From the IMG/VR virus record IMGVR_UViG_3300025018_000001: a DNA stretch of 64,000 bases; one strand, given 5' to 3'. Source of the stretch: a virus (taxonomy: Duplodnaviria; Caudoviricetes). Below, piece by piece: positions 1 through 64,000 of the stretch (position 1 is its first letter; every line of letters begins with the position of its first letter). Both the position numbers and the translations under genes were made by a program. Under the pieces are notes generated by a model. That model had not been told where the DNA came from. It did not search any database and was given only the letters and a program-made list of their open reading frames with translations.

Positions 1-185
1 GATAAGAAAGTTTTACCAAAACCCCTAGTAGCAACAGACAGTATGTAAGGTTTAAACCACATAGCCTCAAATACAATTCGTTGGACCGGGGCTAGGTCAA
101 CACCAAGTAGCTCATAGGCAGCTATACAAGGATTCTCCCTGTAAAACTCTATAAGATCCGGACCTTGTTGTAAAACAATATCCAT
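1..185 (-). CDS. terL: Terminase large subunit, N-terminal part (runs off the window edge)
   Basis: Not in the ORF track. Manual translation from ATG at 185: MDIVLQQGPDLIEFYRENPCIAAYELLGVDLAPVQRIVFEAMWFKPYILSVATRGFGKTFL. It has an L-x-P-x-Q adenine-binding motif followed by Walker A RGFGKT. Confidence 0.8.
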   Translation of the reverse strand, partial: MDIVLQQGPDLIEFYRENPCIAAYELLGVDLAPVQRIVFEAMWFKPYILSVATRGFGKTFL

Positions 186-205
186 ATTTTTAGTTAATTT
201 AGACA

Positions 206-703
206 TTAATCTACATCATCCTTACAGGTATTTTCTTCAAGTATTTCATTTATAGGTGCTTGTTCTGCCCGCATTTTTCTAGCTTGTGCTTCTAGTTTAA
301 GTTTTTTATTATCATCAAAACCCACAGCTAGATCAATAATTGAAAAGCCTTTAAACTCATTTACATCTACACGGTCTTTACGTCTAGAAGCTAGGTTATC
401 CTTAATTTTATCACTCTGTTTCCTAAGTTTTTCCATGGAACTTGAATAATTTAAATGATCAGTTGCTGAGCCTTTACTAGACTTAAGTAGTCTAACTTCG
501 ATTACCTTATTAGTAGCAAGGGTTAAAATATCATCTACATCACTAGAGGTTAAGTCATCCTCATCAAAATCTTTAAGATATATGTCGATAAGTCCATTGT
601 AAATAGGGAGTTCATCTTCTTCGAACATGTCATTAATAGGCATGATCTCAGTTAATAACTCCCTAGCTTTAGGTGGACTTTTAGGTCTGCCTACTTTTGC
701 CAT
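206..703 (-). CDS. Probable terminase small subunit / DNA-binding protein
   Basis: Directly upstream of terL. N-terminal GRPK motif, helical/coiled-coil body. Start re-set to MAKVGRPK (703). Confidence 0.45.
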   Translation of the reverse strand: MAKVGRPKSPPKARELLTEIMPINDMFEEDELPIYNGLIDIYLKDFDEDDLTSSDVDDILTLATNKVIEVRLLKSSKGSATDHLNYSSSMEKLRKQSDKIKDNLASRRKDRVDVNEFKGFSIIDLAVGFDDNKKLKLEAQARKMRAEQAPINEILEENTCKDDVD

Positions 704-704
704 A

Positions 705-1169
705 TTATAATTTAACCCCCAAGGCGTGGCATACTGTGTCAAAGTCTAAATCAATATCATCACATTGTTGTCTTAGTTCACAAATATCTTCTGGACTATT
801 TAGTAGCTGTGATATATGAGGATTTTCTTCAACACTAATATTATATTCTATAGATATTTCCCGATATCTCTTTGAGTTTAAAGATCTCTCAGTACATATA
901 TCTGTTGTAGCATCATACTCTGTCCTAATCTTATTAAACCACTCTCTAACTTCTTTTGAATTTTTTATTTCATTTTTATATTGTAAATACAATTCATCGG
1001 ATAATGGATACATATTTCTAAAATATTGCATTAGTGTTTTAGAAATCTTTTCTTTTGTAGACTCTGAATGATGCTGCCCTTTTTTAGAATCACTAATTGC
1101 TTGTTTACTAACATCACTAAGTCTAAAGCCTAGTGGTCGTCCTCTTCCCCTTGTTGGTTCATTATCCAT
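705..1169 (-). CDS. NUMOD3-motif DNA-binding protein
   Basis: GRPLGFRLSDVSKQAISDSKKGQHHSESTKEKISKTL resembles tandem NUMOD3 repeats. GGAGG RBS. Confidence 0.6.
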   Translation of the reverse strand: MDNEPTRGRGRPLGFRLSDVSKQAISDSKKGQHHSESTKEKISKTLMQYFRNMYPLSDELYLQYKNEIKNSKEVREWFNKIRTEYDATTDICTERSLNSKRYREISIEYNISVEENPHISQLLNSPEDICELRQQCDDIDLDFDTVCHALGVKL

Positions 1170-1497
1170 TTAATTCCACCTCCTTTAAAGAGGAGTATTT
1201 ACCACATGACCTACAAATAACACCAACTGCATTGGTATGCACTAATACTTCAGCGTCACAGTTAGCACATAATTTAATAGTAGTTTTCTTTGCACCACTA
1301 AATGTAGGTTTAGAAAAAGAAAATGGAAGGTTTTTATGTTTATCTACAAAAGAGGATTCTTTATGAATTCTTGCATTGTGTTTAGCTACACCACCCTCTG
1401 GTTCGTATCTTCTTGGTGCACCTGGGGCCAACTCAGAAGACACTGTAGTTTTAGCTACAAACTTATTTAGATCTTTTTTAAAGGTTTCATTAACCAT
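1162..1497 (-). CDS. Hypothetical protein with C-terminal zinc ribbon
   Basis: CANC...CRSC motif; overlaps neighbours in operon fashion. Confidence 0.6.
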   Translation of the reverse strand: MVNETFKKDLNKFVAKTTVSSELAPGAPRRYEPEGGVAKHNARIHKESSFVDKHKNLPFSFSKPTFSGAKKTTIKLCANCDAEVLVHTNAVGVICRSCGKYSSLKEVELNG

Positions 1498-2065
1498 CAA
1501 ATCTGTCCTCTTGTTTAACTGTAAGTGTTTTTTTACTTGCTACGTAGTCAGATAAGTAAACACATAGCTCCTCTGGTGTATAATCAGATAAAGGTTTCAA
1601 CCAAGGTTTAATACTCCACGGCCCATAATGGTACCCGACACAACTTCTAATCATATTGTAGTCTTTTTCTGATACCAATTTTAAATCTCTGTAAACCTCT
1701 TCTACTAGTTTTGCCCCCAAGTCTGGGTGCCATTTCACAGTATGTCCTGACTTTTCAGTACCTTGTTTTCTAAGATCATGTAAAATACAAGCAGATATTA
1801 TCTGGTCTCTATTATGTTCACAGCTTAAACCCCTAGCAAGGTCATAGGCAATAGTTACTACTCTTTTAGTATGTATAATTGTACCATAACCTGAAAGCTC
1901 ATCTAGAGGATGGTACTTACCTGATGTAGAGGCTGGGGCGGAATAAAATATATAATCCGGTGCCATCATAACACAAACTTCTGTAAAGCTTTTTATATCC
2001 TTGTTAAAAACCAAATCTAACTCAGACTTAAGTGCTGCCAATTTCTCATCTGGAGATAATTCCAT
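1490..2065 (-). CDS. HD-domain phosphohydrolase (YhaM-like)
   Basis: PAS..GKYH...G...HT..V and ACILHDLRK HD motif; AAGGAG RBS. Confidence 0.8.
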   Translation of the reverse strand: MELSPDEKLAALKSELDLVFNKDIKSFTEVCVMMAPDYIFYSAPASTSGKYHPLDELSGYGTIIHTKRVVTIAYDLARGLSCEHNRDQIISACILHDLRKQGTEKSGHTVKWHPDLGAKLVEEVYRDLKLVSEKDYNMIRSCVGYHYGPWSIKPWLKPLSDYTPEELCVYLSDYVASKKTLTVKQEDRFDG

Positions 2066-2137
2066 AATTTCAACTCCTTTAATAAATTTAATAGAAAAAA
2101 AAACAAACCTACTTGTACATTACATACAATATTACAT

Positions 2138-2167
2138 ATTATAACACACAAGTGTAATAATTACAAG
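2138..2167 (-). promoter_or_regulatory. Sigma70-like promoter with extended -10
   Basis: Minus strand TTGTAA-17 nt-TATAAT with TG at -15/-14 (TGtTATAAT), upstream of the HD gene. The same TGTGTTATAAT occurs near 5512-5522 upstream of clpP. Confidence 0.45.
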
Positions 2168-2175
2168 TGTAAACT

Positions 2176-2233
2176 AAAAAAATTACATACCATTACAGTT
2201 TAGTATGTAACTAGCTGTAATGATATGTAATTA
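2176..2233 (-). terminator. Long hairpin followed by T-run (intrinsic terminator)
   Basis: ATTACATA/TATGTAAT and CATTACAG/CTGTAATG arms; A7 on plus strand gives a U-tract on minus. Confidence 0.55.
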
Positions 2234-2242
2234 TATTTACAA

Positions 2243-2479
2243 CTACATGTATGGTGGTAGAGCAAGCTCATCCTTATCCAATGCTATTGGTCTTATATTA
2301 GGAGAATTAGCTTCCACATTGTAACCAGGTTGTGGGAAAGACTCTCCATGGAACCTACGTAAATTGTTATTATTAGTAAGACCATCCATAAATTTAGCTT
2401 TACTATCTTCAATAAAAGGTTTCTTTTCTGTTAACCTAACCCATCTAGGTAATTGATACTCAGTTATTGATATTGGCAT
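2243..2479 (-). CDS. Hypothetical protein
   Basis: ORF in co-oriented operon. Confidence 0.55.
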   Translation of the reverse strand: MPISITEYQLPRWVRLTEKKPFIEDSKAKFMDGLTNNNNLRRFHGESFPQPGYNVEANSPNIRPIALDKDELALPPYM

Positions 2480-2488
2480 AATATCACC

Positions 2489-2806
2489 TTAGATTTTTTC
2501 GGTACTATCTTTAAATCTTTTTAAGAAGTCGTCAAACTCTTTTTTGTTTTCAATACTAGCCATAACTTTATTACCATCTGGACCTACTGGAGCTTCTTTA
2601 AAGAAGTTTGCCATGTCCATAACAAAATCAGGAATCATATCACCTTCCCACTCGTAGTTAATATTCATGTATTGATCTTTACCCTTCTTAATACCTACGG
2701 ATGCGTAATTGTAACCATTCTTACTTTTATATAAACTTACATTCATTATTTCCCCAGAATTAAATGCTAGGGCATATTTTGTATCTACCATACTTTTGTC
2801 CTCCAT
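2489..2806 (-). CDS. Hypothetical protein
   Basis: ORF in co-oriented operon. Confidence 0.6.
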   Translation of the reverse strand: MEDKSMVDTKYALAFNSGEIMNVSLYKSKNGYNYASVGIKKGKDQYMNINYEWEGDMIPDFVMDMANFFKEAPVGPDGNKVMASIENKKEFDDFLKRFKDSTEKI

Positions 2807-3381
2807 ATATAAGATAGTTGATTTCTTAGATCTTCTAATGTACCATCATTAGTGATACAAACTCTATTATCATGCGACATAAAAGATGGTAGAGCATTTT
2901 CAGATATGTGTTCTTGATTATTAACAAAAGTACGGTCTTCCCTTTCAATATGGATATGTAGACCATTTGCTTCATCTAAAACCCAATCTATTTCATTAGC
3001 AAATCTTCCATCAGTTATAATTGTATTAGCTGCGTCACTACCAAAAAGAGCATTACTTTTTATAACATTAACCCAACAGTCTGGGTTAATTTTTCTAAAT
3101 ACATCTGTACCAATAAACTGCAAAAGCTCCCTAGGTGTCCAAAATCTTTCTTGTTCTAGGTGGATAGCTGAATGTATTTTAAGCCCCTCAATAGGCTGTT
3201 CCTTAGCATCACCATATAGCTGTTCCTGGGTTAATAAAAAACACTTACCTAATATATTTTTAAGAAAATCTGCATAAGCCACAACTCTAACAGTTTTTTT
3301 ATTTTCATAAAACATATCTCTTAATATACATGCTACTGTATCCTTACCTGACCTTGCCTTACCACTTAATACTATTATCAT
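2785..3381 (-). CDS. Deoxynucleoside monophosphate kinase (T4 gp1-like)
   Basis: P-loop LSGKARSGKDT, TPRELLQFIGTDVFR, IITDGRFANE motifs. Confidence 0.85.
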   Translation of the reverse strand: MIIVLSGKARSGKDTVACILRDMFYENKKTVRVVAYADFLKNILGKCFLLTQEQLYGDAKEQPIEGLKIHSAIHLEQERFWTPRELLQFIGTDVFRKINPDCWVNVIKSNALFGSDAANTIITDGRFANEIDWVLDEANGLHIHIEREDRTFVNNQEHISENALPSFMSHDNRVCITNDGTLEDLRNQLSYIWRTKVW

Positions 3382-3383
3382 AT

Positions 3384-3809
3384 CTAGCCTTCCCATTTAG
3401 TTATTAAATCACTATGTAATACTGCCAAATAAATACTTTGATACTCCTCAAACAATGTGTCGTTTTTAGAAAACAATGTAGATATATCCACAGTTACAGC
3501 AGCATTTGATTCTATGAAGTCTGTAAATGTTTTTATTTTAGCCTCTAAAGTTCGAAGTAGATGAAGTGCTTCGAACACACTAAGTTCTACATTACTAACA
3601 CTAATATATGTTTCTTTATTTAAATTGTCTATTAATATATCATGACTACGAATTTTACTTAACAACTCAAATTTATAAGATACTGCATTAGTATACAAAT
3701 CAGGAGTTCTACTTGTGTCAAAACTACTTATGTACTTGATATATCTATTTATAGTTTTTAGTTTGTCATCTAAGTAGCGCTTCCTTAAAAGTATTTCACG
3801 TAGTATCAT
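3384..3809 (-). CDS. Hypothetical helical protein
   Basis: ORF in operon. Confidence 0.6.
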   Translation of the reverse strand: MILREILLRKRYLDDKLKTINRYIKYISSFDTSRTPDLYTNAVSYKFELLSKIRSHDILIDNLNKETYISVSNVELSVFEALHLLRTLEAKIKTFTDFIESNAAVTVDISTLFSKNDTLFEEYQSIYLAVLHSDLITKWEG

Positions 3810-3811
3810 AT

Positions 3812-4030
3812 TTAAATTATCTCTACTTCTGTAGCTTGAATACCTTTTTCAGTATCTTTTAAAACAAAAGATATGGCTTGTTTAGCCTTTAAAGTTTTAT
3901 AACCTTCCATATTAATTACGGAGTAGTGTAGAAAAAATTCTTGTTCTTTCTTATCACCATCAACAACAGCAAAACCATAACCACGGTCATTACTGAACCA
4001 TTTAACAAAACCAGTAACTCTCTCACTCAT
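3812..4030 (-). CDS. csp: Cold-shock domain protein
   Basis: GFVKWFSNDRGYGF (RNP1) and FFLHYSVI (RNP2), GYKTL; 72 aa. Confidence 0.92.
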   Translation of the reverse strand: MSERVTGFVKWFSNDRGYGFAVVDGDKKEQEFFLHYSVINMEGYKTLKAKQAISFVLKDTEKGIQATEVEII

Positions 4031-4111
4031 AATAAAACTCCTAACTAAAAATAATAATTATAGATTAAATAAAATATGTAATCCTCTGTTAATAACGCAT
4101 GGTTAGATTAA

Positions 4112-4612
4112 TTAAGCTAAATTCCATACAGCAACTTCTGCTGCTCTACGTCTAGTAAGCCCATTTAAAACTTTACCCTTTGATTTATTCCAACGTTTAA
4201 ATTGTGCTGGAACTGACTTATAATCACCGTTGTTGAGATAGCGTAATAATGTAGACTTCTTAAAGGCACCTAAACCAATATTAAATACTAGACTTATTAA
4301 GGCACACAACTGGTTATTACTAATAGGTACCGTGACTAAAGACTGCACACCCATGGTGAATCTTCTCAAGTCATCGTTTAACAAAACAACTGCTTCGTCC
4401 ATGGTGATACCTTTAGGGTAAATAGCATAAGCTAAAGCTTTGTTCTCTTTACCTTTAATTTGTCTACCATAAGCATCCAAAACAACATGACCCCAACCTA
4501 TAGTCCAGTACCCAGCCGGGCATAAATATGGATCTAGATTAACCGTTGATGGATCTCCATCTAGTATACCCTCGAAAGCTTTTATAAGATTAACCGCATT
4601 AGTTAGATCCAT
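4112..4612 (-). CDS. Phage lysozyme (GH24 endolysin)
   Basis: FEG...YLCPAGYWTIGWGH catalytic loop, FNIGLGAF, LNGLTRRRAAE. Confidence 0.9.
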   Translation of the reverse strand: MDLTNAVNLIKAFEGILDGDPSTVNLDPYLCPAGYWTIGWGHVVLDAYGRQIKGKENKALAYAIYPKGITMDEAVVLLNDDLRRFTMGVQSLVTVPISNNQLCALISLVFNIGLGAFKKSTLLRYLNNGDYKSVPAQFKRWNKSKGKVLNGLTRRRAAEVAVWNLA

Positions 4613-4615
4613 AAT

Positions 4616-4876
4616 TTAGTCACTCTTATTTTTTGAAGATTTAACTTCCTTAGTTGAAGTTTGTTCGGCTTTTAGTGCCTTTATAATAGATTCTTTTTTA
4701 GCAAGTTCTTTATTAACCTTATCTAGCTCTGCTTGTATAGCCTCAAACTCAGAAGCAACTTCATCTTCTGTATAAACAGTAGCTTCTTTAGAAGCCTTTA
4801 TTTGTTTTTGTATATCTCTAGGTGATTTAATAACTGGTCTTACACGTGTATCTGAATTATCTTTATTATATTCCAT
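4616..4876 (-). CDS. Hypothetical coiled-coil protein
   Basis: ORF with AAGGAG RBS. Confidence 0.55.
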   Translation of the reverse strand: MEYNKDNSDTRVRPVIKSPRDIQKQIKASKEATVYTEDEVASEFEAIQAELDKVNKELAKKESIIKALKAEQTSTKEVKSSKNKSD

Positions 4877-4887
4877 ATCTTTTCTCC

Positions 4888-5460
4888 TTAAATGATTTTA
4901 TCAACCAGACCATACTTAACTGCTTCTTCCGCTGTCAAATAAAAGTCTCGCTGCATATCTTTTTTAATTTTGGCCAACGATTGACCGGTCATAGCTACGT
5001 ACTGCTTAGCCATCTTATCATGAAGTTTTTTTAATTTTTCCACTTCATTAAATATATCCCCTGCCTTTCCTTGAGTACCACCTGAAAATTCATGAATCAT
5101 AATTTCTGTATTAGTTAACACGGAGCGTTTACCCTTAGCACCAGCGGCTAGTATAAAACTACCGGCAGAACAATTCTGACCAATACCTACTGTACATACA
5201 TCCGGCTTGATATAATTCATTACATCGAATATAGCATACATAGATGTTATGGCGCCGCCTGGACTATTGACATACATATGAATGTCCTTGGCATCGTCTT
5301 GTGAACTAAGATACAATAACTGTGCTACTGTATTATTAGCCATCTCATCATTAAAAACACCTTGTATGTATACTATTCTATCCTTCAATAATCTACTAAA
5401 AATTTCGTAACTTCTTTCTTCTTTTGGGTTGTCGCCTTCAATAACATAAGATAAATTCAT
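4888..5460 (-). CDS. clpP: ATP-dependent Clp protease proteolytic subunit
   Basis: IFSRLLKDRI, YVNSPGG, nucleophile GQNCSAGS, IMIHE, RDFYLTAEEAVKYGLVD; Ser-His-Asp triad positions intact. Confidence 0.93.
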   Translation of the reverse strand: MNLSYVIEGDNPKEERSYEIFSRLLKDRIVYIQGVFNDEMANNTVAQLLYLSSQDDAKDIHMYVNSPGGAITSMYAIFDVMNYIKPDVCTVGIGQNCSAGSFILAAGAKGKRSVLTNTEIMIHEFSGGTQGKAGDIFNEVEKLKKLHDKMAKQYVAMTGQSLAKIKKDMQRDFYLTAEEAVKYGLVDKII

Positions 5461-5545
5461 AATTGTCTCCTTTAAAAGATATTAAAATACTACCAAACTC
5501 GTAATTACTATATTATAACACATAATTAAAAATATGCAACCCTTA

Positions 5546-7777
5546 TTAAAGTTTTCTTTCAAATACTATGCGTCTTATACCAAACCAACTTTGTGGTGCA
5601 TAATAACCAGTTATTCTACATATCATGTATTGATATTCATTTTCATTATCAAATGTAAATATATTCGGAGATGACATATTATATGGTATATGTTCTGGTA
5701 CAGTTATAGTGGTGATGTATGTTGTACTACTCATGTCATTGCCATCAACATTAACAAAAGCTGTATATGAATTTGAACCATATATCTCTAGAGTTTTAAT
5801 ACCATTACTAGTTGTACCACCACTATTATGTGAGTTTTCAATATATATTCTATTAGGTATAAAGGGTTCAGCATAGGCCATATTAAACTTTTGAGGTAGA
5901 GTTAGAGCACCAGAACCAGCAATGAAACAATTACCTTCTAAAGCACCTAAAAGATTTTTAGATGGGTCTGCCGCATAATGAGCTGCGTAATTTGAGCTGA
6001 AAACTGTAGAAGATACTACACTAGCAAGATCAAATGAAGCTGGATACACAGGAATACAATTATACGGTTTTACATTTCTAAAAGAGTGATCTACGGGTAA
6101 ATTAGCTGTTAAGTCATGTTCCCATGCCAGATAACCTTCCATAACTACCCTATCATATGCCGTGGCTGACGATGGTAATATTACTAATTCTTTTATAATA
6201 CCCTTCATATTAAACTGAGGATAAGCAGCATCGTAGTAGAATAAATCCATAAAATTCCAGCTTTGTAACTCAACACCCTCTAAACATAATATAGAAAACT
6301 TATTATATAGTGCTGTATATACCTGTACCCTATCCGTCCATGGGGAATAAATACCATCATTGGTAATTATTGGATTACCAAAATTAGCACTAGTTTCTAC
6401 AGCTCTATTATACTCCCCAGCCACACCATACCATGCCTGACTGCCTGACCCAAACACAACAAATATATCATCCAGACTTTTTAACACAATGTAAATATTC
6501 TGTAGTGATTGTTTTGGCCCAGTTATACGCAAAGTCTGTGTGATACCATCAAAAAGTATACCGTCTATAGTAAGAGATGGTTGTCTAGAAGGTGTAAGCT
6601 GTATAGCATCTCTATTGTTGCTTGATTTATCTCTCCAAGCAGCTACCCCATCCACAGATTCCTCAACAGTCGCTAGTTCATTAACTGTAAACCAGTTATC
6701 AGTATACACCAAATCAGGTGTCCAAAATTCCGGTACTGGTGGCGGTGGAGGTGGTAAAACAACTGGTGGTAATGTACCTGCTGCTGGTACCCTATCATAT
6801 ATTATAGCATTAAACCCTTCTTTAAAAGCAACAACTGTATAATAAGATTTACCTATTTCTAAAGTATTAAATCTAAAATAACCATTTTCATCCGACTTAG
6901 TTATATCAATTAATAAGCCATCTACATTATAATATAGTCTAACTTTTACATTTGGCCATACAGTACCACTAACAGTCACAGTTCCTTCGATATAACCATC
7001 TACATTAGTTGTTAAATCACCATTGTTATATGTTGTAGAAGTTCTCTTAATAATATCAGTGCGATCTATAAAAATAACATCAGGTGTAGCACATATAAAT
7101 GTATTTTGAGCTGAGCTAGCTAGAATAGATTTTAAAGACCTTTTCCAAACATTATATGCAGCTATGAAATCAGGTACTATATTTTTTGTTATATGAAATT
7201 TTTGTTCTTTGTAAGCCCATAACATATAAGGGTCAATACGTGTATATGTATCTACTACCTCCTGAAGCTTAAAAAAAGTAATCTTTCGTAAACCTACATA
7301 ACTTACACTACCATAAGAGTCTGTAATTATTACTACGTAATATCTAAAACTTCCTGCCCCTACTACATCAAAATATTGTAGCACCTCCTGTGTAGCGTTA
7401 GCTGTATGTTCTAAAGCAAGATAACTACCTAATAAGGTCAAATCTGTTACGTCACTACCTGTAGTGTTATTAAAGGCTGTTGCTGAATTTGTACCATATA
7501 AATTAAAGTTTTTAACACCTGCGTTTGTTGCTGAACCATTGGTGTGGTAATTTACAAAAGATATTCTATCAATAACATATTCCACGCCTAAGTCTGTATT
7601 CAGTTTCTGAGGAAAAGTTGCCGTTGAAGACAACCAGCACATATTTGCAGAAGCATTAATTATCTGCAAACTTGGATCAATAGCAAACCACGGGTAATAA
7701 CTACTGGAATAATATGACGTAGCCTTTACAGAGTTTGTATCAAAGACTAAGGGATATTTTGGTACAAATATAGCCAT
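5546..7777 (-). CDS. Multidomain virion adhesin / tail-associated protein
   Basis: Mutually similar N- and C-terminal discoidin/galactose-binding-like domains, a central carboxypeptidase-regulatory-like domain (VKVRLYY...SDENGYFRF), poly-Pro linker and a LamG-like segment. Confidence 0.6.
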   Translation of the reverse strand: MAIFVPKYPLVFDTNSVKATSYYSSSYYPWFAIDPSLQIINASANMCWLSSTATFPQKLNTDLGVEYVIDRISFVNYHTNGSATNAGVKNFNLYGTNSATAFNNTTGSDVTDLTLLGSYLALEHTANATQEVLQYFDVVGAGSFRYYVVIITDSYGSVSYVGLRKITFFKLQEVVDTYTRIDPYMLWAYKEQKFHITKNIVPDFIAAYNVWKRSLKSILASSAQNTFICATPDVIFIDRTDIIKRTSTTYNNGDLTTNVDGYIEGTVTVSGTVWPNVKVRLYYNVDGLLIDITKSDENGYFRFNTLEIGKSYYTVVAFKEGFNAIIYDRVPAAGTLPPVVLPPPPPPVPEFWTPDLVYTDNWFTVNELATVEESVDGVAAWRDKSSNNRDAIQLTPSRQPSLTIDGILFDGITQTLRITGPKQSLQNIYIVLKSLDDIFVVFGSGSQAWYGVAGEYNRAVETSANFGNPIITNDGIYSPWTDRVQVYTALYNKFSILCLEGVELQSWNFMDLFYYDAAYPQFNMKGIIKELVILPSSATAYDRVVMEGYLAWEHDLTANLPVDHSFRNVKPYNCIPVYPASFDLASVVSSTVFSSNYAAHYAADPSKNLLGALEGNCFIAGSGALTLPQKFNMAYAEPFIPNRIYIENSHNSGGTTSNGIKTLEIYGSNSYTAFVNVDGNDMSSTTYITTITVPEHIPYNMSSPNIFTFDNENEYQYMICRITGYYAPQSWFGIRRIVFERKL

Positions 7778-7781
7778 ATTA

Positions 7782-8957
7782 TTATGTCCAAGTTGGCGAT
7801 ATCTCTAACATAAGTTGTCCGAAGTTAGTAGTTGCAGGACACACAGTAAACGCCATAAAAGTACGTCCAGCTAACTCACCATTCCCCTCAAATATATCAC
7901 CATTATTCAAAGGCACACTGTGTAAAGGATTCCATATACCATACATCCTTCCACGTAATACGGCCTGTGCAGCAACACCTATACCGTCTCCTACTGTGAC
8001 TGGGCACATATATAAACCCCCATCAACAGGGTTGGGATAAGGCATTCCTGTACCAGTAAAACCCATACCACTTTGGGCGGCTTTAGAGTAATCACCCATT
8101 TTACCTTGAGGTACTGAAGAACCTACTTGCGTATAGTTTCTTGCAGAGTACATATAAAATAATGAGGTACTTAATATTGAGTTTAGATTAGATACTAAAT
8201 ATGGGAAATATTGATATTGGTATGAACCATTGTTACTATTAGCTGAAAGGAAAGTATTATATTGATCACCTGCTTTATATGAGTAGTAATCACCAAATCC
8301 CATAAAAGAATAAGCTCCATAATCAGTGCCTGTAGTGTATCTAACCCACATATATATGGTTTTATCATCTGCTACAATAACCCAATCTCTGAAATTGATA
8401 GCATCCGTAGTATTGGCTTTCTGCCAGTATAAACCACCATTCATTTGTGCAGTTGTTGGAAAAGGTCCTGTTCCGGTACTTACAGCTGACATAGCTTCAT
8501 AACCAATGCACCTTGCTGATCCAGTGTAAGTATCATTAATGTGTAGGTAGTGTTGATTACCACCACCTTGCCTATATGCAGCTAAGTTAGTACCTGAATA
8601 AGCTTTAGTCCACCCAGCACCAGCTGATTTTATTGTAATAGTTCCAGTAGCAGGTGAGGTAGATATACCTGAAGCGGTATAATAGAATGAGAAAGCGTCT
8701 ATAATAGTTATAATATATTCACCATTATATCCGGCTTCATTGGCCCCGGCAACAGTCTGTCTAGAGTGTGGTTGTAGTCCGTGTGCTTGTCCAGTAGCAG
8801 CGGTAACTATACCATTACTATGGGTCATAGTTATAATTGTTTGCTGACCATAACCATCGACTAAACATGCATCTAATACTCCTATAAGATAACCTGCGGC
8901 GCCATATAATGTAGGAGCACCGTAATCATTATGTCTATAAATTTTAACATTACTCAT
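7782..8957 (-). CDS. Phage tail-fibre-associated structural protein
   Basis: N-terminus D.GAP.L.G.AG.LI.VLDACLV.GYG and AGWT..Y pattern seen in phage tail proteins; G/T/S-rich. Confidence 0.55.
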   Translation of the reverse strand: MSNVKIYRHNDYGAPTLYGAAGYLIGVLDACLVDGYGQQTIITMTHSNGIVTAATGQAHGLQPHSRQTVAGANEAGYNGEYIITIIDAFSFYYTASGISTSPATGTITIKSAGAGWTKAYSGTNLAAYRQGGGNQHYLHINDTYTGSARCIGYEAMSAVSTGTGPFPTTAQMNGGLYWQKANTTDAINFRDWVIVADDKTIYMWVRYTTGTDYGAYSFMGFGDYYSYKAGDQYNTFLSANSNNGSYQYQYFPYLVSNLNSILSTSLFYMYSARNYTQVGSSVPQGKMGDYSKAAQSGMGFTGTGMPYPNPVDGGLYMCPVTVGDGIGVAAQAVLRGRMYGIWNPLHSVPLNNGDIFEGNGELAGRTFMAFTVCPATTNFGQLMLEISPTWT

Positions 8958-8979
8958 TTTACTTCTCCTATATTAAAAA

Positions 8980-9240
8980 TCAAATATTAGAAACTGTTGG
9001 TTCTATTAGAAAGAACTTAGTACAGTCTAACACTATATGGTCTAAGTCAATACATAACTTTGTACAGTACTCATGTGTAAAGCTATCAAAACCCTCTTCT
9101 GGGGCATTGGAGGTGGCCTCTTCAGTTTCATCCACATCGTAATATTCTACATCTAGACCTTCCAAACTGACTACCCTGGAAACTCTATGATCACAATGTT
9201 TACAAAGTGAGTTGTTAAGCATATAAATAGGGTCCATCAT
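8980..9240 (-). CDS. Hypothetical Cys/His protein
   Basis: CxxC...HxxCxxLC; RBS AGGAG. Confidence 0.55.
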   Translation of the reverse strand: MMDPIYMLNNSLCKHCDHRVSRVVSLEGLDVEYYDVDETEEATSNAPEEGFDSFTHEYCTKLCIDLDHIVLDCTKFFLIEPTVSNI

Positions 9241-9443
9241 TTTGGCTTCTCCTTATGCGCTCTAGAAACTGTTTCTGGCGTTTTATGTGTTAGTATTTTA
9301 TTTTGCTTACGCATCCTCTTTATCTTACAATTAATAGAATCCTCATCTCTACCTGGCAGCTGATCCATAAGCTCAAAAATAGTACTTGTAGCGTAATTAT
9401 CTATTAATATTTTTTCTTCTGAAAAAGTCCACATCTTGCTCAT
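9237..9443 (-). CDS. Myb/SANT-like helix-turn-helix protein
   Basis: WTFSEEKIL..NY......L...LPGR...SI..K pattern. Confidence 0.6.
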   Translation of the reverse strand: MSKMWTFSEEKILIDNYATSTIFELMDQLPGRDEDSINCKIKRMRKQNKILTHKTPETVSRAHKEKPK

Positions 9444-9621
9444 ATAGTTCCTCTTCTAAGTAATCATTCATGGAAGTACATATCTTTATTTCATTTAATA
9501 AGTCTTTCATTATTAATAAAGTCTCTTCCTGTTCGCTTCCTCTAGCTATGGCTATATCTAAACTAGACCCAAGAGTATTAATTGTGGAATCTAAATCATT
9601 AATAGATATTTTACGTGACAT
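9397..9621 (-). CDS. Hypothetical protein
   Basis: ORF in operon; start re-set to MSRKIS. Confidence 0.5.
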   Translation of the reverse strand: MSRKISINDLDSTINTLGSSLDIAIARGSEQEETLLIMKDLLNEIKICTSMNDYLEEELYEQDVDFFRRKNINR

Positions 9622-9747
9622 TGAATTCTCCAAAGTGTGCATTATCTCCTCTAAAATAAGTTAACATATTATATTTATAACTTGTTGTTATCACAAAATA
9701 GTTACAGTTTATATAACAAAACTAACCTATATTAAAGCTTAGTTAGT

Positions 9748-10389
9748 TTAATTACTTCTGATGCCCTGCCAGGTGGGTGTATAGGGGATTGCTGAATATA
9801 TAATTACCTGTCCAGACGGAGCACTAACTTGTGTACCTGCTGTATTTACAAAAACCATATTCAGTACTTGAAAGTAGTCAGTACTTTTTGATAACATCAT
9901 TTTGGTATAATCTGGGATGGCCATAGGATTAGTAAATTCAAACGTGGGAGTTGTTGTTATGTAAACCTTTGTTCCATCTATTGTAGTTGGATTCTCAGTA
10001 CACCAACTTAGACCAAAAGTCGTAGAAGATACTGTTATGAAGAAGTCTTGTATGAATGCTACAGTCTGTAGATTATTCTGGTCCACACCTTTAACTATTA
10101 CCTTGTAATATCCAGGTTCTAAATTATCATATCTTAAATTATTATAATCAGTAGGTTTACTACCTAATAAAGTTAATGTGGTATTACCACAAGAATCACC
10201 TAGAGTTACTTTATGCATTTCTACAAAAAAGGAACTATAGGTGACTATGGTATCTTTCCAAAATACAAATAAAGTTTTAGCCTCAAAATTATAATCCCCG
10301 TATACATCAACACTTAATGTTTCAGAGTATACGGGTTTTACTAATGAAAGCAAAAACACCACCATTATAAGTAGTTTGCGTATCACCAA
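9748..10389 (-). CDS. Secreted beta-rich protein
   Basis: Signal peptide then beta-sandwich-like composition. Confidence 0.5.
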   Translation of the reverse strand: MVIRKLLIMVVFLLSLVKPVYSETLSVDVYGDYNFEAKTLFVFWKDTIVTYSSFFVEMHKVTLGDSCGNTTLTLLGSKPTDYNNLRYDNLEPGYYKVIVKGVDQNNLQTVAFIQDFFITVSSTTFGLSWCTENPTTIDGTKVYITTTPTFEFTNPMAIPDYTKMMLSKSTDYFQVLNMVFVNTAGTQVSAPSGQVIIYSAIPYTPTWQGIRSN

Positions 10390-10390
10390 T

Positions 10391-10726
10391 TTATTCCTTC
10401 AAGTGAATACCAGATGGAAGAGGTGGTAATGTTTTTGCGTAAGAGAAAGGGACGGCTGTAGAACTTCCCCACATATTTGTGTAAGTTACGGCAACAACGT
10501 TGTTACCATTAACGGAAGAGGCTATATCGAATACGCAAATACTTTTGGTGTCATCTTCTTGTGCGATAGGTGCTACATCCACAGCTGATCCACTATTCAA
10601 TGTAAATTTACATGTAGTTACGACATCAGACGGGAATTCTCCAGTTACAGCAAATGGAGCAGCTACAACAGGAGAGGCAAAGCATACTACAAACAACATA
10701 GCTATACAACTAAGTAGTTTTTTCAT
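10391..10726 (-). CDS. Secreted small Ig/FnIII-like protein
   Basis: MKKLL signal peptide, two Cys, beta-strand pattern, C-terminal PPLPSG. Confidence 0.5.
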   Translation of the reverse strand: MKKLLSCIAMLFVVCFASPVVAAPFAVTGEFPSDVVTTCKFTLNSGSAVDVAPIAQEDDTKSICVFDIASSVNGNNVVAVTYTNMWGSSTAVPFSYAKTLPPLPSGIHLKE

Positions 10727-10825
10727 ATTTTTCCTCATTAATAAAATTAATAAAATGTTACCTGAATGTGATAAAAACTAACTTACCACACTTATAGTAA
10801 GTAAGTTAGTTTATTTTAATATAAC

Positions 10826-12103
10826 CTAAAAAGTCTTGTCCTGTAGTTTTTCGGCTAACTCTAGTAAAGCACTTCTATAAGAATATTTTAAATTAACATA
10901 TGCCAATGATGGGTGAGGTAAGGCTCTAAGTAACTTGAGTAAACCACTATTGGAAGGCTTAACACTATAACTCTGGATTAAGTCTCCAGTCATAATTATC
11001 TTTGACTCCTCCGTGGCCCTACTTAAACAAGCTGATACTAAGTCTATTGTACATAGCTGGACCTCATCAAGTAATAAATAGTCATCCATTAAACTCAAAC
11101 CTTGTATACTATTTATGTCTATAAGTTCAAAAAACTTATTAAACAATTCTGTCTTTACAAAGTCAAATGATTTACCCTCTTTAGATTGCCCTTTAGTGTT
11201 ACCATAAAGATAATATAACGAACTAAGGAAACCCATTGCCCAAGAAAACAATTTATCATCAGTTGTTCCAGGAAGGAACCCAATGTTATACCTATGGTCT
11301 ATCCCTATAGGAGGCCTACTTATAAATGTCTTTTTATTGTTTGTAGCTAAAGCATAAGCTGAACTAATTAAACTTTTACCTGAACCCCATTTACCTGTTA
11401 TCAAAACATTATCAGCGTTGGCCAAAGCGTAGAAGGCACATATCTGATAAACATCTTTTGATTTTAATTTAAAGCTTGGACCTTCTATAACTCTATATTT
11501 TGGATTGTTGTCAATGCGCTCAAACATAAATGTTTTTGGATTATTTGCATATACTGCTATGTCTTCTCCTAAAGGGTCTTGAACAAACAAAAAGAACCAG
11601 CTATGTCTCGTAGCCTTCTTAATATGTTCAATCCAACCAACCAAGTCATCATAACTTTTATCGTAATATTTTTGTAGAAAACAAAAATCTTTTGGTAAAT
11701 CAGCTTCTTTCATGTAGACATACGGATCAAATATTCCGTTGGCTATATTACCATACATTTTAACTGGTACACCTTTACTTTCAGCTATGATACTCATGGA
11801 TATATCTTTAGTAGCTAAAGACGCGCCTGTCTGTTTAGCTGCTGAGATAATTAAATCATCATTACTTGATATGTCCTGAGTATTAACTACAAACTCAATA
11901 ACACCTGGATTGGTCTTTTGGAACTCTTTAATAGAGTTAATAGCTGCCCTGGCAGAGAAAGATAAGTCTGGATTGACTTTATGCTTATCTAATTCTTTTA
12001 ACACCACTGCTGATAAAACTATACTAGTATACTCTTTATGAAGTTTAAAAAGAATATTAGGGTCATCCAACAGTAAGTTAGTATCTACAAGTATTTTCGA
12101 CAT
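10826..12103 (-). CDS. phoH: PIN-PhoH family ATPase
   Basis: N-terminal PIN (VDTNLL, VLKELD, SNDDLI, TKD); C-terminal GKWGSGKS, GFLPG, DEVQ, IIMTGDL.Q, YRS. Confidence 0.88.
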   Translation of the reverse strand: MSKILVDTNLLLDDPNILFKLHKEYTSIVLSAVVLKELDKHKVNPDLSFSARAAINSIKEFQKTNPGVIEFVVNTQDISSNDDLIISAAKQTGASLATKDISMSIIAESKGVPVKMYGNIANGIFDPYVYMKEADLPKDFCFLQKYYDKSYDDLVGWIEHIKKATRHSWFFLFVQDPLGEDIAVYANNPKTFMFERIDNNPKYRVIEGPSFKLKSKDVYQICAFYALANADNVLITGKWGSGKSLISSAYALATNNKKTFISRPPIGIDHRYNIGFLPGTTDDKLFSWAMGFLSSLYYLYGNTKGQSKEGKSFDFVKTELFNKFFELIDINSIQGLSLMDDYLLLDEVQLCTIDLVSACLSRATEESKIIMTGDLIQSYSVKPSNSGLLKLLRALPHPSLAYVNLKYSYRSALLELAEKLQDKTF

Positions 12104-12146
12104 TGAGCCTCCAAAATAGAAAGGCGCCAATACTTAATTAAAAGTA

Positions 12147-12593
12147 CTAGCGCCCGTTAGTAGTAGTGCCTGGAATGTTACTAAAAAACCAAATATAAAT
12201 CCAAGCGATTAAAAAAACAATTAAACTGGATGTCACGATGACATAAAGTTTTCTTACTAAATTGTATATGTAGGTTACTCTTGGTACTTGAAAATTAGAA
12301 TAGATTTGTATAAACAACTCATACAGACGCTGTTCCATTAACTGTAAGTCATGTATTACTACTATACCAAACATTATAAGTGATAGTAAAATAAAAGATA
12401 CAAATATTCCTATAGGAAAGTACATACCGTTTGCTTGAAATTGCTCGCGGGCTGGATAAACTTTGCCAAGAAGCGTTAATATAAATACAGAAGAAGACAA
12501 CCACCAGGCTAATCCTGAACTCCAAGTAAGAGTAATTAAAGAGAAACTATTACTAATTACTATTTTAGATACTTCAATATCTGTAGGAGTCAT
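12147..12593 (-). CDS. Membrane protein (3 TM)
   Basis: Hydrophobic segments. Confidence 0.55.
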   Translation of the reverse strand: MTPTDIEVSKIVISNSFSLITLTWSSGLAWWLSSSVFILTLLGKVYPAREQFQANGMYFPIGIFVSFILLSLIMFGIVVIHDLQLMEQRLYELFIQIYSNFQVPRVTYIYNLVRKLYVIVTSSLIVFLIAWIYIWFFSNIPGTTTNGR

Positions 12594-12997
12594 TAATGCT
12601 TAACTTTTTTTGTGGCGTCAGTTTTAATACTAGGTACTTCGTAAGACTTTACTTCTTGATTATTAGATTGTGCTTCACTATTAATATCCTTATTATTTTT
12701 CCTTATTAATGAGGAATTACTTAATAATAAATTTGTTAAGCTATTCATCTGGTTTTTTACATCAATGTTTAGGTCTTTTACTGATGTAGATAGATCACTA
12801 AAATCTGATTTCATTTCTGATAATATTTCGTCATGTCCTGCTTCTTTTAAAGCAAACTTTTCGAATGTCTTGTTTTGTAGAGTTTGTAACACATTAATTC
12901 TTGAGTCCATGTGAAAATACAAACCTGTCATTGTTGCCATGTAGATTATTATAATGTACACGGCAAACTTTTCTATTTTTAGTGCTAAGCTTGTCAT
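12593..12997 (-). CDS. Membrane-anchored coiled-coil protein
   Basis: One N-terminal TM then heptad pattern. Confidence 0.55.
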   Translation of the reverse strand: MTSLALKIEKFAVYIIIIYMATMTGLYFHMDSRINVLQTLQNKTFEKFALKEAGHDEILSEMKSDFSDLSTSVKDLNIDVKNQMNSLTNLLLSNSSLIRKNNKDINSEAQSNNQEVKSYEVPSIKTDATKKVKH

Positions 12998-13148
12998 GAT
13001 GTTTGTATCTCCAAAATTAAGTAAAATTATAAGTGGTACTCACAATATACTTCCCTCACACTTATTACAGGTTACTTTAATTGAGATATTACTACTATAT
13101 GTACTATATACTACAGTTGTGCATTGTTTTGCACAATATTGTGCGTTA

Positions 13149-13496
13149 TCAGTTAGTTGATAGTAAACTGTTTTTATATAAATTTTTAATTAATCTAACT
13201 TCCTCAATAAAACCATCTATATTCTCTGAATTTGCAATGATAGCACCAGCCGCTAGTTCGAATAGGGTGCTTTGTTTGGAAGTTAACAATTCAAGTTCTG
13301 ATCTTTTCTGTGCTATAATCTGTTGTTCCCAATTATCTAAAACTAGATCTACAAAAGCTTCCTTATTAGGCATAGCTGAAATTAATTCCCTAAACATTAC
13401 TAACGTAATAGTTTCAATAAAGTCGTTAGTGATTTGTCTGGGTTTGTTGGTTAGTTTAGATAATTCGTACATAATTTTAGCGCTGTTTTCATCCAT
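13149..13496 (-). CDS. Hypothetical protein
   Basis: ORF with AGGAG RBS. Confidence 0.55.
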   Translation of the reverse strand: MDENSAKIMYELSKLTNKPRQITNDFIETITLVMFRELISAMPNKEAFVDLVLDNWEQQIIAQKRSELELLTSKQSTLFELAAGAIIANSENIDGFIEEVRLIKNLYKNSLLSTN

Positions 13497-13509
13497 TGTA
13501 ATTCTCCTA

Positions 13510-13713
13510 TTAGTTTTTGTTAGTTGGATCTAAAATACTTAAACGTCTGTTAGTTAGATCGTAAGATAGGTCATCAGCGAAAGATACATCATCTATTATG
13601 ATAAAATCAATTGTTTTACCTCTAAGACTAGAGGATCTAAGATTAGACTCAACTACATCAATGTTTGTGTAGTTATTTTTATTACTATTTCGTCTAAAAC
13701 ATTTCAAACCCAT
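13510..13713 (-). CDS. Small protein containing a Walker-B-like segment
   Basis: SSSLRGKTIDFIIIDD; AAGGAG RBS. Confidence 0.4.
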   Translation of the reverse strand: MGLKCFRRNSNKNNYTNIDVVESNLRSSSLRGKTIDFIIIDDVSFADDLSYDLTNRRLSILDPTNKN

Positions 13714-13762
13714 AATTACTCCTTACTAGTTATTGTACTACTTGGCTGTTTCAATAAAACTA

Positions 13763-13791
13763 ATTATACATCATTAGTACCTACTTGTCAA
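13763..13791 (-). promoter_or_regulatory. Consensus sigma70 promoter
   Basis: Minus strand TTGACA (13791-13786), 17-nt spacer ending TG, TATAAT (13768-13763). Confidence 0.8.
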
Positions 13792-13929
13792 TGTTTATGT
13801 ACTATATTTATTACTACTATAGAAGGTTACTAAGAAGAGATGTTTTATAAGTTGTTAACTACATTAACATATAATAACTAATATAACATGTATTTGTTGT
13901 TATGTAGTTGTTGTACTACATAACTTGAT

Positions 13930-14215
13930 AGAGAGAGTGCAGTGAGTACTTATGCCCCCCCATGTACGAAGATTAAAAAATAATACATCGCACAAGAGGG
14001 GCAGAAGAAACTTGATTAACTTGACGTCGATCGTTTGTTTCGTTTAAGGGGAATAACGTGCCCAGGTCTACCTTTACCACGCAGAGACTAGTCCTATCAC
14101 CAAGTCTCTTACCCCTTATTCTGGATGTTTCCATCTAGGACGGCTGGATGCAATTTACGCACCCTGTCAGGGTTTCCCTATTAATTTCATAGCCGGGCGA
14201 CGCTATACCTGCAAA
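13930..14215 (-). ncRNA. Structured non-coding RNA, cobalamin-riboswitch-like ends
   Basis: GC-rich ORF-free island. G.U pairs and a GAAA tetraloop favour the minus strand. CAGGT-hairpin-TTAATAGGGAA at the 5' end, AGACCTG closing strand 149 nt later, and further long stems. Confidence 0.5.
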
Positions 14216-14314
14216 GCAATTTATTTATTGTTTTAATTAAATAATTCCTAATGCACCCTCAAAGGCTTTACAAAATCAGAGGGATTTAAATATTAAGATA
14301 AGTATGTATATAAC

Positions 14315-14343
14315 AGCGTAACAAAAAAATTCTATAAAGTCAA
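14315..14343 (-). promoter_or_regulatory. Sigma70-like promoter upstream of the structured RNA
   Basis: TTGACT-17 nt-TACGCT on the minus strand. Confidence 0.45.
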
Positions 14344-14346
14344 TAC

Positions 14347-14979
14347 TTATTTTATTAACTCTTCTCTAGAACCTAAACTATCAATCGCATAATGGCAATC
14401 TATAAAGGTTGCATTTATATTTCCAGCGTTGGCGTCTGTGCGTGCTAATTTTATTTGTATCATAGAGGATAAACCTTTACCTGTAGTTGATATATCCCCA
14501 AGACGTGATATTTGGTTTAATGTACCAGAGGTATAAGTAAAAGAATTAACACCTGCAGTGGCAGTATTAACTACTATATTAGATGACCATGTAGTTACTT
14601 TAGGTTGGCCTTGTCCCTGAACACGGTATTTAAAGGTAAATGTTCTCGCTACTGCAGAAGGTTGCTCCCAATGGATATGTAGTTTTAGTGGTGTATCTAA
14701 TACAGCTCTATGGCGTAGTTGCAATGTGATATCTACTATATCACCTAAAGTAGTTATAGACCCATCTGGCTGAAGCACTACACACTGCTCATCAAAATCA
14801 TAATCAGCTTTTCCTGCTACTGAGTATAGGTTAGCCCCTGTTATAGGTCCTTGTAGATCATCATACGCTGTAGCGGAGCCTTCTAGTTTCATTGAACCAT
14901 CTGGTTCTATTGTGAGTCTATCAACACCATTTCCTATATGTAGTGGGTTAGTTAAAGCTGTTACATCTATGTTTGTCAT
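14347..14979 (-). CDS. Probable virion structural protein
   Basis: T/G/S-rich beta protein, next to other tail-like ORFs. Confidence 0.45.
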   Translation of the reverse strand: MTNIDVTALTNPLHIGNGVDRLTIEPDGSMKLEGSATAYDDLQGPITGANLYSVAGKADYDFDEQCVVLQPDGSITTLGDIVDITLQLRHRAVLDTPLKLHIHWEQPSAVARTFTFKYRVQGQGQPKVTTWSSNIVVNTATAGVNSFTYTSGTLNQISRLGDISTTGKGLSSMIQIKLARTDANAGNINATFIDCHYAIDSLGSREELIK

Positions 14980-14981
14980 AT

Positions 14982-15440
14982 CTATGCTCCAATTGTAAGA
15001 TTATCACCATTAGATACTAAGAAACTTCCATCACCGTCTACTAGATAAATTGTGTTTATTATTATCTTTAGGTATTCTATGATGTGAGCAGCGTGCTCAC
15101 CAGTTTGCGCTTCTGAATAAACTAATACACCACGGCTTCCTGCAAAGAATGTGGGGCCGCTACCAAAGTTTTTTAAAGTTAATCCCGTAATTACTTTTGG
15201 TACACCTGTTGATGTGTATAAGGTATGATCTACATCATTAACCCACCCTGAATAAGTTCTATAATCATCAGAGTCCGGTAATGTGTAGGTGTCTGTATCA
15301 CCTATATAGTTTGTGGAAGAACCACTAACGTGTATTATGTCGTAGCCCCCAATAACACCTATTAGGGGTTTGTTTAACCCAACTATTAAGTGTCTATTAG
15401 GTAATATATGATGTCGTTTTAATAGTCCGAATTGAAGCAT
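14982..15440 (-). CDS. Hypothetical (possibly structural) protein
   Basis: ORF in operon. Confidence 0.5.
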   Translation of the reverse strand: MLQFGLLKRHHILPNRHLIVGLNKPLIGVIGGYDIIHVSGSSTNYIGDTDTYTLPDSDDYRTYSGWVNDVDHTLYTSTGVPKVITGLTLKNFGSGPTFFAGSRGVLVYSEAQTGEHAAHIIEYLKIIINTIYLVDGDGSFLVSNGDNLTIGA

Positions 15441-15442
15441 GA

Positions 15443-15700
15443 TTAAGCCAAATGAAATTTGCCGGAACTGGCTGGTTCATTGAGAGTTATTGTGTCTGCG
15501 CCATCAACTGTGAAGCTGTCTCCTTCTACTAAAGCTACTACTGTCTCTGTACCATCTTCCCAATTTAATGTTATATTACCATCTATAGCACAATATATTA
15601 AGTTTGCTTCAAAACTACCAGAGGTTAAATTAATGAACCCCTTCCTTAAGGGCATTGCTTGTACAACATTATTTTTACCAGTATAAGATAGTGTCTCCAT
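15443..15700 (-). CDS. Hypothetical protein
   Basis: AGGAGAG RBS. Confidence 0.55.
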   Translation of the reverse strand: METLSYTGKNNVVQAMPLRKGFINLTSGSFEANLIYCAIDGNITLNWEDGTETVVALVEGDSFTVDGADTITLNEPASSGKFHLA

Positions 15701-15794
15701 CTTCTCTCCTATATGTATTTAGACTTTTATAGAATAAAAGGCACTCTTTAGAAGCAGTGCCTTAATATAGTTACTTAATTAAATCATTTTTTTT

Positions 15795-16265
15795 TTATTC
15801 TTGACTTATGGACCTATCTAGTCTCACCTTAGCCGTTGCGTTAACTATTTCAACAACTTTCCAGGCTACAACCAGCTTATCACTATCCAACATAGGTGTA
15901 GAATCAATTTGCTGCATCAAACTAGCCTTTACAAGAACAATCAAATCATTAAATGATTGCAGAGTAAGTGGGTCTAGATCCAGTTTTGCAACCTCGGCGC
16001 CCAAGATGGAATCTAAATTAGCCAAGTCTACTATATCCATAGTACTACCTTCTTTCAATGCTAATAGCACGTTAGTGACTTGGAACGACGGTACAATCAA
16101 CTTAGGATTAGCGGCCATAGTAGCCCCAACAGATAACTGAATCAAAGCTGACTCTACGGGGTCTACTTTACCGTCACCAATTGTAGATGTTCCATCAGTG
16201 GCGCAACCTTGCAACACCAAAAACACACTTAATACCAAACCTAATACTAATTGCTTTATCTTCAT
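15795..16265 (-). CDS. Lipoprotein
   Basis: Signal peptide with lipobox LQGC. Confidence 0.65.
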   Translation of the reverse strand: MKIKQLVLGLVLSVFLVLQGCATDGTSTIGDGKVDPVESALIQLSVGATMAANPKLIVPSFQVTNVLLALKEGSTMDIVDLANLDSILGAEVAKLDLDPLTLQSFNDLIVLVKASLMQQIDSTPMLDSDKLVVAWKVVEIVNATAKVRLDRSISQE

Positions 16266-16306
16266 TCTGTTCTCCTTTACTTAATTATAATTAGACTGAT
16301 TGAGGT

Positions 16307-16492
16307 TTATTCCTCAGGATAGTACTTCTTATTCAGCCTAACTAGTTGCCTTTCGGCTTCTTCACGCATATCATATTCCTTTGTAACAGCGGTCTCTTCT
16401 TTATCATTTACGACCACTCTATATTTATAATTCTTAGGATTCAACGAAACTCTAAACCACGGTTGTTTTAAATCAGGTATTTTAACTTTCAT
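16307..16492 (-). CDS. Hypothetical protein
   Basis: First gene left of the divergence region. Confidence 0.5.
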   Translation of the reverse strand: MKVKIPDLKQPWFRVSLNPKNYKYRVVVNDKEETAVTKEYDMREEAERQLVRLNKKYYPEE

Positions 16493-16499
16493 ACGCCGC

Positions 16500-17340
16500 C
16501 CACTGTGCCAGGTTTATACATACGCTCTCCTCTCTTATTAATTATTTAACTTCTTTACTCCTTTTATATATCTCAGTTAGTTAATTTGTACGGCAAGTTT
16601 TGGGCTTTTCGACGCACACATATCTCCCCTCTCCACACGACCACTAGTAGCCCAACACGCGGCTAGAGGCGAAATAAGGTACCATCACGACCAGTACCAC
16701 TAATAGCATAGTAGTAGATACTCATAGTACAAATAAACAGATAGGGGAGGATTTAGGGGATGCTATGGTACTCTATTATTACTACTACTATTCTACTATA
16801 ATTATTGTACTACATGGCTGATTCAATAAAATCTATTTAGGAAGCGCTAATAGTACCTTGAACCTTAACGACGTCTGATTCAATAAAAAAAGATTGATCT
16901 AATATAATAGTAGTAATATACATAGTAGTATAGTTATAGTACTATTATCTATAAAGGAAAGAGGACATACATCCATAACTGATACTATTTTAGTATTAAG
17001 GTGCAATTATGGTACTTTAGGCTGTTACAAAGACTACTGTATTACTATGGTACTGGTACAAAGACTACTTTATACCACTAGTACTATATTATTACTACCT
17101 ATGGTGGTTGTCTGTACCTCAACGTGGCCCGGACGGAGGGTGGTGGTCGAACATGTAAAAAGAGCAAAAATTTATATTTAGGGGCACCCTTATAGTGGTA
17201 CATCGTTATTAGGGATATTCTTATTTTTATAGGGGCACTCTTTGTTCGGAGGCCTTTATAGTGGTACTCTTTTGGTGAGTAGATTTGAAGCAATCTTCTC
17301 AATTTTAACTAAAGCTTCTTAAAAATTTACATTTCCGGGG
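16500..17340. other. Non-coding divergence region, TAGTA/TACTA-rich low complexity
   Basis: No credible ORF; transcription diverges on either side; contains TAGTGGTAC boxes in both orientations (minus ~16692-16700; plus 17193, 17259). Confidence 0.6.
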
Positions 17341-17378
17341 GTTAACTACCCCCTCCCCCCTCTTAAAGGAGACATATC

Positions 17379-17666
17379 ATGTCAGAAATCATCTTAGTTC
17401 AAGTTGCCAAGTCAGTTTTCAAATCTTCTAACGGTTTCACCTTTGATTTCAGCTCTCCAGGTCATTTGGCGTACTTAAAGACCCCAAAAGGGTCTTATAT
17501 GATCAACAGAGACTGTTTGGATGCTGATTTACGTGGAACTTCCACCTGCCGACGATATATTGGCACCGTACCTGGTGATAAACACGAGTACGGTAACCGT
17601 TGGGACGTGTGTCTGTCCGTTATGAAACGCACAGCAGTGCTAACATGGTCCAAGAGTGTTAGATAA
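17379..17666 (+). CDS. Hypothetical early-type protein
   Basis: AAAGGAG RBS; first gene of the GC-richer block. Confidence 0.65.
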   Translation: MSEIILVQVAKSVFKSSNGFTFDFSSPGHLAYLKTPKGSYMINRDCLDADLRGTSTCRRYIGTVPGDKHEYGNRWDVCLSVMKRTAVLTWSKSVR

Positions 17667-17671
17667 TACTT

Positions 17672-17761
17672 AGCTGTACCAGCTTTTATAGTGGTACAGC
17701 TTTTTTGAAGGAGCAAGGCCCATTTCGGGCAACGCTCTAAAACTCCAATTAGGAGCTTGTT
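17672..17761 (+). promoter_or_regulatory. Repeated intergenic module copy 1 (type B leader)
   Basis: AGCTGTACCA/TGGTACAGCT hairpin + T6, box TAGTGGTAC-N9-G(17707), GAGC..GCCC-ATTTC-GGGC..GCTC, CTCC/GGAG hairpin over the SD. Confidence 0.8.
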
Positions 17762-17980
17762 ATGAAGATTGAAATCACCCAGGACGACCGTGGTTTTGAC
17801 GTTGTCACTATAGACGGCGTAGTAGCCTCAACTGACGTTGCGGCCATCATATTAGATGCTGTTGATTGCATCGAGACTTGCCAGTACAATGAGGCTAACG
17901 CCTCTTGGGGGCCAGAAGACGGTGGTAGCTGCCCATGTGGTGGTGTTACTTGCGATGGGACCTGTGAGCCACCGTTCTAA
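17762..17980 (+). CDS. Small Cys-rich acidic hypothetical protein
   Basis: Follows module RBS. Confidence 0.6.
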   Translation: MKIEITQDDRGFDVVTIDGVVASTDVAAIILDAVDCIETCQYNEANASWGPEDGGSCPCGGVTCDGTCEPPF

Positions 17981-17987
17981 TAAAAAT

Positions 17988-18084
17988 CAGGGCCAGCTTC
18001 CATAGTGGTCCTGTTTTTTTGAAGGAGCTAGCATATCGCTGGCTCTAAATCCCCATCGTGCCTAAAGGCACAAAGGAGTCTGTC
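17988..18084 (+). promoter_or_regulatory. Repeated intergenic module copy 2
   Basis: Hairpin+T7, TAGTGGTCC-N9-G(18021), GAGCTAGC-ATATC-GCTGGCTC, GTGCC/GGCAC, AAAGGAG. Confidence 0.85.
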
Positions 18085-18417
18085 ATGGCTAAAGTAAAAC
18101 ACGTTGTTAAACTCCGTGGCGTTGTTTCTACCTCTAACGGTATGGTTGTTGCCAAAACCCATCAGGCAAACGAGGTAGAGGAGTTCCACGGTGACACCCC
18201 TGAAGGGGTTACCCCTTTCGTAGCCAGCTACTTTAAGTTTGCTGGTTACAAAGATGAGAGAACTGGCGAGTACTGCGCCATGTTCTTGACTACACCCAAG
18301 GGCAGGTATGAACTTAAGTTCAATGCTGGCGCTGGTGTATGGCAATGTACTGCTAATGGCCGCAAGCTTCTTGTGACCATTAAGAAGGTGGTGGGTGAAC
18401 TCCGCTACTGGGCGTAA
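18085..18417 (+). CDS. Hypothetical protein
   Basis: Start re-set to MAKVKH after the module RBS. Confidence 0.65.
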   Translation: MAKVKHVVKLRGVVSTSNGMVVAKTHQANEVEEFHGDTPEGVTPFVASYFKFAGYKDERTGEYCAMFLTTPKGRYELKFNAGAGVWQCTANGRKLLVTIKKVVGELRYWA

Positions 18418-18422
18418 CCCTG

Positions 18423-18517
18423 AAACTGTACCAGCTTTCATAGTGGTACAGTTTTTTTGAGGGAGCTGGCATATCGCTGGCTCTATAATCCAACGCCTTC
18501 GGGCAAAGGAGTTTGTT
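18423..18517 (+). promoter_or_regulatory. Repeated intergenic module copy 3
   Basis: Hairpin+T7, TAGTGGTAC-N9-G(18459), GAGCTGGC-ATATC-GCTGGCTC, GCC-TTCG-GGC, AAAGGAG. Confidence 0.85.
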
Positions 18518-19012
18518 ATGATTACTGTTAAACTTACCGGCCACCTCTACGTTGGTAGTGCAATTGAGTCCTCTTCTGATTGTGGCACTTGTGACGGCGC
18601 ACGTTGCGAGGGATGTCACAAGCGTTGGGTATTCGAGGGCACCACCTACTACAGCTACGAGTCTGCCCTAGAAGCAGAGGCTAACAGCCTGTCTGCTTGG
18701 CAGTCACTGGTTCCTGGTGAGGAGCATCCCTCCAATCCTGAGTTCACCCTTAACGCTGATGGAGAGCTTGCAGCTCTTTGTTGGAGTTGGGAGAAGGGTG
18801 ACCATCTGGTGGTATGTAACCCAGATGCAGCAGCATACGACGCATTGTATGCTAAGGCGCTCAAGGCTACCGAGTTGTGGGTATCCTGCCCTTGTGTTGA
18901 CAAAGCAGACCATTGCTATGCCAACGACTGCAGCATCATGGGATGCAATGATTCCAGATGCAGATACGAGGTTGATTGTAAACAGCGCAAGGAGCGCAAG
19001 TGGTACATGTAG
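18518..19012 (+). CDS. Cys-rich hypothetical protein
   Basis: Multiple CxxC clusters; module RBS. Confidence 0.65.
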   Translation: MITVKLTGHLYVGSAIESSSDCGTCDGARCEGCHKRWVFEGTTYYSYESALEAEANSLSAWQSLVPGEEHPSNPEFTLNADGELAALCWSWEKGDHLVVCNPDAAAYDALYAKALKATELWVSCPCVDKADHCYANDCSIMGCNDSRCRYEVDCKQRKERKWYM

Positions 19013-19019
19013 TACCGAG

Positions 19020-19115
19020 ACAGGGCCAGCTTGTATAGTGGTCCTGTTTTTTTGAAGGAGTTGACATATCGTCAGCTCTAAAACCCAACGCTGCATAGCA
19101 GCAAAGGAGATTCAC
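19020..19115 (+). promoter_or_regulatory. Repeated intergenic module copy 4
   Basis: Hairpin+T, TAGTGGTCC-N9-G(19054), GAGTTGAC-ATATC-GTCAGCTC, GCTGC/GCAGC, AAAGGAG. Confidence 0.85.
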
Positions 19116-19634
19116 ATGAATACTTTAAACATCCACGCTGGCTGGCTCAAGAGACTCAATGCATTGTCTGGTATGTCTTATGTTACCATCGACGCTGCAG
19201 GTGCAAGAGACTATGCCAAGCGAGCCTCAGCTGACGGCTATAAGCTTGTGCTAGTTAATGACACCTTAGGTGTCTACGGCTACGAGCACCCTGAGGGCTT
19301 TAGCTGGTTGTTCTACAAGATTATCAACTCCGACCGCATGGTGGCTTGTCATGCTGGTGGCAGCAAAGACGGCTTGCGGGCTAACATTGCTGAGGAGCTG
19401 GGATCATTGTGGTATCTTAAGTGCAACAGCACTCCAGCACCACGTGACCCGTTCGTAACGACCTACCATCCTGTCGCTGGATGGAAAGCAGTCCTTATGA
19501 CTTGGGATGCTGATTGTAACACGTACACCCCTGAGCAGACGGGATACTTCGGTCACAAAGACGAAGCGGGTGCTATTAAGGAGGCCAAGGACTGGGCCAA
19601 GTGCGAGGAGATTGAGTACCGGGCTAGAGCGTAG
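19116..19634 (+). CDS. Hypothetical protein
   Basis: Module RBS. Confidence 0.65.
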   Translation: MNTLNIHAGWLKRLNALSGMSYVTIDAAGARDYAKRASADGYKLVLVNDTLGVYGYEHPEGFSWLFYKIINSDRMVACHAGGSKDGLRANIAEELGSLWYLKCNSTPAPRDPFVTTYHPVAGWKAVLMTWDADCNTYTPEQTGYFGHKDEAGAIKEAKDWAKCEEIEYRARA

Positions 19635-19640
19635 CCCACT

Positions 19641-19740
19641 GCTGTACCATTGCCTTCGGGTAGTGGTACAGCTTTTTTGAAGGAGTTAGCATATCGCTAG
19701 CTCTACAACCCAACGCTGCACAGCAGCAAAGGAGTACGTT
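19641..19740 (+). promoter_or_regulatory. Repeated intergenic module copy 5
   Basis: UUCG-capped hairpin+T6, TAGTGGTAC-N9-G(19679), GAGTTAGC-ATATC-GCTAGCTC, GCTGC/GCAGC, AAAGGAG. Confidence 0.85.
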
Positions 19741-19926
19741 ATGGCTATTAAAAGAGTTGTTACCCGTATCTGTCAATGTTGTGGTGAAAGAAAAGCTATC
19801 CCTGAGGGAGCTAACTATTGCACCAGTTGTTCTAGTCCATCCGCGTTTGCATCCGTGATGGATACTAGAAACAGTGGCGCATCTTTCGCAATTAAATCTA
19901 TAACAAAAGGAGGTCGTCATGATTAA
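19741..19926 (+). CDS. Small zinc-ribbon protein
   Basis: CQCC...CTSC. Confidence 0.55.
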   Translation: MAIKRVVTRICQCCGERKAIPEGANYCTSCSSPSAFASVMDTRNSGASFAIKSITKGGRHD

Positions 19927-20008
19927 GGCCTATTTACTTTTAGCTACTTTCTTTCTAGCCCCGTTCATCTGGTTTATATTTGACCTGTTGAGTATGGTGC
20001 CTAAGTGA
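19919..20008 (+). CDS. 29-aa hydrophobic peptide
   Basis: Not in the track; MIKAYLLLATFFLAPFIWFIFDLLSMVPK with GGAGG RBS. Confidence 0.5.
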   Translation: MIKAYLLLATFFLAPFIWFIFDLLSMVPK

Positions 20009-20019
20009 GTAACTTAAAC

Positions 20020-20111
20020 GTTGGACCGCTGCCCTTTGGTAGTGGTCCAGCTTTTTTGAATGAGCACCGCCTATCTTGGGCAACGCTCTCAACTCCATAT
20101 GGAGGTTTCAC
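20020..20111 (+). promoter_or_regulatory. Repeated intergenic module copy 6 (type B leader)
   Basis: Hairpin+T6, TAGTGGTCC-N9-G(20058), GAGC..GCCT-ATCTT-GGGC..GCTC, CTCC-ATAT-GGAG. Confidence 0.8.
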
Positions 20112-20375
20112 ATGCCTTATTCAATATTCGATGTTATGCAAGCAGCCCGCAAAGCACGCCCTGAAGTCAAATGGGAATATGCTAAGCTCAATGACGCCAT
20201 CTCAGAGATGATGCCCGTTGAGTACGATGGTCTTTGGTCACCTGGTAGGCTTTGTGCCCATTACAGTGTTGACACTGACTCAGTACTCAAGGTAGACAAC
20301 TACTGCGTGGATATCAACAACCGCTTCCCGTCTAAGGAAGAAGCTCAGGCTTACATCGACGCCCTTGTATTCTAA
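20112..20375 (+). CDS. Hypothetical protein
   Basis: Start re-set to MPYSIF after GGAGG. Confidence 0.6.
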   Translation: MPYSIFDVMQAARKARPEVKWEYAKLNDAISEMMPVEYDGLWSPGRLCAHYSVDTDSVLKVDNYCVDINNRFPSKEEAQAYIDALVF

Positions 20376-20379
20376 CCAC

Positions 20380-20480
20380 ATACTGTACCGCTGCCATTTG
20401 GTAGTGGTACAGTATTTTTGATGAGGCTGACATATCGTTGGCCTTCAAACCATTGCGCTTAATGCGCTAAGGAGATTGAT
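20380..20480 (+). promoter_or_regulatory. Repeated intergenic module copy 7
   Basis: Hairpin+T, TAGTGGTAC-N9-G(20420), AGGCTGAC-ATATC-GTTGGCCT, GCGC/GCGC, TAAGGAG. Confidence 0.85.
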
Positions 20481-20711
20481 ATGGAAATTTCTAAACTGAA
20501 GGTAATGCGTTCAGCTGCTGGTTATTACATTGGTAGAAGTTGTACTAATGATGACATGCCTGGCTTTGAAGAGCCTTACTCACGGGAGAGTGGTTACTAT
20601 CCCAACGAGGCAGCAGCTACGGCTGACCTGCATACCTTTGACGTCCGTGATTGTGCTGAGAATGAGTATGCATATGAAACTGGCGCCATTAAACGTCCTT
20701 ACAGGCCTTAG
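20481..20711 (+). CDS. Small phage protein (MRSAAGYYIG...PYSRES type)
   Basis: Motif familiar from uncharacterised phage/plasmid proteins. Confidence 0.6.
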   Translation: MEISKLKVMRSAAGYYIGRSCTNDDMPGFEEPYSRESGYYPNEAAATADLHTFDVRDCAENEYAYETGAIKRPYRP

Positions 20712-20721
20712 GAGGTGTACC

Positions 20722-20946
20722 ATGCAGAGTGACACTGTTACGTATACCAGAGCACATGTGGAGTTGTTAGTGAAACTTGCCTTCGTAAGGGGGCAAGAAT
20801 TCGCTACAGCAAATATGCTTAAAGATGCTACCGAACGCGTAGCTTTAGCCATAGGAGCTAAGTATGAGCACGTACAACCAGAAGCAGCTGAGGATAGTGC
20901 AGTTGTTGAAAGAAAAACAGGATGTACTGCAAGCGCCTGTGCCTGA
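20722..20946 (+). CDS. Hypothetical protein
   Basis: AGGAGG RBS, start MQSDT. Confidence 0.55.
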   Translation: MQSDTVTYTRAHVELLVKLAFVRGQEFATANMLKDATERVALAIGAKYEHVQPEAAEDSAVVERKTGCTASACA

Positions 20947-21119
20947 AGGTGTTGATGAATACACGGCTGCCTGTGATGAGGAAGCCACGTTGTATTACAT
21001 TGACAAAGAGATAATGGAACTTAGGCGTAGTACAAGCGCCTAAGTATTTATAACAGCAACAACCCTGGGGGTAGTACAATCTCCTGGGGTTGTTGTCTAA
21101 TGTAACCGGTAATACAATG

Positions 21120-21197
21120 AAGGTACCATTCTTGTGGTACAGGTTTTTTGAGATAATCTCATCTCACCAAAGCAATCATAAGCAAAGGAGAATTAAC
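21120..21197 (+). promoter_or_regulatory. Repeated intergenic module copy 8 (type C leader)
   Basis: GTACCA/TGGTAC, TTGTGGTAC-N9-G(21150), GAGAT/ATCTC hairpin, AAAGGAG. Confidence 0.7.
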
Positions 21198-21365
21198 ATG
21201 GCTAAGTCAGTTAAGAAACAATCACCGTCAAGAGAGCGCCTTATCAAAGTCCTGGACCGTAAGGCAGTAGATGCCCTGGATTTGAAGGAGGCCATAGAGA
21301 ACGGTATATACTCGAAGAGCGTAAGAGTTGTTGAGCCTAAGCTCTGGGAAGAGCGCTACTATTAA
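21198..21365 (+). CDS. Hypothetical protein
   Basis: Start re-set to MAKSVK. Confidence 0.55.
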   Translation: MAKSVKKQSPSRERLIKVLDRKAVDALDLKEAIENGIYSKSVRVVEPKLWEERYY

Positions 21366-21372
21366 TATTCAC

Positions 21373-21452
21373 CCTGTGCCAGCTTTCATAGTGGTACAGG
21401 TTTTTTGAGGCAATTCCGTCTCACCAACGCCAATTATGGCAAAGGAGTTATT
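21373..21452 (+). promoter_or_regulatory. Repeated intergenic module copy 9 (type C leader)
   Basis: CCTGTGCCA/TGGTACAGG+T6, TAGTGGTAC-N9-G(21407), GAGGC/GTCTC, AAAGGAG. Confidence 0.75.
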
Positions 21453-21695
21453 ATGAAGAATTTAACCTTTAAGCAGCTTATTATCCTCTATGTAACGTGT
21501 ACACTTCTCTTAGGCGCGGCGTGCGGTATAGCCGTTTTCAAACTCTATTTCCGCGAAGTCACTTTCATATCTGTGACCTGTAAGAATCCAGAGTTGAGTT
21601 ATACTGAACGTTTAGACGTTGAGGGAGATTTCAAGTGTAATTGGTCATCATTAGACTTGAATAACCATTACGTATTATCCATTGGAGATAAGTAA
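21453..21695 (+). CDS. Membrane-anchored small protein
   Basis: N-terminal TM. Confidence 0.55.
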   Translation: MKNLTFKQLIILYVTCTLLLGAACGIAVFKLYFREVTFISVTCKNPELSYTERLDVEGDFKCNWSSLDLNNHYVLSIGDK

Positions 21696-21696
21696 T

Positions 21697-21861
21697 ATGA
21701 CTGACCCTATGGATATATGTATATGGCCTGATTGTACTTGGTGTCATGAGGAAGACATCGAGGAGTACCAATGGAAGTCAGATGATTTCAGAGTGGCTAC
21801 TATTAGTGGTACCATGTCTGATGATAGAATTGAAGACCTGGTTACTCAGGGATTACTGTAA
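21697..21861 (+). CDS. 54-aa acidic protein
   Basis: Not in the track; MTDPMDICIWPDCTWCHEE...; GGAG RBS. Confidence 0.45.
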   Translation: MTDPMDICIWPDCTWCHEEDIEEYQWKSDDFRVATISGTMSDDRIEDLVTQGLL

Positions 21862-21893
21862 GTTCAACGCCAATATTGGCAAAGGAGATCGTC

Positions 21894-22097
21894 ATGATTA
21901 AATGGATTGATAAGTCTTTGGATAAGGTTGAGAGAGCAGCAGCTAATGCACGTGCAGCCCTTAGAGAAAAGGAAGACCTTAAGAAGCAGTTAGTTATTGC
22001 AACAGCTGCGTTAAAGCATATATACGAAAGGCCTGACTCTGAGTGCCCACCTAAAGAAGCAGCTAAAGATGCCCTTCAACAGATGGGGTTATTATGA
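21894..22097 (+). CDS. Coiled-coil small protein
   Basis: GCC/GGC hairpin + AAAGGAG leader. Confidence 0.55.
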   Translation: MIKWIDKSLDKVERAAANARAALREKEDLKKQLVIATAALKHIYERPDSECPPKEAAKDALQQMGLL

Positions 22098-22648
22098 AAT
22101 ATGCAGGTATTGGGTCACGCGAGACACCCGCTAACGTCTTGCAAGTAATGTCCGACATAGCTGTATTAATGGCTATTGACGGGCATATCTGTTGTACTGG
22201 GGCTGCTCTTGGTGCTGACCAAGCTTTTGCTAACGGCGCCAACAGAGTACACGGGGCTATTGAACTATCTATCCCTTGGAATACGTATGAGTTCGCTTGG
22301 TCTTGTACATTGCATAATGTCAAATCAACGGCATATGATGCTAATGTACACAAAGCAGCAGCTGACTCTGTACATAAGTTTCATCCGTATGCAGCTAAAC
22401 TAAAGCAAGGTGCATTCAAGCTCCACGCACGTAACTATCTTATTATAGATGGTTGTGCTTTGGTTATATGCTGGACTACTGATGGTAAAGCCTCAGGTGG
22501 CACAGGACAGGGAATTCGTATTGCAGAGAGCCTTGGTATACCTGTGTACAACTTGGGCAATGCGGAGGTACTACAGGCCTTCGTAGACCGTATAAATGCG
22601 CGTCGTCATGAAATCACGGCGTATACTAAACACTCAGCGCCTGAGTAG
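22094..22648 (+). CDS. SLOG/DprA-like nucleotide-binding protein
   Basis: YAGIGSRETP, TGAA.GADQAF, HARN, GGTGQ..RIA..GIPVYNL. Confidence 0.75.
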   Translation: MKYAGIGSRETPANVLQVMSDIAVLMAIDGHICCTGAALGADQAFANGANRVHGAIELSIPWNTYEFAWSCTLHNVKSTAYDANVHKAAADSVHKFHPYAAKLKQGAFKLHARNYLIIDGCALVICWTTDGKASGGTGQGIRIAESLGIPVYNLGNAEVLQAFVDRINARRHEITAYTKHSAPE

Positions 22649-22661
22649 GCAAGGAGGTTGT

Positions 22662-23072
22662 ATGGATTTGTTAAGCGCTATAATGTGGCTAACGTTGAAC
22701 ATTTATCACGAAGCACGAGGAGAAGACCAAATTGGTCAGATAGCTGTTGCTCATGTTACATTGAATAGAGTACATAACAGAGACCAATCAGTTAAAGAAG
22801 TAGTTCTAGCACCATATCAGTTTAGTTGGACTTTAAATGAAAGTTGGACCCCCAAGAATATGGAGGCTCTACTGGAATGTTTAGAAAGTGCAACGGTGGC
22901 TATTCAAGGACATGACTTCACTCAAGGTGCTACACATTATCATCGAGCTGATATTCATCCATACTGGGCAGATAAGATGATTTATCTAGGTCAATTTGGT
23001 GATCATAAGTTCTACCGCAAGAAAGTACATCTTATAGCTTCAAAGGTTAAGAAGCTTCGTAAAAAGCACTAA
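22662..23072 (+). CDS. Cell wall hydrolase, SleB/CwlJ family
   Basis: NIYHEARGE..GQIAVAHV.LNR, YQFSW, GATHYH, HKFY. Confidence 0.88.
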   Translation: MDLLSAIMWLTLNIYHEARGEDQIGQIAVAHVTLNRVHNRDQSVKEVVLAPYQFSWTLNESWTPKNMEALLECLESATVAIQGHDFTQGATHYHRADIHPYWADKMIYLGQFGDHKFYRKKVHLIASKVKKLRKKH

Positions 23073-23078
23073 CACCTG

Positions 23079-23175
23079 AGCTGTACCGCTAGTTTTTATA
23101 GTGGTACAGCTTTTTTGATAATGTTCACATATCGTGGACATACAAAACCAAAGGCTTATGCCAAAGGAGTGTGTT
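23079..23175 (+). promoter_or_regulatory. Repeated intergenic module copy 10
   Basis: Hairpin+T6, TAGTGGTAC-N9-G(23117), ATGTTCAC-ATATC-GTGGACAT, GGC/GCC, AAAGGAG. Confidence 0.85.
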
Positions 23176-23547
23176 ATGAACGCTTATTCTGTAGATGCAC
23201 GTGGTAACGTTATTGCTGCTACTAAGAACGTAAAAATTAAAGTACGTGAACTTATGATAGCACAAGAAGACCTTATCATTGCAAAGATTTTCGCAGGAAG
23301 GCATCTCCCAGACAGTAACCCTGTTGCTGTTACCAAACCTGTTAAGTTCCACAGGTCATCCAAAAAACGTCTCGAAAAGTTCTTCATTGAATATAAGAAA
23401 CGTTACAACAGTAGTCAGGCACCTTCACAATTCAACGTGAGGATTCTATGTACACAACTGAAGAGTAATCCTAAGTTTAGTTGGTGTCATGATCCGTCTG
23501 ATGCTATGTTGAAAACTCTCGTTGGTTTCTGTATTAATAACTTCTAA
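23176..23547 (+). CDS. Hypothetical protein, paralogue A
   Basis: C-terminus F.WC...SD..L..L..FC..NF shared with the next gene. Confidence 0.65.
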   Translation: MNAYSVDARGNVIAATKNVKIKVRELMIAQEDLIIAKIFAGRHLPDSNPVAVTKPVKFHRSSKKRLEKFFIEYKKRYNSSQAPSQFNVRILCTQLKSNPKFSWCHDPSDAMLKTLVGFCINNF

Positions 23548-23592
23548 TTTAAATTCACAGCCCGGTGTAACAGCCGGGCAATGGAGATCCTC

Positions 23593-23991
23593 ATGTTTGA
23601 AAATGAAATCGCAGATGCACAAGGTGTGGTAATGGCTAAGTTACAAGAACTACAAATGGCTTCAGATATACTAGCTATTTGGAAAACTAGACAAGCATTA
23701 GCATACAATGCGGCTCAATGCAATGCAGCAGATAAAACAGTACTTCCTGCTAATGCAAAGGCAACCAAAACAATCAGGTTCAAAAAGACTGGTTATACAG
23801 TTGCAACTGCTAAACGTAAGAAAGGTTTTCTTATATTTGTACATGCACGAATTTCTACACCACCATCATTTGAAGATGTTCAAAGATTGGTAAAAGATGC
23901 AGCAGACTCATATGCTACGTTTAGGTGGTGTAAAGGTTTATCAGATGTTTCTATACTTGGTCTCTATCAATACTGCAAAAGCAACTTTTAA
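23593..23991 (+). CDS. Hypothetical protein, paralogue B
   Basis: See previous; GCCCGG hairpin leader. Confidence 0.65.
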   Translation: MFENEIADAQGVVMAKLQELQMASDILAIWKTRQALAYNAAQCNAADKTVLPANAKATKTIRFKKTGYTVATAKRKKGFLIFVHARISTPPSFEDVQRLVKDAADSYATFRWCKGLSDVSILGLYQYCKSNF

Positions 23992-24034
23992 TCAATTCAC
24001 AGCCCGGTGAAATATCCGGGCACAGGAGAACATC

Positions 24035-24217
24035 ATGGCTGATATCATCGTTACTGCTGACACAATTACTACTTTACGTCGTCGCCTTGTAGATAAACTT
24101 TGCAAAGACAATTTGTTTGCACTTTCTGTTATTGGTTTTGCTATGCGCAAAGGTAAAATCAAATACATCGACCTTATGACTGAAGACGCAGCTAAACTCT
24201 TGACCCAATCCAAATAA
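24035..24217 (+). CDS. Hypothetical protein
   Basis: GCCCGG hairpin + CAGGAG leader. Confidence 0.55.
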   Translation: MADIIVTADTITTLRRRLVDKLCKDNLFALSVIGFAMRKGKIKYIDLMTEDAAKLLTQSK

Positions 24218-24254
24218 ACCTCAGCGCCCTCTTCGGAGGGCATAGGGGAAGTAC

Positions 24255-24566
24255 ATGAACAACTTATTAAAATTGTACAGAGAGCTGAAACCTGAGAATA
24301 ATGAAGAAGCCAAACTCGCAGTTGTACTTGCCGCTGCTGAGGTTTCATTTCCCCTTGGTTGTAAAGTGAAAGTAATGGGAACAGGTTATATTGCTGAGGT
24401 TGTGAAGTACAACAAAAACCTCGGTGGATTTTATCCTGGTGTACGTTATCCTGTTCTTGTAAAGATTATACGGTCAAAGGATAAGAAGTTCAGGAAAGCA
24501 GTTGGAATGATATTCGAGTATACACCTGACCAGCTCAAAAAGATTAAGGTGAAGGCTAATGTCTAG
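24255..24566 (+). CDS. Hypothetical protein
   Basis: UUCG hairpin leader. Confidence 0.55.
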   Translation: MNNLLKLYRELKPENNEEAKLAVVLAAAEVSFPLGCKVKVMGTGYIAEVVKYNKNLGGFYPGVRYPVLVKIIRSKDKKFRKAVGMIFEYTPDQLKKIKVKANV

Positions 24567-24753
24567 AATCATTCTAATAACCGGTCATTATCCTATTATT
24601 GTTAATGGAGAAGACACAGGTAAAACGGAATTCGTTGTATCTCACGGTATTAATGAAGATACTGGAGATGCTATTATACTACCTAATGATCCACCTCATA
24701 CATTCGAAGGTTCTTACTATAGTCCTGAAATGAATGAGTGGATTCTACCATAA
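24559..24753 (+). CDS. Hypothetical protein
   Basis: Overlaps upstream stop. Confidence 0.5.
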   Translation: MSRIILITGHYPIIVNGEDTGKTEFVVSHGINEDTGDAIILPNDPPHTFEGSYYSPEMNEWILP

Positions 24754-24764
24754 GGAGCTTTATC

Positions 24765-24992
24765 ATGTCATCAGAAGAATTAACATGCTCAGTTTGTGAA
24801 CGAGCTGGTTGTGAATGTATTTGTGATTTGGTTGTTAATAAAGAAGATTATGATGCCGTTGTACATCTGGCAAAGAAACTTCTTAAAGGCGCCAACATCT
24901 GTATGGAAGAACAATCTTTAATCCAGCCTTTCTTCTCTATTGTAAAGGACAATGCTGCTATCATCGGTAAGTTGAATCTATTCGATGAATAA
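24765..24992 (+). CDS. Small Cys-containing protein
   Basis: TAAGGAG RBS. Confidence 0.5.
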   Translation: MSSEELTCSVCERAGCECICDLVVNKEDYDAVVHLAKKLLKGANICMEEQSLIQPFFSIVKDNAAIIGKLNLFDE

Positions 24993-25150
24993 CAAGACTC
25001 CCTGCCAGGCACTAGCCTGGTGGGGTTTCTTCATCTTTTTTAAAAAACCCTGGAGCTTCGTGAAGAACTCTTGTGGTAGTTCGAACGTGGGGACCCTGCA
25101 GCTTCGGGCCGAGTACCGTGCTAGTACCATCGCTGTTTGGGGATGGGGAT

Positions 25151-25169
25151 TAGTGGTACGGGTTTTTTG
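25151..25169 (+). promoter_or_regulatory. TAGTGGTAC-N9-G box
   Basis: Same box, spacing and T-run as the modules. Confidence 0.7.
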
Positions 25170-25210
25170 AGTATAGTCTATGTTTATCCACCAATTTAAA
25201 GGAGTTTGCT

Positions 25211-25450
25211 ATGAAACTAGTTCAGCTTGTTGTATTCATTTCTGTGGTTCTTTACGGCCAGTTCGTTTTCGCGGCTATATCTTACGAGAAAATCAGCTGT
25301 CTTGTGGGCGATTCAGTTATGTTCTTGACCGTTCCTATGGACAGTAACTGGGACAATTTGCAAATGGAGGATGCGGGCAAAGCAGTATGCGAGTCAATGG
25401 CGTTGGTAAGAATAATTCCGGGGCAGGTACTTGATGCAGAGGAGGAGTAA
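25211..25450 (+). CDS. Small secreted protein
   Basis: Signal peptide; AAAGGAG. Confidence 0.55.
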   Translation: MKLVQLVVFISVVLYGQFVFAAISYEKISCLVGDSVMFLTVPMDSNWDNLQMEDAGKAVCESMALVRIIPGQVLDAEEE

Positions 25451-26299
25451 ATGGAAGCATGGACGGCGCAGTACCGTTATACTGGACCCTATAGACTGGA
25501 TGTTACGGTCAAAGGTCAGGACATGACGGGTAAGTTATTCGCACCTACTTGGGATATGGTCATGAATTATAAGGCATCCAAGGGAACGGAAGCGGATAAA
25601 AAGATTTACATTGAGCAGTACCATAAGGTAATTCTTAATGTAATCAAAAATCATCGCAAGGAATGGGATGAATTGCTGGCACGCAAGTACGTGGTGATTG
25701 TGTGCTTTTGTAAGGCAGGTGAGTTTTGTCATAGACACCTGCTAATGCATTACCTTACACAGTATGGTGCTGTATGCCATGGGGAGATTACTGACTTCTC
25801 ACGCTGGAGCAAAGAACGTAAGGTGATTAGTGAATTCAAAGGCCAATACGGTTGGGCATCCAACTTCGCGCCGTGTAAGTTCACGCATGAGAACATTGAA
25901 TATGATTCTACCGAGACATTTTATCAGGCAATGAAGTATGGGCCTAATGATATGTTGAAGATTAAGGTGGATAATAAATTCATTGAAGTCAATGCACGTG
26001 AGTATATTTCCAAACTACCGGCGGGTAAAGCCAAACGCATGGGCAAGAAAGCAAAACTGCCTTGGAACTGGGACACCCTGCGAGTGGATGTTATGGAACT
26101 TGCGTTGAATTACAAGTATGACCAGCCTTACTACAAAAGTCTGTTGCTTAGAACGGACGATGCCTTGATGATTGAAGGCAATTGGTGGCATGACAATTTT
26201 TGGGGAGACTGCTCCTGCCCTAAGTGCGAGCATATCAAAGGTGCAAATACGCTTGGTCAGTTGACTATGCGTAAGCGTGATGCACTACGGAAAGTTTAA
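25451..26299 (+). CDS. DUF488-like domain fused to NADAR (YbiA-like) domain
   Basis: VIVCFC...FCHRHLL N-terminal; F.G.Y..SNF, ETFYQAMK, LLLRT...IEGNWWHDNFWG C-terminal. Confidence 0.8.
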   Translation: MEAWTAQYRYTGPYRLDVTVKGQDMTGKLFAPTWDMVMNYKASKGTEADKKIYIEQYHKVILNVIKNHRKEWDELLARKYVVIVCFCKAGEFCHRHLLMHYLTQYGAVCHGEITDFSRWSKERKVISEFKGQYGWASNFAPCKFTHENIEYDSTETFYQAMKYGPNDMLKIKVDNKFIEVNAREYISKLPAGKAKRMGKKAKLPWNWDTLRVDVMELALNYKYDQPYYKSLLLRTDDALMIEGNWWHDNFWGDCSCPKCEHIKGANTLGQLTMRKRDALRKV

Positions 26300-26301
26300 C
26301 A

Positions 26302-26320
26302 TAGTGGTACTGCTCTTTCG
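26302..26320 (+). promoter_or_regulatory. TAGTGGTAC-N9-G box within a hairpin
   Basis: GTGGTACT/AGTATCAC stem. Confidence 0.65.
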
Positions 26321-26360
26321 GGAGTAGTATCACACTCAATTCTAACGAAGGAGAATTTGT

Positions 26361-27917
26361 ATGAATCATTACAATGAAGTTGCTGGGGTTCTTGAAACAG
26401 GTGCTGAATTAGTATCTCCTCATCTGCGTTGGTTAATTCGTAACGCAATTCTGGAGCACTGCGGACCTGCGGCAGTAAATCTGATTGCTTACAATGAGTC
26501 AGTCCCTGCTGAACACTACGGCATAGCTCATGCACCAAGCAAATCTCTGGTGTTGAATCTTGAGAAGCATTTCTACAATGCCGTCATCAAGGTTCAGGAA
26601 GATGAGAATATGTATGCATCACTGCGTACACTAATTCTCCATGAGCTTTTGGACACTGCCAAGCATGAAGCACATCATCTGCTGGTAGCTTTCGAAGAAG
26701 GTAACTTTGAAGATAGCGACCTTGACGAAGAAGGTGCTAAAGTTGCGGGCAAACTTTCATGGCAGGTTGCACGTGATTGGGATGTTAACATAGTCCTATT
26801 CGGCACATTCCTTGATACGCTTATTGATGATTTCATTGCTGATGTCAAAGAAGCTACCTTGGAAACACCAACCATGTGGAAAGACCTGCAGGTATACATG
26901 CATGAGAATTGTCTGGGGTATTACAATCCAGATAAAGATATGGAACTCTCAATCATGAATACTTTCGAGGCCCTTGCCAAAGATGACAATCCATGGATGA
27001 CGGAACCTGCTAAGTTCCTTGATACTACTATCTGCGAAACTGAACGCACTCAGGTGCCAACAGTTCCTGCGGTGGACGGTATTGATATACCTGTGGATAA
27101 TTACGAGTCGCAGATGCCTATTCATCCTCAAGAAGTTACTCCTGCGGGTATGAGTATGTTTGAAGCTTTGGCTCTGGTGCAAAACAGTGGAGCACAGCCT
27201 ATAATCAGTCAAAGTACTTTCGAAAGATTTATGGCGCAGTCATTAAAGGAGGATGGGTACGTACCACCCTCACTACCTGCTATGGGTGATTCTTATCCAG
27301 TGTACGATGGCGGTGATGACTATGACTGGAATGAAGAGCCTGAATTGGCGCCTGTTGCTCCGATAACTCCGGTCATGCAACCTATGACACAAACAGCTCC
27401 TGTAGCTCCTGTAGCTCAAGGTGCTGGTGGCCATGGCATGGCTAAGGTTATCGAAACGGTATTCCGTACTATATTCTGGCATGTAGTCAATAAAGGTGAA
27501 TTCACACATGAGGGTAGTTATAATAACCCTGCGGTTGTGATGCAACCTGTTAGTATTGCACACATTCCGGGTGCTTTGGATATATTCACCAACATGGATA
27601 CCTTGGACAAGAATGGTAAGTATGCCAAGAATCAGCCGTGTTCCATGGGTATAACTGGTATGTTAACTAAGGAAATGCTTCCTAAGTATACCATGTTCCT
27701 GAACATTGCTGGAACCGTTCACCGACGCTCATTGGTTGCACAAAATCCGAATGCAGTTGACGGACAAGGTGCACTCAAAACTTGGGCGAAGGAAGCTCGT
27801 CAAGGTACCAAGATTATGTACGTACTTGGTGATGAGAAAAATCCCGGAGTTCGTGCAAGTATTAAGCTCACTGCTGGAAGTCCTCTCGGTCAGGAGGAAT
27901 ACAAGCTGTGGACCTGA
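26361..27917 (+). CDS. Large hypothetical protein with HExxH motif and acidic/Pro linker
   Basis: KHEAHHLL; AAGGAG RBS. Confidence 0.7.
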   Translation: MNHYNEVAGVLETGAELVSPHLRWLIRNAILEHCGPAAVNLIAYNESVPAEHYGIAHAPSKSLVLNLEKHFYNAVIKVQEDENMYASLRTLILHELLDTAKHEAHHLLVAFEEGNFEDSDLDEEGAKVAGKLSWQVARDWDVNIVLFGTFLDTLIDDFIADVKEATLETPTMWKDLQVYMHENCLGYYNPDKDMELSIMNTFEALAKDDNPWMTEPAKFLDTTICETERTQVPTVPAVDGIDIPVDNYESQMPIHPQEVTPAGMSMFEALALVQNSGAQPIISQSTFERFMAQSLKEDGYVPPSLPAMGDSYPVYDGGDDYDWNEEPELAPVAPITPVMQPMTQTAPVAPVAQGAGGHGMAKVIETVFRTIFWHVVNKGEFTHEGSYNNPAVVMQPVSIAHIPGALDIFTNMDTLDKNGKYAKNQPCSMGITGMLTKEMLPKYTMFLNIAGTVHRRSLVAQNPNAVDGQGALKTWAKEARQGTKIMYVLGDEKNPGVRASIKLTAGSPLGQEEYKLWT

Positions 27918-28149
27918 TACGAACTGGCATTGTATTAAACGCTAGGGAAATCCGAAATGAATTTGGGTACACACATAAGTATCCGAATTCATTTGGGAAA
28001 GGCACAAAGGTGTGGATTCACTATGACAATAGTGGAAACATACTTAAGATTGAACCTATGGAGGTTTGTGGGGAGTAGTGGTACTGCTCTGTGATGGTTT
28101 GGGTTCTGCTGTTCCCTGCTGTTTCGTTCTCCTTTCCCTGCCCCTTCTT

Positions 28150-28182
28150 GGGGGTGGGGATGGGGATGGGGATTTTGGGGGA
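28150..28182 (+). repeat. G-tract array (potential G-quadruplex)
   Basis: GGGGG-T-GGGG-AT-GGGG-AT-GGGG-ATTTT-GGGGG immediately before a TAGTGGTAC-N9-G box (28183-28201). Confidence 0.65.
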
Positions 28183-28267
28183 TAGTGGTACTGGGTTGAT
28201 GATGGGCTTGTGGGTGTTCCCTTGCCTTGTTGTACTTTCGTTTTATCATTTTTTAAGGAGATTTATC

Positions 28268-29215
28268 ATGAGTAATGCATCCAAATTCGTAGCTATTGCT
28301 GTTGCTGTACGTGCCGCTGGTTCCAAGAATGCCGCTACCGGTCAGTCTCATGGTGGTGTTTACTACCCAGAGCACGTTGTGAATGGCGTCAAGAACACTG
28401 CGCGCTTTGAGGCTAATGTGTATATTAACGGTATGAATTACACCGACCCTGAAACCGGCACCGTGAAGGAAGGACGGAATGAAATCGTGCGCATCGTTGC
28501 GTGGAATGGCCGTAATGCTAAGCCGGGTTCTGGACTCGCTGACCTGTGTGCAAAGGCTATCACCAAAGGCAAAGAGTTCTCCTGTGAGCTGGACATCCGC
28601 ACCTTCAAAAAGCGTTTGTTCATTGACGACAAACCTCAGGTTGACCATATGGGTCGTGAGATTCTTGTCAACGGTACCAACTTTGTCATGAAAGGTCTCC
28701 CTATCTGGGGAAATGATTCTGACCAAGTTATCCTTGACGAAATTCAGAACTACCGTCAGACCGGTCAGGCTACTTTTGCCGCTCGTCCACCTTTCTGGAA
28801 TGTTGTTGGTCATGCTGACGCCGCTATCTGGGATGTTATCAAGAAGTCCCGTCGTGCCGCTCAGTATATTCCGGGTAGCACCACTTTCGGTCATGCCCGT
28901 GTTGTAGTTCCGAATGGTGCTCAGCTCCTGAATGCTGGTGGTAACGCTGGCAACATGGACCAAGCCGGTCTTATGGCGATGCTTCAAGCATTGATGGCTG
29001 GTCAGCAGAAACCGGCTCCTGTTGCAGTACCTGAACCTGTTGCTCCTGTTGTTCAGACTCCTGCTCTTCCTGCCGGTATCGACCCTGCTATGATGGCAGC
29101 TCTTCTGGCTCAGTTCGGTGGGGGTGCTACTCCTGCTGTTCAGACTCCTGCTGTTCAGACTCCGCCTGTTACTGCCGCCGCTGGTTCTGTACTCAACGGT
29201 CAGATGCCTATCTAA
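28268..29215 (+). CDS. Putative single-stranded DNA-binding (OB-fold) protein with Pro/Ala/Gln tail
   Basis: VRIVAW...LADLCAKAITKGKEFSCELDIRT parallels the SSB pattern W...LAE....L.KG..V..EG.LRT. Start re-set to 28268; the upstream in-frame extension is a non-coding G-rich leader. Confidence 0.5.
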   Translation: MSNASKFVAIAVAVRAAGSKNAATGQSHGGVYYPEHVVNGVKNTARFEANVYINGMNYTDPETGTVKEGRNEIVRIVAWNGRNAKPGSGLADLCAKAITKGKEFSCELDIRTFKKRLFIDDKPQVDHMGREILVNGTNFVMKGLPIWGNDSDQVILDEIQNYRQTGQATFAARPPFWNVVGHADAAIWDVIKKSRRAAQYIPGSTTFGHARVVVPNGAQLLNAGGNAGNMDQAGLMAMLQALMAGQQKPAPVAVPEPVAPVVQTPALPAGIDPAMMAALLAQFGGGATPAVQTPAVQTPPVTAAAGSVLNGQMPI

Positions 29216-29224
29216 TCTCTTCCT

Positions 29225-29266
29225 TGTGCCGTGCCATCCTTCGGGGTGGTGCGGTACATTTTTTCT
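29225..29266 (+). terminator. Intrinsic terminator
   Basis: 15-bp stem, TTCG loop, T-run. Confidence 0.85.
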
Positions 29267-29602
29267 TTTTTAAGTGGCTTCGCTAAGAAACAGCAGGTAC
29301 CCTGGGGGTGTTAGCTTAGGTGGTCGGTTATACTATCATTAGGTCATTGGTTGGAGGATACGCTTTGTCTAGCTTACTGTTTCATTTCTTCGGAATTTTC
29401 GGTGGTACGTTTTATTTTTTTCTTTACAGCTGGCCTATGGTTAAAGACGTTACTGGGAAGTTTGGCCTGGAGGAGTTGCCGCTTTTTTGTTCTCTAGACC
29501 GGATCGTGATTCATACCTGTGACTTTTTACAGATGGTTACTTTTGGGCAGGGATTATTATGTGGGAAGAATTAGTATCTTTAACTAACCTCCCCACTATT
29601 TA

Positions 29603-30238
29603 CTATTGTATAAATTCTGCATTAACTATGTCCATGTCCCATGCTGGGGGTGGGGTGGCTGCTTTATATTGGTCACGTACTTTAACAAAGACTTTAAATA
29701 GTTTCTCATTTGTTAAATGCTCATCTTTTAAAACAGTGCATTGGATTTCATTACCATACTTTTGTACGAATTCATATACTTTTTGTCTAGTTATACCTTT
29801 GGTAAGTTCTTCAACGGGCGCGGTAACAATAACATCTGGGCTTGATAAAGTTGCTATAACTTCTTCAAACTCTGCAATGATTTTTGCAAGTACTGCTCTG
29901 TGTTCTTCTATAGTAATATATTTAGTAGTATCTACTACACAATCATTAGTAGTACTATTATCTACCATTGGTACATCAAGTGGTACCAAATTGTTGGTAC
30001 ATGTACCAACTTTTTTAGTATCAGACTTGGTACATGTACCAACTTTTTGTGCACGCTTGTATGATTGTCTTAATGTATTTGCCTTAACAGTGGCACCATC
30101 ATTCTTTGCATTGAACTCTTCTGCTACTTGTTTACATGCTTTATTTACGGATAAACCTCCTACTACTAATTTAGTTACTGCGTCTAAAGCGGATTCACCA
30201 CAGATGTCTACATTAATTTTTACTTTGCAATCGCTCAT
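29603..30238 (-). CDS. HTH DNA-binding protein (lone minus-strand gene)
   Basis: GLSVNKACKQVA...ANTLRQSYKR helix-turn-helix-like; AAGGAG RBS before MSDCK. Confidence 0.55.
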   Translation of the reverse strand: MSDCKVKINVDICGESALDAVTKLVVGGLSVNKACKQVAEEFNAKNDGATVKANTLRQSYKRAQKVGTCTKSDTKKVGTCTNNLVPLDVPMVDNSTTNDCVVDTTKYITIEEHRAVLAKIIAEFEEVIATLSSPDVIVTAPVEELTKGITRQKVYEFVQKYGNEIQCTVLKDEHLTNEKLFKVFVKVRDQYKAATPPPAWDMDIVNAEFIQ

Positions 30239-30312
30239 ATGTTTCTCCTTAATTAAAAAATACTTGGTACATGTACCAACTTTTATAGTTAATTGTTGGT
30301 ACATGTACCAAC
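29993..30312. repeat. Four palindromes TTGGTACATGTACCAA
   Basis: 29993-30010, 30027-30042, 30264-30279, 30295-30312; symmetric variant GGGACATGTCCC at 31026-31037. Confidence 0.9.
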
Positions 30313-30426
30313 TTTGTAATGCGTATTATACCACATCTAAACTAAAAGTCAATAGGATAATTTAACCTATAATATAATAGTAGCAGTATGACACGGTGTC
30401 ATATTAAAAAATTCACGGGGGAATTT

Positions 30427-30732
30427 ATGAAGAGAAAACCATTTATTTCAAGACGCTTCAAAGAGAGGGAACCAAGAGAGGGGTATGCTCAAACACTACA
30501 ACTGAGTTTAATACCTGCTACGAAACTAAGCATATGCTTCTGGTGTATTATGACTGTCATAAGTGTATTGCTGGCCTATATGTTACAGGATAATCAGGTT
30601 GGACTTTACGTGCACATTACTTTGACTTTGGGCGCGGCGGCAATAGCATTAAGGCATTCACTTGAATTATGCCGTCTTAAAGGAGAGCTAAGCGTAATGC
30701 TAGATGAGCATCCAGAATACAAATTGGATTAA
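30427..30732 (+). CDS. Membrane protein (2 TM)
   Basis: Hydrophobic helices. Confidence 0.5.
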   Translation: MKRKPFISRRFKEREPREGYAQTLQLSLIPATKLSICFWCIMTVISVLLAYMLQDNQVGLYVHITLTLGAAAIALRHSLELCRLKGELSVMLDEHPEYKLD

Positions 30733-31095
30733 ACAAAAATGATTAACGTTAATAATAGTACTACTATACTAGAACAAAATTAGAATAGTAGTACTATTGT
30801 GTTATTAATTCTGCACAAAATGAAGGAAAATCACCTATGCCTGATCCGGCACTATCTCAGCTAATTCATGCTATATTATACATAGTACTATACTTTCCAT
30901 TGGGTAATGCAGTACAAAGATATTTTGATAGACTACATCCCATATCACTACTCTATTCACCGGTACTACCATTATTACTAGGTAGTAATTTGGCTGATGC
31001 TATGGGTATTTATTTTAAATAGGTGGGGACATGTCCCAACTTTCAACTAGGGACACTGTCCCCACCTACAATAAAATTTTTGGGGGTTTATTGAA

Positions 31096-31347
31096 ATGGC
31101 GTTATCAACAATATGTCTAGTAGTATCTATACTATTTACTATCCTATGTGGAGCAAGTTTAATAGCAATATCAAAATGGATTGATGATACAAAGTATCGT
31201 ATAAGATTCATGTGCTATACTATAATATGTGCCGTAGTAGCAGGTGCTAACCTAATACTATATTTCCTACTGGAATGTCTAGAGTATGCTGATAAGGTTA
31301 TTACCTTACTTCCTTCTTCGTCAGCTATAGTACTATGCTACTGTTAG
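31096..31347 (+). CDS. Membrane protein
   Basis: Hydrophobic. Confidence 0.4.
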   Translation: MALSTICLVVSILFTILCGASLIAISKWIDDTKYRIRFMCYTIICAVVAGANLILYFLLECLEYADKVITLLPSSSAIVLCYC

Positions 31348-31504
31348 TGTGGTACTCTTGTGCCATTACTATTGTACTATTCTACTAGTATATTATTACT
31401 ATTTTCTAAAATTATTGTGAAATTTTTCTTTATGAAAAAAAAGTGTGACTAATTTGCACCCATGATGTGTAATTACACTGTAATAGTAAAAATATAGTAG
31501 TAGT

Positions 31505-31680
31505 AATATAGTAGTAGAATAGTACAATAGTGGTGGTAGAATTCAGTACAATGATGATAGTAGAATAGTACAATAGTGGTGGTAGAATGAGTAGCAAAGT
31601 TATGGTAGATTCAGTAGTAAAATTGTGGTAGGATAGTAGTAATATGTGTGTCGTATAAGAGTAGCAAAGTTATGGTAAAA
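31505..31680. repeat. Degenerate ~23-nt periodic tandem repeat
   Basis: 31-nt exact repeat at 31512 and 31558; 19-nt repeat at 31589 and 31659; GTAG(A/G)(A/T) cores spaced 22-24 nt; inverted copy at 31371-31387. Confidence 0.75.
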
Positions 31681-31999
31681 ATGCATGAGAAAATCAGTAC
31701 AAAAAGATTATGTTTTGTATAGGGTAGAATTGTACTTTGTTATGGTATATATTTTACTAGCTCATCTGGAGGGTATTCCTCGCCCGCGCCAATAAATATA
31801 AGGATAACGTTATGAGTACTGCTACTGAAGAACTGCAAGAAGTATTATGTGTTTTGCTAGAGGCTGATGTAGATGTTAGAAAAATAGCTACAATAAATAT
31901 AACACCTATAGCTGTAGGTAATTCATCCGATGTTATTATAAAAAATAAGATAGAAATAAGTATGTTTAAATAGTAGTATAACTATAAAGGAGTAGCATT

Positions 32000-32602
32000 A
32001 TGAGTGATTCATTTAGTATTGACTTTTCTAGTGATAACCCTTGGATGAAACTGTATGCTTTCTTATTGTATAGAGAGTCTTGTAAAGGTATATGGTTAGA
32101 TATTTCTCCGAAAGACTGGGATACTTTTATATTTGATTATGGTACCAGTGTTAAAGTAGATAGGTACTGGGATTCAGGTGGTGGACAGTCTGACGGATTA
32201 CGTTTAGATATGCATAAATATGATGAACAATTACATGATTTTTCGTGTTCTTACTACATTAATGGTTCTAAAGTCTATATGGAACATTTGGCTGATGTAG
32301 TTAGCTATATGAAATCTTATATGTCTGACCCTAAAAATGTTACAAGTTTTAATAACTTTGAGCGTACTTTTGGTGTTAGTCACGATATGATACCTACAGT
32401 GTTAAGTATTGTAGCAGGTCATTCTATATCAGGTCTATTCTTCGCTGCCAAATTAATGGCTGTAATGTACGAAGCTGATCAAGAGGGAGAGCCACTAAAT
32501 ATAATTGCTAAAACATATACAGCAAAGGAGATAAAAGCATTAAAAGGTTATGCTTTTCTAGCTTGGTTGGATATGGAACGTAGAAACTATACTGGTTGTT
32601 AA
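32000..32602 (+). CDS. Hypothetical protein
   Basis: AAAGGAG RBS. Confidence 0.65.
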   Translation: MSDSFSIDFSSDNPWMKLYAFLLYRESCKGIWLDISPKDWDTFIFDYGTSVKVDRYWDSGGGQSDGLRLDMHKYDEQLHDFSCSYYINGSKVYMEHLADVVSYMKSYMSDPKNVTSFNNFERTFGVSHDMIPTVLSIVAGHSISGLFFAAKLMAVMYEADQEGEPLNIIAKTYTAKEIKALKGYAFLAWLDMERRNYTGC

Positions 32603-32815
32603 TATATGATATTCATCGCCAGCGCCAATAAATTACAAGGAGATACACCATGAGTTGCTTTAATAAAAGAGTAGTAAATAGTTTTACCAAAAGTTTGAAG
32701 AAGCCTTTAGGAAGAGGTAGACTTCGTGCCGTAACAGTAGCACCTATTAATACTTCAGTGCATGATGTTAAGTTTACATATAATTGCTGTAGAACTATGC
32801 GACATACTGGGTAAT

Positions 32816-33055
32816 ATGCCTTTATCAACAATATACAATGGAGAAGTTCTAGACTGGCATTTTAAAAAAGGTGGTCAGGATTTTATTTATAATTTCTACA
32901 TTGGTGATATTTTAATCGGGCAGATATTTCACATAAAGAAATCATGGGATGCTGTATCATGGTATCCCAATAATGTTTGCCCTGTGAATGGTTTTAGAAC
33001 AAGATATGATGCTGCTGAATTCTTACTCCGCCTATGGAGAAATCAATTAGAATAG
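32816..33055 (+). CDS. Hypothetical protein
   Basis: ORF. Confidence 0.45.
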   Translation: MPLSTIYNGEVLDWHFKKGGQDFIYNFYIGDILIGQIFHIKKSWDAVSWYPNNVCPVNGFRTRYDAAEFLLRLWRNQLE

Positions 33056-33074
33056 TAATATAAGGAGTACTATT

Positions 33075-33329
33075 ATGGCTGAGTCGATGATAAAGAAGTA
33101 CCAGAAACAAATCAGTATGGTGTTAAGTGATGCCGCTGTAATGATGTCATACAATAGTTGTAATGATATTCCTGAGTCTTTTTGGGAGGGCCTTACATAC
33201 GAAGATAAGCAAGAAATATTGAGGGAAGCTTATCGAGAAGGTGTAATTACCAAAGAAGCTTTTGACGCAGGTTGGATTGGTGATGCTAATGTTGCTATGT
33301 TATTTTCAAAATGGTTGAAAGAGTCATGA
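33075..33329 (+). CDS. Hypothetical protein
   Basis: TAAGGAG RBS. Confidence 0.55.
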   Translation: MAESMIKKYQKQISMVLSDAAVMMSYNSCNDIPESFWEGLTYEDKQEILREAYREGVITKEAFDAGWIGDANVAMLFSKWLKES

Positions 33330-33736
33330 AACACAACGATATATCTAAAATCTTTAGGAAATTGCTTATGTTAAGAGGCATACCTATTGACACAGGCACA
33401 TGGGACCATGTTATTTATAAATTTGCTGCAAATAATTCTTCTATGGTAAATCCTTACTTGAATGATGCTATACATATGACTATAGATGATACACTTGCTG
33501 CAATAAATAATAACAATATAATGGGTAGTAGGTCTTCAAAAGAAGAACTGACTTGGAAATCTACTATACCTTTCTCTTGTCCTAACTGTGGTGCATTGGA
33601 CAATTATGTTGTCTATCTTAATATTGAGACACTCATTTGTAATCATTGTAATCACGAAAGTGATGTAAGGTTATATTGTAAGGATGTCGAGCTTATTGCC
33701 ATCGATCCTTTAACTGAAGAGCCATTGGAAAGATAA
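33326..33736 (+). CDS. Zinc-ribbon protein
   Basis: CPNC...CNHC. Confidence 0.55.
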   Translation: MKHNDISKIFRKLLMLRGIPIDTGTWDHVIYKFAANNSSMVNPYLNDAIHMTIDDTLAAINNNNIMGSRSSKEELTWKSTIPFSCPNCGALDNYVVYLNIETLICNHCNHESDVRLYCKDVELIAIDPLTEEPLER

Positions 33737-33750
33737 CTACGGAGGCTATA

Positions 33751-34074
33751 ATGCCTAGAGATATGGAGTTTAATGCAGATAATTATTATCCAAATACAAC
33801 AAAGGATTGGATTGATCTTTTCGGCGCCGATGCAAGAATACTCTGCGTTGTACGTGATATTGGTGGTGAACAAGGAGGACCAGTAGTAATAAAACATGTA
33901 GATGAACATGGCTTTTTGGACATACATAGAAAACGCTGGGATACAGCAGCACCAATCTTTATTGATGGTAACAATAAACCTATTATGCTAATGAAGTTGG
34001 ATACCATTAGAAAGTATAATGTTTTATGGGAAAGCGTATTTATTTTTGACCCTTCTATCAAGCGTAGAAAATAA
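33751..34074 (+). CDS. Hypothetical protein
   Basis: GGAGG RBS. Confidence 0.55.
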   Translation: MPRDMEFNADNYYPNTTKDWIDLFGADARILCVVRDIGGEQGGPVVIKHVDEHGFLDIHRKRWDTAAPIFIDGNNKPIMLMKLDTIRKYNVLWESVFIFDPSIKRRK

Positions 34075-34085
34075 AAGGAATTACT

Positions 34086-34508
34086 ATGCACAAACCAAAT
34101 TTCAATGCTGGAGACCTTGTAGACCATAATGCTGTGTCTGCTATTATTAAGAATGATGCTGGTGAAGTACTAGTATTTTTTCATCATAAGTATCAGGAGT
34201 GGACAATACCTGTTGGTAAGGCTGAACAAGGTCAGACTGTTGAAGATGCTTTACGTATGGAAATTTCAGAAGAATGCGGTCTTGAACTTATCTCTTTCAA
34301 AAAGGATCTTATTAAGAAGTATGTCTACCCGCGTGAGAAAAAAGATATTAACGTGGAATTACACCAGTTTACTGTAGATAAATACTCTGGTATACCTCAA
34401 AACCTTGAACCTAAGAAGCATTCTAATATGCAGTTTATGTCTGTAAACGAGCTGCAAAAATTGGATAATAGGATGGATGTATTAGATTTATTTCTCTCTA
34501 CCCAGTAG
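34086..34508 (+). CDS. Nudix hydrolase
   Basis: W.IP.GKAEQGQTVEDALRMEISEECGL, a degenerate Nudix box; EP.KH C-terminal motif. Confidence 0.8.
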   Translation: MHKPNFNAGDLVDHNAVSAIIKNDAGEVLVFFHHKYQEWTIPVGKAEQGQTVEDALRMEISEECGLELISFKKDLIKKYVYPREKKDINVELHQFTVDKYSGIPQNLEPKKHSNMQFMSVNELQKLDNRMDVLDLFLSTQ

Positions 34509-34790
34509 ATAGTAGTAATAGTATAAGGAGTACATAATGAAAACAAAGTTCAATGTAGGTAGTAATAATAAACAGGTAGGCACAGATGATACAACACAGA
34601 TTCAAGTAGGATTGCTACCTGTTGTGGCTTTAGTAGGTGCTATAATTATTGTAGTACTTGCTATTATTAAATACACGTAATATGGTTACTATTTGCAAGT
34701 TGTTAGATATGTTAGAGGATGCTGTGTATATATCATACGAGTTTGTTTTAAGTATATTCAACAACCCAAAAAATGATAAGGAGTAGTAAA

Positions 34791-35201
34791 ATGGATAAGG
34801 TACAATTGGTTGTTTTTCTAAGAAAAATTGGCACTAAACTAGCCACAGGTGCTACAGAAATTTTTAATGCTAATAAACATTCGTTTACTTTATCAACATT
34901 ACCTAGCCATGATGAGATATCTCTAATATTAGATGATTTTCTCATGCTTATGCAAGAAAAACTTGAGGCTGATACGGAATATAAGCCAATGACTGTCATC
35001 AAGCTATGTACTTGGCTAAAAAGCAGTGCTGAAGAGTATAGACATAAACTAGCAAAATCAGATGTACTTGATAATGTTTTAGTTGGTCTTATTAACGAGG
35101 TTGCCGCTAGTCAATGGTTTGATTACGCTCTCAGCCCGCGAGATTTGTCAGGTAACCATAGTAAAACTAAGATAATTCCAAGTGAGTTCGGCCTTAGTTA
35201 A
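34791..35201 (+). CDS. Hypothetical protein
   Basis: TAAGGAG RBS. Confidence 0.55.
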   Translation: MDKVQLVVFLRKIGTKLATGATEIFNANKHSFTLSTLPSHDEISLILDDFLMLMQEKLEADTEYKPMTVIKLCTWLKSSAEEYRHKLAKSDVLDNVLVGLINEVAASQWFDYALSPRDLSGNHSKTKIIPSEFGLS

Positions 35202-35401
35202 CCTACAGGAGACACCTATATGGAAGAAGAAAAAGACCATACAATACCCTGTATAGGTGTTGATGATAAATTGCATGTGTGTTTACCATGGGAAAATGTA
35301 ACAAAATGTGGTATAAAAGTAAAGAAAAAATTAGTAAAAGATAAGGATTGGCATACTAAATACTCATGTTATGAATGTACATATTAACAAGGAGAAATAC
35401 C

Positions 35402-35671
35402 ATGCAAGATGCTGAAAAGAAAGAATATATTGAGTTAAAAAGTGCAGATATTCACCGTAAAAAATCTGCCTTGATATCAACAATGCTCCAGGCTATTACT
35501 GCCGGACATATGGTTGACATGCCAAAAGAAGAATATGATAAAGCTTGTAAAGAACTTGGTTATAATAAAGATACAATGGACTATAAAAAGTTTGTTGCTT
35601 TTAAATTAGCACAGGCAGATATTGCAATTGAAAAAGCAAAGAAGGAGGGTATTATACCTAAAGACTTTTAA
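35402..35671 (+). CDS. Hypothetical protein
   Basis: AAGGAG RBS. Confidence 0.55.
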   Translation: MQDAEKKEYIELKSADIHRKKSALISTMLQAITAGHMVDMPKEEYDKACKELGYNKDTMDYKKFVAFKLAQADIAIEKAKKEGIIPKDF

Positions 35672-35708
35672 TAAGTATGTGTAATAATTAACAATTTTGG
35701 AGTAACTA

Positions 35709-36197
35709 ATGTATAAACCTGGGGATATAGTACCGATAAAGTTTTATGGTAAGTTGCTATTGTTTCAATTTCTTGATGAACATGAGAAGATTGATGAGCA
35801 TACTTATTATCAATCACCTTTCAATAAAATAACTCAGAAATGTCGTGAAAATTATACTGAAAATATGGCTAAATTCGACCCAGCCGACAGTATTTTTAGT
35901 TCGACATGTATAGGGGAAACTCCTTTTGAGGGGCATACACACCGTATTTATCTACGTAGACTGGGGGATAAGCTTACATTAGATCCACCAGTACGTAAGG
36001 ATATATTTATTAAAAATTATCTTCCGGGTAGTAAAATATTTACTCTGGTTACTTCTGGTGGCGAGTCATTGCAATATCAATATACCAACGTCAACAAACA
36101 TTTTATGGATAATGTTTTAGATTTGGTAAAGTATCTTGGGTATCAAGACGGTTACCACTACTGGATTTCAAACGATTACCTTGCCAAAGTAGCATAA
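35709..36197 (+). CDS. Hypothetical protein
   Basis: GGAG RBS. Confidence 0.55.
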   Translation: MYKPGDIVPIKFYGKLLLFQFLDEHEKIDEHTYYQSPFNKITQKCRENYTENMAKFDPADSIFSSTCIGETPFEGHTHRIYLRRLGDKLTLDPPVRKDIFIKNYLPGSKIFTLVTSGGESLQYQYTNVNKHFMDNVLDLVKYLGYQDGYHYWISNDYLAKVA

Positions 36198-36212
36198 AAA
36201 TTCGACATACAG

Positions 36213-36518
36213 GTGGCCACTATGTGTGATACAAACAAAAAGGTTTCAATACTGGTATTGTATACAGTAAATGGTAAGACAAGAACAGATGATTTTTCTA
36301 TAACTGTGCCCTCAAGTCATCCAGAAGGCCAACTTCCATCGGCTTTTGCAATTAACAATATGATTTTTAATAATATGCGCACGGAGATGCAGGATATTAT
36401 TAGTGGTATACCTTCAACTTCATACATGACAAACAAAGGTGAAGAAATTCCATGTAGTATGGTGTTAACAGTGCCAAGATTTGAGGTAGAGGTGAAGGCA
36501 GTACAACTCATTAAGTAA
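36213..36518 (+). CDS. Hypothetical protein
   Basis: ORF. Confidence 0.5.
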   Translation: MATMCDTNKKVSILVLYTVNGKTRTDDFSITVPSSHPEGQLPSAFAINNMIFNNMRTEMQDIISGIPSTSYMTNKGEEIPCSMVLTVPRFEVEVKAVQLIK

Positions 36519-36549
36519 TTGATCTATCAATATTTTAAGGAGAATTACC

Positions 36550-36879
36550 ATGAAAAATACTACTGTGTTTGTTACACCAAAAATTGTACCTTTGGAAAAT
36601 CTTCCGGCCAATAACAATCCTTTTCATCATGACCAATTTAGAATGGGAACTGATGTATCAGGCGCTTGGACCGCTATGTATAGTGAATTTGCCGGGCTGA
36701 AGCAAGAGCACAACATGACAGATGAAGAGAAGTTACTTCAAAAATGTGGAAGCCTTATATTCAATGATGATCCAGACCATATCATAATGGTAAATCGTAA
36801 GACTGGTCAGCGTTTCATGATTGATTTTTCCCCCGAAAATATGGAGAACTTAGGTGAGACTGGAAAAAAGAACGCCTGA
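36550..36879 (+). CDS. Hypothetical protein
   Basis: TAAGGAG RBS. Confidence 0.55.
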   Translation: MKNTTVFVTPKIVPLENLPANNNPFHHDQFRMGTDVSGAWTAMYSEFAGLKQEHNMTDEEKLLQKCGSLIFNDDPDHIIMVNRKTGQRFMIDFSPENMENLGETGKKNA

Positions 36880-37052
36880 AGTAGGTGAACTATTAGTATG
36901 TAAACTAACTGCTGGTACATTGGACCCTATAATCCGAGGCAAAAAATACTGTGTAGATGATGTCGATTGTGATGAAAACGGTAACATCTCCTTACATGTT
37001 AAAGGTTCTTGGTACCATAGTAGCTGCTTTAACTTAAACTAAGGTAATCACT

Positions 37053-37310
37053 ATGAATGTGACTTTAAAATTATTAGGCGTGGCCAAATTTGTATTCGCT
37101 TTGGCATCTTTATTGGTGTTACTTATATCACTGATTGAAATGTTCAATCTTACCAAACGTATACGTGATAAAGTAGGTCAAGGCTTTATAGATGAAACAA
37201 ACGCCGAGATATCAAGAATATTTGGTGTGATACTGCCGTGTATACTGCTTTTATATTTAGTAACTGATGGCATAATTATACTTATTAAATTAGCAATTGG
37301 AGGTACTTAA
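37053..37310 (+). CDS. Membrane protein (2 TM)
   Basis: Hydrophobic helices. Confidence 0.5.
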   Translation: MNVTLKLLGVAKFVFALASLLVLLISLIEMFNLTKRIRDKVGQGFIDETNAEISRIFGVILPCILLLYLVTDGIIILIKLAIGGT

Positions 37311-37557
37311 AGCAATGTTTAGCACATTTATTAAGTGGTTATTTAACATAAGTGATCGTTCCTCTTGTTTTAATAATTGCCTGTTTTATAAGAAAAATGA
37401 ATGCCATATGTATGGTAAAGGCCATAGAGCAGCGCATCCATGTGATGAATACTATTGCCATAAACCATGCGTTTCCGAGGCTTTAAAAAAGATAGAGGAA
37501 GATGATTTATCTGAAGAAGTATAACCTATTAGAATTAAAGGAGTAATCAAGTAAGTT

Positions 37558-37899
37558 ATGTCGTCATACATCACATTTTTAGAGTTACTTGTTAAAGCAA
37601 ATGATATGGAGGCTGCCTATAAACGTATGTTAAAAGGTAAAGACCTTAAAAAATCAGGCGAACAAGTAAAAAAGTATATCAAACAATATGGGAGAATGCA
37701 TTACAATCCTATATATGAAAACAGTAGATATTATGAAAAAGGTGGCACTAAAGTACAATCTGTGGCATATTATATATTCCCGTTTGTTACTCAAGGGCCG
37801 TTAAGAAATATTGACAATCTTATAAGTTTGTACAAGTTTTTCTTTGTGCCTTCTAAGGTAGTCGTAACTACGGAGTATTCTTATGAGTCCGGTAAGTAA
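37558..37899 (+). CDS. Hypothetical protein
   Basis: ORF. Confidence 0.5.
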   Translation: MSSYITFLELLVKANDMEAAYKRMLKGKDLKKSGEQVKKYIKQYGRMHYNPIYENSRYYEKGGTKVQSVAYYIFPFVTQGPLRNIDNLISLYKFFFVPSKVVVTTEYSYESGK

Positions 37900-38149
37900 A
37901 CCTACAATACCACCTAGAAGTAAGTTCTCAAAGTACTCTGGGAGTAAATCCAGGGAAGTTGCAAAAAATAGTATCTTACTTGGTGCTGTCATTGTTGGCG
38001 TGATTGTAGTAATATTGGTAATAGGTACCATGCTTAAGAAAGCTAATTATTATATGTTCTATGAGAGTGAGGTAAAGCAAACGATTCAAGAACTCGTTAA
38101 ATCTTCCTCACTTAAGTAGTTCTAAAGCTATAAATGGGGAGGGTTTGTT

Positions 38150-38407
38150 ATGGAAGAGCAGAATGTGGTAAGTAAAAAGAAGGTAAGAGTTAAATTTACA
38201 TGTCGTGGTGTAATCTATGAGCATGATTGTAAAGCTTTTTTAAATCAGCATAATAAACTGCTCACAGGGGAACCATTGAAGCAGTTAAAACTTAACCTAT
38301 TCACGGCACTAATACGGGCTGGTTATGTCAGTAGAGAAGACATTAAAAAGAACGATAAAGATGTCTTTAATATGATCTCAAATGTCGAGGTTTCTGTGTT
38401 GGTTTAA
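38150..38407 (+). CDS. Hypothetical protein
   Basis: GGAGG RBS. Confidence 0.5.
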   Translation: MEEQNVVSKKKVRVKFTCRGVIYEHDCKAFLNQHNKLLTGEPLKQLKLNLFTALIRAGYVSREDIKKNDKDVFNMISNVEVSVLV

Positions 38408-38707
38408 GTGCCCTTTTAAGACCTATTTTTATAAAAAGGTATCAAGCTTAACATAACTATTTGTTATCAAATCTAGGTACCTTTTTACTCTTTCTACTAA
38501 TAATCTAATAGGCGCTTAAAGAATCTTAAATTAGCAAAAACTACCCATTAATTGCAATAAATTAAATTTGCAATGTATTTTTAGAAGTATGATAGTATAA
38601 AAAAATAGTAAAATTGTACTCTCATGTATCTATGACACTAATTACACTATTTATTACAGTAGTGTAACGCCGTGTTACACAGTGTAACAATTAAAAAAGA
38701 GAAGCTT

Positions 38708-39298
38708 ATGTTTAAAAAACTTTTAATAGCTATACCTATACTACTCACAGTTTTTTTATGTGGTGTAGCATTAGCAACTGTAAGAACAGTGCAAGTTGAA
38801 TTTGCATTCACTAAACCTCAAGAACCTCCACCAGCACCACAGTTGCTGGGCTATAAACTTTACAGAGAAGGTGAATTTGTTTGCTCGTCTTATAAAACAA
38901 CCGTCTTTGTCATGGACTGCAGAGTTGACGTAACAAAACCTAATACATTATTCACCATGTCGGCTTACTATTCAGACGGTACTGAAGGGCCTCAATCACC
39001 TACTTATAATTTTGAATATTCAGAAGTAGTAACACCATCTAAATTCTTTATGATTAAAGATATAGAAAATTCTGATAAAAAGTTGGTAACTTTAACATTG
39101 ACCGCTCCAGTAAATGCAAATGTTGTTGGATATAATGTATATGCAAATAACTTATTAGTATGCGAGGATAGAGATGTTAAAGACTTAACAATAAATTGTG
39201 TAATGAATATCTCTGGTACAACAACATTCGCATTAACTGAAGTATTTGCTGATAATACTGAGAGTTCTTTTTCTAACCCTATTACTTATGCTCCGTAG
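38708..39298 (+). CDS. Secreted protein with two FnIII-like repeats
   Basis: Signal peptide; two repeats GY..Y......VC......CV......F..T....D.TES..S. Confidence 0.65.
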   Translation: MFKKLLIAIPILLTVFLCGVALATVRTVQVEFAFTKPQEPPPAPQLLGYKLYREGEFVCSSYKTTVFVMDCRVDVTKPNTLFTMSAYYSDGTEGPQSPTYNFEYSEVVTPSKFFMIKDIENSDKKLVTLTLTAPVNANVVGYNVYANNLLVCEDRDVKDLTINCVMNISGTTTFALTEVFADNTESSFSNPITYAP

Positions 39299-39311
39299 TT
39301 GGTTTGGGGAG

Positions 39312-39330
39312 TAGTGGTACTGGCGTTTTG
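39312..39330 (+). promoter_or_regulatory. TAGTGGTAC-N9-G box
   Basis: GGGGAG-TAGTGGTAC-TGGCGTTTT-G. Confidence 0.65.
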
Positions 39331-39368
39331 GGGTAGTTCGCATCATTAATCTTTAATTGGAGATACAC

Positions 39369-39872
39369 ATGAATTTCTTATCACCTGCAAGTTTACTTTC
39401 TTTTCTTATTATTTGTTTACTAATGGTCTTAGTATTCAAATTTATCAAACATAAAACAAAACCTGCAGTAAAAGTCTTAAAACGGCCTAAAGACTGGCCA
39501 CCGCCACCTTCACCAAGAGGTGCCACAACTAGTAGGTCACGTAGTACTATCATAAATAAGTCGAATACACCGAAAAGTTCTAATTTGCGTAGACGAGTTA
39601 GAAATAATGATGAGGGTGATGAAGGGCTGGATATCGTTGAAATGGCCTTGGCTGCAGAACTTATTAGTGAACTTCTGGAAGATACACCACAACAGGCTGA
39701 GTTCTATAGAGGAGGTGAATTTGGTGGGGCAGGTGCATCGGGGTCGTACAATGATGAGCCAGTTAAAACCACCGAATCCTACTCAAGTCCAAGCTACTCA
39801 AGTGGTAGTTGGGGTGGGGGATCTGATAGTTGTAGCGATAGCAGTAATTGTAGTGGCGGAAGCGACGATTAA
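39369..39872 (+). CDS. Membrane-anchored protein with Gly/Ser-rich tail
   Basis: N-terminal TM; GGEFGGAGASGSY...GGSDD. Confidence 0.6.
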   Translation: MNFLSPASLLSFLIICLLMVLVFKFIKHKTKPAVKVLKRPKDWPPPPSPRGATTSRSRSTIINKSNTPKSSNLRRRVRNNDEGDEGLDIVEMALAAELISELLEDTPQQAEFYRGGEFGGAGASGSYNDEPVKTTESYSSPSYSSGSWGGGSDSCSDSSNCSGGSDD

Positions 39873-39929
39873 ATAAACCTAAATGTTTGGAGTCCATTGT
39901 AGGCTCCAACATTTTAAAAGGAAATTACT

Positions 39930-40202
39930 ATGCACGCATATTACACACCAAAAAGACAAGATGTTGAGGCAAGACTTCTTACCGAAGATAACATTAATGA
40001 ACTTGAAAAATGGACTGAGGGTAGTATTAAAGGTACTAAACTGCCTATCAAAGACAGAGTCCTTGATATATGGGATACTTTCACCGATAGTGAACTTCGT
40101 GTTAATATGGGCGAGGTAATTGTATATTGTGCTGGCACAAAAAGATGGGAAGTTTACACCTTAGACCAGTTTAATATGTTATTTGAAGAATTGATAGGTT
40201 AA
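39930..40202 (+). CDS. Hypothetical phage protein
   Basis: ORF with AAGGA RBS. Confidence 0.55.
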   Translation: MHAYYTPKRQDVEARLLTEDNINELEKWTEGSIKGTKLPIKDRVLDIWDTFTDSELRVNMGEVIVYCAGTKRWEVYTLDQFNMLFEELIG

Positions 40203-40325
40203 ACAAACGAATACTGAGGTAGTAATATGGAGTCACACAGTAACCTATGCAACAACAAAAGGTGAACATTGCTGCAAGTGGGGTGGTTGCAACGGCACAA
40301 TAATTATTTAATTTTGGAGTGGCTT

Positions 40326-40649
40326 ATGTCTATTAGGAGTATTTTAATAACAATAAACCGTGATATGATACCTAAAGAAGTATTTGAAAAAGAACCAAAA
40401 CTTCTATGCATACCTTATCAAGCGGTTGTAATACTTGGTACCGGTGATTCTTTTTCAGACGGTTTAAAAAAGTTCTTATACTCTTTCTACCAATCATCTA
40501 ATTGGTATAACAAAGAGATTGCGGCCAAGACATTATGTTACTTTGAGTCAATTCCTTATGAAGGTACTTGGTCAGCAACCATAGAAAAGTATAGGCAAAA
40601 AGTAAAGATAACAGGTATTTTTAAACAAATAAACTATGTTGCTTTTTGA
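40326..40649 (+). CDS. Hypothetical protein
   Basis: GGAG RBS. Confidence 0.5.
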   Translation: MSIRSILITINRDMIPKEVFEKEPKLLCIPYQAVVILGTGDSFSDGLKKFLYSFYQSSNWYNKEIAAKTLCYFESIPYEGTWSATIEKYRQKVKITGIFKQINYVAF

Positions 40650-40893
40650 GGAGATTATTATGCATTGTGGAATATGTAGTGAAGAAAATCCGTGTCCAGA
40701 TTGCTTGGTTGAGGAAGTGAGGTATGCTGTAGAACGACACGATATCACCTCTGATAGAACTTACCATACTCAGGGAGGTGGTACAGTAAGATGGGATGGG
40801 AATCAGTACGTCTTCGTCGAAGTACCAGAGTGGGGAGATTTTAAAGTCGGTGATCCGTTACCTGACCAATGGTCTATAGCTTGAGGTGTAAAC

Positions 40894-41175
40894 ATGAAAA
40901 AAGTAACTGTTGCTGAATCTACTAAGATAACTTGCCCTTTCATACAAAAACACGGCGAGGCAATTCAGTGCATTAACGAAAAATGTTTTGCTTGGGAAGT
41001 GGTTGATGAACGTATAGAGAGGGAAGACCACTCTGGTGCAAGAGAAATGATGTATAAGATAAGACTGGAGAGAAAACAGGAAATAACAAGAAAGGGTCCG
41101 CCTGGTTCTTGTGGATATTTAATCTTAGAGGAACGTGGCACATGTGTTAGACTATTCCCTACATCTGGGGCATAG
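40894..41175 (+). CDS. Cys-containing hypothetical protein
   Basis: GAGG RBS. Confidence 0.5.
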   Translation: MKKVTVAESTKITCPFIQKHGEAIQCINEKCFAWEVVDERIEREDHSGAREMMYKIRLERKQEITRKGPPGSCGYLILEERGTCVRLFPTSGA

Positions 41176-41191
41176 TGGTACTGGTGTTTCG
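41173..41191 (+). promoter_or_regulatory. TAGTGGTAC-N9-G box
   Basis: GGGGCA-TAGTGGTAC-TGGTGTTTC-G. Confidence 0.65.
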
Positions 41192-41224
41192 GGTCCTTTG
41201 ATAAGTTTTTATAAGGAATAATAA

Positions 41225-41464
41225 ATGCAAAGTGCTTCAATAAAATTAGAATACCATAAATATAGACAGAATGTACAGTCTTTATTGCATAGGTATAGAG
41301 GGTTACGAGAGGAGGATCTAAATGAATTAAATCCAGCGTTCTCTTGTGTTTTATGTGGTTACTACACATGTAAACACCACAATCAACCTAAAAAAGGATG
41401 CTTTAGTCAGCGACCTATAGTAGAAAATGAATGGGCAGAATTCTATCTCTTTAATAATGGGTGA
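41225..41464 (+). CDS. Small zinc-binding protein
   Basis: CVLC...C.HH.....GC. Confidence 0.5.
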   Translation: MQSASIKLEYHKYRQNVQSLLHRYRGLREEDLNELNPAFSCVLCGYYTCKHHNQPKKGCFSQRPIVENEWAEFYLFNNG

Positions 41465-41844
41465 ATGTTATGGAAAAAAGTGACAATTTATTTATTACTG
41501 GTTTTCAATCTCTGCAAGAGTGTAGACAGTCTATAGTAACATTAGCAAAGAATATAGAGGGTGATATATCCTCTACTATTGTAAATGCTGCTCGTATTGC
41601 CAGTATGCGTTCATTGCTTGAATTATTTGAGAAGTATAATGATATGCTGGTTGCAATGAAAACTGGTGTAAATACACCGCAAGAAGTAGAAAAGCTTAAT
41701 CATATGGCATATGAACATGTCATGAATGTAGAGGAACCTGCTTATCCAGAAAATACTATCTACATTGAGAAGTACAATTTCTGGAGAGGTATAGCAGGTG
41801 AAAAGCATTTTGACCCTTATTTTGATGCAGAAGGAAGAAATTAA
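41461..41844 (+). CDS. Hypothetical protein
   Basis: ORF. Confidence 0.5.
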   Translation: MNVMEKSDNLFITGFQSLQECRQSIVTLAKNIEGDISSTIVNAARIASMRSLLELFEKYNDMLVAMKTGVNTPQEVEKLNHMAYEHVMNVEEPAYPENTIYIEKYNFWRGIAGEKHFDPYFDAEGRN

Positions 41845-41982
41845 TGAAGAAAGATAGTAACTATGGCTGGTTTAATACAACAATTCAGCTTATAATTGTA
41901 GCTGTGGTAACGGTTGGAATAATTGGTCTATCGTTAATACGTTATACATAATATACAAATCTTTATTTAGGAGAAGTTAATC

Positions 41983-42426
41983 ATGTCTAATAGATACGTA
42001 CCAGAAACGGGTTTTGAAGTTGACACTGACCTTGTATATAACCTCAAACAAAGTACAAATAGGAATGGTATAATTAGCTATAGAGATGGTAAACCTCAAA
42101 TGGGTAATGATATTTCAATTCGTCTATTAAAAGCACACGATTCCAAGATGTCAACGGAAGAGTTGCACGATTTCGCAAAGTACATTGCCAAATGTGCCAA
42201 TGACTACCTGTTTATTGAGTTTAACGCAAGCTTTGACAAAGCCGCCGATGAAAATTTGGTTGGGCGTACCGTTATGGCTGCTGAAGGTATGTATAGTCAG
42301 CGTGTTGGTATTATTGAGCATCAATTTCCAGCAGGAGAACTTGATACAGAAATTATTTACAATGTTCGTTTTTCTACCCAACATATGGGACAATATAAAA
42401 TTGACCAGTTTGATATTCTAGACTAA
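41983..42426 (+). CDS. Hypothetical protein
   Basis: AGGAG RBS. Confidence 0.55.
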   Translation: MSNRYVPETGFEVDTDLVYNLKQSTNRNGIISYRDGKPQMGNDISIRLLKAHDSKMSTEELHDFAKYIAKCANDYLFIEFNASFDKAADENLVGRTVMAAEGMYSQRVGIIEHQFPAGELDTEIIYNVRFSTQHMGQYKIDQFDILD

Positions 42427-42437
42427 AGGAGTCTATC

Positions 42438-42764
42438 ATGCAAGATGCATCATCAGCTGTCTTTATTCCTCAGCAAAAGATAACTACGCGTTTCTGGTTA
42501 ACAAACCCATCTACCTTTCCAAAAGTTCTTGATGATTTGAAAGAGTTCGGACCGTCTATCATACCATATAAAGGTACTGTTGACCCATATAGACATTATG
42601 ATGGAAGAATTCTTTTTGTATTCAAAGGCACCGAGCTTGAAAAATTTCATAAAGCCCTTGCTATAGCTCAGAAACACTCTGCCCTTACAGAATTGCTTGT
42701 AAGCGATGAATGGATGCAAATCAAATTACCAGTAAGAACTGTGCAAACCAAAACTGTTTGGTAA
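42438..42764 (+). CDS. Hypothetical protein
   Basis: AAGGAG RBS. Confidence 0.55.
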   Translation: MQDASSAVFIPQQKITTRFWLTNPSTFPKVLDDLKEFGPSIIPYKGTVDPYRHYDGRILFVFKGTELEKFHKALAIAQKHSALTELLVSDEWMQIKLPVRTVQTKTVW

Positions 42765-42797
42765 TTATATTATATTATATTATATAAGGAGACAGTT

Positions 42798-43199
42798 ATG
42801 ATGGGTGTAAAGGTAGGATATCAAATGTGTAAAGCATGTAGAAGAAAAGCTTATAGAAGTTATAAGGCTTGGACTGATTTTTCAGAAGCCTTGGCAACTA
42901 AAGGGGACACTTTAAAACCACCATACATAGGCTGTCCGGGACCTATAGTGGATGATTATCATGCTAAAATGGTACGTCAGGTAGAAGACTATGTAAGGGT
43001 TAATATACCAGAAGCATTTGGTGTAAAATTGTCTTACCCCGAAAAGAAATTATATGAACTTGGTGAAGATGTACCTGTATGGTGTCCATATAAAGACACT
43101 GGATGGAAGCCAGAAGATGATATGAAAATGATTTGGCTTAATGGTGAACATGTACAAGATTTTGCACAAAGAGGAAAAACATACGAGTTTACTGAGTAA
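42798..43199 (+). CDS. Hypothetical protein
   Basis: TAAGGAG RBS. Confidence 0.55.
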   Translation: MMGVKVGYQMCKACRRKAYRSYKAWTDFSEALATKGDTLKPPYIGCPGPIVDDYHAKMVRQVEDYVRVNIPEAFGVKLSYPEKKLYELGEDVPVWCPYKDTGWKPEDDMKMIWLNGEHVQDFAQRGKTYEFTE

Positions 43200-43227
43200 G
43201 TTGACTAAATATCGCTGAGGTTATTCG

Positions 43228-43845
43228 ATGGAAGAATTAGAGCTACGTGTTAAAGATCTACAAGATCTTATGGCTAGTACAGATGATTTTTGTACTAAAG
43301 TATGTAAACTCTGCAAAGGTTCAGATGTACCATGTAAAGAAAGACTATTAGTTGCTTTAATAGATAAAGATGCTAAAATAGCAGGACTATCTTCATCTTA
43401 TCGCAAAGTAAAAATGGAATTGGAGGAATTAAAACGTACCAATGCAGCTAAATATGTACCTAAAAAGAAAAAGGGTCCTTATAATAAACTCAAAAAGTTC
43501 AATATAGCTGAAGTACTACCAAAAATAGGAGGGCATAAAAAATTTATAGTGACTCCTGAGGTGAGCGTCAACACATACAGTGTACGATTACGTACATTTA
43601 AACGGAGTACTATATGTGTTAGATGTGGTCTAAAAGGTACACACTTTTGGGCAGAAAGTAATCACAATATGAATAATTATCATCTAAATCTCTACGCAAC
43701 AAATGAACACGGCCATGAGGTGCTGATGACTAAAGATCATATTATACCTAAGTCTAAAGGTGGGGCGGACACATTGGCTAACATGCAGACAATGTGTACT
43801 AAATGTAACTTAAAGAAAGGCAACCAATTGGATGGCACCTGGTGA
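43228..43845 (+). CDS. HNH endonuclease
   Basis: CVRC...TKDHIIPKSKGG.DTL.NMQTMC.KCN.KKGN. Confidence 0.88.
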   Translation: MEELELRVKDLQDLMASTDDFCTKVCKLCKGSDVPCKERLLVALIDKDAKIAGLSSSYRKVKMELEELKRTNAAKYVPKKKKGPYNKLKKFNIAEVLPKIGGHKKFIVTPEVSVNTYSVRLRTFKRSTICVRCGLKGTHFWAESNHNMNNYHLNLYATNEHGHEVLMTKDHIIPKSKGGADTLANMQTMCTKCNLKKGNQLDGTW

Positions 43846-44360
43846 ATAAAATAGCAAAAGCATTGGTCCAAGTCGATGAGCATGATTCCGAAATACTTAT
43901 ACGTCCATGTTTTCCAGTAAATATTAGGCTGATGAAAACAAACGTAGGGTATTTTAATGTAGTTGAACAAGCAATTAATCATATGAAAGGAGTAATTCAA
44001 ACTAAATTTTCCGACTACGCCGCTCTGCAAGGCATATCAGGCGCTAATGTGGGAATACCTTTCAATATTATCATTATATATTATGATGGTAAGCTATTGA
44101 CAATGTTAAATCCAGTGGTAATAAGTAAGTCAAAAGAAACAAAGACTGCTTTTTCAAATTGTGGGTCTATAAACTTGAAAGAGTCCATAAAAGTAACTAG
44201 ACATGCTTCAGTTACTGTACGTTATGTACCGTTTACGGATGCAAGTTGTCTGGAGTACGAGGAAAAAGTATTTAAGTCAGGCACTGTTCAACATGAAATT
44301 GAACATAATTTAGGTATTCTAATAACAACCAAAAAGGAAAACAAAAATGAATCCGTTTAG
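43842..44360 (+). CDS. def: Peptide deformylase-like protein
   Basis: GISGANVG (motif 1), degenerate SNCGS (EGCLS), QHEIEHNLG (HExxH). Confidence 0.7.
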   Translation: MNKIAKALVQVDEHDSEILIRPCFPVNIRLMKTNVGYFNVVEQAINHMKGVIQTKFSDYAALQGISGANVGIPFNIIIIYYDGKLLTMLNPVVISKSKETKTAFSNCGSINLKESIKVTRHASVTVRYVPFTDASCLEYEEKVFKSGTVQHEIEHNLGILITTKKENKNESV

Positions 44361-44547
44361 AGTAGACGATCGTGTAAGAGTAGCAGGTGATGCAGAAGAC
44401 TGTTGCGCTGCAGAAGATGCTGGGCAGGTAGGTATTGTAGTTAAAGTAAAAAACCCTGAGCATATTATTGTAAAATCTCAGGCAGGTGAATGGGCGCACT
44501 GTAGTCAGTGCATTGAACATTTTGATGAACAAAAATAAGGTAATCTA

Positions 44548-45558
44548 ATGATTCGCTTATACTCTGGTAAATTTAATTTATTAATTGACGGGCAGTTTGG
44601 TAGCACTGGTAAAGGTTTACTCGCAAACTTTATTGGTGTATTTAACCATGTCGATATTGCCGTAAGTAATGCCAGCTCTAATGCGGGTCATACCTTTTAT
44701 GACGCTGATGGGAAGAAAATTATTGTGAAACATCTACCTGTCAGCGGCATAGTAAACAAACGCAGCTTAATTTATTTATGTGCTGGGTCTATAATTGATC
44801 TCGAAATTCTATTAAAAGAAATAGAGGAAAACAATATCGACCATGCCAGAATAGCTATACACCCACGAGCTGCAGTGATTTCCAAGAAGGACATTGAAGA
44901 AGAGAAGTTAAACAACAATGGTGTAAAGAAAATTGCATCCACAATGAGTGGGGTAGGTAGTGCATTAGTTAACAAAATAAATAGAGCCGCTAAGCTTGCT
45001 AAAGATATACCAGAACTTAGTAGATATATTTCAGAAGTTGACCTGCATTATTATATGCAACAAGGATGTACGGTACTAATGGAGGTACCTCAAGGTCTTG
45101 ACTTATCATTAAATCATGGCTTAGCTTATCCATACTGTACAAGTCGTGATATTACAATAGCAGCTGCTATGAATGACGCCGGTGTCCACCCTAAATGGTT
45201 AGGAAAGGTTGCTGTATCAATACGGACCTTTCCAATAAGGGTTGGTAATGTAGTCGAGAATGGTATTGAAGTTGGTTACTCAGGTCCATTTTATCCAGAT
45301 AGTGTTGAAACATCTTGGGAAAAATTAGGCTTACCAAAAGAATTTACCACTCGTACTAATCGTGTCAGAAGAGTTGCTACATTCTCACATATTCAGTATA
45401 AAAGAATGTTAGATTTACTATCGCCTGATTATGTATTCCTTAATTTCTGTAATTATTTAACAAGAAAAAAGATTGATGATATGTTAAAAATATTACCAGA
45501 GGTTACACATGTAGGTTTTGGTCCTACTATTAATGATATTCTACCTGTTAACAGGTAA
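44548..45558 (+). CDS. purZ: PurZ-like (2-aminoadenine pathway) adenylosuccinate-synthetase homologue
   Basis: GQFGSTGKG (Ser where PurA has the catalytic Asp of GDEGKG), NAGHT, YPYCTSRD, PIRVG, RRV..FS, FLNFCNY, GFGPT.ND; short 336-aa PurZ-type length. Confidence 0.8.
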   Translation: MIRLYSGKFNLLIDGQFGSTGKGLLANFIGVFNHVDIAVSNASSNAGHTFYDADGKKIIVKHLPVSGIVNKRSLIYLCAGSIIDLEILLKEIEENNIDHARIAIHPRAAVISKKDIEEEKLNNNGVKKIASTMSGVGSALVNKINRAAKLAKDIPELSRYISEVDLHYYMQQGCTVLMEVPQGLDLSLNHGLAYPYCTSRDITIAAAMNDAGVHPKWLGKVAVSIRTFPIRVGNVVENGIEVGYSGPFYPDSVETSWEKLGLPKEFTTRTNRVRRVATFSHIQYKRMLDLLSPDYVFLNFCNYLTRKKIDDMLKILPEVTHVGFGPTINDILPVNR

Positions 45559-45567
45559 GGAGGATGA

Positions 45568-45978
45568 ATGAAAAGTCTTAGAACATTTTTTGCTATGTTA
45601 TCTGTTGCTTATTTTACAATTTATTGGATGCTAATTATCTTTATACCCTACTTGTCTATTAAAAGTACCGGTAATGTAGCAATGGATATGGCGCCAGCTA
45701 CTATCTTTATCTTTATGCACCCAGCAATGGTAGGAGGTATGTTAGTTATACTTGCTATATCTATGTTAATGTTAGGTAAAAGCTGTGCAGTTGATGATGT
45801 AGCTACAGCAGAACAACGTGCTTTGGCCCGAATAGACGACAGGGCACAAGAACTTGTTACTATGGTCAAGCTCGGTAGGTCTATATTGAAAGATGATACC
45901 GATGCGATAGTTAAGAAATTTATTGACCGCATCAAGGCCGAAGAAAGTTTCCATGAATCAGGACAACTTAAGAGGTAA
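45568..45978 (+). CDS. Membrane protein
   Basis: Two TM then coiled coil. Confidence 0.55.
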   Translation: MKSLRTFFAMLSVAYFTIYWMLIIFIPYLSIKSTGNVAMDMAPATIFIFMHPAMVGGMLVILAISMLMLGKSCAVDDVATAEQRALARIDDRAQELVTMVKLGRSILKDDTDAIVKKFIDRIKAEESFHESGQLKR

Positions 45979-46182
45979 TTATGGGCGGCTGGCAAATAAC
46001 CCTAACGGTTTGGATACTTATACAAACTGTAGTAAAGATGTGGATGATACCACCACTGTATAAACAATTAGCCATACCAAACGGTGGAAGAAATGGCGCT
46101 ATGGTAGGCACTTTTCTTTGGGGTGCTACAACTATATTTATACTTTATATGGCTGGTTTTTACAGTTAATTGGAGAAATACA

Positions 46183-47331
46183 ATGTATGAACACTTGCAT
46201 AAACCATTTATTACTACTTATGGGAAGCCCTTTGTTAACTATGCTCAAATGTTAGAACAAGGGGCTGCAGAACAAATGTCTGAAGTACTGAGACATGATT
46301 GGGTTATAAAAGGCGCTCTCATGCCAGATGCTCATCAAGGGTATACATTACCGATAGGTGGTGTAATAGCATGTAAAAATATGATAAGCGCCGCTTGTGT
46401 AGGTGTTGATATAGGTTGTGGTGTATGTGCACAACTTACATCTATGGACCCAGATATACTTAAAGATAACAAATTTGCAATAAGAGATGCAATACTTAAA
46501 GCAATACCGCACGGTTTTAATCACCAACTTTCTGCGCAAAAATGGCCTGAGTATTATACACTTGACAAAACTGATTGGTTTGATGGTTTCTTCCATGCAA
46601 AAAATGGTTTTAATCAACTTGGTACCCTTGGTGGAGGTAACCACTTCATCGAAGTTGGTATTGATGAGATGAATGAAGTGTGGATTGTGATACATTCAGG
46701 TAGTAGAGGTGTAGGCAATAACACCGCAGAAAGTTACATAGCAGAAATGAAACCAGTTAATGCACCAAAAAACGGTATGTATGGTGTACCATTTGATAGC
46801 GACCTTGGCCAGGCTTATTACAAAGATATGAATGTTTTGCTAGCTTTTGCCCTTGAAAATCGTGTACAAATGATTACAAAAGTCATGGAAGTGCTTACTA
46901 CTTTTGATCCAAAAATCGGCAAGTCCGAGTTATTTATCAATCGTACGCATAATCATGCCGAAGCTAAAGGAGACATAGTAATTCACAGGAAAGGTGCTAC
47001 ACATGCTGAAAAAGGTATGTATGGTGTTGTACCTGGAAACATGTTACATGGTTCTTATATTGTAATTGGAAAAGGTAATCCAGACTCATTATGCTCTTCT
47101 TCTCATGGCGCTGGTAGAGTTCTTGGAAGAAAAGCAGCGGAACGAGAACTTGACTTAGATGAAATGCGTAAACAAATATCGGACAGTGGTGTTGCAGCTA
47201 GTGCTGAAAAAGTATCTGACCTACAAGAAGCACCAGATGCTTATAAACCCCCTGCTGATATAATGGAATTACAAAAAGATTTAGTTGATGTAGTTCACCA
47301 CATTAAACCTTGGGTAAACGTTAAAGGATAA
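46183..47331 (+). CDS. rtcB: RtcB RNA 3'-phosphate/2',3'-cyclic-phosphate ligase
   Basis: MPDAHQG, VGVDIGCG, GTLGGGNHF.E, IHSGSRG, HNHA, HRKGAT, SSHGAGR; all metal/GMP ligands present. Confidence 0.95.
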   Translation: MYEHLHKPFITTYGKPFVNYAQMLEQGAAEQMSEVLRHDWVIKGALMPDAHQGYTLPIGGVIACKNMISAACVGVDIGCGVCAQLTSMDPDILKDNKFAIRDAILKAIPHGFNHQLSAQKWPEYYTLDKTDWFDGFFHAKNGFNQLGTLGGGNHFIEVGIDEMNEVWIVIHSGSRGVGNNTAESYIAEMKPVNAPKNGMYGVPFDSDLGQAYYKDMNVLLAFALENRVQMITKVMEVLTTFDPKIGKSELFINRTHNHAEAKGDIVIHRKGATHAEKGMYGVVPGNMLHGSYIVIGKGNPDSLCSSSHGAGRVLGRKAAERELDLDEMRKQISDSGVAASAEKVSDLQEAPDAYKPPADIMELQKDLVDVVHHIKPWVNVKG

Positions 47332-47335
47332 CTCG

Positions 47336-47665
47336 ATGTCCACAATGCCTTTTAGATTGGCAAAGTTTTTTATTGATAGATTGATAATTAGAGAGATGGC
47401 TATTAATAGAATTAGCTCTGTGTCTTTCTTCAATAGAAAACCTTCGAAAGCTGTACCAGTAGAACCTGAGGAGCTTGAAGATATAGATGAAGATGAAAAT
47501 AGCGAAGAAAAAGAGGAGGTTGAAGAAGATGATTTTGATGCTGCAATGGTAGTAAATGAGTATTTAATACCACCTGAAATCATTCACGAAGTAATCTTTC
47601 ATTATGATAGTCTCTATTTTATATGGGTACAAAAAGATGACTACATAACCATATCTTGGACATAA
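47336..47665 (+). CDS. Acidic hypothetical protein
   Basis: ORF. Confidence 0.45.
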   Translation: MSTMPFRLAKFFIDRLIIREMAINRISSVSFFNRKPSKAVPVEPEELEDIDEDENSEEKEEVEEDDFDAAMVVNEYLIPPEIIHEVIFHYDSLYFIWVQKDDYITISWT

Positions 47666-47892
47666 CTATTATGTTTAATACAATAAAAACGCAGTTCATA
47701 CAGGAAGGTAAACCTTATGGGCTGCGCCTCGGTCAGTACTTCTGTGTAAAATACATTAAGCAGTCTTATCCAGAGCTGTTCTACACTCAAGATGAGGCTA
47801 AAGCTGAGAAATTAATAAGAAAATACCTAAATGATTATCAATATTTTGATACATTACCAAAGGTATTATTCGAAATACCTGTAAAGGAGTGA
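47656..47892 (+). CDS. Hypothetical protein
   Basis: LRLGQYF motif common in small phage proteins. Confidence 0.5.
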   Translation: MDITIMFNTIKTQFIQEGKPYGLRLGQYFCVKYIKQSYPELFYTQDEAKAEKLIRKYLNDYQYFDTLPKVLFEIPVKE

Positions 47893-48161
47893 GTATGGTA
47901 TTAGAATTAATTGGTAAAACTTTGGCTGGAAAAAATAAAGTAAGAAATGCAATGCTGAAGATTGCTGAAAATTCTTGGGCCATAGTAGAAACACGCGATA
48001 AGGTGCAATTCAGTCAGGAGAAAGGTCCTTGGGTAAAGATTAGACCAATAGAGGCAGATAGAGTTACAGCTGACCTTCTTTCACGTTGGGTTCACCTTAC
48101 TGACGATAAGGATTTAAAACTTGTGCAATCAAAATGCAACTTCACGGAGAATTATGACTAG
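47889..48161 (+). CDS. Hypothetical protein
   Basis: AAGGAG RBS. Confidence 0.5.
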   Translation: MSMVLELIGKTLAGKNKVRNAMLKIAENSWAIVETRDKVQFSQEKGPWVKIRPIEADRVTADLLSRWVHLTDDKDLKLVQSKCNFTENYD

Positions 48162-48579
48162 TGATCTTACCAGACAAACATTACAACATGATTCGTTCTT
48201 TGGTAGACAGCTAATATCATTCAGTGTTAGTTCTAAAATGGATGGTAAGTACCAAGCAGTAGCAGGTTATTGGTATATAGCAAAAAATAAAGACGGTATT
48301 TATGGTATGATTGGCGGAGGAAATAATGGTATTGGTGCTTTTATAGGCTGGTGTACTGGGCTTTCTTCATGGTGTTTTAACCCTATTAATTTAGATGACT
48401 ATGTATGGAGTATTATTAATAACGCCTACATAAGCAAAGATTTTACATTTTTAAGGGACATTCGTATAGTTCCTGGAGAATTCTATTACTATCAAGAAGA
48501 CAGTAATTATGAAATTATTGAATTCTACAAAACAGAACGTTGCTTTGACAAAATATCCTTGTGGACTAAAAAATCTTAA
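48154..48579 (+). CDS. Hypothetical protein
   Basis: GGAG RBS; start MTSDL. Confidence 0.5.
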   Translation: MTSDLTRQTLQHDSFFGRQLISFSVSSKMDGKYQAVAGYWYIAKNKDGIYGMIGGGNNGIGAFIGWCTGLSSWCFNPINLDDYVWSIINNAYISKDFTFLRDIRIVPGEFYYYQEDSNYEIIEFYKTERCFDKISLWTKKS

Positions 48580-48593
48580 ACAAAGGTGAACTT

Positions 48594-49112
48594 ATGTCTC
48601 TTTTCCAATGCCCAAAATGTGAACGTTACTTTCAACTTTCCTCTAATCATGATAAATATATTAGCGATATGTGTGCTACTGATAGATGTTTTGGCGAGGC
48701 TGTAGTTGTATGTTCATGCGGTGCCAAACATGTATCAGGCGGTGAAGATTACAACGATGGTTATCTGAAAGGAATCATGTGTTTTGGTAGAGATTTTAAA
48801 GAAGACAAAGATAAAGACTTACTTGTTTTCGACGCAGTTATGCTTGAAGAATGTGAAGAAGATGATAAGTTATCGACAGCTTCTACATGGCACGCGAAAC
48901 ATCACATGGACCATGAGGGAAGAACAATACACCTTCGTCCTGAACAGCCTAAAACAGGTATGGCAAGAGCGATTGAGATATACAAAGAGCTTTATACAAT
49001 AGGTGCTGAATTTAATAAACCTAAAACTAAAATGGTTATGGAGTGCCTTCACGAAGCTTGTAATAAAATCAGTTCTGCTAAAATGTTATTAGATAGACTG
49101 GCAAAATCTTAA
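48594..49112 (+). CDS. Zinc-finger hypothetical protein
   Basis: CPKC...CSC. Confidence 0.55.
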   Translation: MSLFQCPKCERYFQLSSNHDKYISDMCATDRCFGEAVVVCSCGAKHVSGGEDYNDGYLKGIMCFGRDFKEDKDKDLLVFDAVMLEECEEDDKLSTASTWHAKHHMDHEGRTIHLRPEQPKTGMARAIEIYKELYTIGAEFNKPKTKMVMECLHEACNKISSAKMLLDRLAKS

Positions 49113-49128
49113 TTTGGGGTGTTACACC

Positions 49129-50112
49129 ATGGTTAATAAATTTAAACGTTTCACAAGAGACCATTTTGATTGGTATATACCATTAGTAATATGGATATTA
49201 GGTGCACTATTCTTAATAGTATTAATGAGATGGTTTGAAAACAGGTCTATATTTGAAGCGCTGTACTATTGTGTAGTTACTGCAAGTACTACAGGCTTTG
49301 GCGATATAGCACCAATAACGATAATCGGTCGAATAGGTACAATGATATATATGCTTACAGCTATCACAGCTATGGGTATATTCATAAACGCACTATTGGC
49401 TAGGTCTAAATCTCTTAATAGAAAGAAGAGGCTCGGTATGGTACAGATAAAGAAAAGTCCTAAGCTTGTTATAATTGGTTACCCTTCAAAAAGTAAAGTA
49501 CTTGGTATCGTGGAGTCAGTACGAGCTTACTGGGAAGATTGTGAAATAGTGTGTATATGTGAAGCTGAGGAAAAACCTTCCTGGATGTACGACTACAACG
49601 TGCACTTCGTAAGAGGTAGAGGTTCTCAAATAGAGATACTGGAACGTGCAAACATACTGAATGCAGAAAACATACTGATACTGGCAGAAAATCCTGCTGA
49701 TTTAATATCAGATGAACAAACATTCTCTGTAGTTACTCTATGTGAGCAAATGAATCAGGCAGCACATACAGTAGCAGAAAAGGTGCACTCCGGTATGAGC
49801 TTACTAAATCACTCTTTATGTGATAAAGTAGTAGCCGTATGCAGACCAAATGAGCTGGCTTCAGAAATAATTGACGCTGGTATTATAGATTTTATTGACA
49901 GTATTGTGTCACCCTTAACAAATGAGAGGCAAAAGAACGTATCTTCCGGTAATACTACTAAGCTGTGGCAAGATCTAGTTGTAGAGTTTTTACTTGATAA
50001 TGATATAGCCTTAGGTTTCTCTGTGGATAAAGGTAAATCTTTTGTCTTTGCACCGCCAGCAAATGAAAACATTCCTGCCAATTCAATCATTAAAGTCTTA
50101 ACACGTAAATAG
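49129..50112 (+). CDS. Potassium channel, 2TM pore plus RCK domain
   Basis: ALYYCVVTASTTGFGDIAP.T..GR pore signature; downstream LVIIG...RGRG....LERANI RCK fold. Confidence 0.88.
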   Translation: MVNKFKRFTRDHFDWYIPLVIWILGALFLIVLMRWFENRSIFEALYYCVVTASTTGFGDIAPITIIGRIGTMIYMLTAITAMGIFINALLARSKSLNRKKRLGMVQIKKSPKLVIIGYPSKSKVLGIVESVRAYWEDCEIVCICEAEEKPSWMYDYNVHFVRGRGSQIEILERANILNAENILILAENPADLISDEQTFSVVTLCEQMNQAAHTVAEKVHSGMSLLNHSLCDKVVAVCRPNELASEIIDAGIIDFIDSIVSPLTNERQKNVSSGNTTKLWQDLVVEFLLDNDIALGFSVDKGKSFVFAPPANENIPANSIIKVLTRK

Positions 50113-50121
50113 GAGTAGAAC

Positions 50122-50526
50122 ATGTCAGAAAGTACTTTCAAAACGGGTGACCCTATTATATGTAGTGACCATCACCCAGTGGTTTCAGCTAGTACAAGGA
50201 TGATATATCTATGTACTGTTGGTGTAGGTAAACATCTGTGTGTAACTCCAACTGAGTGGGAGGAGGAAGATTTTGAAAACGTATGTGAATACCAATATAT
50301 TGACAAGCCCAGAGTCTATTATATTGTAAAACAAGCCAATGAAATAGTAAAATGGCTGGAAGAACATGGGTATAAACCAACCTCACAGGGTAGTTGGGTA
50401 CCAAAACATCCAGAGATGTTGGTATTCAGCAGAACAATGTTTGTTGAATGTGGTAAAGATTTAAGTCTTGTAAAGAAACCAAAAAGATTTATGAAAGAGT
50501 GGTTGAAAGAAGAAATTTTATGTTAA
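50122..50526 (+). CDS. Hypothetical protein
   Basis: AGGAG RBS. Confidence 0.55.
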   Translation: MSESTFKTGDPIICSDHHPVVSASTRMIYLCTVGVGKHLCVTPTEWEEEDFENVCEYQYIDKPRVYYIVKQANEIVKWLEEHGYKPTSQGSWVPKHPEMLVFSRTMFVECGKDLSLVKKPKRFMKEWLKEEILC

Positions 50527-50535
50527 AGGAGACTT

Positions 50536-50871
50536 ATGGGCGACGGCGCTGATATGGCTTTAGATAATGCTTGGGATGATTGGGAACAGCATGAAGAATG
50601 GGTCAGTAACGGACGAGATCCACAAAAGGGTTACGACCTTGGTATACTTAACGAGCTAGGTGGTGAAGAAGGAGATACACGATTGCCTGGAAGATCTTCT
50701 AAATCTAGTTATACTAAGACAGGAAAAAGAAAAGCATCCAGTTATGTTTGTAAGCATTGTGGTAAGAAAAACTTGAAATGGTCAGAAGTTGATGGTAAAT
50801 GGCGTCTTTTCGATAAGAAGAACCCTCATATATGTGAAGAATATAGAAAGGAGAACCATGGGGATATGTAA
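50536..50871 (+). CDS. Hypothetical protein with zinc ribbon
   Basis: CKHC...H.C. Confidence 0.55.
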   Translation: MGDGADMALDNAWDDWEQHEEWVSNGRDPQKGYDLGILNELGGEEGDTRLPGRSSKSSYTKTGKRKASSYVCKHCGKKNLKWSEVDGKWRLFDKKNPHICEEYRKENHGDM

Positions 50872-51331
50872 ACTGGAAGTTAATAATGGTAAGAAACTGT
50901 ACGTTATATGCCACAGGGTTAGTTATAAGTTGTTTGGTGAGAATGAAAAGAGACATATGGATATGGCTACCAATCTCACTGAAGATCTCACTGAAGAACC
51001 TTTGGTAATACCAGAAGAGGTAGTAAAAACTGCAGAAGAAGCTATTGCTATCATGCATCAAGAGTACTTTGAGGAACAGATACCATATGTCAAAGTACCA
51101 TTCGTTATACATGGCTATACTCGTATATCAGATAGGGGTGAAGTATTATGAATATGGCCTTGATTATTATACTTGGAATACTTATAGTATTAGTATTGTT
51201 GCATACAGCAGGGGTATTAATAATGGGGTTTCTTTGGTTGTGTGTAAAATACGCTATACCTATTTTTCTTCTCTATGTTGTCTATAGGGGTGTTACTACC
51301 AGATAGGTTACAGACTTCTATTTGTGGGGTG

Positions 51332-51350
51332 TAGTGGTACTGGTGTTTTG
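51332..51350 (+). promoter_or_regulatory. TAGTGGTAC-N9-G box followed by G-tracts
   Basis: GGGGTG-TAGTGGTAC-TGGTGTTTT-G. Confidence 0.65.
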
Positions 51351-51723
51351 GTGGTGGTGATGGGGTGGGGTGGTTGTTAAACAATTTTTTAATGGTGTAC
51401 TTTATGACTGTACAAGAAAAAGATATTCAAGCTTTCAATGATGTATTAGGGTTTTATGGACCATTATTAACAGCAGATGCTGAATATATGGCGTTGTATG
51501 GTTACTGGTTGAATGTACTTGCTGTAAGAGCAGATTAATAAAGGTGACTGTGTGCGCAAAAAAGAAAGAAAACCCTCAAAACTGGTACTAATTTTATTTA
51601 TAGCTTCGACTATACTAACCTTTTATCTAATTCATAATATTAGTGAGATGGAGACCTATTTAACAAATTTAATAAATATGCAGGAGATACTATCCAAACC
51701 TGGCGTATTACAACAGGAGGTTT

Positions 51724-52044
51724 ATGACTAAAAATAATAAAAAACAATTTGGTGGTATTATCAAGGACTGGCAAGTACACACCCTTACTGTAACAAAGAA
51801 AGCAATTGATAAAGTATATCCTGGGGAAGACTTACAGCCAATGATTATTTCCGGTACTGTGGTTAAAGATGAGCTTGGTAGGTGGTATCCTGGCTATCAT
51901 ATGCGCACATCCTTGGTTAAAAAGCTTGATAGAAAAAAAGGAGAAGTAGAAACAAGGAACACAATCTACAAACTTGAAGGTAAGGAAGGTGCTGATGTCC
52001 TACCTAACATGGGAAATGATATATTAAAAGTTACTTATGATTGA
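51724..52044 (+). CDS. Hypothetical protein
   Basis: GGAGG RBS. Confidence 0.55.
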   Translation: MTKNNKKQFGGIIKDWQVHTLTVTKKAIDKVYPGEDLQPMIISGTVVKDELGRWYPGYHMRTSLVKKLDRKKGEVETRNTIYKLEGKEGADVLPNMGNDILKVTYD

Positions 52045-52160
52045 ATGAGGAGATAAGTATGAAAATATATGATGATAGTAGTTAGTATTTAGCCACAAGC
52101 TATAGCACAACACTTAATTGTATATAAAACTATTTATTAATCTAATTTAAGGAAATTGTC

Positions 52161-53846
52161 ATGTTTAAACGAATTACACTACTGAGTACAATCCTACTGG
52201 TAGTTCTTTCTCTGAGTTGCGGTGATGTATTTAGTAAAGGTTTCTCTGGGGGAAGTAGATCATCAGGGAGTTCTTTCAGGTCATCTTCATCGTCATCCTC
52301 AAAATCATCCTTTAAGTCACCATCATACAAATCTACATCATCCAGCTCGGTTTTTAAGTCAAGTTCATCAAAACCAGCTGTAAAATCTGCTTCGTCATCC
52401 TCATCGTCTTCGTTTTGGAATACATCAGGTAGTAAAAGTTCAGTACCTTCTAAAAGTTTTAAAGGTACTTCTAGTTTTGATAAGAAGCAAGCGTCTTCAA
52501 TGAAGGCAGCTAAAGCAGCCTCATCAAAGCAGGATTATAAAACATCTGTAAGCAAGTTCTCAAAACCTGCCGCACCTGTTTATAAGTCAACAGCTGCTGT
52601 TAAAGCAAATCCAGTATTTAAAAATGTACGTGTAAGAAGTACTGATAACTACAGTACATATTCACGAAGTAGAAGTAATTACTATGGTAGTCGTGGGTGG
52701 AACGCACCTTCTTATGCTTACCAATCAAGTCCTTCTTTTGGTATGTGGGATGGTATGATGCTTTGGATGATGCTCGACAATATGAATGATGCTAAGTATG
52801 CACGTATGGCTTACAATCAATCAAATGATCCTGGTATGCAACAATGGCGAGCAGAGGCTAACAAACTTGCAGAAAGTAATACAGAATTGAAAGCAAAACT
52901 TGCTGCAATGGATGCTAAAGTATCTGGTATGACCGGTGAAAAAGATGCATCATATATGCCTGAAGGTATTCCAGCGGCTGTTGTATTATCATCAGAGGTA
53001 CTTGCTGTAGCAAATAAAGACATAGTTCCTTTTAGAATTGCTACCGGTGGACAAGGCAATAACTATGCCCGTACAGGTAATCTGTTGAAAAAGTCTGCTG
53101 AGTCTACAATCGCTGTTGATGTTAAATATACTGCGGGTACAGGTGAGAATCTTGGTTTGTTTTCAAAAGGTGTTGTTGATGGCTTCATTGCACAAAATGA
53201 TGTAATGGATAGTATGGCACTTACAAGTGCTTCCTCAGTAGCAAAGATGAAAACAAAATGGATGGTACTATTTCAAGAACCCGTCCAAATGATTTCAAGT
53301 ACACGTGGTAGTGTTAAGAATATTCAAGATCTTTCGAATGACAATATTTTATATGTTGGTCCGGCGGGTTCAGGTACCGAAAGTACCTGGAATAGAATGA
53401 AAATGGTGGACAGAACCTATGCCAAGATTCCTACAGCTAATGCAAGCTATGCTGATGCCCTTGATATAGTGGCTAAAAATCCAAAAGCTGTAATGATGTT
53501 TGTATCAGGATTAAATTCAGGTACATTAACTGCAGCTGAAGCACGGGCTGAGAAAGACGACTTACGCCTTGTAAGTATTGATGACAGTGGTCTTCTTGAC
53601 ATACTGGATGTTGACGGTAATCAACTTTATGAAGAAACTGAAATACCATCAGAAGTTTACCCAAAACTGCAGAAAGGTTTCTTTTTGAATAAAGATATTA
53701 CAACAATCGCATGTAAAGCAGTATTCGTAGTCAATCCAGAGTGGGTAGAAAAGAATGGTGAAGAAGCTCTTACAGACTTGACTGCTGCTGCTACTGAGGC
53801 GCGTGGAACAATGAACGGCATCCTTGCCAGAACATCGGAGAATTAA
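52161..53846 (+). CDS. Secreted Ser-rich protein fused to a TAXI-type solute-binding domain
   Basis: Signal peptide, Ser/Lys-rich tract, FGMWDGMMLWMML motif, coiled coil, then IATGG.G..Y...G, T.GT.EN, LF.EPV, G..GSGT typical of TAXI. Confidence 0.7.
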   Translation: MFKRITLLSTILLVVLSLSCGDVFSKGFSGGSRSSGSSFRSSSSSSSKSSFKSPSYKSTSSSSVFKSSSSKPAVKSASSSSSSSFWNTSGSKSSVPSKSFKGTSSFDKKQASSMKAAKAASSKQDYKTSVSKFSKPAAPVYKSTAAVKANPVFKNVRVRSTDNYSTYSRSRSNYYGSRGWNAPSYAYQSSPSFGMWDGMMLWMMLDNMNDAKYARMAYNQSNDPGMQQWRAEANKLAESNTELKAKLAAMDAKVSGMTGEKDASYMPEGIPAAVVLSSEVLAVANKDIVPFRIATGGQGNNYARTGNLLKKSAESTIAVDVKYTAGTGENLGLFSKGVVDGFIAQNDVMDSMALTSASSVAKMKTKWMVLFQEPVQMISSTRGSVKNIQDLSNDNILYVGPAGSGTESTWNRMKMVDRTYAKIPTANASYADALDIVAKNPKAVMMFVSGLNSGTLTAAEARAEKDDLRLVSIDDSGLLDILDVDGNQLYEETEIPSEVYPKLQKGFFLNKDITTIACKAVFVVNPEWVEKNGEEALTDLTAAATEARGTMNGILARTSEN

Positions 53847-53848
53847 TT

Positions 53849-54568
53849 ATGTTTTCTGCACTTAAGAAGTCAATTTCTAATGCACTTAGAGCCAAAAAAG
53901 CCCCTAAAGAAGCCAACAAAATCAAGTTTGATTATGCTGGTTTGTGCGTAAGAGTTGGTAGTGAACTGGTAGTAAGCAACAATAATATGCTTATCTATGA
54001 TTCAGTTTGTACAAAACCAACAAGAACTGCTATCACTAATATAAGTATAACGTCTGTACAAAGAAGTACTATGTACAGATTATACCTTGGACCAGACCAT
54101 TTTGTGCAGATTCTCATCAATGCTAAAAATGAGGTGGAAGAGTGCCGATTGTTCAGTCTTGTACGTGTTATCCAACCAAGTACTAGTGGTGAGTGGTTGC
54201 TGTATCTGCAAGATCGTAATTATGACCCTGAGAATCTCCCTATTATTGGGCGTGATGAGGTATTCCTGGATGACGTATCGTACTGTAGATTGGAATCTTG
54301 GGCAAGTCCCGAACCACCATGGGTAGAGCCATTGAACCTACTTGAAAAACGGTATGGCGTAGATGGTGATGTATATAATATTGACAACGTTATCATGGCT
54401 TACGGTAGGTGGCTTCACGAAGGTGAAGAGATTGCAGAGTATCTGCTTATATCTTCAGAAGAGGTTGTACTGGATGGGCCTGTTGAATTTGAAGCACCAA
54501 TGGATTGTGCAGTAAGATACTATGTAGGTCTGGACATTTCTATCGACGAGCTGTCAAGTAGTTTCTAA
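53849..54568 (+). CDS. DUF2491/YjfK-like protein
   Basis: YRLYL.....QI, Y.R.W, WL....E.AEYLLIS, V....GLDI C-terminus; sits before pspA. Confidence 0.6.
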   Translation: MFSALKKSISNALRAKKAPKEANKIKFDYAGLCVRVGSELVVSNNNMLIYDSVCTKPTRTAITNISITSVQRSTMYRLYLGPDHFVQILINAKNEVEECRLFSLVRVIQPSTSGEWLLYLQDRNYDPENLPIIGRDEVFLDDVSYCRLESWASPEPPWVEPLNLLEKRYGVDGDVYNIDNVIMAYGRWLHEGEEIAEYLLISSEEVVLDGPVEFEAPMDCAVRYYVGLDISIDELSSSF

Positions 54569-54617
54569 TTTTATTAATTAAACCAAAAATATAAAACAAT
54601 TTTAAGGAGAAATAATC

Positions 54618-55397
54618 ATGGGAATTTTTTCACGTAAGAAATCTTTCGGCGTTAACTATGCAGCAGTAAAAGTTGGTAATGTATTTGCTAACTTGAAGAA
54701 TACTGTTGATAGCTGGGACCCAGAAGGTTCCAGTGAGGCCGACATCTTGGGTATTGACCAGCAGCTGAATGAGTTAGCCCTGGAAGCAGGACAAGTAGAA
54801 CAGAAAGTAGCCAAAGAGATGGCAGATGTAGTACGAGTACGTGCCGACTATAATCGTAAAGTGGGTGGTCTGGAAGTACTTCAGAATAAACTCGACACCA
54901 CTACCGATGAAGCGCTTAAAGCACAAATTGAAACCGTAATGGAAGAAGAACTCACCAACCTTGCCGAGTTAGAGGCACAGCTTGTTGTGGAAGAGCAAGA
55001 AGAAGTGGAAGCTGTTGAAGAGCTGGCACAAATCAAAGACCTCTGTAAGATCGTTGCAGAGAAACTCAAAACTGCGCGTAAGACTATTGAGCAGGGTAAA
55101 GCTGCTGCGGCTAAAGCTGAACGTCGTGAACAGTTGGCCTCTGAGAAAGAACAAAGAGCGAAGAAAGTTGCCGGTATTACTCAGGATATGGGGGCTGTTA
55201 CTGGTGCTCTTAATGCTTACTCAAAGAAGGCTGATGCTGCCAATGCTCGTGCTAATGCGCTGGAACTTAAAGCCAGCCTACTTGCACCAAAGGCTGCCAG
55301 CAATCTTATGGAAGAAGCTATGAAAGCTGCTGATGCTGGGTCTGCTGCTCCAAAGATGAGTATTCAGGAACGTATGGCTGCACTGAAGAAGAAGTAA
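54618..55397 (+). CDS. pspA: PspA/IM30 (ESCRT-III-like) family protein
   Basis: DPE N-terminal motif, long Ala/Glu/Lys coiled coil, C-terminal ERMAALKK. Confidence 0.72.
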   Translation: MGIFSRKKSFGVNYAAVKVGNVFANLKNTVDSWDPEGSSEADILGIDQQLNELALEAGQVEQKVAKEMADVVRVRADYNRKVGGLEVLQNKLDTTTDEALKAQIETVMEEELTNLAELEAQLVVEEQEEVEAVEELAQIKDLCKIVAEKLKTARKTIEQGKAAAAKAERREQLASEKEQRAKKVAGITQDMGAVTGALNAYSKKADAANARANALELKASLLAPKAASNLMEEAMKAADAGSAAPKMSIQERMAALKKK

Positions 55398-55845
55398 TGT
55401 AACCTATAGCAGTACCTCTATTCATAGGGGTACTGCTATAATTACTATACAAATGGAGTACAAAGTGTACATCATTCAAGCAGTGAGGCGCCTTGTTGTA
55501 CGAATGATCTGGCCCCTGGTAACCAAGGGAAGAGCGAAATGGGCTTACCGGACTGGAAAGTACTGTGCACACGAAACTAGTCTATCAGATTGCTTTGTAC
55601 TCCATTTGTATGTTAATTATAATATAGGAGAAAATAATGTTTGACAACAAATATATATTTATGTTAATAATTATAGTAAATAGTTTTTCAATTGGTAGGA
55701 TGTTTGATCATATCAACGAAAGCAACGACCCATCAACCATGTTTGTTGTAGCTATAATGTTTGTTGCTATACTAATAGCTTCTTATGGGGTAGTAAGAAA
55801 AAAAAAGATAATGCCTGAAAAGGTGTGTACAAAGGAGATAATATA

Positions 55846-56568
55846 ATGCAAGTATTTGCTTGTGGAGATACGCATTGTCCAATAGACATTCATAAATTGA
55901 GTGTGAAAAATTGGCCAGAGCAAAAGGAAATAGAGTTCACTAAAGAAGATATACTCATGGTAACTGGTGATTTTGGTTTATTATGGGCACCAGACTGGGA
56001 TAATGAAGAATTGTATTGGGCTAAATGGCTCACAGAAAAACCATTCACTACCTGTTTCGTAGATGGTAATCATGAAAACTTCACAAGGCTTGCGGCACTA
56101 CCTGAGATTGACTTCCACGGTGGTAAAGTAGGTGTAGCTTATGAAGATGCTAATGGTAGAATTTTACATATGAAGCGTGGTGAAATATTTATATTCGATG
56201 ACAAAAAGATATTCACCTTTGGTGGAGCAACATCTACAGATAAAGAACGTCGGTTGCTTAATATCAGCTGGTGGCCTGAAGAGGTACCTAACCATGCTGA
56301 ATGTGAATATGCTTTGAGCAACCTTGAAAAACATGGTAATGAAGTAGACTTTATCATTACTCATACAGCACCAAATACTATTATACATGCGCTAGGTTTT
56401 GATAAGTATTCCAGTAATAGGTTTAATGATCCAACAGCTGCTTTTCTGGAAGAAATTAAAAAGATTACACTATTTAAACAATGGCATTTTGGTCATTTTC
56501 ATGCTAGTGTACATAAAGATCAAAAATTTATATGTCATTATAACTGGGAACCATACAAACTTTTTTAA
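55846..56568 (+). CDS. Calcineurin-like metallophosphoesterase
   Basis: GDTH, GDFG, DGNHEN, THTAP, HFGHFH. Confidence 0.88.
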   Translation: MQVFACGDTHCPIDIHKLSVKNWPEQKEIEFTKEDILMVTGDFGLLWAPDWDNEELYWAKWLTEKPFTTCFVDGNHENFTRLAALPEIDFHGGKVGVAYEDANGRILHMKRGEIFIFDDKKIFTFGGATSTDKERRLLNISWWPEEVPNHAECEYALSNLEKHGNEVDFIITHTAPNTIIHALGFDKYSSNRFNDPTAAFLEEIKKITLFKQWHFGHFHASVHKDQKFICHYNWEPYKLF

Positions 56569-56579
56569 CAGGTGACACA

Positions 56580-57044
56580 ATGGATCAATTTGAAGGACAT
56601 TCTTTACATGTATATGGCAATGAGTTTTTAGAAAAATGTGGATTAAATGATGAGTCTACTTTTGCAGAAGTAAAAGAACAAATGTTGTGGGGTACTTATG
56701 GTAAACCTGCAAGTTTTCTTAACTTTACATGGAAGAAATTAAAAGACTGCTCCGAAGACCATCTAGAGGCAATCATGCTTCAACAGCATATTCCTGAGTT
56801 AACTCGTGTAATTATACGAAGTATTCTCGAAGATAAATATAAGCAAAAAATAGAAAATTTGCGCTATACAAGATGGTGCCGTAAAGATTATGATCCGAAT
56901 AAAGGAAATTATAACGGTTACACAGTCGTAACTATAACTAATACTGCCAACAGACATCCTGAGCAAGTAGTATACAAAGGTGACAATGGAAATATATGGA
57001 GTATACCGTTAGCTGATTGGCCAGGAAATTTAATACCTGAGTAG
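56580..57044 (+). CDS. Hypothetical protein, C-terminal DUF1653-like segment
   Basis: YTV......EQVVY....G.IW..PL. Confidence 0.5.
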   Translation: MDQFEGHSLHVYGNEFLEKCGLNDESTFAEVKEQMLWGTYGKPASFLNFTWKKLKDCSEDHLEAIMLQQHIPELTRVIIRSILEDKYKQKIENLRYTRWCRKDYDPNKGNYNGYTVVTITNTANRHPEQVVYKGDNGNIWSIPLADWPGNLIPE

Positions 57045-57093
57045 TCATTATTAAGTAAATAACAAGAGTTAACTATAACTAAACGGAGAAGAA

Positions 57094-57897
57094 ATGCAAC
57101 GTTTATTTTGGACACTTGAAGAAGACACCTTATTGGAAAACTTGTATTTAAAAAATGCATCAGCAGAACAATTTATTTCTGCACTACCTAAAAGGTCATT
57201 ATCCGCTATAAGAAGTAGAACACACGTACTTATAAAAGAGGGCATGTTTGCAAAACGTCGCCTAAAACAAAAACCTATAAATACTGCTAATTTTTCAAAC
57301 AAGTATACAAAGAGACAATTAGAGAAAGATGCAGTTAAGGTAGTGGATAAAACAGGTGGATGGTTTGGTATACCTGGGCCAGCGATAATAGAGCATTGGG
57401 ATGTTTTTAAAAGTATTTTACGAGATAAATCACCATTCATTGCTGTTGAAGAGAATAAAAGCCAATACAATAAAATGTCACGACTGTCAGAAAATATTAA
57501 CGGTCTTACTCTTGTAAATGGTGAATTATTTAATGTATTAAAAAGTTTTGGTCAACTGTATCCATCACCAAGAGTACCATTATTTGCTTACGGTCATCTT
57601 GATTTTTGTAAAACAGCTAGAATATTATTACGTGATTATGAATTGTATTCTAATCTCATGTGGTTAGCACAATGGAATCAAATAAAATCAGTTTTTTATC
57701 TAGATGTGTCAGTATCTAGAAGACCTGATGATGATATAATATTTACTAAGTTATTTCAAGATCTTATACCATTTATATTCTCATTAAATGGATGGAATGT
57801 AACAGATCCACGAAATTTACAAAATAAGTATATAAAAACATATAGTGATGGTAACCCAATGGTTAATGCACTATTTAAAATGACTAAGATTAAATAA
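57094..57897 (+). CDS. Myb-like N-terminal repeat fused to uncharacterised domain
   Basis: FWTLEED.LL..LY........LPKRS..AI.SR. Confidence 0.55.
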   Translation: MQRLFWTLEEDTLLENLYLKNASAEQFISALPKRSLSAIRSRTHVLIKEGMFAKRRLKQKPINTANFSNKYTKRQLEKDAVKVVDKTGGWFGIPGPAIIEHWDVFKSILRDKSPFIAVEENKSQYNKMSRLSENINGLTLVNGELFNVLKSFGQLYPSPRVPLFAYGHLDFCKTARILLRDYELYSNLMWLAQWNQIKSVFYLDVSVSRRPDDDIIFTKLFQDLIPFIFSLNGWNVTDPRNLQNKYIKTYSDGNPMVNALFKMTKIK

Positions 57898-57916
57898 TTA
57901 AAAAGGAAGGAGTAAA

Positions 57917-58177
57917 ATGATTAAAAGAAAAGTATTGTTTTTACTTTCACTTATTCTATTATTACTATGCACTGCAGTACATAAATCCAGTATTTTGGAT
58001 AGTGTACGAGCATCCATAGCGGTAAATCAGGTGAGTGATGATGTAGTAATAAACTCTCTATCAAGAGCAGTAGCTACAGGTTCAGCACCAGAAACAATTG
58101 TAACAGTATTATTTTTAATGGCCCTAGTCGGCATAACCCTAAGTTTCTTTAAAAAGAAGGAGAAGTACAATGATTAA
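57917..58177 (+). CDS. Small membrane protein
   Basis: Two hydrophobic segments; upstream of SPFH gene. Confidence 0.55.
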   Translation: MIKRKVLFLLSLILLLLCTAVHKSSILDSVRASIAVNQVSDDVVINSLSRAVATGSAPETIVTVLFLMALVGITLSFFKKKEKYND

Positions 58178-59204
58178 GTTTTCTACAGCTTTTATTTGCG
58201 CAATTTTACTGGTATTATCCGGTACACTAACTGGATGCGGTCCCGCAAAAACTGATGTATTTATTGAAGTTGCCCCGAATGAGACTGCTTTTGTTATCCC
58301 TCTTGAAGGAAGTACGGAAGATCAGAAGAGAGTTCTGTCAGTTGATTATCTGAACAAGTCAAAGATTGCCACCAAAAGGATATTCCTTCCTTTACGTAAG
58401 GTAGACACAGGCAGATGGTGGTTTAATTACCAATATGTACCAACAATGCGTGTTATCACAGTTGATAGAAAACCTATCAGACTTATTTGGGAAGCTCTTG
58501 ATGGTCCGAACGGCACCAAAAATGCTGGAACAGGTATCCGTGTTGAATCACGTGATTCTATTGGCTTTACTGTAGGTATTGATATTACTGCACACATAAC
58601 TGAAGAAGATGCTGCTCTATTTTTGTATAGTTTTCCTACAGGAGACTTGAGTAAAATTCTTAACGACACCATCAAATCTAAATCAACTGAAATTCTTTCA
58701 AGAGAGTTCGCAAAATATAATCTTGAAGGACAAAAAGTTGTATATGATAAAGATGGTAAACTAGTAAAAGAAGCAGAAATGGGCGCCAGGGAACAAAAAG
58801 GTATAATAGTTGATGTAGCCAGAGCAGAACTTGTAGACTACTTTAAGAGCCAAGGTGTCACAATTGATACATTTGGTCTAGTCGGTGGTTTATGGTATGA
58901 CGACAATGCTATTCAGGAAGCAATCAATGCAAACTTTGCGAGTGCCTTGGATGTTGAGAACAAGCGTAACCTTAAAGTAGCACAGGAACAAGTTAACGCT
59001 ACTAAGTTATCTATTGCAATTAATGACAAGAACGAAGCTCTTGAATTTGCAAAAGCTGCCGAAGCTAGAACTGTACAGATTGAGTTAGAAATCAAGCGTA
59101 CATTGGCAGAAGCCGAACTTGTTAAGGCAAATAAATGGTCTGGTAATCTTCCAGCTAATATCATGCCTTCAGGCGGTGGATTTATTTTGAACACAGGTAA
59201 GTAA
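58170..59204 (+). CDS. SPFH/band-7 family lipoprotein
   Basis: Lipobox LTGC, VESRDSIGF.VGI, coiled-coil C-terminus, KWSG.LP ending. Confidence 0.7.
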   Translation: MIKFSTAFICAILLVLSGTLTGCGPAKTDVFIEVAPNETAFVIPLEGSTEDQKRVLSVDYLNKSKIATKRIFLPLRKVDTGRWWFNYQYVPTMRVITVDRKPIRLIWEALDGPNGTKNAGTGIRVESRDSIGFTVGIDITAHITEEDAALFLYSFPTGDLSKILNDTIKSKSTEILSREFAKYNLEGQKVVYDKDGKLVKEAEMGAREQKGIIVDVARAELVDYFKSQGVTIDTFGLVGGLWYDDNAIQEAINANFASALDVENKRNLKVAQEQVNATKLSIAINDKNEALEFAKAAEARTVQIELEIKRTLAEAELVKANKWSGNLPANIMPSGGGFILNTGK

Positions 59205-59212
59205 TATAAATT

Positions 59213-59372
59213 TGGATGTGGCGGAATAGGTAGACGCAGGGATAGTCATTTAGAAAAAAGTACTTCGACAGACTAATAATCTGTAGGTGGAGCTTAACGT
59301 ACTTCAATGGCGAACAAAAAGAACTCCTAGGGCATGTTAAAACCCATGTATGGTGCAGATCCATACCATCCA
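59213..59372 (+). tRNA. tRNA-like RNA 1 (Leu-type D arm, ~80-nt expanded anticodon domain)
   Basis: TGGATG/CATCCA acceptor, TG-GCG-GAATAGGTAGA-CGC D arm, GTATGG-TGCAGAT-CCATAC T arm; no encoded CCA. Confidence 0.6.
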
Positions 59373-59395
59373 CAAATTTAGAAAGGTAATAAACA

Positions 59396-59629
59396 ATGCG
59401 TAATATAATATTAGTAGTAGTATTATGTATAGTATTCTCAACAGTTGGTTGTGCTGTTAACCATAGAAAACCATGTCATGCTAATTATGGTTCTAATTGT
59501 TATGGTGATTTTGGCTGCCACTCTAAAGCTTTTATTATGAAACATGATAAAAGTTTAACAAGATGTGCTTTAGACCAGATTGCTACTGCTAAGATGTGGG
59601 ATGAGTATTTCAAAAGTAAGAAGAAATGA
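59396..59629 (+). CDS. Small lipoprotein
   Basis: Lipobox TVGC. Confidence 0.5.
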   Translation: MRNIILVVVLCIVFSTVGCAVNHRKPCHANYGSNCYGDFGCHSKAFIMKHDKSLTRCALDQIATAKMWDEYFKSKKK

Positions 59630-59638
59630 AAAATGAAG

Positions 59639-59721
59639 GGGAGAGATGCTGATGGTGAGTCAGTAAGATCTTCAGTGCTAGGTGGCCGCCACACTGAGTA
59701 GCTGCGAAGCTGCCTCTCCTG
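59639..59721 (+). ncRNA. tRNA-like RNA 2 (non-canonical, tRNA-Sec-like D loop)
   Basis: GGGAGAG/CTCTCCT acceptor, GCTGA-TGGTGAG-TCAGT, TCAGT..GTGG-CCG-CCAC-ACTGA arm, GTAGC-TGCGAA-GCTGC. Confidence 0.4.
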
Positions 59722-59747
59722 AATATAAATTAAATTAATGGAGGTTT

Positions 59748-60872
59748 ATGGATAAAGTAACATTATATAAAAAATCAACAAAAACAGATAAGATACATTT
59801 TTGGTCAGTACGTGTTGAGATGGCACCGGATTTAGTTGGAGCTATACTGATACGAGAAGCCGGTGAAATGGGTGGTAAAGTAAAAATAAATCATAAACTA
59901 ATTGACAAGGGTAATAATATTGGTAGGTCTAACGAAAAATCACCTTATGAGTTAGCAGTATTCAAAGCAAATAAAATGGTAAAAGACCACTATGAAGATA
60001 ACTATCACTTCTCATTAGATGATGTTGACAATCCCATAGAGTTTATAAAACCAATGTTGGCAGAACCATTGGACGCTACTAAGTTAGTATTTCCATGTTA
60101 TGCTCAACCAAAGATGAATGGAGTACGTTGCTTCTCTCTCAGACACTTAAATGACCCCACCATGTGGTCAAGAGAACGTAATGAGTATGCTGCTATAAAA
60201 GAAATAAAAGAAGCCGTAGGCGTGTATTTTGGAGTTAATTCGCCTGATGGAGAAATATATGATCCTGAGAAGTCATTCCAAGAAATTATAAAAGCGGTAA
60301 AGAAAAGAAGAGAAAGTACAAAAGATTTAAAGATGTGGATATACGACCTAGCTATTCCTGGTGTACCATTTGCAGAGCGTAATGCAATGATACATGATAT
60401 CTTTGAAACACATAAAGATAATGGCATACTAGATTATTTTTATGAAGTTCCTACCGTAATAGTAAACTCATTCGAAGAGTTGGATGCATTACATGACCAA
60501 TGGGTATTAGAAGGTTTTGAGGGATTAATATTAAGACTACCTTCAGGACTTTACGAATTTAATGAACGTACTTTTAGCCTTGTAAAATATAAAAAGTTTG
60601 TTGATGATGAATTTGAGATAATTGGATTTACTTCAGAAATATGGCACGATACCATAAATAATGTATTTAGAGAATTAGTTATATGGAAATGTAGAACAGA
60701 AGATGGTATGGAATTTGATGTACGCCCTGCTGGATCATTTTTACTAAGGGAGGTAGCCTATAAGTCAGCTGAGAAACAGATGGGTAAACCATACACAGTT
60801 AAATTTCAGAACTACTCTGATGACGGTATTCCAATATTCCCAATTGGTTTAGCTATGAGAGACTATGAATAA
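59748..60872 (+). CDS. ATP-dependent DNA ligase
   Basis: PMLA, QPKMNGVR (KxDGxR), DGEIY, YDL, EGFEGLILR, LVKYK, OB-fold TVKFQ....GIP.FP. Confidence 0.9.
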   Translation: MDKVTLYKKSTKTDKIHFWSVRVEMAPDLVGAILIREAGEMGGKVKINHKLIDKGNNIGRSNEKSPYELAVFKANKMVKDHYEDNYHFSLDDVDNPIEFIKPMLAEPLDATKLVFPCYAQPKMNGVRCFSLRHLNDPTMWSRERNEYAAIKEIKEAVGVYFGVNSPDGEIYDPEKSFQEIIKAVKKRRESTKDLKMWIYDLAIPGVPFAERNAMIHDIFETHKDNGILDYFYEVPTVIVNSFEELDALHDQWVLEGFEGLILRLPSGLYEFNERTFSLVKYKKFVDDEFEIIGFTSEIWHDTINNVFRELVIWKCRTEDGMEFDVRPAGSFLLREVAYKSAEKQMGKPYTVKFQNYSDDGIPIFPIGLAMRDYE

Positions 60873-60958
60873 GTAAAACAAGTGGAAGAAAAGTATAGGA
60901 CTTTTAGTGTAATGCTAAGTTGATTCAATTATCACTTCTTCTAAATAAAGGAATAAAC

Positions 60959-62296
60959 ATGACTATAGAGCAAGAGATTATAAAAAGGTTAGATGCAGCA
61001 GGATTCCAAGTTTTCATTGTAGGTGGTGCGATTAGAGATGAAATACTTGGTTTACCTATTAATGATATTGACTTTGCCACTAATGCAAGGCCAGAACAAA
61101 TTATTAAATTGTTCAAAGGAAAAAACATAGGGGTTGTAGGTAAAAGTTTTAAAGTTGTATTTGTAGAAGGAGTACAGATAGCCACATTCAGAAAAGATGT
61201 ACAGAACGTATTCTTTAGTGCAAAATTTTGTGAGCCTGTTTACGCAGATACAATACAAGAAGACCTTGAAAGAAGGGATCTAACTATGAACGCCATGGCA
61301 AGAGATGCCGTAACTGATGAGTTCTTTGACCTACATGGTGGTGTAGATGATATTCGTAATGGTATAATACGTTTAGTAGGCGACCCTATTGAACGAATTC
61401 AGCAAGATCCTAATAGAATAGTAAGAGCCTGTAGATTACTAGCTAAAACTGAAGGAATCTTTGCACCAGAGACTTATGCAGCATTATGTGAATGTGCTGT
61501 GTATATAAAGCGACATGTTGAAGCAGAACGCCTCTGTGATGAGATTATGAAAGCTATGGAGGTAAGGACACCTTCGCTGTTCTTTAGTGCTCTACACACT
61601 ATAGGGGCGTTAAAATATATATTTCCAGCAATGGCTGACTCGTTTGACTACAGTGGAGGGGAATACCATAAAGAAACTATTGGTGAACATCTAATGATGG
61701 CTGGTGATATTATCTCACCTAGATTTCCAGTACTTAGGTTAGCTGGATATCTGCATGATATAGGTAAACCAAAAGCATTTGATAAAGAAAAAGATGGTAG
61801 TTTTAAAGCCCATGAAGCGTATGGGGCTGAGATGGCCAATAGGTACCTACGCAAATTAAAATTCCCTAATAGTATTACAAATGAGGTTGTTGGGCTGATT
61901 GATAGCCACATGCGCGTCTGCCGTGGGTTAACACCTAAAGGTATCAGACGTTTAAGAAAACATTTAGCGGACTCAAATGTAGACCCTAGAAGCTTTCTAC
62001 GTTTGAAGTTAGCTGATAGGTCTGCAAATATGTACAGGTCACCGAGCGAAATTAAACCAATAAAAGAATTAATAATTAATGCGGGTATTCGTTGTGACCC
62101 TAATGAAGTATCTGTGGTATCCTTGAAAGACTTAGCTATATCTGGTGGAGAATTAATGAAAGAATTCAATTTACCACAGGGTGCTATAATAGGTGAAATA
62201 CATAGGGCATTGTTGGAATTTATTATAGAAGAAGGCGATGAATTCAATACCTATGATATATTGAGAAATAAAGCGAAAGAGTTACTACAACAGTAA
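60959..62296 (+). CDS. cca: CCA-adding/poly(A)-polymerase-family nucleotidyltransferase with HD domain
   Basis: VGGAIRD, DIDFAT, EDLERRDLTMNA, DPNRIVR, ERL..E, LHDIGKP. Confidence 0.88.
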   Translation: MTIEQEIIKRLDAAGFQVFIVGGAIRDEILGLPINDIDFATNARPEQIIKLFKGKNIGVVGKSFKVVFVEGVQIATFRKDVQNVFFSAKFCEPVYADTIQEDLERRDLTMNAMARDAVTDEFFDLHGGVDDIRNGIIRLVGDPIERIQQDPNRIVRACRLLAKTEGIFAPETYAALCECAVYIKRHVEAERLCDEIMKAMEVRTPSLFFSALHTIGALKYIFPAMADSFDYSGGEYHKETIGEHLMMAGDIISPRFPVLRLAGYLHDIGKPKAFDKEKDGSFKAHEAYGAEMANRYLRKLKFPNSITNEVVGLIDSHMRVCRGLTPKGIRRLRKHLADSNVDPRSFLRLKLADRSANMYRSPSEIKPIKELIINAGIRCDPNEVSVVSLKDLAISGGELMKEFNLPQGAIIGEIHRALLEFIIEEGDEFNTYDILRNKAKELLQQ

Positions 62297-62297
62297 C

Positions 62298-62422
62298 ATG
62301 TTACCTTAACCCACAGCAGGTGCAGTGGTCAGAAACACTTCAGATCTCGACGGTTCAACTCCGGTCAATGTCGGTACGTGAGGATGTGAAGGTTCTTGGT
62401 TCAATTCCAGGATAGGTAATAT
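62298..62422 (+). ncRNA. tRNA-like RNA 3 with a second internal T-loop hairpin
   Basis: ATGTTACCT/AGGTAATAT acceptor-like stem, CCAC-AGCAGGTGCA-GTGG D arm, TCTTGG-TTCAATT-CCAGGA T arm, internal CGG-TTCAACT-CCG. Confidence 0.5.
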
Positions 62423-62446
62423 AATAAAACAATGAGGTAGTTAAAT

Positions 62447-62797
62447 ATGGAAGAAAATTCAAAAGTACTAACTGACGCACAGTTTCAAGGATTTAGAGAT
62501 CAAGTAAAGGATTCAACCAATAGAATGCTACATAATTTTATTACTATGTTTCTTTTTCTTGGTGTGTATGAAAGAAGTGATAAAGCAACAAAAGATAAAA
62601 TTGCTGAGTTCATTAGTATAATCAGAGAAGATATTACAACAGTTCATACTAAAAAAGCAGTAGCAACATTTGAATTGTCACAAGATCAGATAGACCTAAT
62701 CCAAAAAGAAATGACTATCATACTTGATGGATGCTTGGCACCTATGACAAAACTCATAGAAAGAGATAAGGAAAAAGTAGATGAACAGAAAGGTTAA
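62447..62797 (+). CDS. Hypothetical protein
   Basis: GAGG RBS. Confidence 0.55.
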   Translation: MEENSKVLTDAQFQGFRDQVKDSTNRMLHNFITMFLFLGVYERSDKATKDKIAEFISIIREDITTVHTKKAVATFELSQDQIDLIQKEMTIILDGCLAPMTKLIERDKEKVDEQKG

Positions 62798-63314
62798 TTA
62801 TTTTTGGACTGCTGATGAACACTACTTCCATTTTAACGCCATTAAGTATTGCAATAGGCCATACAGTAATACTGATGAAATGAATCATGATATGATTACT
62901 AAAAATAATGAAGTAGTTACAAATAATGATGTTGTTGTTCACGTTGGTGACTTCACCTTGGCTAACCAAACCCAAGCCGCATCAATTATAAAACAATTAA
63001 ATGGCCAACATGTATTTGTAATTGGTAGTCATGATAAGTGGTTGGGTGGTAGAGGTAAGCATATTTGGGAGAAGACTATAGAAGGACAGCATATTGTATG
63101 TTGCCATTATGCTATGTATTCTTGGCCAAGGTCACATTATGGTAGTTTTTTACTTTATGGTCATCACCACGGTAAATTTTCCATACCGTGTAAAGCTATT
63201 GATGTTGGGGTAGATACAAATAATTTTTATCCATACTCTTTTGAGCAAATGATGGCAGCTATGGTGAATAAACCTACAACTCCCGGTGTAATACGAGATA
63301 AGTATAAAAAATAG
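62781..63314 (+). CDS. Metallophosphoesterase (phage type)
   Basis: ADEHY.H, HVGDF, GSHD, CHYAM..W, YGHHH, DVGVD. Confidence 0.88.
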   Translation: MNRKVNYFWTADEHYFHFNAIKYCNRPYSNTDEMNHDMITKNNEVVTNNDVVVHVGDFTLANQTQAASIIKQLNGQHVFVIGSHDKWLGGRGKHIWEKTIEGQHIVCCHYAMYSWPRSHYGSFLLYGHHHGKFSIPCKAIDVGVDTNNFYPYSFEQMMAAMVNKPTTPGVIRDKYKK

Positions 63315-63335
63315 GTATTGTGGTGTTGTGGGGGA

Positions 63336-63354
63336 TAGTGGTACTGGTGTTTTG
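63336..63354 (+). promoter_or_regulatory. TAGTGGTAC-N9-G box
   Basis: GGGGA-TAGTGGTAC-TGGTGTTTT-G. Confidence 0.65.
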
Positions 63355-63405
63355 GGTGGGTGCCCTTAAGATACATTATAAACTAAAGGAAGTTTAACTA
63401 AAGTG

Positions 63406-64000
63406 ATGGATACTAAATTAATTGTTAACAATTTTCGTACTAGTAGTTACTACTCATGTGGAGTGCAGTGGGCGTTTGTTGGTAAAGTTGAAAAAGATTA
63501 TGAGTTACTGCATGAACCTTTGACATGTAAAGATTATACACATGAAATAATCTGCAATACCATTCATGGGAAAAGTCTATATTCTAATGGTGTTTCAAGA
63601 GTGCTACCGCTTGACTTGGAAAAATTACAGGTAGTTCTTGTAGTACCAGTTGCAAAAGTTACTGCAAGTAAAGATACTGTAAAAAATATAGTCTATGGTG
63701 CTAAAAAAGTATTTAGTGCTCTAGAAACAGCTGGAGGATTACCCAAGACATTAATAAAAGAAGTAACTCCAAGTAAGGCTGATAATGGTCAAAGATTTTT
63801 TATCCTAACAATGAAAAAACACATGACAGAGTCTCCTGTATTATTTCATTCTTTGATAGCTTTAATTAGGACCGCTGTGGTACTTGGTAAAGAATTGAAA
63901 GAAGATAATGTAGAGAATGCTTTTCTTGGGCGATATGAAAAAGACTCTGAAATACTAACTAATTTGTTTCAATCCGGTACACTAAAATTACTGCTCAAAG
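63406..64000 (+). CDS. Hypothetical protein, truncated by window end
   Basis: Open frame from ATG 63406 (MDTKLIVNNF...) to the end; AAAGGA RBS. Confidence 0.65.
   Translation, partial: MDTKLIVNNFRTSSYYSCGVQWAFVGKVEKDYELLHEPLTCKDYTHEIICNTIHGKSLYSNGVSRVLPLDLEKLQVVLVVPVAKVTASKDTVKNIVYGAKKVFSALETAGGLPKTLIKEVTPSKADNGQRFFILTMKKHMTESPVLFHSLIALIRTAVVLGKELKEDNVENAFLGRYEKDSEILTNLFQSGTLKLLLK

Follow-up and report, generated by a model that had tools for sequence, protein, structure and literature searches.

A predicted stand-alone gene for an extended EGFOA-family RNA in a jumbo phage

Introduction

EGFOA (Rfam RF02955) is an orphan RNA family attributed to Weinberg et al. 2017 (PMC5737381), the main text of which does not carry the name. 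Its core of ~120 nt has only just been solved, by cryo-EM, as RNA-only oligomers of ~117-120-nt constructs (bioRxiv 10.64898/2026.07.01.735769). In that work, core-only RNAs from two members gave ordered, protein-free folds and oligomers, namely a trimer (a Veillonella RNA, ~117 nt) and a strand-swapped dimer.

The RNA that we describe here resembles the GOLLD and ROOL RNAs (PMC12286853) in belonging to a phage and prophage non-coding RNA family with several pseudoknots, self-assembly in vitro and unknown function. However, it matches neither of their models, its predicted length is 375 nt whereas they span ~660 to >800 nt, and no tRNA gene was found in the 64-kb window around it. To the solved EGFOA core, this locus and its relatives add a bounded, full-length gene with promoter-defined 5' ends and covarying helices outside the core. 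These two features define a full-length construct, with which both the function of EGFOA and the biological relevance of the published oligomers can be tested directly.

Results

The RNA gene, its promoter and its limits

The window (the whole 64-kb stretch of DNA analysed, to which unprefixed coordinates refer) comes from a jumbo phage. Its phage nature is apparent from genes for PIN-PhoH, a tail assembly protein, RtcB, a nucleotidyltransferase, a PurA-like protein and a ligase. Its nearest relative is a contig of 228 kb that is 86% complete and has 15 tRNA matches, and DNA identical to the window is present in aquifer and cold-spring metagenomes. Two wastewater runs labelled as RNA were flagged as probably DNA, and one of them covers the promoter; an RNA run from the corresponding spring sample yielded nothing. 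These runs speak neither for nor against expression. Among cultured phages none was close and none gave a DNA match, and a search of plasmids returned a single 32-nt match at chance level. The RNA lies in a large intergenic gap that is locally GC-rich (47% vs 25-30% on the flanks):

14979-14347, minus strand: 210-aa ORF, the upstream flank of the gap
13714-14346: intergenic gap of 633 bp, on the minus strand between the 210-aa and 67-aa ORFs
14343-14315, minus strand: putative sigma-70-type promoter of the RNA (-35 TTGACT at 14343-14338, 17-bp spacer, -10 TACGCT at 14320-14315)
14308-13930, minus strand: predicted ~375-nt non-coding RNA (extended EGFOA), with ends placed from the block conserved in relatives
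13791-13763, minus strand: perfect sigma-70 promoter of the next gene
13713-13510, minus strand: 67-aa ORF, the next gene downstream of the RNA

Pattern scans and look-ups of neighbouring proteins yielded 11 distinct full-length homologs, 59-90% identical to the window, with ~375 nt common to all; about nine are divergent and all come from one phage clade. One of the pattern scans returned three known loci and otherwise noise. Similarity to relatives in blastn starts at 14305-14308, which coincides with the transcription start predicted for the upstream promoter, and ends at ~13910-13918. This conserved block matches the limits 14308-13930 that a preliminary description, made from the sequence of the window, had given the RNA. 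We therefore place the 5' end at ~14308 and the 3' end at ~13930, or possibly ~13910, as predicted positions. Compared with the relative L002, the RNA is 85% identical and the adjoining coding DNA 69%.

The upstream promoter noted in the preliminary description scores below the threshold of the promoter scanner, yet it is conserved in phase: TTGAC(A/T)-17-TAnnn(T) sits 8-9 nt before the invariant ATACTTAT in 14/14 loci, with a variable spacer sequence. The perfect promoter assigned there to the next gene was recovered with a 12/12 match, and 10 of 12 loci have a consensus promoter downstream of the RNA. Neighbouring genes change from relative to relative. Upstream of the RNA stands a tail-like gene, a lipoprotein gene, an acetyltransferase gene, IscB with TnpA, or an integrase gene, and the gene downstream differs too. 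The one 53-codon frame within the 633-bp gap is not conserved in the homologs, and their comparison revealed no conserved ORF across the RNA region. Given the in-phase promoter, the varying neighbours, the next gene's own promoter and this lack of a conserved ORF, the locus is most readily explained as a single-copy phage gene that stands alone and specifies an EGFOA-family RNA of ~375 nt, an assignment of identity and gene structure that we consider highly probable. Because no intrinsic terminator was called on the RNA strand and no U-tract follows the 3' hairpin, we infer rather than observe the 3' end and the true independence of the unit.

The EGFOA core

A cmscan search of the whole window against Rfam gave a single match, to EGFOA, at 44.2 bits against a gathering score of 37.7. 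The model also exceeded its cut-off in five homologs, and homolog scores ranged from 34.5 to 46.7. Every EGFOA element (PK1, PK2, P1-P4 and the P2/P3/P4 three-way junction) is present in the window RNA, in the same order:

14153-14044, minus strand: Rfam EGFOA core, from cmscan and pair counts
14172-14168 with 14065-14061, minus strand: predicted pseudoknot PK1 (5' and 3' strands), 4/5 pairs in the window
14141-14136 with 14070-14066, minus strand: predicted pseudoknot PK2, 5/6 pairs, invariant in 11/11; the sixth is G-G in the clade
14135-14124, minus strand: P1 (GATG-GAAA-CATC)
14117-14112 with 14051-14046, minus strand: P2 (AAGGGG/CCCCTT), two-sided change in 3/4 pairs
14109-14083, minus strand: P3 (AGAGACT at 14109-14103, AGTCTCT at 14089-14083), two-sided change in 8/9 pairs
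14082-14078 with 14060-14056, minus strand: P4, two-sided change in 1/5 pairs
14077-14072, minus strand: invariant GUAAAG in the P4 loop
14069-14063, minus strand: AGACCTG, the joined 3' strand of PK2 and PK1

The window RNA also shares with EGFOA the invariant CCGU and GUAAAG..UAGACC and a setting in a large intergenic gap on mobile DNA. In PK2, GU-n-CUAG pairs with CUAG-AC of the P4 loop. PK1 pairs a CCCAG-type strand with CUGGG and undergoes a compensatory AU/UA swap between one group of homologs (L001, L041 and L013) and another (L004, L026 and L048). The window departs from the family in two details of the core. Its PK1, like that of its subclade, contains a U-U mismatch, and local hairpins compete with it. 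In addition, its clade has G for C in GUAAAG(G)UAGAC, which shortens PK2 to 5 bp and leaves the freed G to close P1. Two further families, RF02956 and RF02957, had been considered as EGFOA-associated and on checking proved not to be.

A fold that extends beyond the Rfam core

The conserved unit of ~375 nt exceeds both the 108-position model and the ~117-120-nt solved constructs: ~150 nt are added on the 5' side (H1, H2, Hb and the insert Hd), and a helix that we term PX, a long hairpin and a tail on the 3' side. All of the motifs listed in the preliminary description were found at its positions on the minus strand, among them CAGGT (14211-14207) and TTAATAGGGAA (14184-14174). The predicted fold is as follows:

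14302-14297, minus strand: 5'-terminal CUUAUC, tentatively paired with the P3 loop GAUAGG (14098-14093)
14283-14210, minus strand: 5' domain of hairpins H1 (14283-14256) and H2 (14255-14210), folded from different sequences in each homolog
14209-14142, minus strand: upstream junction
14209-14207 with 14144-14142, minus strand: tentative GGU/GCC pairing, with one-sided change only (GGU/RCC)
14205-14190, minus strand: hairpin Hb (TATAGC at 14207-14202, GCTATG at 14193-14188), AU/GC swap in 5 sequences
14176-14173, minus strand: GNRA-type loop
14164-14146, minus strand: hairpin Hd (GGGTGC at 14164-14159, GCATCC at 14151-14146), 4/4 tested pairs covary
14123-14117 with 14008-14002, minus strand: long-range helix PX, two-sided change in 4/7 pairs
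14002-13954, minus strand: long 3' hairpin, -25 kcal/mol in the window
13953-13930, minus strand: C/U-rich tail, conserved in alignments and predicted to be single-stranded

The window RNA folds better than its shuffled versions (z -3.11; 0/100 shuffles as good). When the 65-pair model was laid on the 11-sequence alignment, 93% of cells paired, against 34-47% in slid controls. Two-sided change affects 26 of the 65 modelled pairs, a count reached by 0/500 shuffles with kinship left uncorrected; since the divergent full-length homologs are few (~9) and from one phage clade, these covariation statistics are inflated by kinship.

H1, H2, Hb, Hd and the long 3' hairpin lie outside the Rfam model and form in every homolog. 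H1 has 2 pairs with two-sided change. The 3' hairpin, which had been proposed earlier, reaches -21 to -27 kcal/mol in 11/11 homologs and is built from unrelated sequences in L001 and L013. The key addition to the known fold is PX, a predicted helix that ties the 3' domain to the EGFOA core by joining the segment between P1 and P2 to the nucleotides immediately ahead of the 3' hairpin; it encloses P2-P4, an A-rich linker and a small hairpin (14032-14014). Among its nine distinct strand pairs, cognate strands pair at 6.67 of 7 positions and swapped strands at 5.58 (permutation p=1e-4, kinship not corrected). Compensatory swaps run from AU to UA in L004, L026 and L048 and from CG to GU in L013.

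A 6-bp pairing may likewise tie the 5' end to the core. The invariant CUUAUC and the P3 loop form 6/6 pairs in 11/11 homologs, CUUAUC is the sole 6/6 partner of the loop common to all, and the pairing extends to 10 bp in L013. We propose this contact tentatively, as change occurs on one side only and a swap test was not significant (p=0.43). Among other contacts, AGGU with GCCU in H1 is compensated in L013 only, and a pairing of the 3' tail with GGUG shifts register among homologs. A kissing interaction of the Hb loop with CGAC was rejected, showing no covariation (p=1.0); CGAC folds locally.

The RNA does not match cobalamin riboswitches

The conserved core words of cobalamin riboswitches are AAUAGGGAA, GCCACUG and the B12 box. 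The preliminary description had linked the RNA to this class through its termini, while remarking that CCCGC.ACUG and GCCAG were not evident. Their absence is borne out, and a search of the window RNA for GCCACUG and GCCAG found neither. The cmscan run that gave a clean EGFOA match above the gathering score overturns the cobalamin link. Cobalamin models did not match the window stretch even at E<=10, and RF00174 and RF01689 did not match three homologous phage records; in 7 control genomes RF00174 does score above its cut-off. What survives of the earlier reading is the stand-alone structured phage RNA with its own promoter, as opposed to a 5' UTR switch.

Likeness to Cbl-I and Cbl-II (RF00174, RF01689; PMC7367189) is confined to the short words AGGU, AAUAGGGAA and AGACCUG in the same order. 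Unlike cobalamin riboswitches (PMC7367189), the window RNA has no P3-P6 four-way junction and no L5-L13 kissing loop, and covariation supports another topology. It also lacks GCCACUG or B12-box words and a regulated gene: we found no expression platform ahead of a cobalamin-related gene, and the downstream genes vary and have their own promoters.

The shared words are accounted for within the new fold. AAUAGGGAA overlaps a probable GNRA hairpin (GAAA or GAGA); it becomes GGGAGA in four homologs and is lost in 3 of 11 (L001, L041 and L013). CAGGU combines the last bases of hairpin H2 with a short strand, which probably pairs with the nucleotides immediately preceding the core. A CAGGU/ACCUG closing pair can form in 8 of 11 homologs; in L004, L026 and L048 a U-to-A change disrupts it and completes PK1 instead. 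We conclude from these model and sequence comparisons that the window RNA is not a vitamin B12 riboswitch and gives no evidence for a riboswitch in a phage.

Other known RNAs were considered and set aside. ARAGORN found no tmRNA, and the frame through the A-rich linker ends variably and has no tag-like end; neither a tmRNA-like tag nor a small ORF is conserved. Mimicry of ribosomal RNA was rejected at the sequence level, as similarity to 23S helix 71 and to the 530 loop of 16S rRNA scored no better than shuffled rRNA.

Distant members and the length of the family

A looser scan recovered distant members. One of them, in the Veillonella (V. seminalis) prophage L133, is the cryo-EM sequence Vei_C1A6, identical except for two engineered 5' bases, and is flanked by a lysis-like gene pair on one side and a DNA polymerase gene on the other. 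Here a 12/12 promoter stands 276 nt upstream of the core, with a predicted start ~240 nt ahead of it; promoter offsets are -223 in L009, -196 in L014 and -200 in the window. No strict promoter match was obtained for the remaining 12 distant loci, and three of these have <300 nt upstream. About 295 nt are common to L139 and L142, and ~250 nt to L009 and L020. Of 14 distant members, 8 (~1.6 expected) have a hairpin with a loop that starts with RUUR, located 30-75 nt upstream of the core, and six members with this hairpin contain the exact word CCGUUAGA. Its candidate counterpart in the window is Hb or H2. Flanking structure of this kind may already have been noted in part in the Weinberg 2017 supplement.

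These comparisons suggest that the natural RNA is about three times as long as the piece catalogued and solved so far. In a bolder and, in our view, unlikely extension, natural EGFOA RNAs would be multi-domain phage RNAs of 300-400 nt, with the Rfam model and the two cryo-EM constructs covering only their central third. The trimer and the strand-swapped dimer would in that case reflect truncation, and the full-length RNA would have an unrecognised activity (catalysis or the neutralising of a host defence) that needs the flanking domains.

Two viral loci, L128 and L132, carry an EGFOA-like core with a compensated PK2 (CUGG/CCAG) and are probably further divergent members, L128 below the Rfam cut-off. 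At L003:659-783, EGFOA immediately precedes a terminase large subunit and portal-like gene pair. The leader at L133:8720-9100 holds an 11-codon ORF with a strong ribosome-binding site.

Discussion

Our sequence comparisons show that the RNA belongs to the EGFOA family, that its promoter is kept in phase, that its fold covaries and that it is independent of the genes next to it. As to what the RNA does, we tentatively favour, at somewhat less than even confidence, a stable, trans-acting RNA that binds a protein. Host sigma-70 RNA polymerase would make the RNA, which would fold into a compact particle. The 3' domain (PX and the long hairpin), and probably also the RNA's own 5' end, would wrap the double-pseudoknot EGFOA core, and both ends of the RNA would be shielded from exonucleases, one by the 5' pairing and the other by the 3' hairpin. 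Acting in trans, the particle would then offer a host or phage protein a long-lived surface to bind, as a decoy or scaffold whose working face is the invariant core (CCGU, GUAAAG and UAGAC). The presence in the phage of RtcB and a CCA-adding-type nucleotidyltransferase fits an RNA-level conflict with the host.

The invariant pseudoknot core would fit a ribozyme or a small-molecule pocket equally well. Several small ribozyme classes have invariant unpaired nucleotides at pseudoknots, and such nucleotides cluster at the pseudoknots here. A double-pseudoknot core could cleave or ligate, provided that it needs flanking domains missing from the constructs made so far, and the phage encodes RtcB, which joins the ends that such ribozymes leave. 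However, RtcB is 32 kb away, no Rfam ribozyme matched at E<=10, and full-length core RNAs were purified after 8-10 h in 20 mM Mg2+ with no cleavage mentioned (bioRxiv 10.64898/2026.07.01.735769), so that we regard catalysis as improbable. About as improbable is a sponge or sensor in trans for a small molecule other than cobalamin, for example a host signalling nucleotide. The compact pseudoknot core with invariant loop bases and the predicted stand-alone expression would suit it, but no aptamer family matches, the RNA has neither an expression platform nor a consistent downstream gene, and no ligand is reported in the cryo-EM paper (bioRxiv 10.64898/2026.07.01.735769).

Two further roles seem to us quite improbable. 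If the fold were a stable chassis, its C/U-rich tail or a loop could pair with the ribosome-binding sites of host or phage mRNAs. The pyrimidine tail is indeed conserved, and in L001 and L013 it comes near an anti-Shine-Dalgarno sequence. Nevertheless, the tail is less conserved than the core and matches AGGAG sites by ~5 bp only, and it could instead be a Rho loading site. Equally improbable is a part in the phage particle or genome cycle, as a pRNA-like packaging RNA or a recombinase partner. EGFOA cores oligomerise and have been called a three-way-junction family; the element sits just before terminase and portal genes in L003 and L005, directly downstream of an integrase in L036 and L041 (a remnant in L001), and near a serine-recombinase-like gene in L139. 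However, no neighbour is constant, L139 is also defence-island-like DNA, and the 86%-complete relative G001 retains the RNA in the absence of an integrase.

A cis-acting leader (an attenuator or riboswitch, the cobalamin version included) of the downstream operon is very improbable: the RNA is on the strand of the downstream genes with no intrinsic terminator, CAGGU/ACCUG can pair in most homologs and in L133 the RNA precedes a DNA polymerase gene, but the next gene differs among relatives and usually has its own promoter, no cobalamin model matches, and the next start codon lies ~215 nt beyond the tail.

Genes and repeats around the locus

The tyrosine integrase genes directly upstream of the RNA promoter (L036:692-1528 and L041:1747-2586) are 77% identical to each other, and L001:3271-3324 retains the last 18 codons only. 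In L040, the insertion of an IscB-like gene (RRXRR, HNH) and a Y1 transposase gene (1395-3007) separates the lipoprotein gene from the RNA promoter. In this phage only, the variable region upstream of the RNA contains three ORFs (210, 152 and 85 aa; 14347-15700), and the two tested had no Pfam or PHROG match.

Elsewhere, the window encodes a NADAR/DUF488 fusion (25451-26299), a PurA-like synthetase (44548-45558), RtcB (46123-47331), an ion channel with a TrkA domain (49114-50112) and the CCA-adding-type enzyme (60920-62296). Between the RNA and the next gene, TAGTAC occurs four times in 215 bp (13715-13930), compared with 1.06 per kb across the window. In relatives the downstream promoter is likewise surrounded by GTAC-rich repeats, a possible operator array.

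Follow-up and report, generated by a model that had tools for sequence, protein, structure and literature searches.

The ten intergenic modules between positions 17672 and 23175 are best explained, with a probability of roughly 0.6 for this explanation as a whole, as composite expression cassettes in the early region of a ~264-kb groundwater phage that has its own RNA polymerases. The cassette arrangement is of a known kind; the leader RNA motif is undescribed. The observation of ten modules was confirmed, and all were located on the plus strand of the window, i.e., the whole analyzed stretch of 64,000 nt (Table 1). From 5' to 3', each comprises a putative intrinsic terminator whose 3' arm contains the almost constant 9-mer TAGTGGTMC (the box), a T-run, a G, a hairpin close to the 5' end, a linker rich in A and C and a further hairpin flanking the SD, and each terminator-form hairpin with its U-run heads a small ORFan gene or mini-operon. 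The array exceeds the range originally given for it, as a box at 17259 precedes the first gene and at least one further module is present at 25151. One architecture had been proposed for all ten copies; this holds for the terminator form and for the G at the tenth position past the box, whereas the leaders fall into three classes that also differ in SD arrangement.

Table 1. Positions of the modules and associated elements in the window.
Feature	Span	Strand	Terminator and box	Putative +1 G	Leader hairpin	SD element	Start codon	Evidence or remark
Module 1	17672-17764	+	terminator hairpin 17672-17701, box 17689-17697, T-run to 17706	17707	two-tier 17710-17738 (GGAGC/aag/GCCC, loop AUUUC)	SD-sequestering CUCC..GGAG 17743-17755	17762	whole-leader fold z -3.09
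Module 2	17988-18087	+	terminator 17988-18013, box TAGTGGTCC 18003-18011	18021	long 18024-18046 (AUAUC)	A/C-rich linker; SD domain 18053-18076 (GUGCC/GGCAC abutting AAAGGAG)	18085	covariance model 42.2 bits; fold z -3.55
Module 3	18422-18520	+	terminator 18422-18455, box 18441-18449	18459	long 18462-18484 (AUAUC)	SD domain 18489-18510	18518	covariation, covariance model, folds
Module 4	19017-19118	+	terminator 19017-19050, box TAGTGGTCC 19036-19044	19054	long 19057-19079 (AUAUC)	SD domain 19085-19107	19116	fold z -4.36
Module 5	19641-19743	+	terminator 19641-19672 (UUCG loop), box 19661-19669	19679	long 19682-19704 (AUAUC)	SD domain 19708-19735	19741	fold z -4.19
Module 6	20020-20114	+	terminator 20020-20051, box TAGTGGTCC 20040-20048	20058	two-tier 20062-20088 (GAGC/acc/GCCU, loop AUCUU)	SD-sequestering hairpin 20093-20104	20112	
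Module 7	20380-20483	+	terminator 20380-20415, box 20402-20410	20420	long 20424-20444 (AUAUC)	SD-adjacent GCGC/GCGC before UAAGGAG	20481	
Module 8	21123-21200	+	terminator stem 21123-21140, box variant TTGTGGTAC 21132-21140	21150	short, +1-anchored 21150-21165 (GAGAU, loop AAUCUC)	weak SD domain	21198	fold z -1.46, weakest
Module 9	21373-21455	+	terminator 21373-21400, box 21389-21397	21407	short, +1-anchored 21407-21422 (GAGGC, loop AAUUCC)	SD domain 21424-21445 (GCCA/UGGC)	21453	
Module 10	23078-23178	+	terminator 23078-23112, box 23099-23107	23117	long 23121-23141 (AUGUUCAC/GUGGACAU, AUAUC)	SD-adjacent GGC/GCC	23176	
Promoter-less SD-domain copy	21865-21896	+				CAAC-GCCA-auau-UGGC-AAAGGAG	21894 (internal gene)	
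Eleventh module	25128-25213	+	G-rich tract, box 25151-25159, T6	25169	6-bp, +1-anchored	SD	25211	
Array head	17236-17381	+	box 17259-17267, short T-run, variant boxes TAGGGGCAC upstream		long leader		17379 (first gene 17379-17666)	first gene kept at array head in relatives

Terminator, box and putative promoter

In all ten modules the box was found where it had been predicted, within the 3' arm of a hairpin that is followed by a T-run (folds of -10.5 to -26.6 kcal/mol), with one mismatch in the box of module 8, and the G lay exactly 10 nt 3' of it. The region 16300-26500 contained 21 terminator-like sites, compared with 7.5 ± 2.3 in shuffled sequences, and clade-wide the box was paired into the upstream arm at 49 of 56 box sites. 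The exact motif occurred 20 times on the plus and twice on the minus strand over the 64 kb, and all 25 copies in the relative G003 were on one strand (0 and 1 in the control). The box is strand-specific and does not resemble a sigma70 promoter, and sigma70-like sites were not enriched (18 vs 20.4 expected). In the 30-nt stretch preceding the box, where the 5' arm is unaligned between copies, partly owing to varying loop length, no position exceeded 0.75 bit; a G at -8 and an A at +2 were conserved although the search had required neither.

Boxes without a hairpin precede the genes at 28183, 39312, 41173, 51332 and 63336 and keep the same distance from 9-mer to G as the array boxes. Because the box also precedes these genes, it is best read, partly by analogy, as the core of a phage-polymerase promoter around which terminators were built. 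Its position suggests that box and T-run would form a promoter for a phage polymerase with the start at the G. The terminator U-tract and promoter positions -9 to -1 would then be the same bases, and each unit would be insulated from its neighbors.

Thermus phage P23-45 offers, in its pre-early units, a closer analogue of this arrangement than the PeSL (promoter-early stem-loop) cassettes of T4-like phages. In P23-45, one RNA polymerase is part of a fusion with the tape measure protein and a second phage polymerase exists in addition; about a dozen single small genes lie beside a divergence point, each preceded by a conserved non-sigma70 promoter of its own; the pre-early starts belong to the virion-polymerase promoter (Chaban et al., 2024, PMC10770324). 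Its terminators are conserved in sequence (a 26-nt motif whose 3' half contains CTAG), and 6-49 nt separate their ends from the following mapped start (e.g., 340/346 and 3399/3405), so that U-tract and promoter overlap, and its AT-rich promoter ends at the start site (PMC10770324). Both systems are arrays of single small genes with a terminator directly before the next start, the starts being mapped in P23-45 and deduced from sequence here, and the GC-rich promoter of P23-45, TCTAGRGGC-N8-10, is similar in layout to TAGTGGTAC-N9-G here. However, the P23-45 promoter, which ends at the start site, has the consensus TTATTCCTTTA, and terminator motif and promoter are separate words there, whereas one 9-mer is both stem arm and box here. 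The pre-early mRNAs of P23-45 are also leaderless, with the motif ending in the A of ATG, and thus have no 5' hairpin, linker or SD domain.

P23-45 also provides the model for a different reading of the array box, namely not as a promoter but as a sequence-specific terminator element comparable to the 26-nt motif. The array promoter would then be the AT-rich T-run/GAAG segment alone, and the hairpin-free boxes a second promoter class for the other polymerase. This exact split of terminator motif, AT-rich promoter and GC-rich promoter exists in P23-45, whose GC-rich promoter resembles the hairpin-free G-rich boxes here, and two polymerase genes occur in the relative G001, one a 7488-aa frame containing a polymerase motif and the other polymerase-like. 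We nevertheless consider this reading improbable, as the 9-mer and its N9-G spacing are identical in both contexts, T5-6GA without the box was never found at a promoter-like site, and sites that combine a G-rich upstream flank with T6-GAAG do exist (25151; L015:6090). The terminator and promoter roles of the box are not mutually exclusive.

Covariation and conservation of the leader hairpin

Six leaders (starting at 18021, 18459, 19054, 19679, 20420 and 23117) have four unpaired nucleotides followed by an 8-bp stem and a C-AUAUC-G loop, and the stem of the long leaders extends to 9 bp with a G-U. In modules 1 and 6 the stem is interrupted and the loops are AUUUC and AUCUU, respectively, and modules 8 and 9 have 5-bp stems beginning at +1. 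All three groups, including the stem sequences of the six, agree with the original prediction. Whole-leader folds had z-scores from -1.5 to -4.4.

Among 22 distinct long hairpins from this and related uncultured phages, 98% of the cells were paired and 43 were compensatory; since the sequences had been gathered by patterns that included the box, T-run and GAAG, and pairing ability was the criterion for the long class, the percent-paired figures are inflated, the covariation counts being less affected. The 22 stems all differ, double-sided changes occurred at seven of the eight pairs, and the observed score was reached by none of 500 shuffles, which bears out the claim that the stem is kept by structure and not by sequence. 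A covariance model of the long hairpin had exactly six matches in the window, all on the plus strand and all directly behind a box. Judged from these comparisons, the leader hairpin is a real RNA structure, and its fold belongs to the sense strand because the long hairpins contain 28 G-U cells vs three non-pairs. It is highly improbable that the hairpins act as DNA instead, i.e., as cruciform or single-strand recombination sites, similar to integron attC, for a cassette-moving site-specific recombinase. Small cassettes arrayed with inverted repeats of conserved structure, and differing in content among relatives, would suit such sites, but a cruciform, or the opposite strand, would have A-C mismatches in place of the 28 G-U cells. 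Furthermore, homology ends at several places, which fits homologous exchange at short patches of conserved sequence and not one crossover point, attC core sites are absent, and the cassettes bring their own promoters.

No Rfam family matched the leader hairpin, as expected from the earlier statement that the motif is not a named family. The loop has the consensus AUNUN and is, together with its closing C-G, better conserved than the stem (entropy of 0.3-0.4 bit for the closing pair and for the first, second and fourth loop positions vs ~1.1 bit in the stem). The AUAUC loop, noted earlier as invariant in six copies, is present in all six long leaders of the window but varies among relatives (AUAUC, AUUUC, ACUUC, AUAUA, AUGUA and others). 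Within one genome the loops are mostly uniform and the stems differ (6/6 AUAUC here, 3/3 in L040, mostly AUAUA in L044 and L054).

Leader classes and proposed role of the hairpin

Three leader classes recur: continuous (long), two-tier and +1-anchored (short). They accounted for 23, 13 and 13, respectively, of 66 distinct leaders, compared with 0.9, 1.9 and 1.2 in shuffles, and orthologous genes retain their leader class despite different stems. The linker is A/C-rich as described (39 A and 28 C vs 7 T and 1 G). The short hairpin expected to abut AAAGGAG was found in eight of the ten leaders, next to AAAGGAG or TAAGGAG (seven by scan, the weak 2-bp stem of module 8 only by folding), whereas the SD of modules 1 and 6 is itself the 3' arm of a CUCC...GGAG hairpin. 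An SD-adjacent hairpin with 16 different stems was present in 30 of 43 leaders. The leader classes may represent different translation presets, with the SD either accessible next to a hairpin or sequestered within a CUCC/GGAG stem. The promoter-less SD domain is near-identical to that of module 9.

Lying 0-4 nt from the putative 5' end, the hairpin most likely guards the mRNA against 5'-end-dependent decay and probably also spares the ribosome site from upstream pairing, as do the leaders of ompA and T7 gene 10. The ompA 5' UTR hairpin and the stem-loop opening the transcripts of T7 promoter phi10 and gene 10 are 5'-terminal stabilizers. The similarity comprises the distance of the hairpin from the 5' end, the unstructured enhancer-like spacer and strong SD after it, and its position directly behind a phage-polymerase promoter, putative in our case. 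Those stabilizers are not known to have a conserved loop or to form a multi-copy family with several fixed classes, whereas the hairpins here have both properties, and a stabilizing role is proposed for them by analogy. A conserved loop is not needed by a pure 5'-end protector. The loop conservation suggests an additional reader of the loop.

Tentatively, the hairpin might even be chiefly a recognition site, with a phage protein or the phage polymerase binding nascent RNA at the C-AUNUN-G loop. This would switch the unit, e.g., by making the polymerase ignore or obey the cassette-end terminator (boxB/N-like or put-like) or by shutting off translation of early mRNAs (a RegA-like or coat-protein-like operator). 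The stronger conservation of loop and closing pair than of the stem would fit this role, as would the uniformity of loops within genomes with differing stems, since gene conversion would homogenize stems too. An AU-start loop is also common to all three leader classes, and a strong terminator closes every cassette, so that a read-through switch would be useful. We still regard such a primary role as rather unlikely: no candidate binding protein was found, with no Pfam match for the cassette genes and a single PHROG match (20481-20711, uncharacterized); loop sequences are mixed in several lineages (L030/L050, L038), and other loops occur in short and more distant variants; no complementary RNA partner was found within the window; and the own promoter of each unit makes antitermination unnecessary for expression. 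The nut boxB hairpins of lambda and P22 are bound by N at a purine-rich, GNRA-like loop and require boxA and an arginine-rich N protein that acts on the host polymerase. They share with the leader hairpin a short stem, a conserved pentaloop and a location on nascent RNA just behind a promoter and upstream of terminators, but the loop here is not GNRA-like. Neither boxA nor an arginine-rich N-type protein was found here; GCUCUAAA after the stem recalls boxA only loosely and is partly base-paired.

Cassette exchange between related phages

The putative terminator-promoter core is the constant part between phages and the leader travels with the gene, as relatives have the same terminator-box core with different leader-plus-gene cargo behind it. 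Comparison among relatives supports the view of self-contained, swappable units, which are exchanged between related phages. L054 and L001 lack the two genes at 21453-21861; there the promoter-leader directly adjoins the homologue of the gene starting at 21894. In addition, a single contig of run X18 connects 18460 with 21864. Homology to relatives breaks at +2, at the terminator start, in the loop and at the SD hairpin, the joints in metagenome contigs stemming from 90-95% relatives and possibly including assembly errors. Like PeSLs, the short conserved core might offer a patch of homology at which cassettes are exchanged.

The PeSL cassettes (Arbiol et al., 2010, PMC2839356; Comeau et al., 2014, PMC4122927), the analogue named at the outset, remain a fair functional one. 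They occur in another phage lineage and differ by strong sigma70-type promoters for the host polymerase, which the box here does not resemble, and by having no covarying 5' leader hairpin. Like the modules described here, PeSLs are conserved composite intergenic elements of ~100 bp in which a terminator stem-loop overlaps a promoter and the SD and start codon lie at the 3' end; they flank ORFans in a plastic region and border the insertions, deletions and replacements found between related phages.

Layout of the modules and classes of leaders

The leaders of the array constitute an undescribed, multi-class RNA motif inside a phage regulatory cassette of a known kind. All ten intergenic modules of the original prediction were present (see table). 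In each of them, a hairpin followed by a T-run carries the 9-mer TAGTGGTMC, here called the box, in its 3′ arm (folds of −10.5 to −26.6 kcal/mol; module 8 has the variant TTGTGGTAC instead), and a G, the putative transcription start (+1), is located 10 nt past the box in every module. The leaders have a length of 49–67 nt, contain an A/C-rich linker (39 A, 28 C, 7 T, and 1 G over all linkers) and a ribosome site (SD), and show fold z-scores of −1.5 to −4.4 when taken as a whole. Terminator-like sites were approximately three times more common than in shuffled sequences. With about 95 bp, a module would be a compact, insulated expression unit, and the array exceeds the predicted range at both ends. 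The single architecture postulated for the ten modules holds for these parts, but the leaders belong to three classes rather than one, with six long, two interrupted, and two short hairpins as described.

A total of 66 distinct box-driven leaders were classed. The long class (23 members vs. 0.9 in shuffles) has a continuous stem of 8–9 bp, and the short class (13 vs. 1.2) a stem of 5–6 bp starting at +1 with the loop AAUNNN. The two-tier class (13 vs. 1.9) combines an outer stem of 3–5 bp, a 3 × 3 A/C-rich internal loop, an inner stem of 3–4 bp, and a pentaloop starting with AU; it was counted by script, the MAFFT alignment having misplaced the shorter inner stems. It comprises modules 1 and 6 of the window and dominates the array of approximately 20 modules in the related phage genome G003. 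In 30 of 43 cases, long and short leaders continue into CCAWM, then a small hairpin and AAAGGAG, with 16 different stems among them. In the two-tier class, a CUCC...GGAG stem comes next and would lock the SD. A fourth leader type of 58 nt occurs behind the same box in relatives only and is absent from the window; it contains the words AAGGCCC and GGGAGYUACACUG and has 21 predicted pairs, six of which covary over its three copies. An SD/anti-SD switch formed by GGAGC/GCUCU arms of the long hairpins was considered and dropped, as these words are absent in AUGUUCAC, AGGCUGAC, AUAUCUAC, GAAUUAAC, and other members.

Positions of modules, boxes, genes, and related features (window coordinates unless a contig is named)
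Feature	Position (strand)	Remarks
Boxes of modules 2, 3, 4, 5, 7, 10	18003, 18441, 19036, 19661, 20402, 23099 (+)	Long leader hairpin
Boxes of modules 1, 6	17689, 20040 (+)	Two-tier leader
Boxes of modules 8, 9	21132, 21389 (+)	Short leader
Box ahead of first array gene	17259	Outside predicted range
Further module	25151	Outside predicted range
Hairpin-free boxes	28183, 39312, 41173, 51332, 63336 (+)	Precede genes; N9-G spacing as in modules
Fourth leader type	L230:2576-2640, L230:3521-3585, L044:2763-2827 (-)	
TAGGGGCAC words	17175-17250 (+)	Two copies before first array gene; resemble box variants
GGGGAT/GGGGA repeats	25128-25150, 28140-28182; L015:6060-6089	Just 5′ of some boxes
Contig joint	17748-19642	About 240 other letters replace four genes
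Contig joint	18366-19020	One cassette absent
Contig joint	18460-21864	Promoter abuts SD domain of internal gene
Two small genes	21453-21695, 21697-21861 (+)	Missing from the relatives L054 and L001
DprA/SLOG-like gene and SleB-type cell-wall hydrolase	22094-23072 (+)	Conserved array backbone
Three small genes	24221-24993 (+)	Replaced by a single A in contigs of two wastewater runs; no module at borders
EGFOA RNA (RF02955)	14044-14153 (-)	44.2 bits vs. gathering score of 37.7; ORF-free gap in structural arm
AUAUC hairpin locus in small viral contigs	L206:2140, L208:4468, L225:3966	One unrelated locus; GAAG, 8-bp stem, AUAUC loop, return arm

Structure and possible function of the long leader hairpin

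The 22 distinct long hairpins share a common geometry (4 nt, 8 bp, 5-nt loop, 8 bp), and all 22 stems differ. That the stem is kept by structure and not by sequence, as originally proposed, was borne out by changes on both sides at seven of the eight pairs, with 43 compensatory cells. The covariation score was reached by none of 500 shuffles, and pairing dropped to 25–47% when the partner column was slid by 1–3 positions. The figure of 98% paired is inflated by the choice of sequences for pairing ability, which affects the compensatory counts less. The cleanest evidence on stem change is the comparison of orthologous genes: homologues of the gene at 23176 have the leader stems AUGUUCAC, AUAUCUAC, GAGCUUGC, or GAGCUUCC, and those of the gene at 18085 have GAGCUAGC, GAGUUGGC, GAGCUGAC, or GAGCCAGC. 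The 22 hairpins contain only three non-pairs, but 28 G-U cells. The antisense strand, or a cruciform, would have A-C mismatches in place of the G-U cells, which assigns the fold to the sense strand. Integron attC sites have conserved core sites and a strand-independent DNA fold, and the cassettes that they accompany are promoter-less. This identity was rejected because each cassette here has its own box and the G-U cells suit one strand only.

In the 64-kb window, a covariance model retrieved no copies beyond the six already known, each of which lies directly behind a box. No named RNA family had been recognized in the original prediction, and the Rfam gathering scan of the window agreed with this by yielding only the EGFOA RNA, which lies elsewhere. 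With E-values up to 5, the Rfam search of 17600–23300 gave four chance-level matches, none of them on module hairpins. A pattern scan beyond the clade produced 55 matches, of which three were in the clade and two others paired at 7/8 positions by chance, and revealed no sign of the motif elsewhere. A similar hairpin in three small viral contigs (L206, L208, and L225) occurs as a single copy per contig, has neither box nor SD, and is probably a coincidence. The inference of selection on structure is sound, and its functional reading is a plausible proposal.

The AUAUC loop, predicted to be invariant, is so in the six window hairpins, but varies among the relatives (AUAUC in 11, AUUUC, AUAUA, ACUUC, AUGUA, and others) and is better termed conserved. 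Entropy is 0.3–0.4 bit at the first, second, and fourth loop nucleotides (A, U, U) and at the C-G pair that closes the loop, compared to about 1.1 bit in the stem. The loop tends to uniformity inside one genome while the stems differ, which is the main argument for a factor that reads the loop, with boxB and the N protein as a model. Searches of the cassette genes gave no match to Pfam and a single match to a PHROG, an uncharacterized one (gene 20481–20711), and recognized neither a loop-binding candidate nor an N-like gene. The loop complement CGATATG occurs at three further places only in the window, none of which is in the non-coding RNA region at 13.9–14.3 kb, and a complementary RNA partner for the loop was not found within the window. 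A nut (boxA-boxB) site, which combines a purine-rich, GNRA-like pentaloop with a single-stranded boxA and an N-type protein, was rejected as well, because the loops here are AUAUC, AUUUC, and similar and GCUCU lies inside the stem; the boxA likeness of GCUCUAAA is too weak, and this word is partly paired. By analogy with the T7 gene 10 leader and with 5′-terminal stabilizer hairpins, which are located no more than about 4 nt from the 5′ terminus of an mRNA and prolong its half-life, the most economical function of the leader hairpin would be stabilization of the 5′ end. Counted from the putative start G, 0–4 unpaired nt precede the stem in 49 of the 66 leaders.

The box as putative promoter core and comparison with phage P23-45

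The box is paired into a hairpin at 49 of 56 box sites clade-wide. Several observations argue for a promoter core of a phage polymerase, around which the terminators would have been built. Exact copies in the window are strongly strand-biased (20 on the plus vs. 2 on the minus strand), and all 25 exact copies in G003 (L230, contig 42.8–63.4 kb, with approximately 14 cassettes in 6 kb) are on one strand. Five further plus-strand boxes in the window have G-rich flanks and the same N9-G spacing, but neither an upstream complementary arm nor a leader hairpin. T5-6GA never stood at a promoter-like location unless the box was there too. In an alignment of 44 box sites, no position in the upstream 30 nt exceeded 0.75 bit, the 5′ arm being out of register between copies partly due to loop-length variation; by contrast, conserved bases that the search did not enforce were G at −8, A at +2, and G at +4. 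Finally, where the box has TCC for TAC, the 5′ arm is altered to fit (GGACC or GGGCC). The conserved word in the modules is TAGTGGTMC-N9-G; a full-text literature search for the 9-mer returned primers only. Sigma70-like sites were not enriched (18 found vs. 20.4 expected), and none recurred in the modules.

The hairpin-free contexts, which lie ahead of larger genes and have the consensus GGGG-N2-TAGTGGTAC-TGGYGTTTY-GGG, likely represent a second promoter class with G/T-rich leaders. The G-tract runs found just 5′ of some boxes could form quadruplexes.

In the modules, the U-tract of the terminator would double as positions −9 to −1 of the promoter that follows. This overlap might be a terminate-and-restart station, with the leader hairpin as a signal read on the nascent RNA by the polymerase or a phage factor, a reading that we regard as unlikely. 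A polymerase tethered at the tail channel and reeling DNA in would release a short RNA in the U-run and re-initiate a few bases on while still on the DNA. If true, the leaders would be a new polymerase-specific class of leader RNA, whose three presets set the expression of each early gene.

The organization of first transcripts is very little known in phages whose multisubunit-type polymerases are delivered through the tail or self-encoded; to our knowledge, Thermus phage P23-45 is the sole mapped case. Its pre-early units are the nearest known case. Mapping of P23-45 starts and stops by RNA 5′/3′-end sequencing and polymerase ChIP revealed small pre-early genes arrayed singly, each preceded by an AT-rich promoter of the virion polymerase, and terminators with a common 26-nt motif that end 6–49 nt ahead of the next start (Chaban et al., 2024; PMC10770324). 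As in P23-45, the single small genes of the window are arrayed beside a divergence point, and each has a conserved putative phage promoter that immediately follows a terminator of conserved sequence. The AT-rich promoter TTATTCCTTTA differs from the consensus obtained here, but the GC-rich promoter of the second P23-45 polymerase, TCTAGRGGC-N8-10 (PMC10770324), is similar in layout to the box. P23-45 pre-early mRNAs are leaderless, the motif ending in the A of ATG, and the whole structured leader is thus new relative to this phage. P23-45 encodes a tape-measure-fused and a second phage polymerase; for comparison, the 228-kb relative G001, which has the same modules, contains a 7488-aa frame with a weak match to the polymerase motif PF00623 and a 1088-aa polymerase-like frame above the Pfam cut-off, the latter having no match among solved structures in a sequence search.

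The clade would display a second, denser design, in which one 9-mer serves as terminator arm and putative promoter box, together with covarying 5′ leader hairpins that form a family found neither in P23-45 nor in Rfam. Starts and stops are predicted to the exact nucleotide in about 66 units, and the clade further offers a testable promoter word and an RNA hairpin with natural compensatory variants. The TAGGGGCAC words before the first array gene are also similar to TCTAGGGGC, the GC-rich promoter for the second P23-45 polymerase, and the similar ATAGGGGG is found ahead of the first box in relatives L001 and L030.

Relatives and exchange of cassettes

The window is a portion of an uncultured phage, with minus-strand structural genes in the first 16 kb (among them a tail assembly protein and PhoH) and plus-strand genes from 17.3 kb on, including RtcB, a CCA-adding enzyme, and a DNA ligase. 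Megablast matched no close relative of the array among GenBank phages, and a tail protein was at best 30–39% identical to proteins of Pseudomonas, Xanthomonas, and Ralstonia phages. Relatives gathered by pattern scans comprise four contigs or genomes from IMG/VR (L001; L015/L203/L230, which form G003; L017, which is G001; and L020) and eleven metagenome contigs (L030, L031, L035, L038, L040, L044, L049, L050, L053, L054, and L062), whose proteins are 30–85% identical to those of the window. The array is located at the extreme contig end in two relatives (G001 and G004), suggesting that assembly is interrupted by the repeats.

Contigs of relatives with 90–99% identity from wastewater and other samples were compared, including two runs labeled RNA-Seq that were judged to be probably DNA and treated as contigs. 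Their joints and loose ends fall at module borders. Behind an unchanged promoter core other leaders were found, namely GAAUCAAC (loop AUCUC), GGCAGGC (AUAUC), and GAGAC (AAUAUC). In L040, a complete unit consisting of terminator, box, long leader, and a homologue of gene 19741 (a g5-like cassette) lies between the homologues of genes 20481 and 20722 (g7 and g7b), which are adjacent in the window. The two small genes at 21453–21861 are bracketed in the window by two near-identical SD domains, and the region 21453–21896 seems to have been inserted or duplicated at the SD hairpin. This evidence is contig-level and metagenomic, and some joints could be assembly errors, against which the agreement of independent assemblies argues in the main cases. 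According to these comparisons the terminator-box core is the constant linker, and the leader travels with its gene. The view of the cassettes as self-contained, swappable units is supported by the differing cassette content and order among relatives.

The originally proposed analogy to the promoter-early stem-loop (PeSL) cassettes applies in part. PeSLs of T4-like phages are conserved composite elements between genes, in which the stem-loop of a terminator overlaps or adjoins an early promoter and whose 3′ end bears the SD and start codon (PMC2839356, PMC4122927). Recombination between PeSLs gives rise to encapsidated mini-circles. Like PeSLs, the modules combine a terminator with a putative promoter and end in SD and start codon; they lie beside ORFans, and where related phages differ by insertions, deletions, or replacements, the limits of these changes fall at the modules. 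The composite design and the ORFan shuffling are shared. In contrast, PeSLs have a strong sigma70-type promoter (−35, −10, and an AT-rich upstream element), which the modules lack, and no covarying leader. PeSL-like exchange at regulatory linkers would extend beyond T4-like phages and host-polymerase promoters, and the modules may be of use as compact insulated expression units in synthetic biology. The DprA/SLOG-like gene and the SleB-type hydrolase, which are 54–67% identical in relatives, are the sole array genes of a recognizable family.

Follow-up and report, generated by a model that had tools for sequence, protein, structure and literature searches.

The PurZ enzymes of phages S-2L and phiVC8 are encoded in a datZ-mazZ-purZ (and dpoZ) cluster in genomes of 39-45 kb. 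Since S-2L uses PrimPol, DpoZ is not universal among phages whose DNA carries 2-aminoadenine (Z). A related Ser-type group in the PurZ superfamily, PurZ0 (Arthrobacter phage Wayne; Gordonia phage Archimedes, PDB 7VF6), has DutZ/DmtZ/DUF5664 as helpers. To our knowledge, the natural Z-DNA phages studied at the bench are all small (39-83 kb), and in them PurZ is accompanied by enzymes that clear dATP and supply dGMP. From this small-phage picture comes the usual assumption that a phage with PurZ has a fully Z-substituted genome. A 2026 study in NAR found that the helper sets (DatZ/MazZ, DUF550-DUF5664 and DutZ/DmtZ) have been swapped by convergence, and the natural PurZ phages examined chemically to date are all completely Z-substituted (PMC12884076). 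Over 2000 Z viruses have been predicted from PurZ homology alone (PMC13128860).

Here we describe a purZ gene that stands alone in a 64,000-nucleotide stretch of phage DNA (the window), which is part of a 264-kb phage. The window phage and its clade separate PurZ from the known helpers in genomes of up to about 290 kb. The PurZ system and the convergent helper swaps are known; the lone PurZ in a clade of large phages is new, and our literature search found no description of PurZ in jumbo phages or of a helper-less PurZ clade. The gene is as follows:

44548..45558, plus strand: purZ, a dSMP (succino-amino-deoxyadenylate) synthase homologue with an ATG start, 336 aa; best HMM, PurZ NF038379

A reading made from the sequence alone had named four motifs in this frame, and all were present: GQFGSTGKG at residues 15-23, NAGHT at 45-49, YPYCTSRD at 194-201 and FLNFCNY at 297-303. 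The family match is far beyond chance, with E values of 3.8e-27 against Pfam PF00709 (Adenylsucc_synt) and 2.9e-61 against PHROG 1211 ('2-aminooxy adenylosuccinate synthetase'). The best PDB matches were the PurZ structures of S-2L (7odx, E 8.8e-52) and phiVC8 (6fm1, E 1.8e-51), both aligned over the full length. Weaker matches were obtained with Pyrococcus horikoshii PurA (2.6e-33), PurZ0 (7vf6, 4e-27) and E. coli PurA (about 5e-10). The S-2L and phiVC8 enzymes resemble the window protein in fold, P-loop Ser, dGMP pocket, ATP-type N-F-x-N/Q-Y pocket, the Val and insertion, and side of the tree, although they are only 37-39% identical to it. PurZ0 is 28-32% identical over 76% of the length and differs in its C-terminal nucleotide pocket. 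The closest PurZ from a cultured phage, that of Ochrobactrum phage vB_OspP_OH, has 41% identity.

The top NCBIfam model for the window protein was PurZ NF038379, with 238.2 bits. This score misses the curated cut-off of 300 bits, whereas the phiVC8 control reached 397; across the whole large-phage PurZ clade the model gave 179-238 bits. The curated PurA cut-offs were not reached either, with 185 vs 368 bits for the archaeal-type model PRK04293 and 118 vs 395 bits for TIGR00184. Archaeal-type short PurA (Pyrococcus horikoshii, PDB 5K7X/2D7U) is the second-best model family and shares the architecture of about 340 aa, but its P-loop carries Asp, where the window protein has Ser, and its substrates are IMP and GTP. 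The sub-threshold PurZ score favors the view that the enzyme has drifted to another substrate, such as GMP, dIMP or IMP, and works in ribonucleotide or dATP supply or makes some other purine product rather than Z-DNA. We regard such drift as very unlikely, and the PurA models, which all score lower and far under their own cut-offs, speak against it. The residues discussed next bear on the same question.

The P-loop of the window protein reads G15-Q-F-G-S19-T-G-K-G23, with Ser19 at the position of the catalytic Asp13 of PurA. The Ser column was invariant in the 16 aligned PurZ sequences (16/16), and the PurA outgroups read GDEGKG. Among the nearest 120 homologues (54-100% identity), Ser was found in 114/114 of those with a recognisable P-loop; the other six show none and are perhaps fragments. 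Sites that discriminate PurZ were taken from the metaGPA preprint (bioRxiv 10.1101/2025.10.22.683976) and the phiVC8 structure, and 11 of the 12 are identical in the window protein, including F12, S14, T262, F295 and Y298 (phiVC8 numbering). In phiVC8 PurZ, F12, S14 and T262 are the sites for the 2-amino group and F295 and Y298 those for adenine (bioRxiv 10.1101/2025.10.22.683976).

The S-2L PurZ pocket residues listed in PMC8342488 were mapped onto the window protein, and 27 of the 28 listed dGMP, (d)ATP and aspartate pocket residues are kept, three of them as in phiVC8. The dGMP base pocket is complete (8/8, F17, S19 and T267 being among the conserved positions) and the remainder of the dGMP pocket nearly so (6/7). 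The adenine pocket (5/5) and the triphosphate contacts (4/4) are all present. N299, F300, N302, Y303, G325 and P326 are identical to phiVC8 and form an adenine-type NTP pocket, not the guanine pocket of PurA. The earlier reading of the NFCN-type residues is supported for this protein, whose N-F-C-N-Y pocket is of the ATP type. In S-2L PurZ, a PurZ-specific insertion pushes V241 against C2' and excludes the 2'-OH (PMC8342488). The window protein keeps these features, with V232 (S-2L V241) followed by an insertion, G233-Y244, aligned to S-2L A242-W250. The T-T-x-T tip of the aspartate loop and R280 (S-2L numbering) are present, and the tip reads TTRTN (R269, N271) vs TTVTK in characterised enzymes.

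The altered tip is a second point for substrate drift. Against it, Ser19 stands where PurA needs its general base, and the residues of the 2-amino pocket, the 2'-OH exclusion and the adenine pocket are all kept. The pocket residues give no hint of another purine modification, which had been offered as an alternative to Z. The protein is predicted to be a dSMP synthase, and it very probably has PurZ activity.

A maximum-likelihood tree of 78 PurA, PurZ0 and PurZ sequences was built with IQ-TREE. The tree splits off PurA, then PurZ0 (99/96), then the PurZ side (97/84). Wayne, Archimedes, Hiyaa and L069 make up the PurZ0 clade (99/96), and the window protein lies outside it. The characterised PurZ proteins (phiVC8, S-2L, PMBT28 and Barton) are sister (92/91) to a clade of 51 sequences (100/99) that holds both OH and the window protein, the latter in a sub-clade of 23. 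Lineages on either side of the large-phage group have full DpoZ-PurZ-MazZ-DatZ clusters, and this nesting among classical Z systems is a further argument against substrate drift. With the PurZ model scoring highest and the protein placed in PurZ, apart from PurA and PurZ0, both the profile and the tree bear out the original assignment, which had relied on motifs, among them the one with Ser in place of Asp. By sequence, the window protein is a PurZ-type synthetase and not PurA or PurZ0.

The nearest named or cluster-bearing relatives of the window protein are OH PurZ and the PurZ of uncultured Z-cluster contigs (L041, L042, L046-L048, L052 and others), with 41-50% identity. In OH and these contigs, DpoZ, MazZ and DatZ adjoin PurZ, whereas the 23-sequence sub-clade lacks them. 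Huge phages of 362-377 kb from IMG/VR (L064, L065) are like the window phage in being very large and uncultured, with a PurZ-type gene apart from helpers. Their PurZ proteins form a separate deep PurZ branch with a WGSSGKG P-loop and 33-35% identity to the window protein.

The family as a whole is large, with 2192 proteins at E<=1e-10 in a 90%-identity library and 483 clusters at E<=1e-30 in a 50%-identity library. PurZ-like matches in the cultured-phage collection came from 199 records, all <=83 kb, which fits the statement in the sequence-only reading that characterised Z phages are mostly small. Among the 120 nearest homologues, 18 lie on contigs of at least 50 kb and 8 on contigs longer than any cultured PurZ phage. 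Six homologues (P0143, P0156, P0167, P0178, P0236 and P0260) have lengths of 730-765 aa and align with the query in two blocks set apart from each other, perhaps owing to an intein or other large insertion.

The window is clearly phage DNA, as it encodes a head protease, a tail assembly protein, an endolysin, PhoH, RtcB, DNA ligase, a CCA enzyme and a peptide deformylase. A 264,359-bp metagenomic contig (ENA ERZ17986938 NODE_15) carries a protein identical to the window's PurZ, so the phage is large, as had been supposed. The identical protein is also found on a 147-kb JGI contig and others, 18 contigs in all from several samples, and the gene was called identically in six public assemblies. 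The phage DNA is present in aquifer and cold-spring metagenomes (20 runs listed). Megablast of window DNA against cultured phages, with 2-kb and 25-kb queries, gave no match. Scanning IMG/VR with the PurZ protein as single query was likewise negative, and with RtcB as query the one match was an unrelated 75-kb phage that lacks PurZ. The phage is AT-rich, with about 35% G+C. Most of the window has 30-37% G+C; a block at 18000-30000 has 41-49% and coincides with a switch from minus-strand to plus-strand genes. Within this block, 25451-26299 encodes a DUF488-NADAR fusion, a nucleotide-centred domain, and a NADAR gene is also found near PurZ in L012 and L051.

An HNH endonuclease is encoded at 43228-43845, two genes upstream of purZ. 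In Arthrobacter phage Wayne, an HNH endonuclease (L018:4521-4940) adjoins PurZ just upstream, and such endonucleases may help to carry the gene from one phage to another. The neighboring HNH gene, together with PurZ neighbors that are not conserved between large PurZ phages, could suggest that purZ is a recently acquired passenger that is unexpressed or has no role in the phage. We consider this highly improbable in view of the intact frame and the strong purifying selection: against an 82%-identical homologue, pN was 0.118 and pS 0.79, with synonymous sites saturated. Homologues of 83-87% identity in several assemblies, and the recurrence of the same protein on its 18 contigs, also speak against a passenger.

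The known helpers were sought by tblastn and Pfam in the window and 48 kb downstream, which together make up about 112 of the 264 kb (42%). The sequence-only reading had called for a search for DatZ, MazZ and a DpoZ-like polymerase and had named a dNMP kinase, a Nudix hydrolase and an HD hydrolase as possible support for a Z pool. The genes themselves are indeed there. With a second HD-containing protein and one further candidate, they are:

34086..34508, plus strand: MutT/MTH1-like Nudix hydrolase, 140 aa (PF00293, E 6.5e-15)
2785..3396, minus strand: T4-type dNMP kinase, 203 aa (PHROG 139, E 8e-49; PF21448 DNMK, E 1.4e-22)
1490..2065, minus strand: HD protein, 190 aa (generic PF01966 only)
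60920..62296: CCA enzyme with an internal HD domain
22094..22648: SLOG/DprA-like Rossmann protein (PHROG 768), a nucleotide-centred domain

No homologue of DatZ, MazZ, MazZ-2, DUF550, DUF5664, DutZ/DmtZ or DpoZ was found in the 112 of 264 kb, nor was PolA, and no Dut or NDT homologue was found in the window. Therefore, a full Z genome is not implied. The other very large phages differ in this respect, since those of 362-377 kb encode a YfbR-like DatZ and the 377-kb one (G031) also Dut and PolA, none of which was found in the DNA covered here. The lack of helper genes in this 112 kb could also be counted for substrate drift, as could the NAD/nucleotide salvage genes of the phage, NAMPT and NadM-Nudix; the conserved catalytic and pocket residues described above make drift very unlikely all the same.

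The PDB matches of the Nudix protein, to NTP pyrophosphohydrolases of the MutT/MTH1 type, were weak (E 2.6e-7 to 1e-3). It is a candidate dGTP or dATP pyrophosphohydrolase and might take the place of MazZ or DatZ. The dNMP kinase is a candidate for the step from dZMP to dZDP. On present annotation, these two are the only plausible helpers in the 112 kb covered. No Nudix gene was found in five other large PurZ phages and, thus, Nudix is not a conserved PurZ partner.

The HD protein at 1490-2065 was considered as a DatZ and rejected. It matches only the generic PF01966, and none of five DatZ queries gave a tblastn match. The structures nearest to its AF2 model (pLDDT 91.6) are YhaM exoribonuclease 9h3f (TM 0.68) and CCA-enzyme HD domains, with DatZ not among the top 50 structural matches, and the idea that it stands in for DatZ is not supported. 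Since the model is closest to the HD domain of the YhaM 3'-5' exoribonuclease, the protein probably belongs to the phage's RNA-repair set. It is highly conserved, at 55-92% identity on many 100-325 kb contigs; a search run without a positive control found no homologue in five other large PurZ phages. The SLOG/DprA-like protein at 22094-22648 was tried as a DmtZ analogue and showed no PDB sequence match and no link to PF05014.

The HD proteins downstream of the window are of the SpoT/HD_4 and PgpH-like types. One of them, a stand-alone HD_4 (SpoT/Mesh1-type) protein of 173 aa (L080:14196-14717, about 41 kb past the window end), is likely a small alarmone hydrolase. Its gene neighbors encode Ro60, a PgpH-like HD protein, NadM-Nudix and NAMPT.

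PurZ loci from genomes and IMG/VR were then compared using DatZ, MazZ, DUF550/DUF5664, DutZ/DmtZ and DpoZ queries drawn from phiVC8, S-2L, OH, PMBT28, Barton and Wayne. The loci fall cleanly into two sorts: small contigs with DpoZ-PurZ-MazZ-DatZ contiguous, and the window with its nearest relatives, which have none of these. The helper-less loci were L019 (82% identity), L040 (58%, 142 kb), L061, L045 (52%), L049/L050 and L051, with further examples on 282-kb, 132-kb and 'Pacearchaeota' contigs. The uncultured clade to which the window belongs is mostly found on 50-290 kb contigs with PurZ standing alone. A whole-record profile search found a YfbR-like DatZ in 17 of 30 records; no 83-287 kb record from the window's sub-clade was among the 17. 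A complete relative of 286,688 bp (G012, IMGVR_UViG_3300004151_000006) showed no DatZ, DUF550, MazG, dUTPase_2, HD, Dut, NDT, Nudix or PolA with the profiles PF12917, PF04447, PF03819, PF08761, PF01966, PF00692, PF05014, PF00293 and PF00476; the positive control, PF00709, was detected.

When the ORFs within 10 kb of PurZ at 13 large-phage loci were compared all-vs-all, the one partner that recurred was a RecA-like gene, at 4 loci. In four other large phages, a gene for trimeric Dut is found 2.5-12 kb away from PurZ. We also considered dUTPase_2 (PF08761) as a general partner and rejected it; it occurs near PurZ in two large-phage contexts, and neither the window nor 30 IMG/VR PurZ records contain it.

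Our preferred explanation, held with moderate confidence, is that a working PurZ operates in a lone-gene context, that Z probably enters the DNA and that replacement of A by Z is possibly partial. PurZ would convert dGMP to dSMP, possibly spending dATP as phosphate donor, as S-2L PurZ can do (PMC8342488). Host PurB would then yield dZMP, and kinases (host GMK and NDK, possibly with the phage dNMP kinase) would carry dZMP to dZTP for the phage replisome to insert opposite T. Most polymerases accept dZTP. Without a dedicated dATPase, however, dATP would compete and, therefore, Z might take the place of only part of the A. In E. coli, the complete S-2L triad exchanged no more than 4-12% of A, and the yield of Z from PurZ on its own may thus be small. 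Full substitution would need a helper that has escaped recognition, with a dATP-removing activity, or a selective replisome. Z-DNA in the window phage is plausible and partial substitution is a real possibility. We judge it fairly probable that virion DNA contains Z at a substantial level, and doubtful that A is completely replaced.

Another possible explanation is that PurZ is active and the genome is a natural A/Z hybrid or has only trace Z, with the enzyme mainly reshaping the purine dNTP pool by draining dGMP and dATP and adding dZTP. Such reshaping could weaken restriction or nucleotide-sensing defences even if A is not fully replaced. This is a rather unlikely alternative that agrees with the lone PurZ in the window phage and across its large-phage clade, with the complete relative that has no known helper family, with the low yield of the triad in E. 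coli and with the use of dATP as donor by S-2L PurZ. On the other side, substitution was complete in every natural PurZ phage examined chemically (PMC12884076), the helper search covered 42% of the genome, and the missing dATPase/dGTPase could be the MutT-like Nudix protein or an ORFan.

The preferred reading, a working lone PurZ with Z in the DNA, has two outcomes. If the DNA is fully Z, an adenine-exclusion mechanism is still to be discovered. If replacement is partial, hybrid DNA occurs in nature, and counts of Z genomes based on homology overstate full substitution. We tentatively propose that the large phages (50-290 kb) with a stand-alone PurZ and no known dATP/dGTP-clearing enzymes either have an undescribed form of adenine exclusion (a new hydrolase family or a Z-selecting replisome) or are the first natural mixed A/Z genomes.

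Several PurZ genes were found on contigs assigned to cellular genomes. The closest locus-borne PurZ (82% identical to the window's) lies on a 7.5-kb contig (L019) of an Arcobacter nitrofigilis MAG from a sulfidic cave. This contig also encodes an ADP-ribosylglycohydrolase, an Rnl1 RNA ligase and a dNMP kinase, the last 28% identical to the window's and 1.5 kb upstream of PurZ. Its binning with a low-GC Campylobacterota genome hints at a host group for the 35%-GC window phage. PurZ genes were also seen on MAG contigs labelled Methanosarcinales (L025), Verrucomicrobia (L023), Gottesmanbacteria (L027) and Pacearchaeota (L014), thus including 'archaeal' and 'CPR' labels. These contigs are short and plainly phage, with DpoZ-PurZ-MazZ-DatZ or with a clamp loader, an intein-bearing RNR, RecA and HNH. 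Given this gene content, the labels are probably binning errors, and PurZ attributed to Archaea should be viewed with caution. A PurZ-type gene with 51% identity and a GSTGKG P-loop was found on a 1,000,106-bp contig of an uncultured Micavibrio MAG (L020:5099-7104). It directly follows a two-domain mazG, the pair lies between the housekeeping genes hflX, inositol monophosphatase and M20 peptidase, and the contig also encodes a normal purA. The setting seems to be cellular and not that of a prophage.
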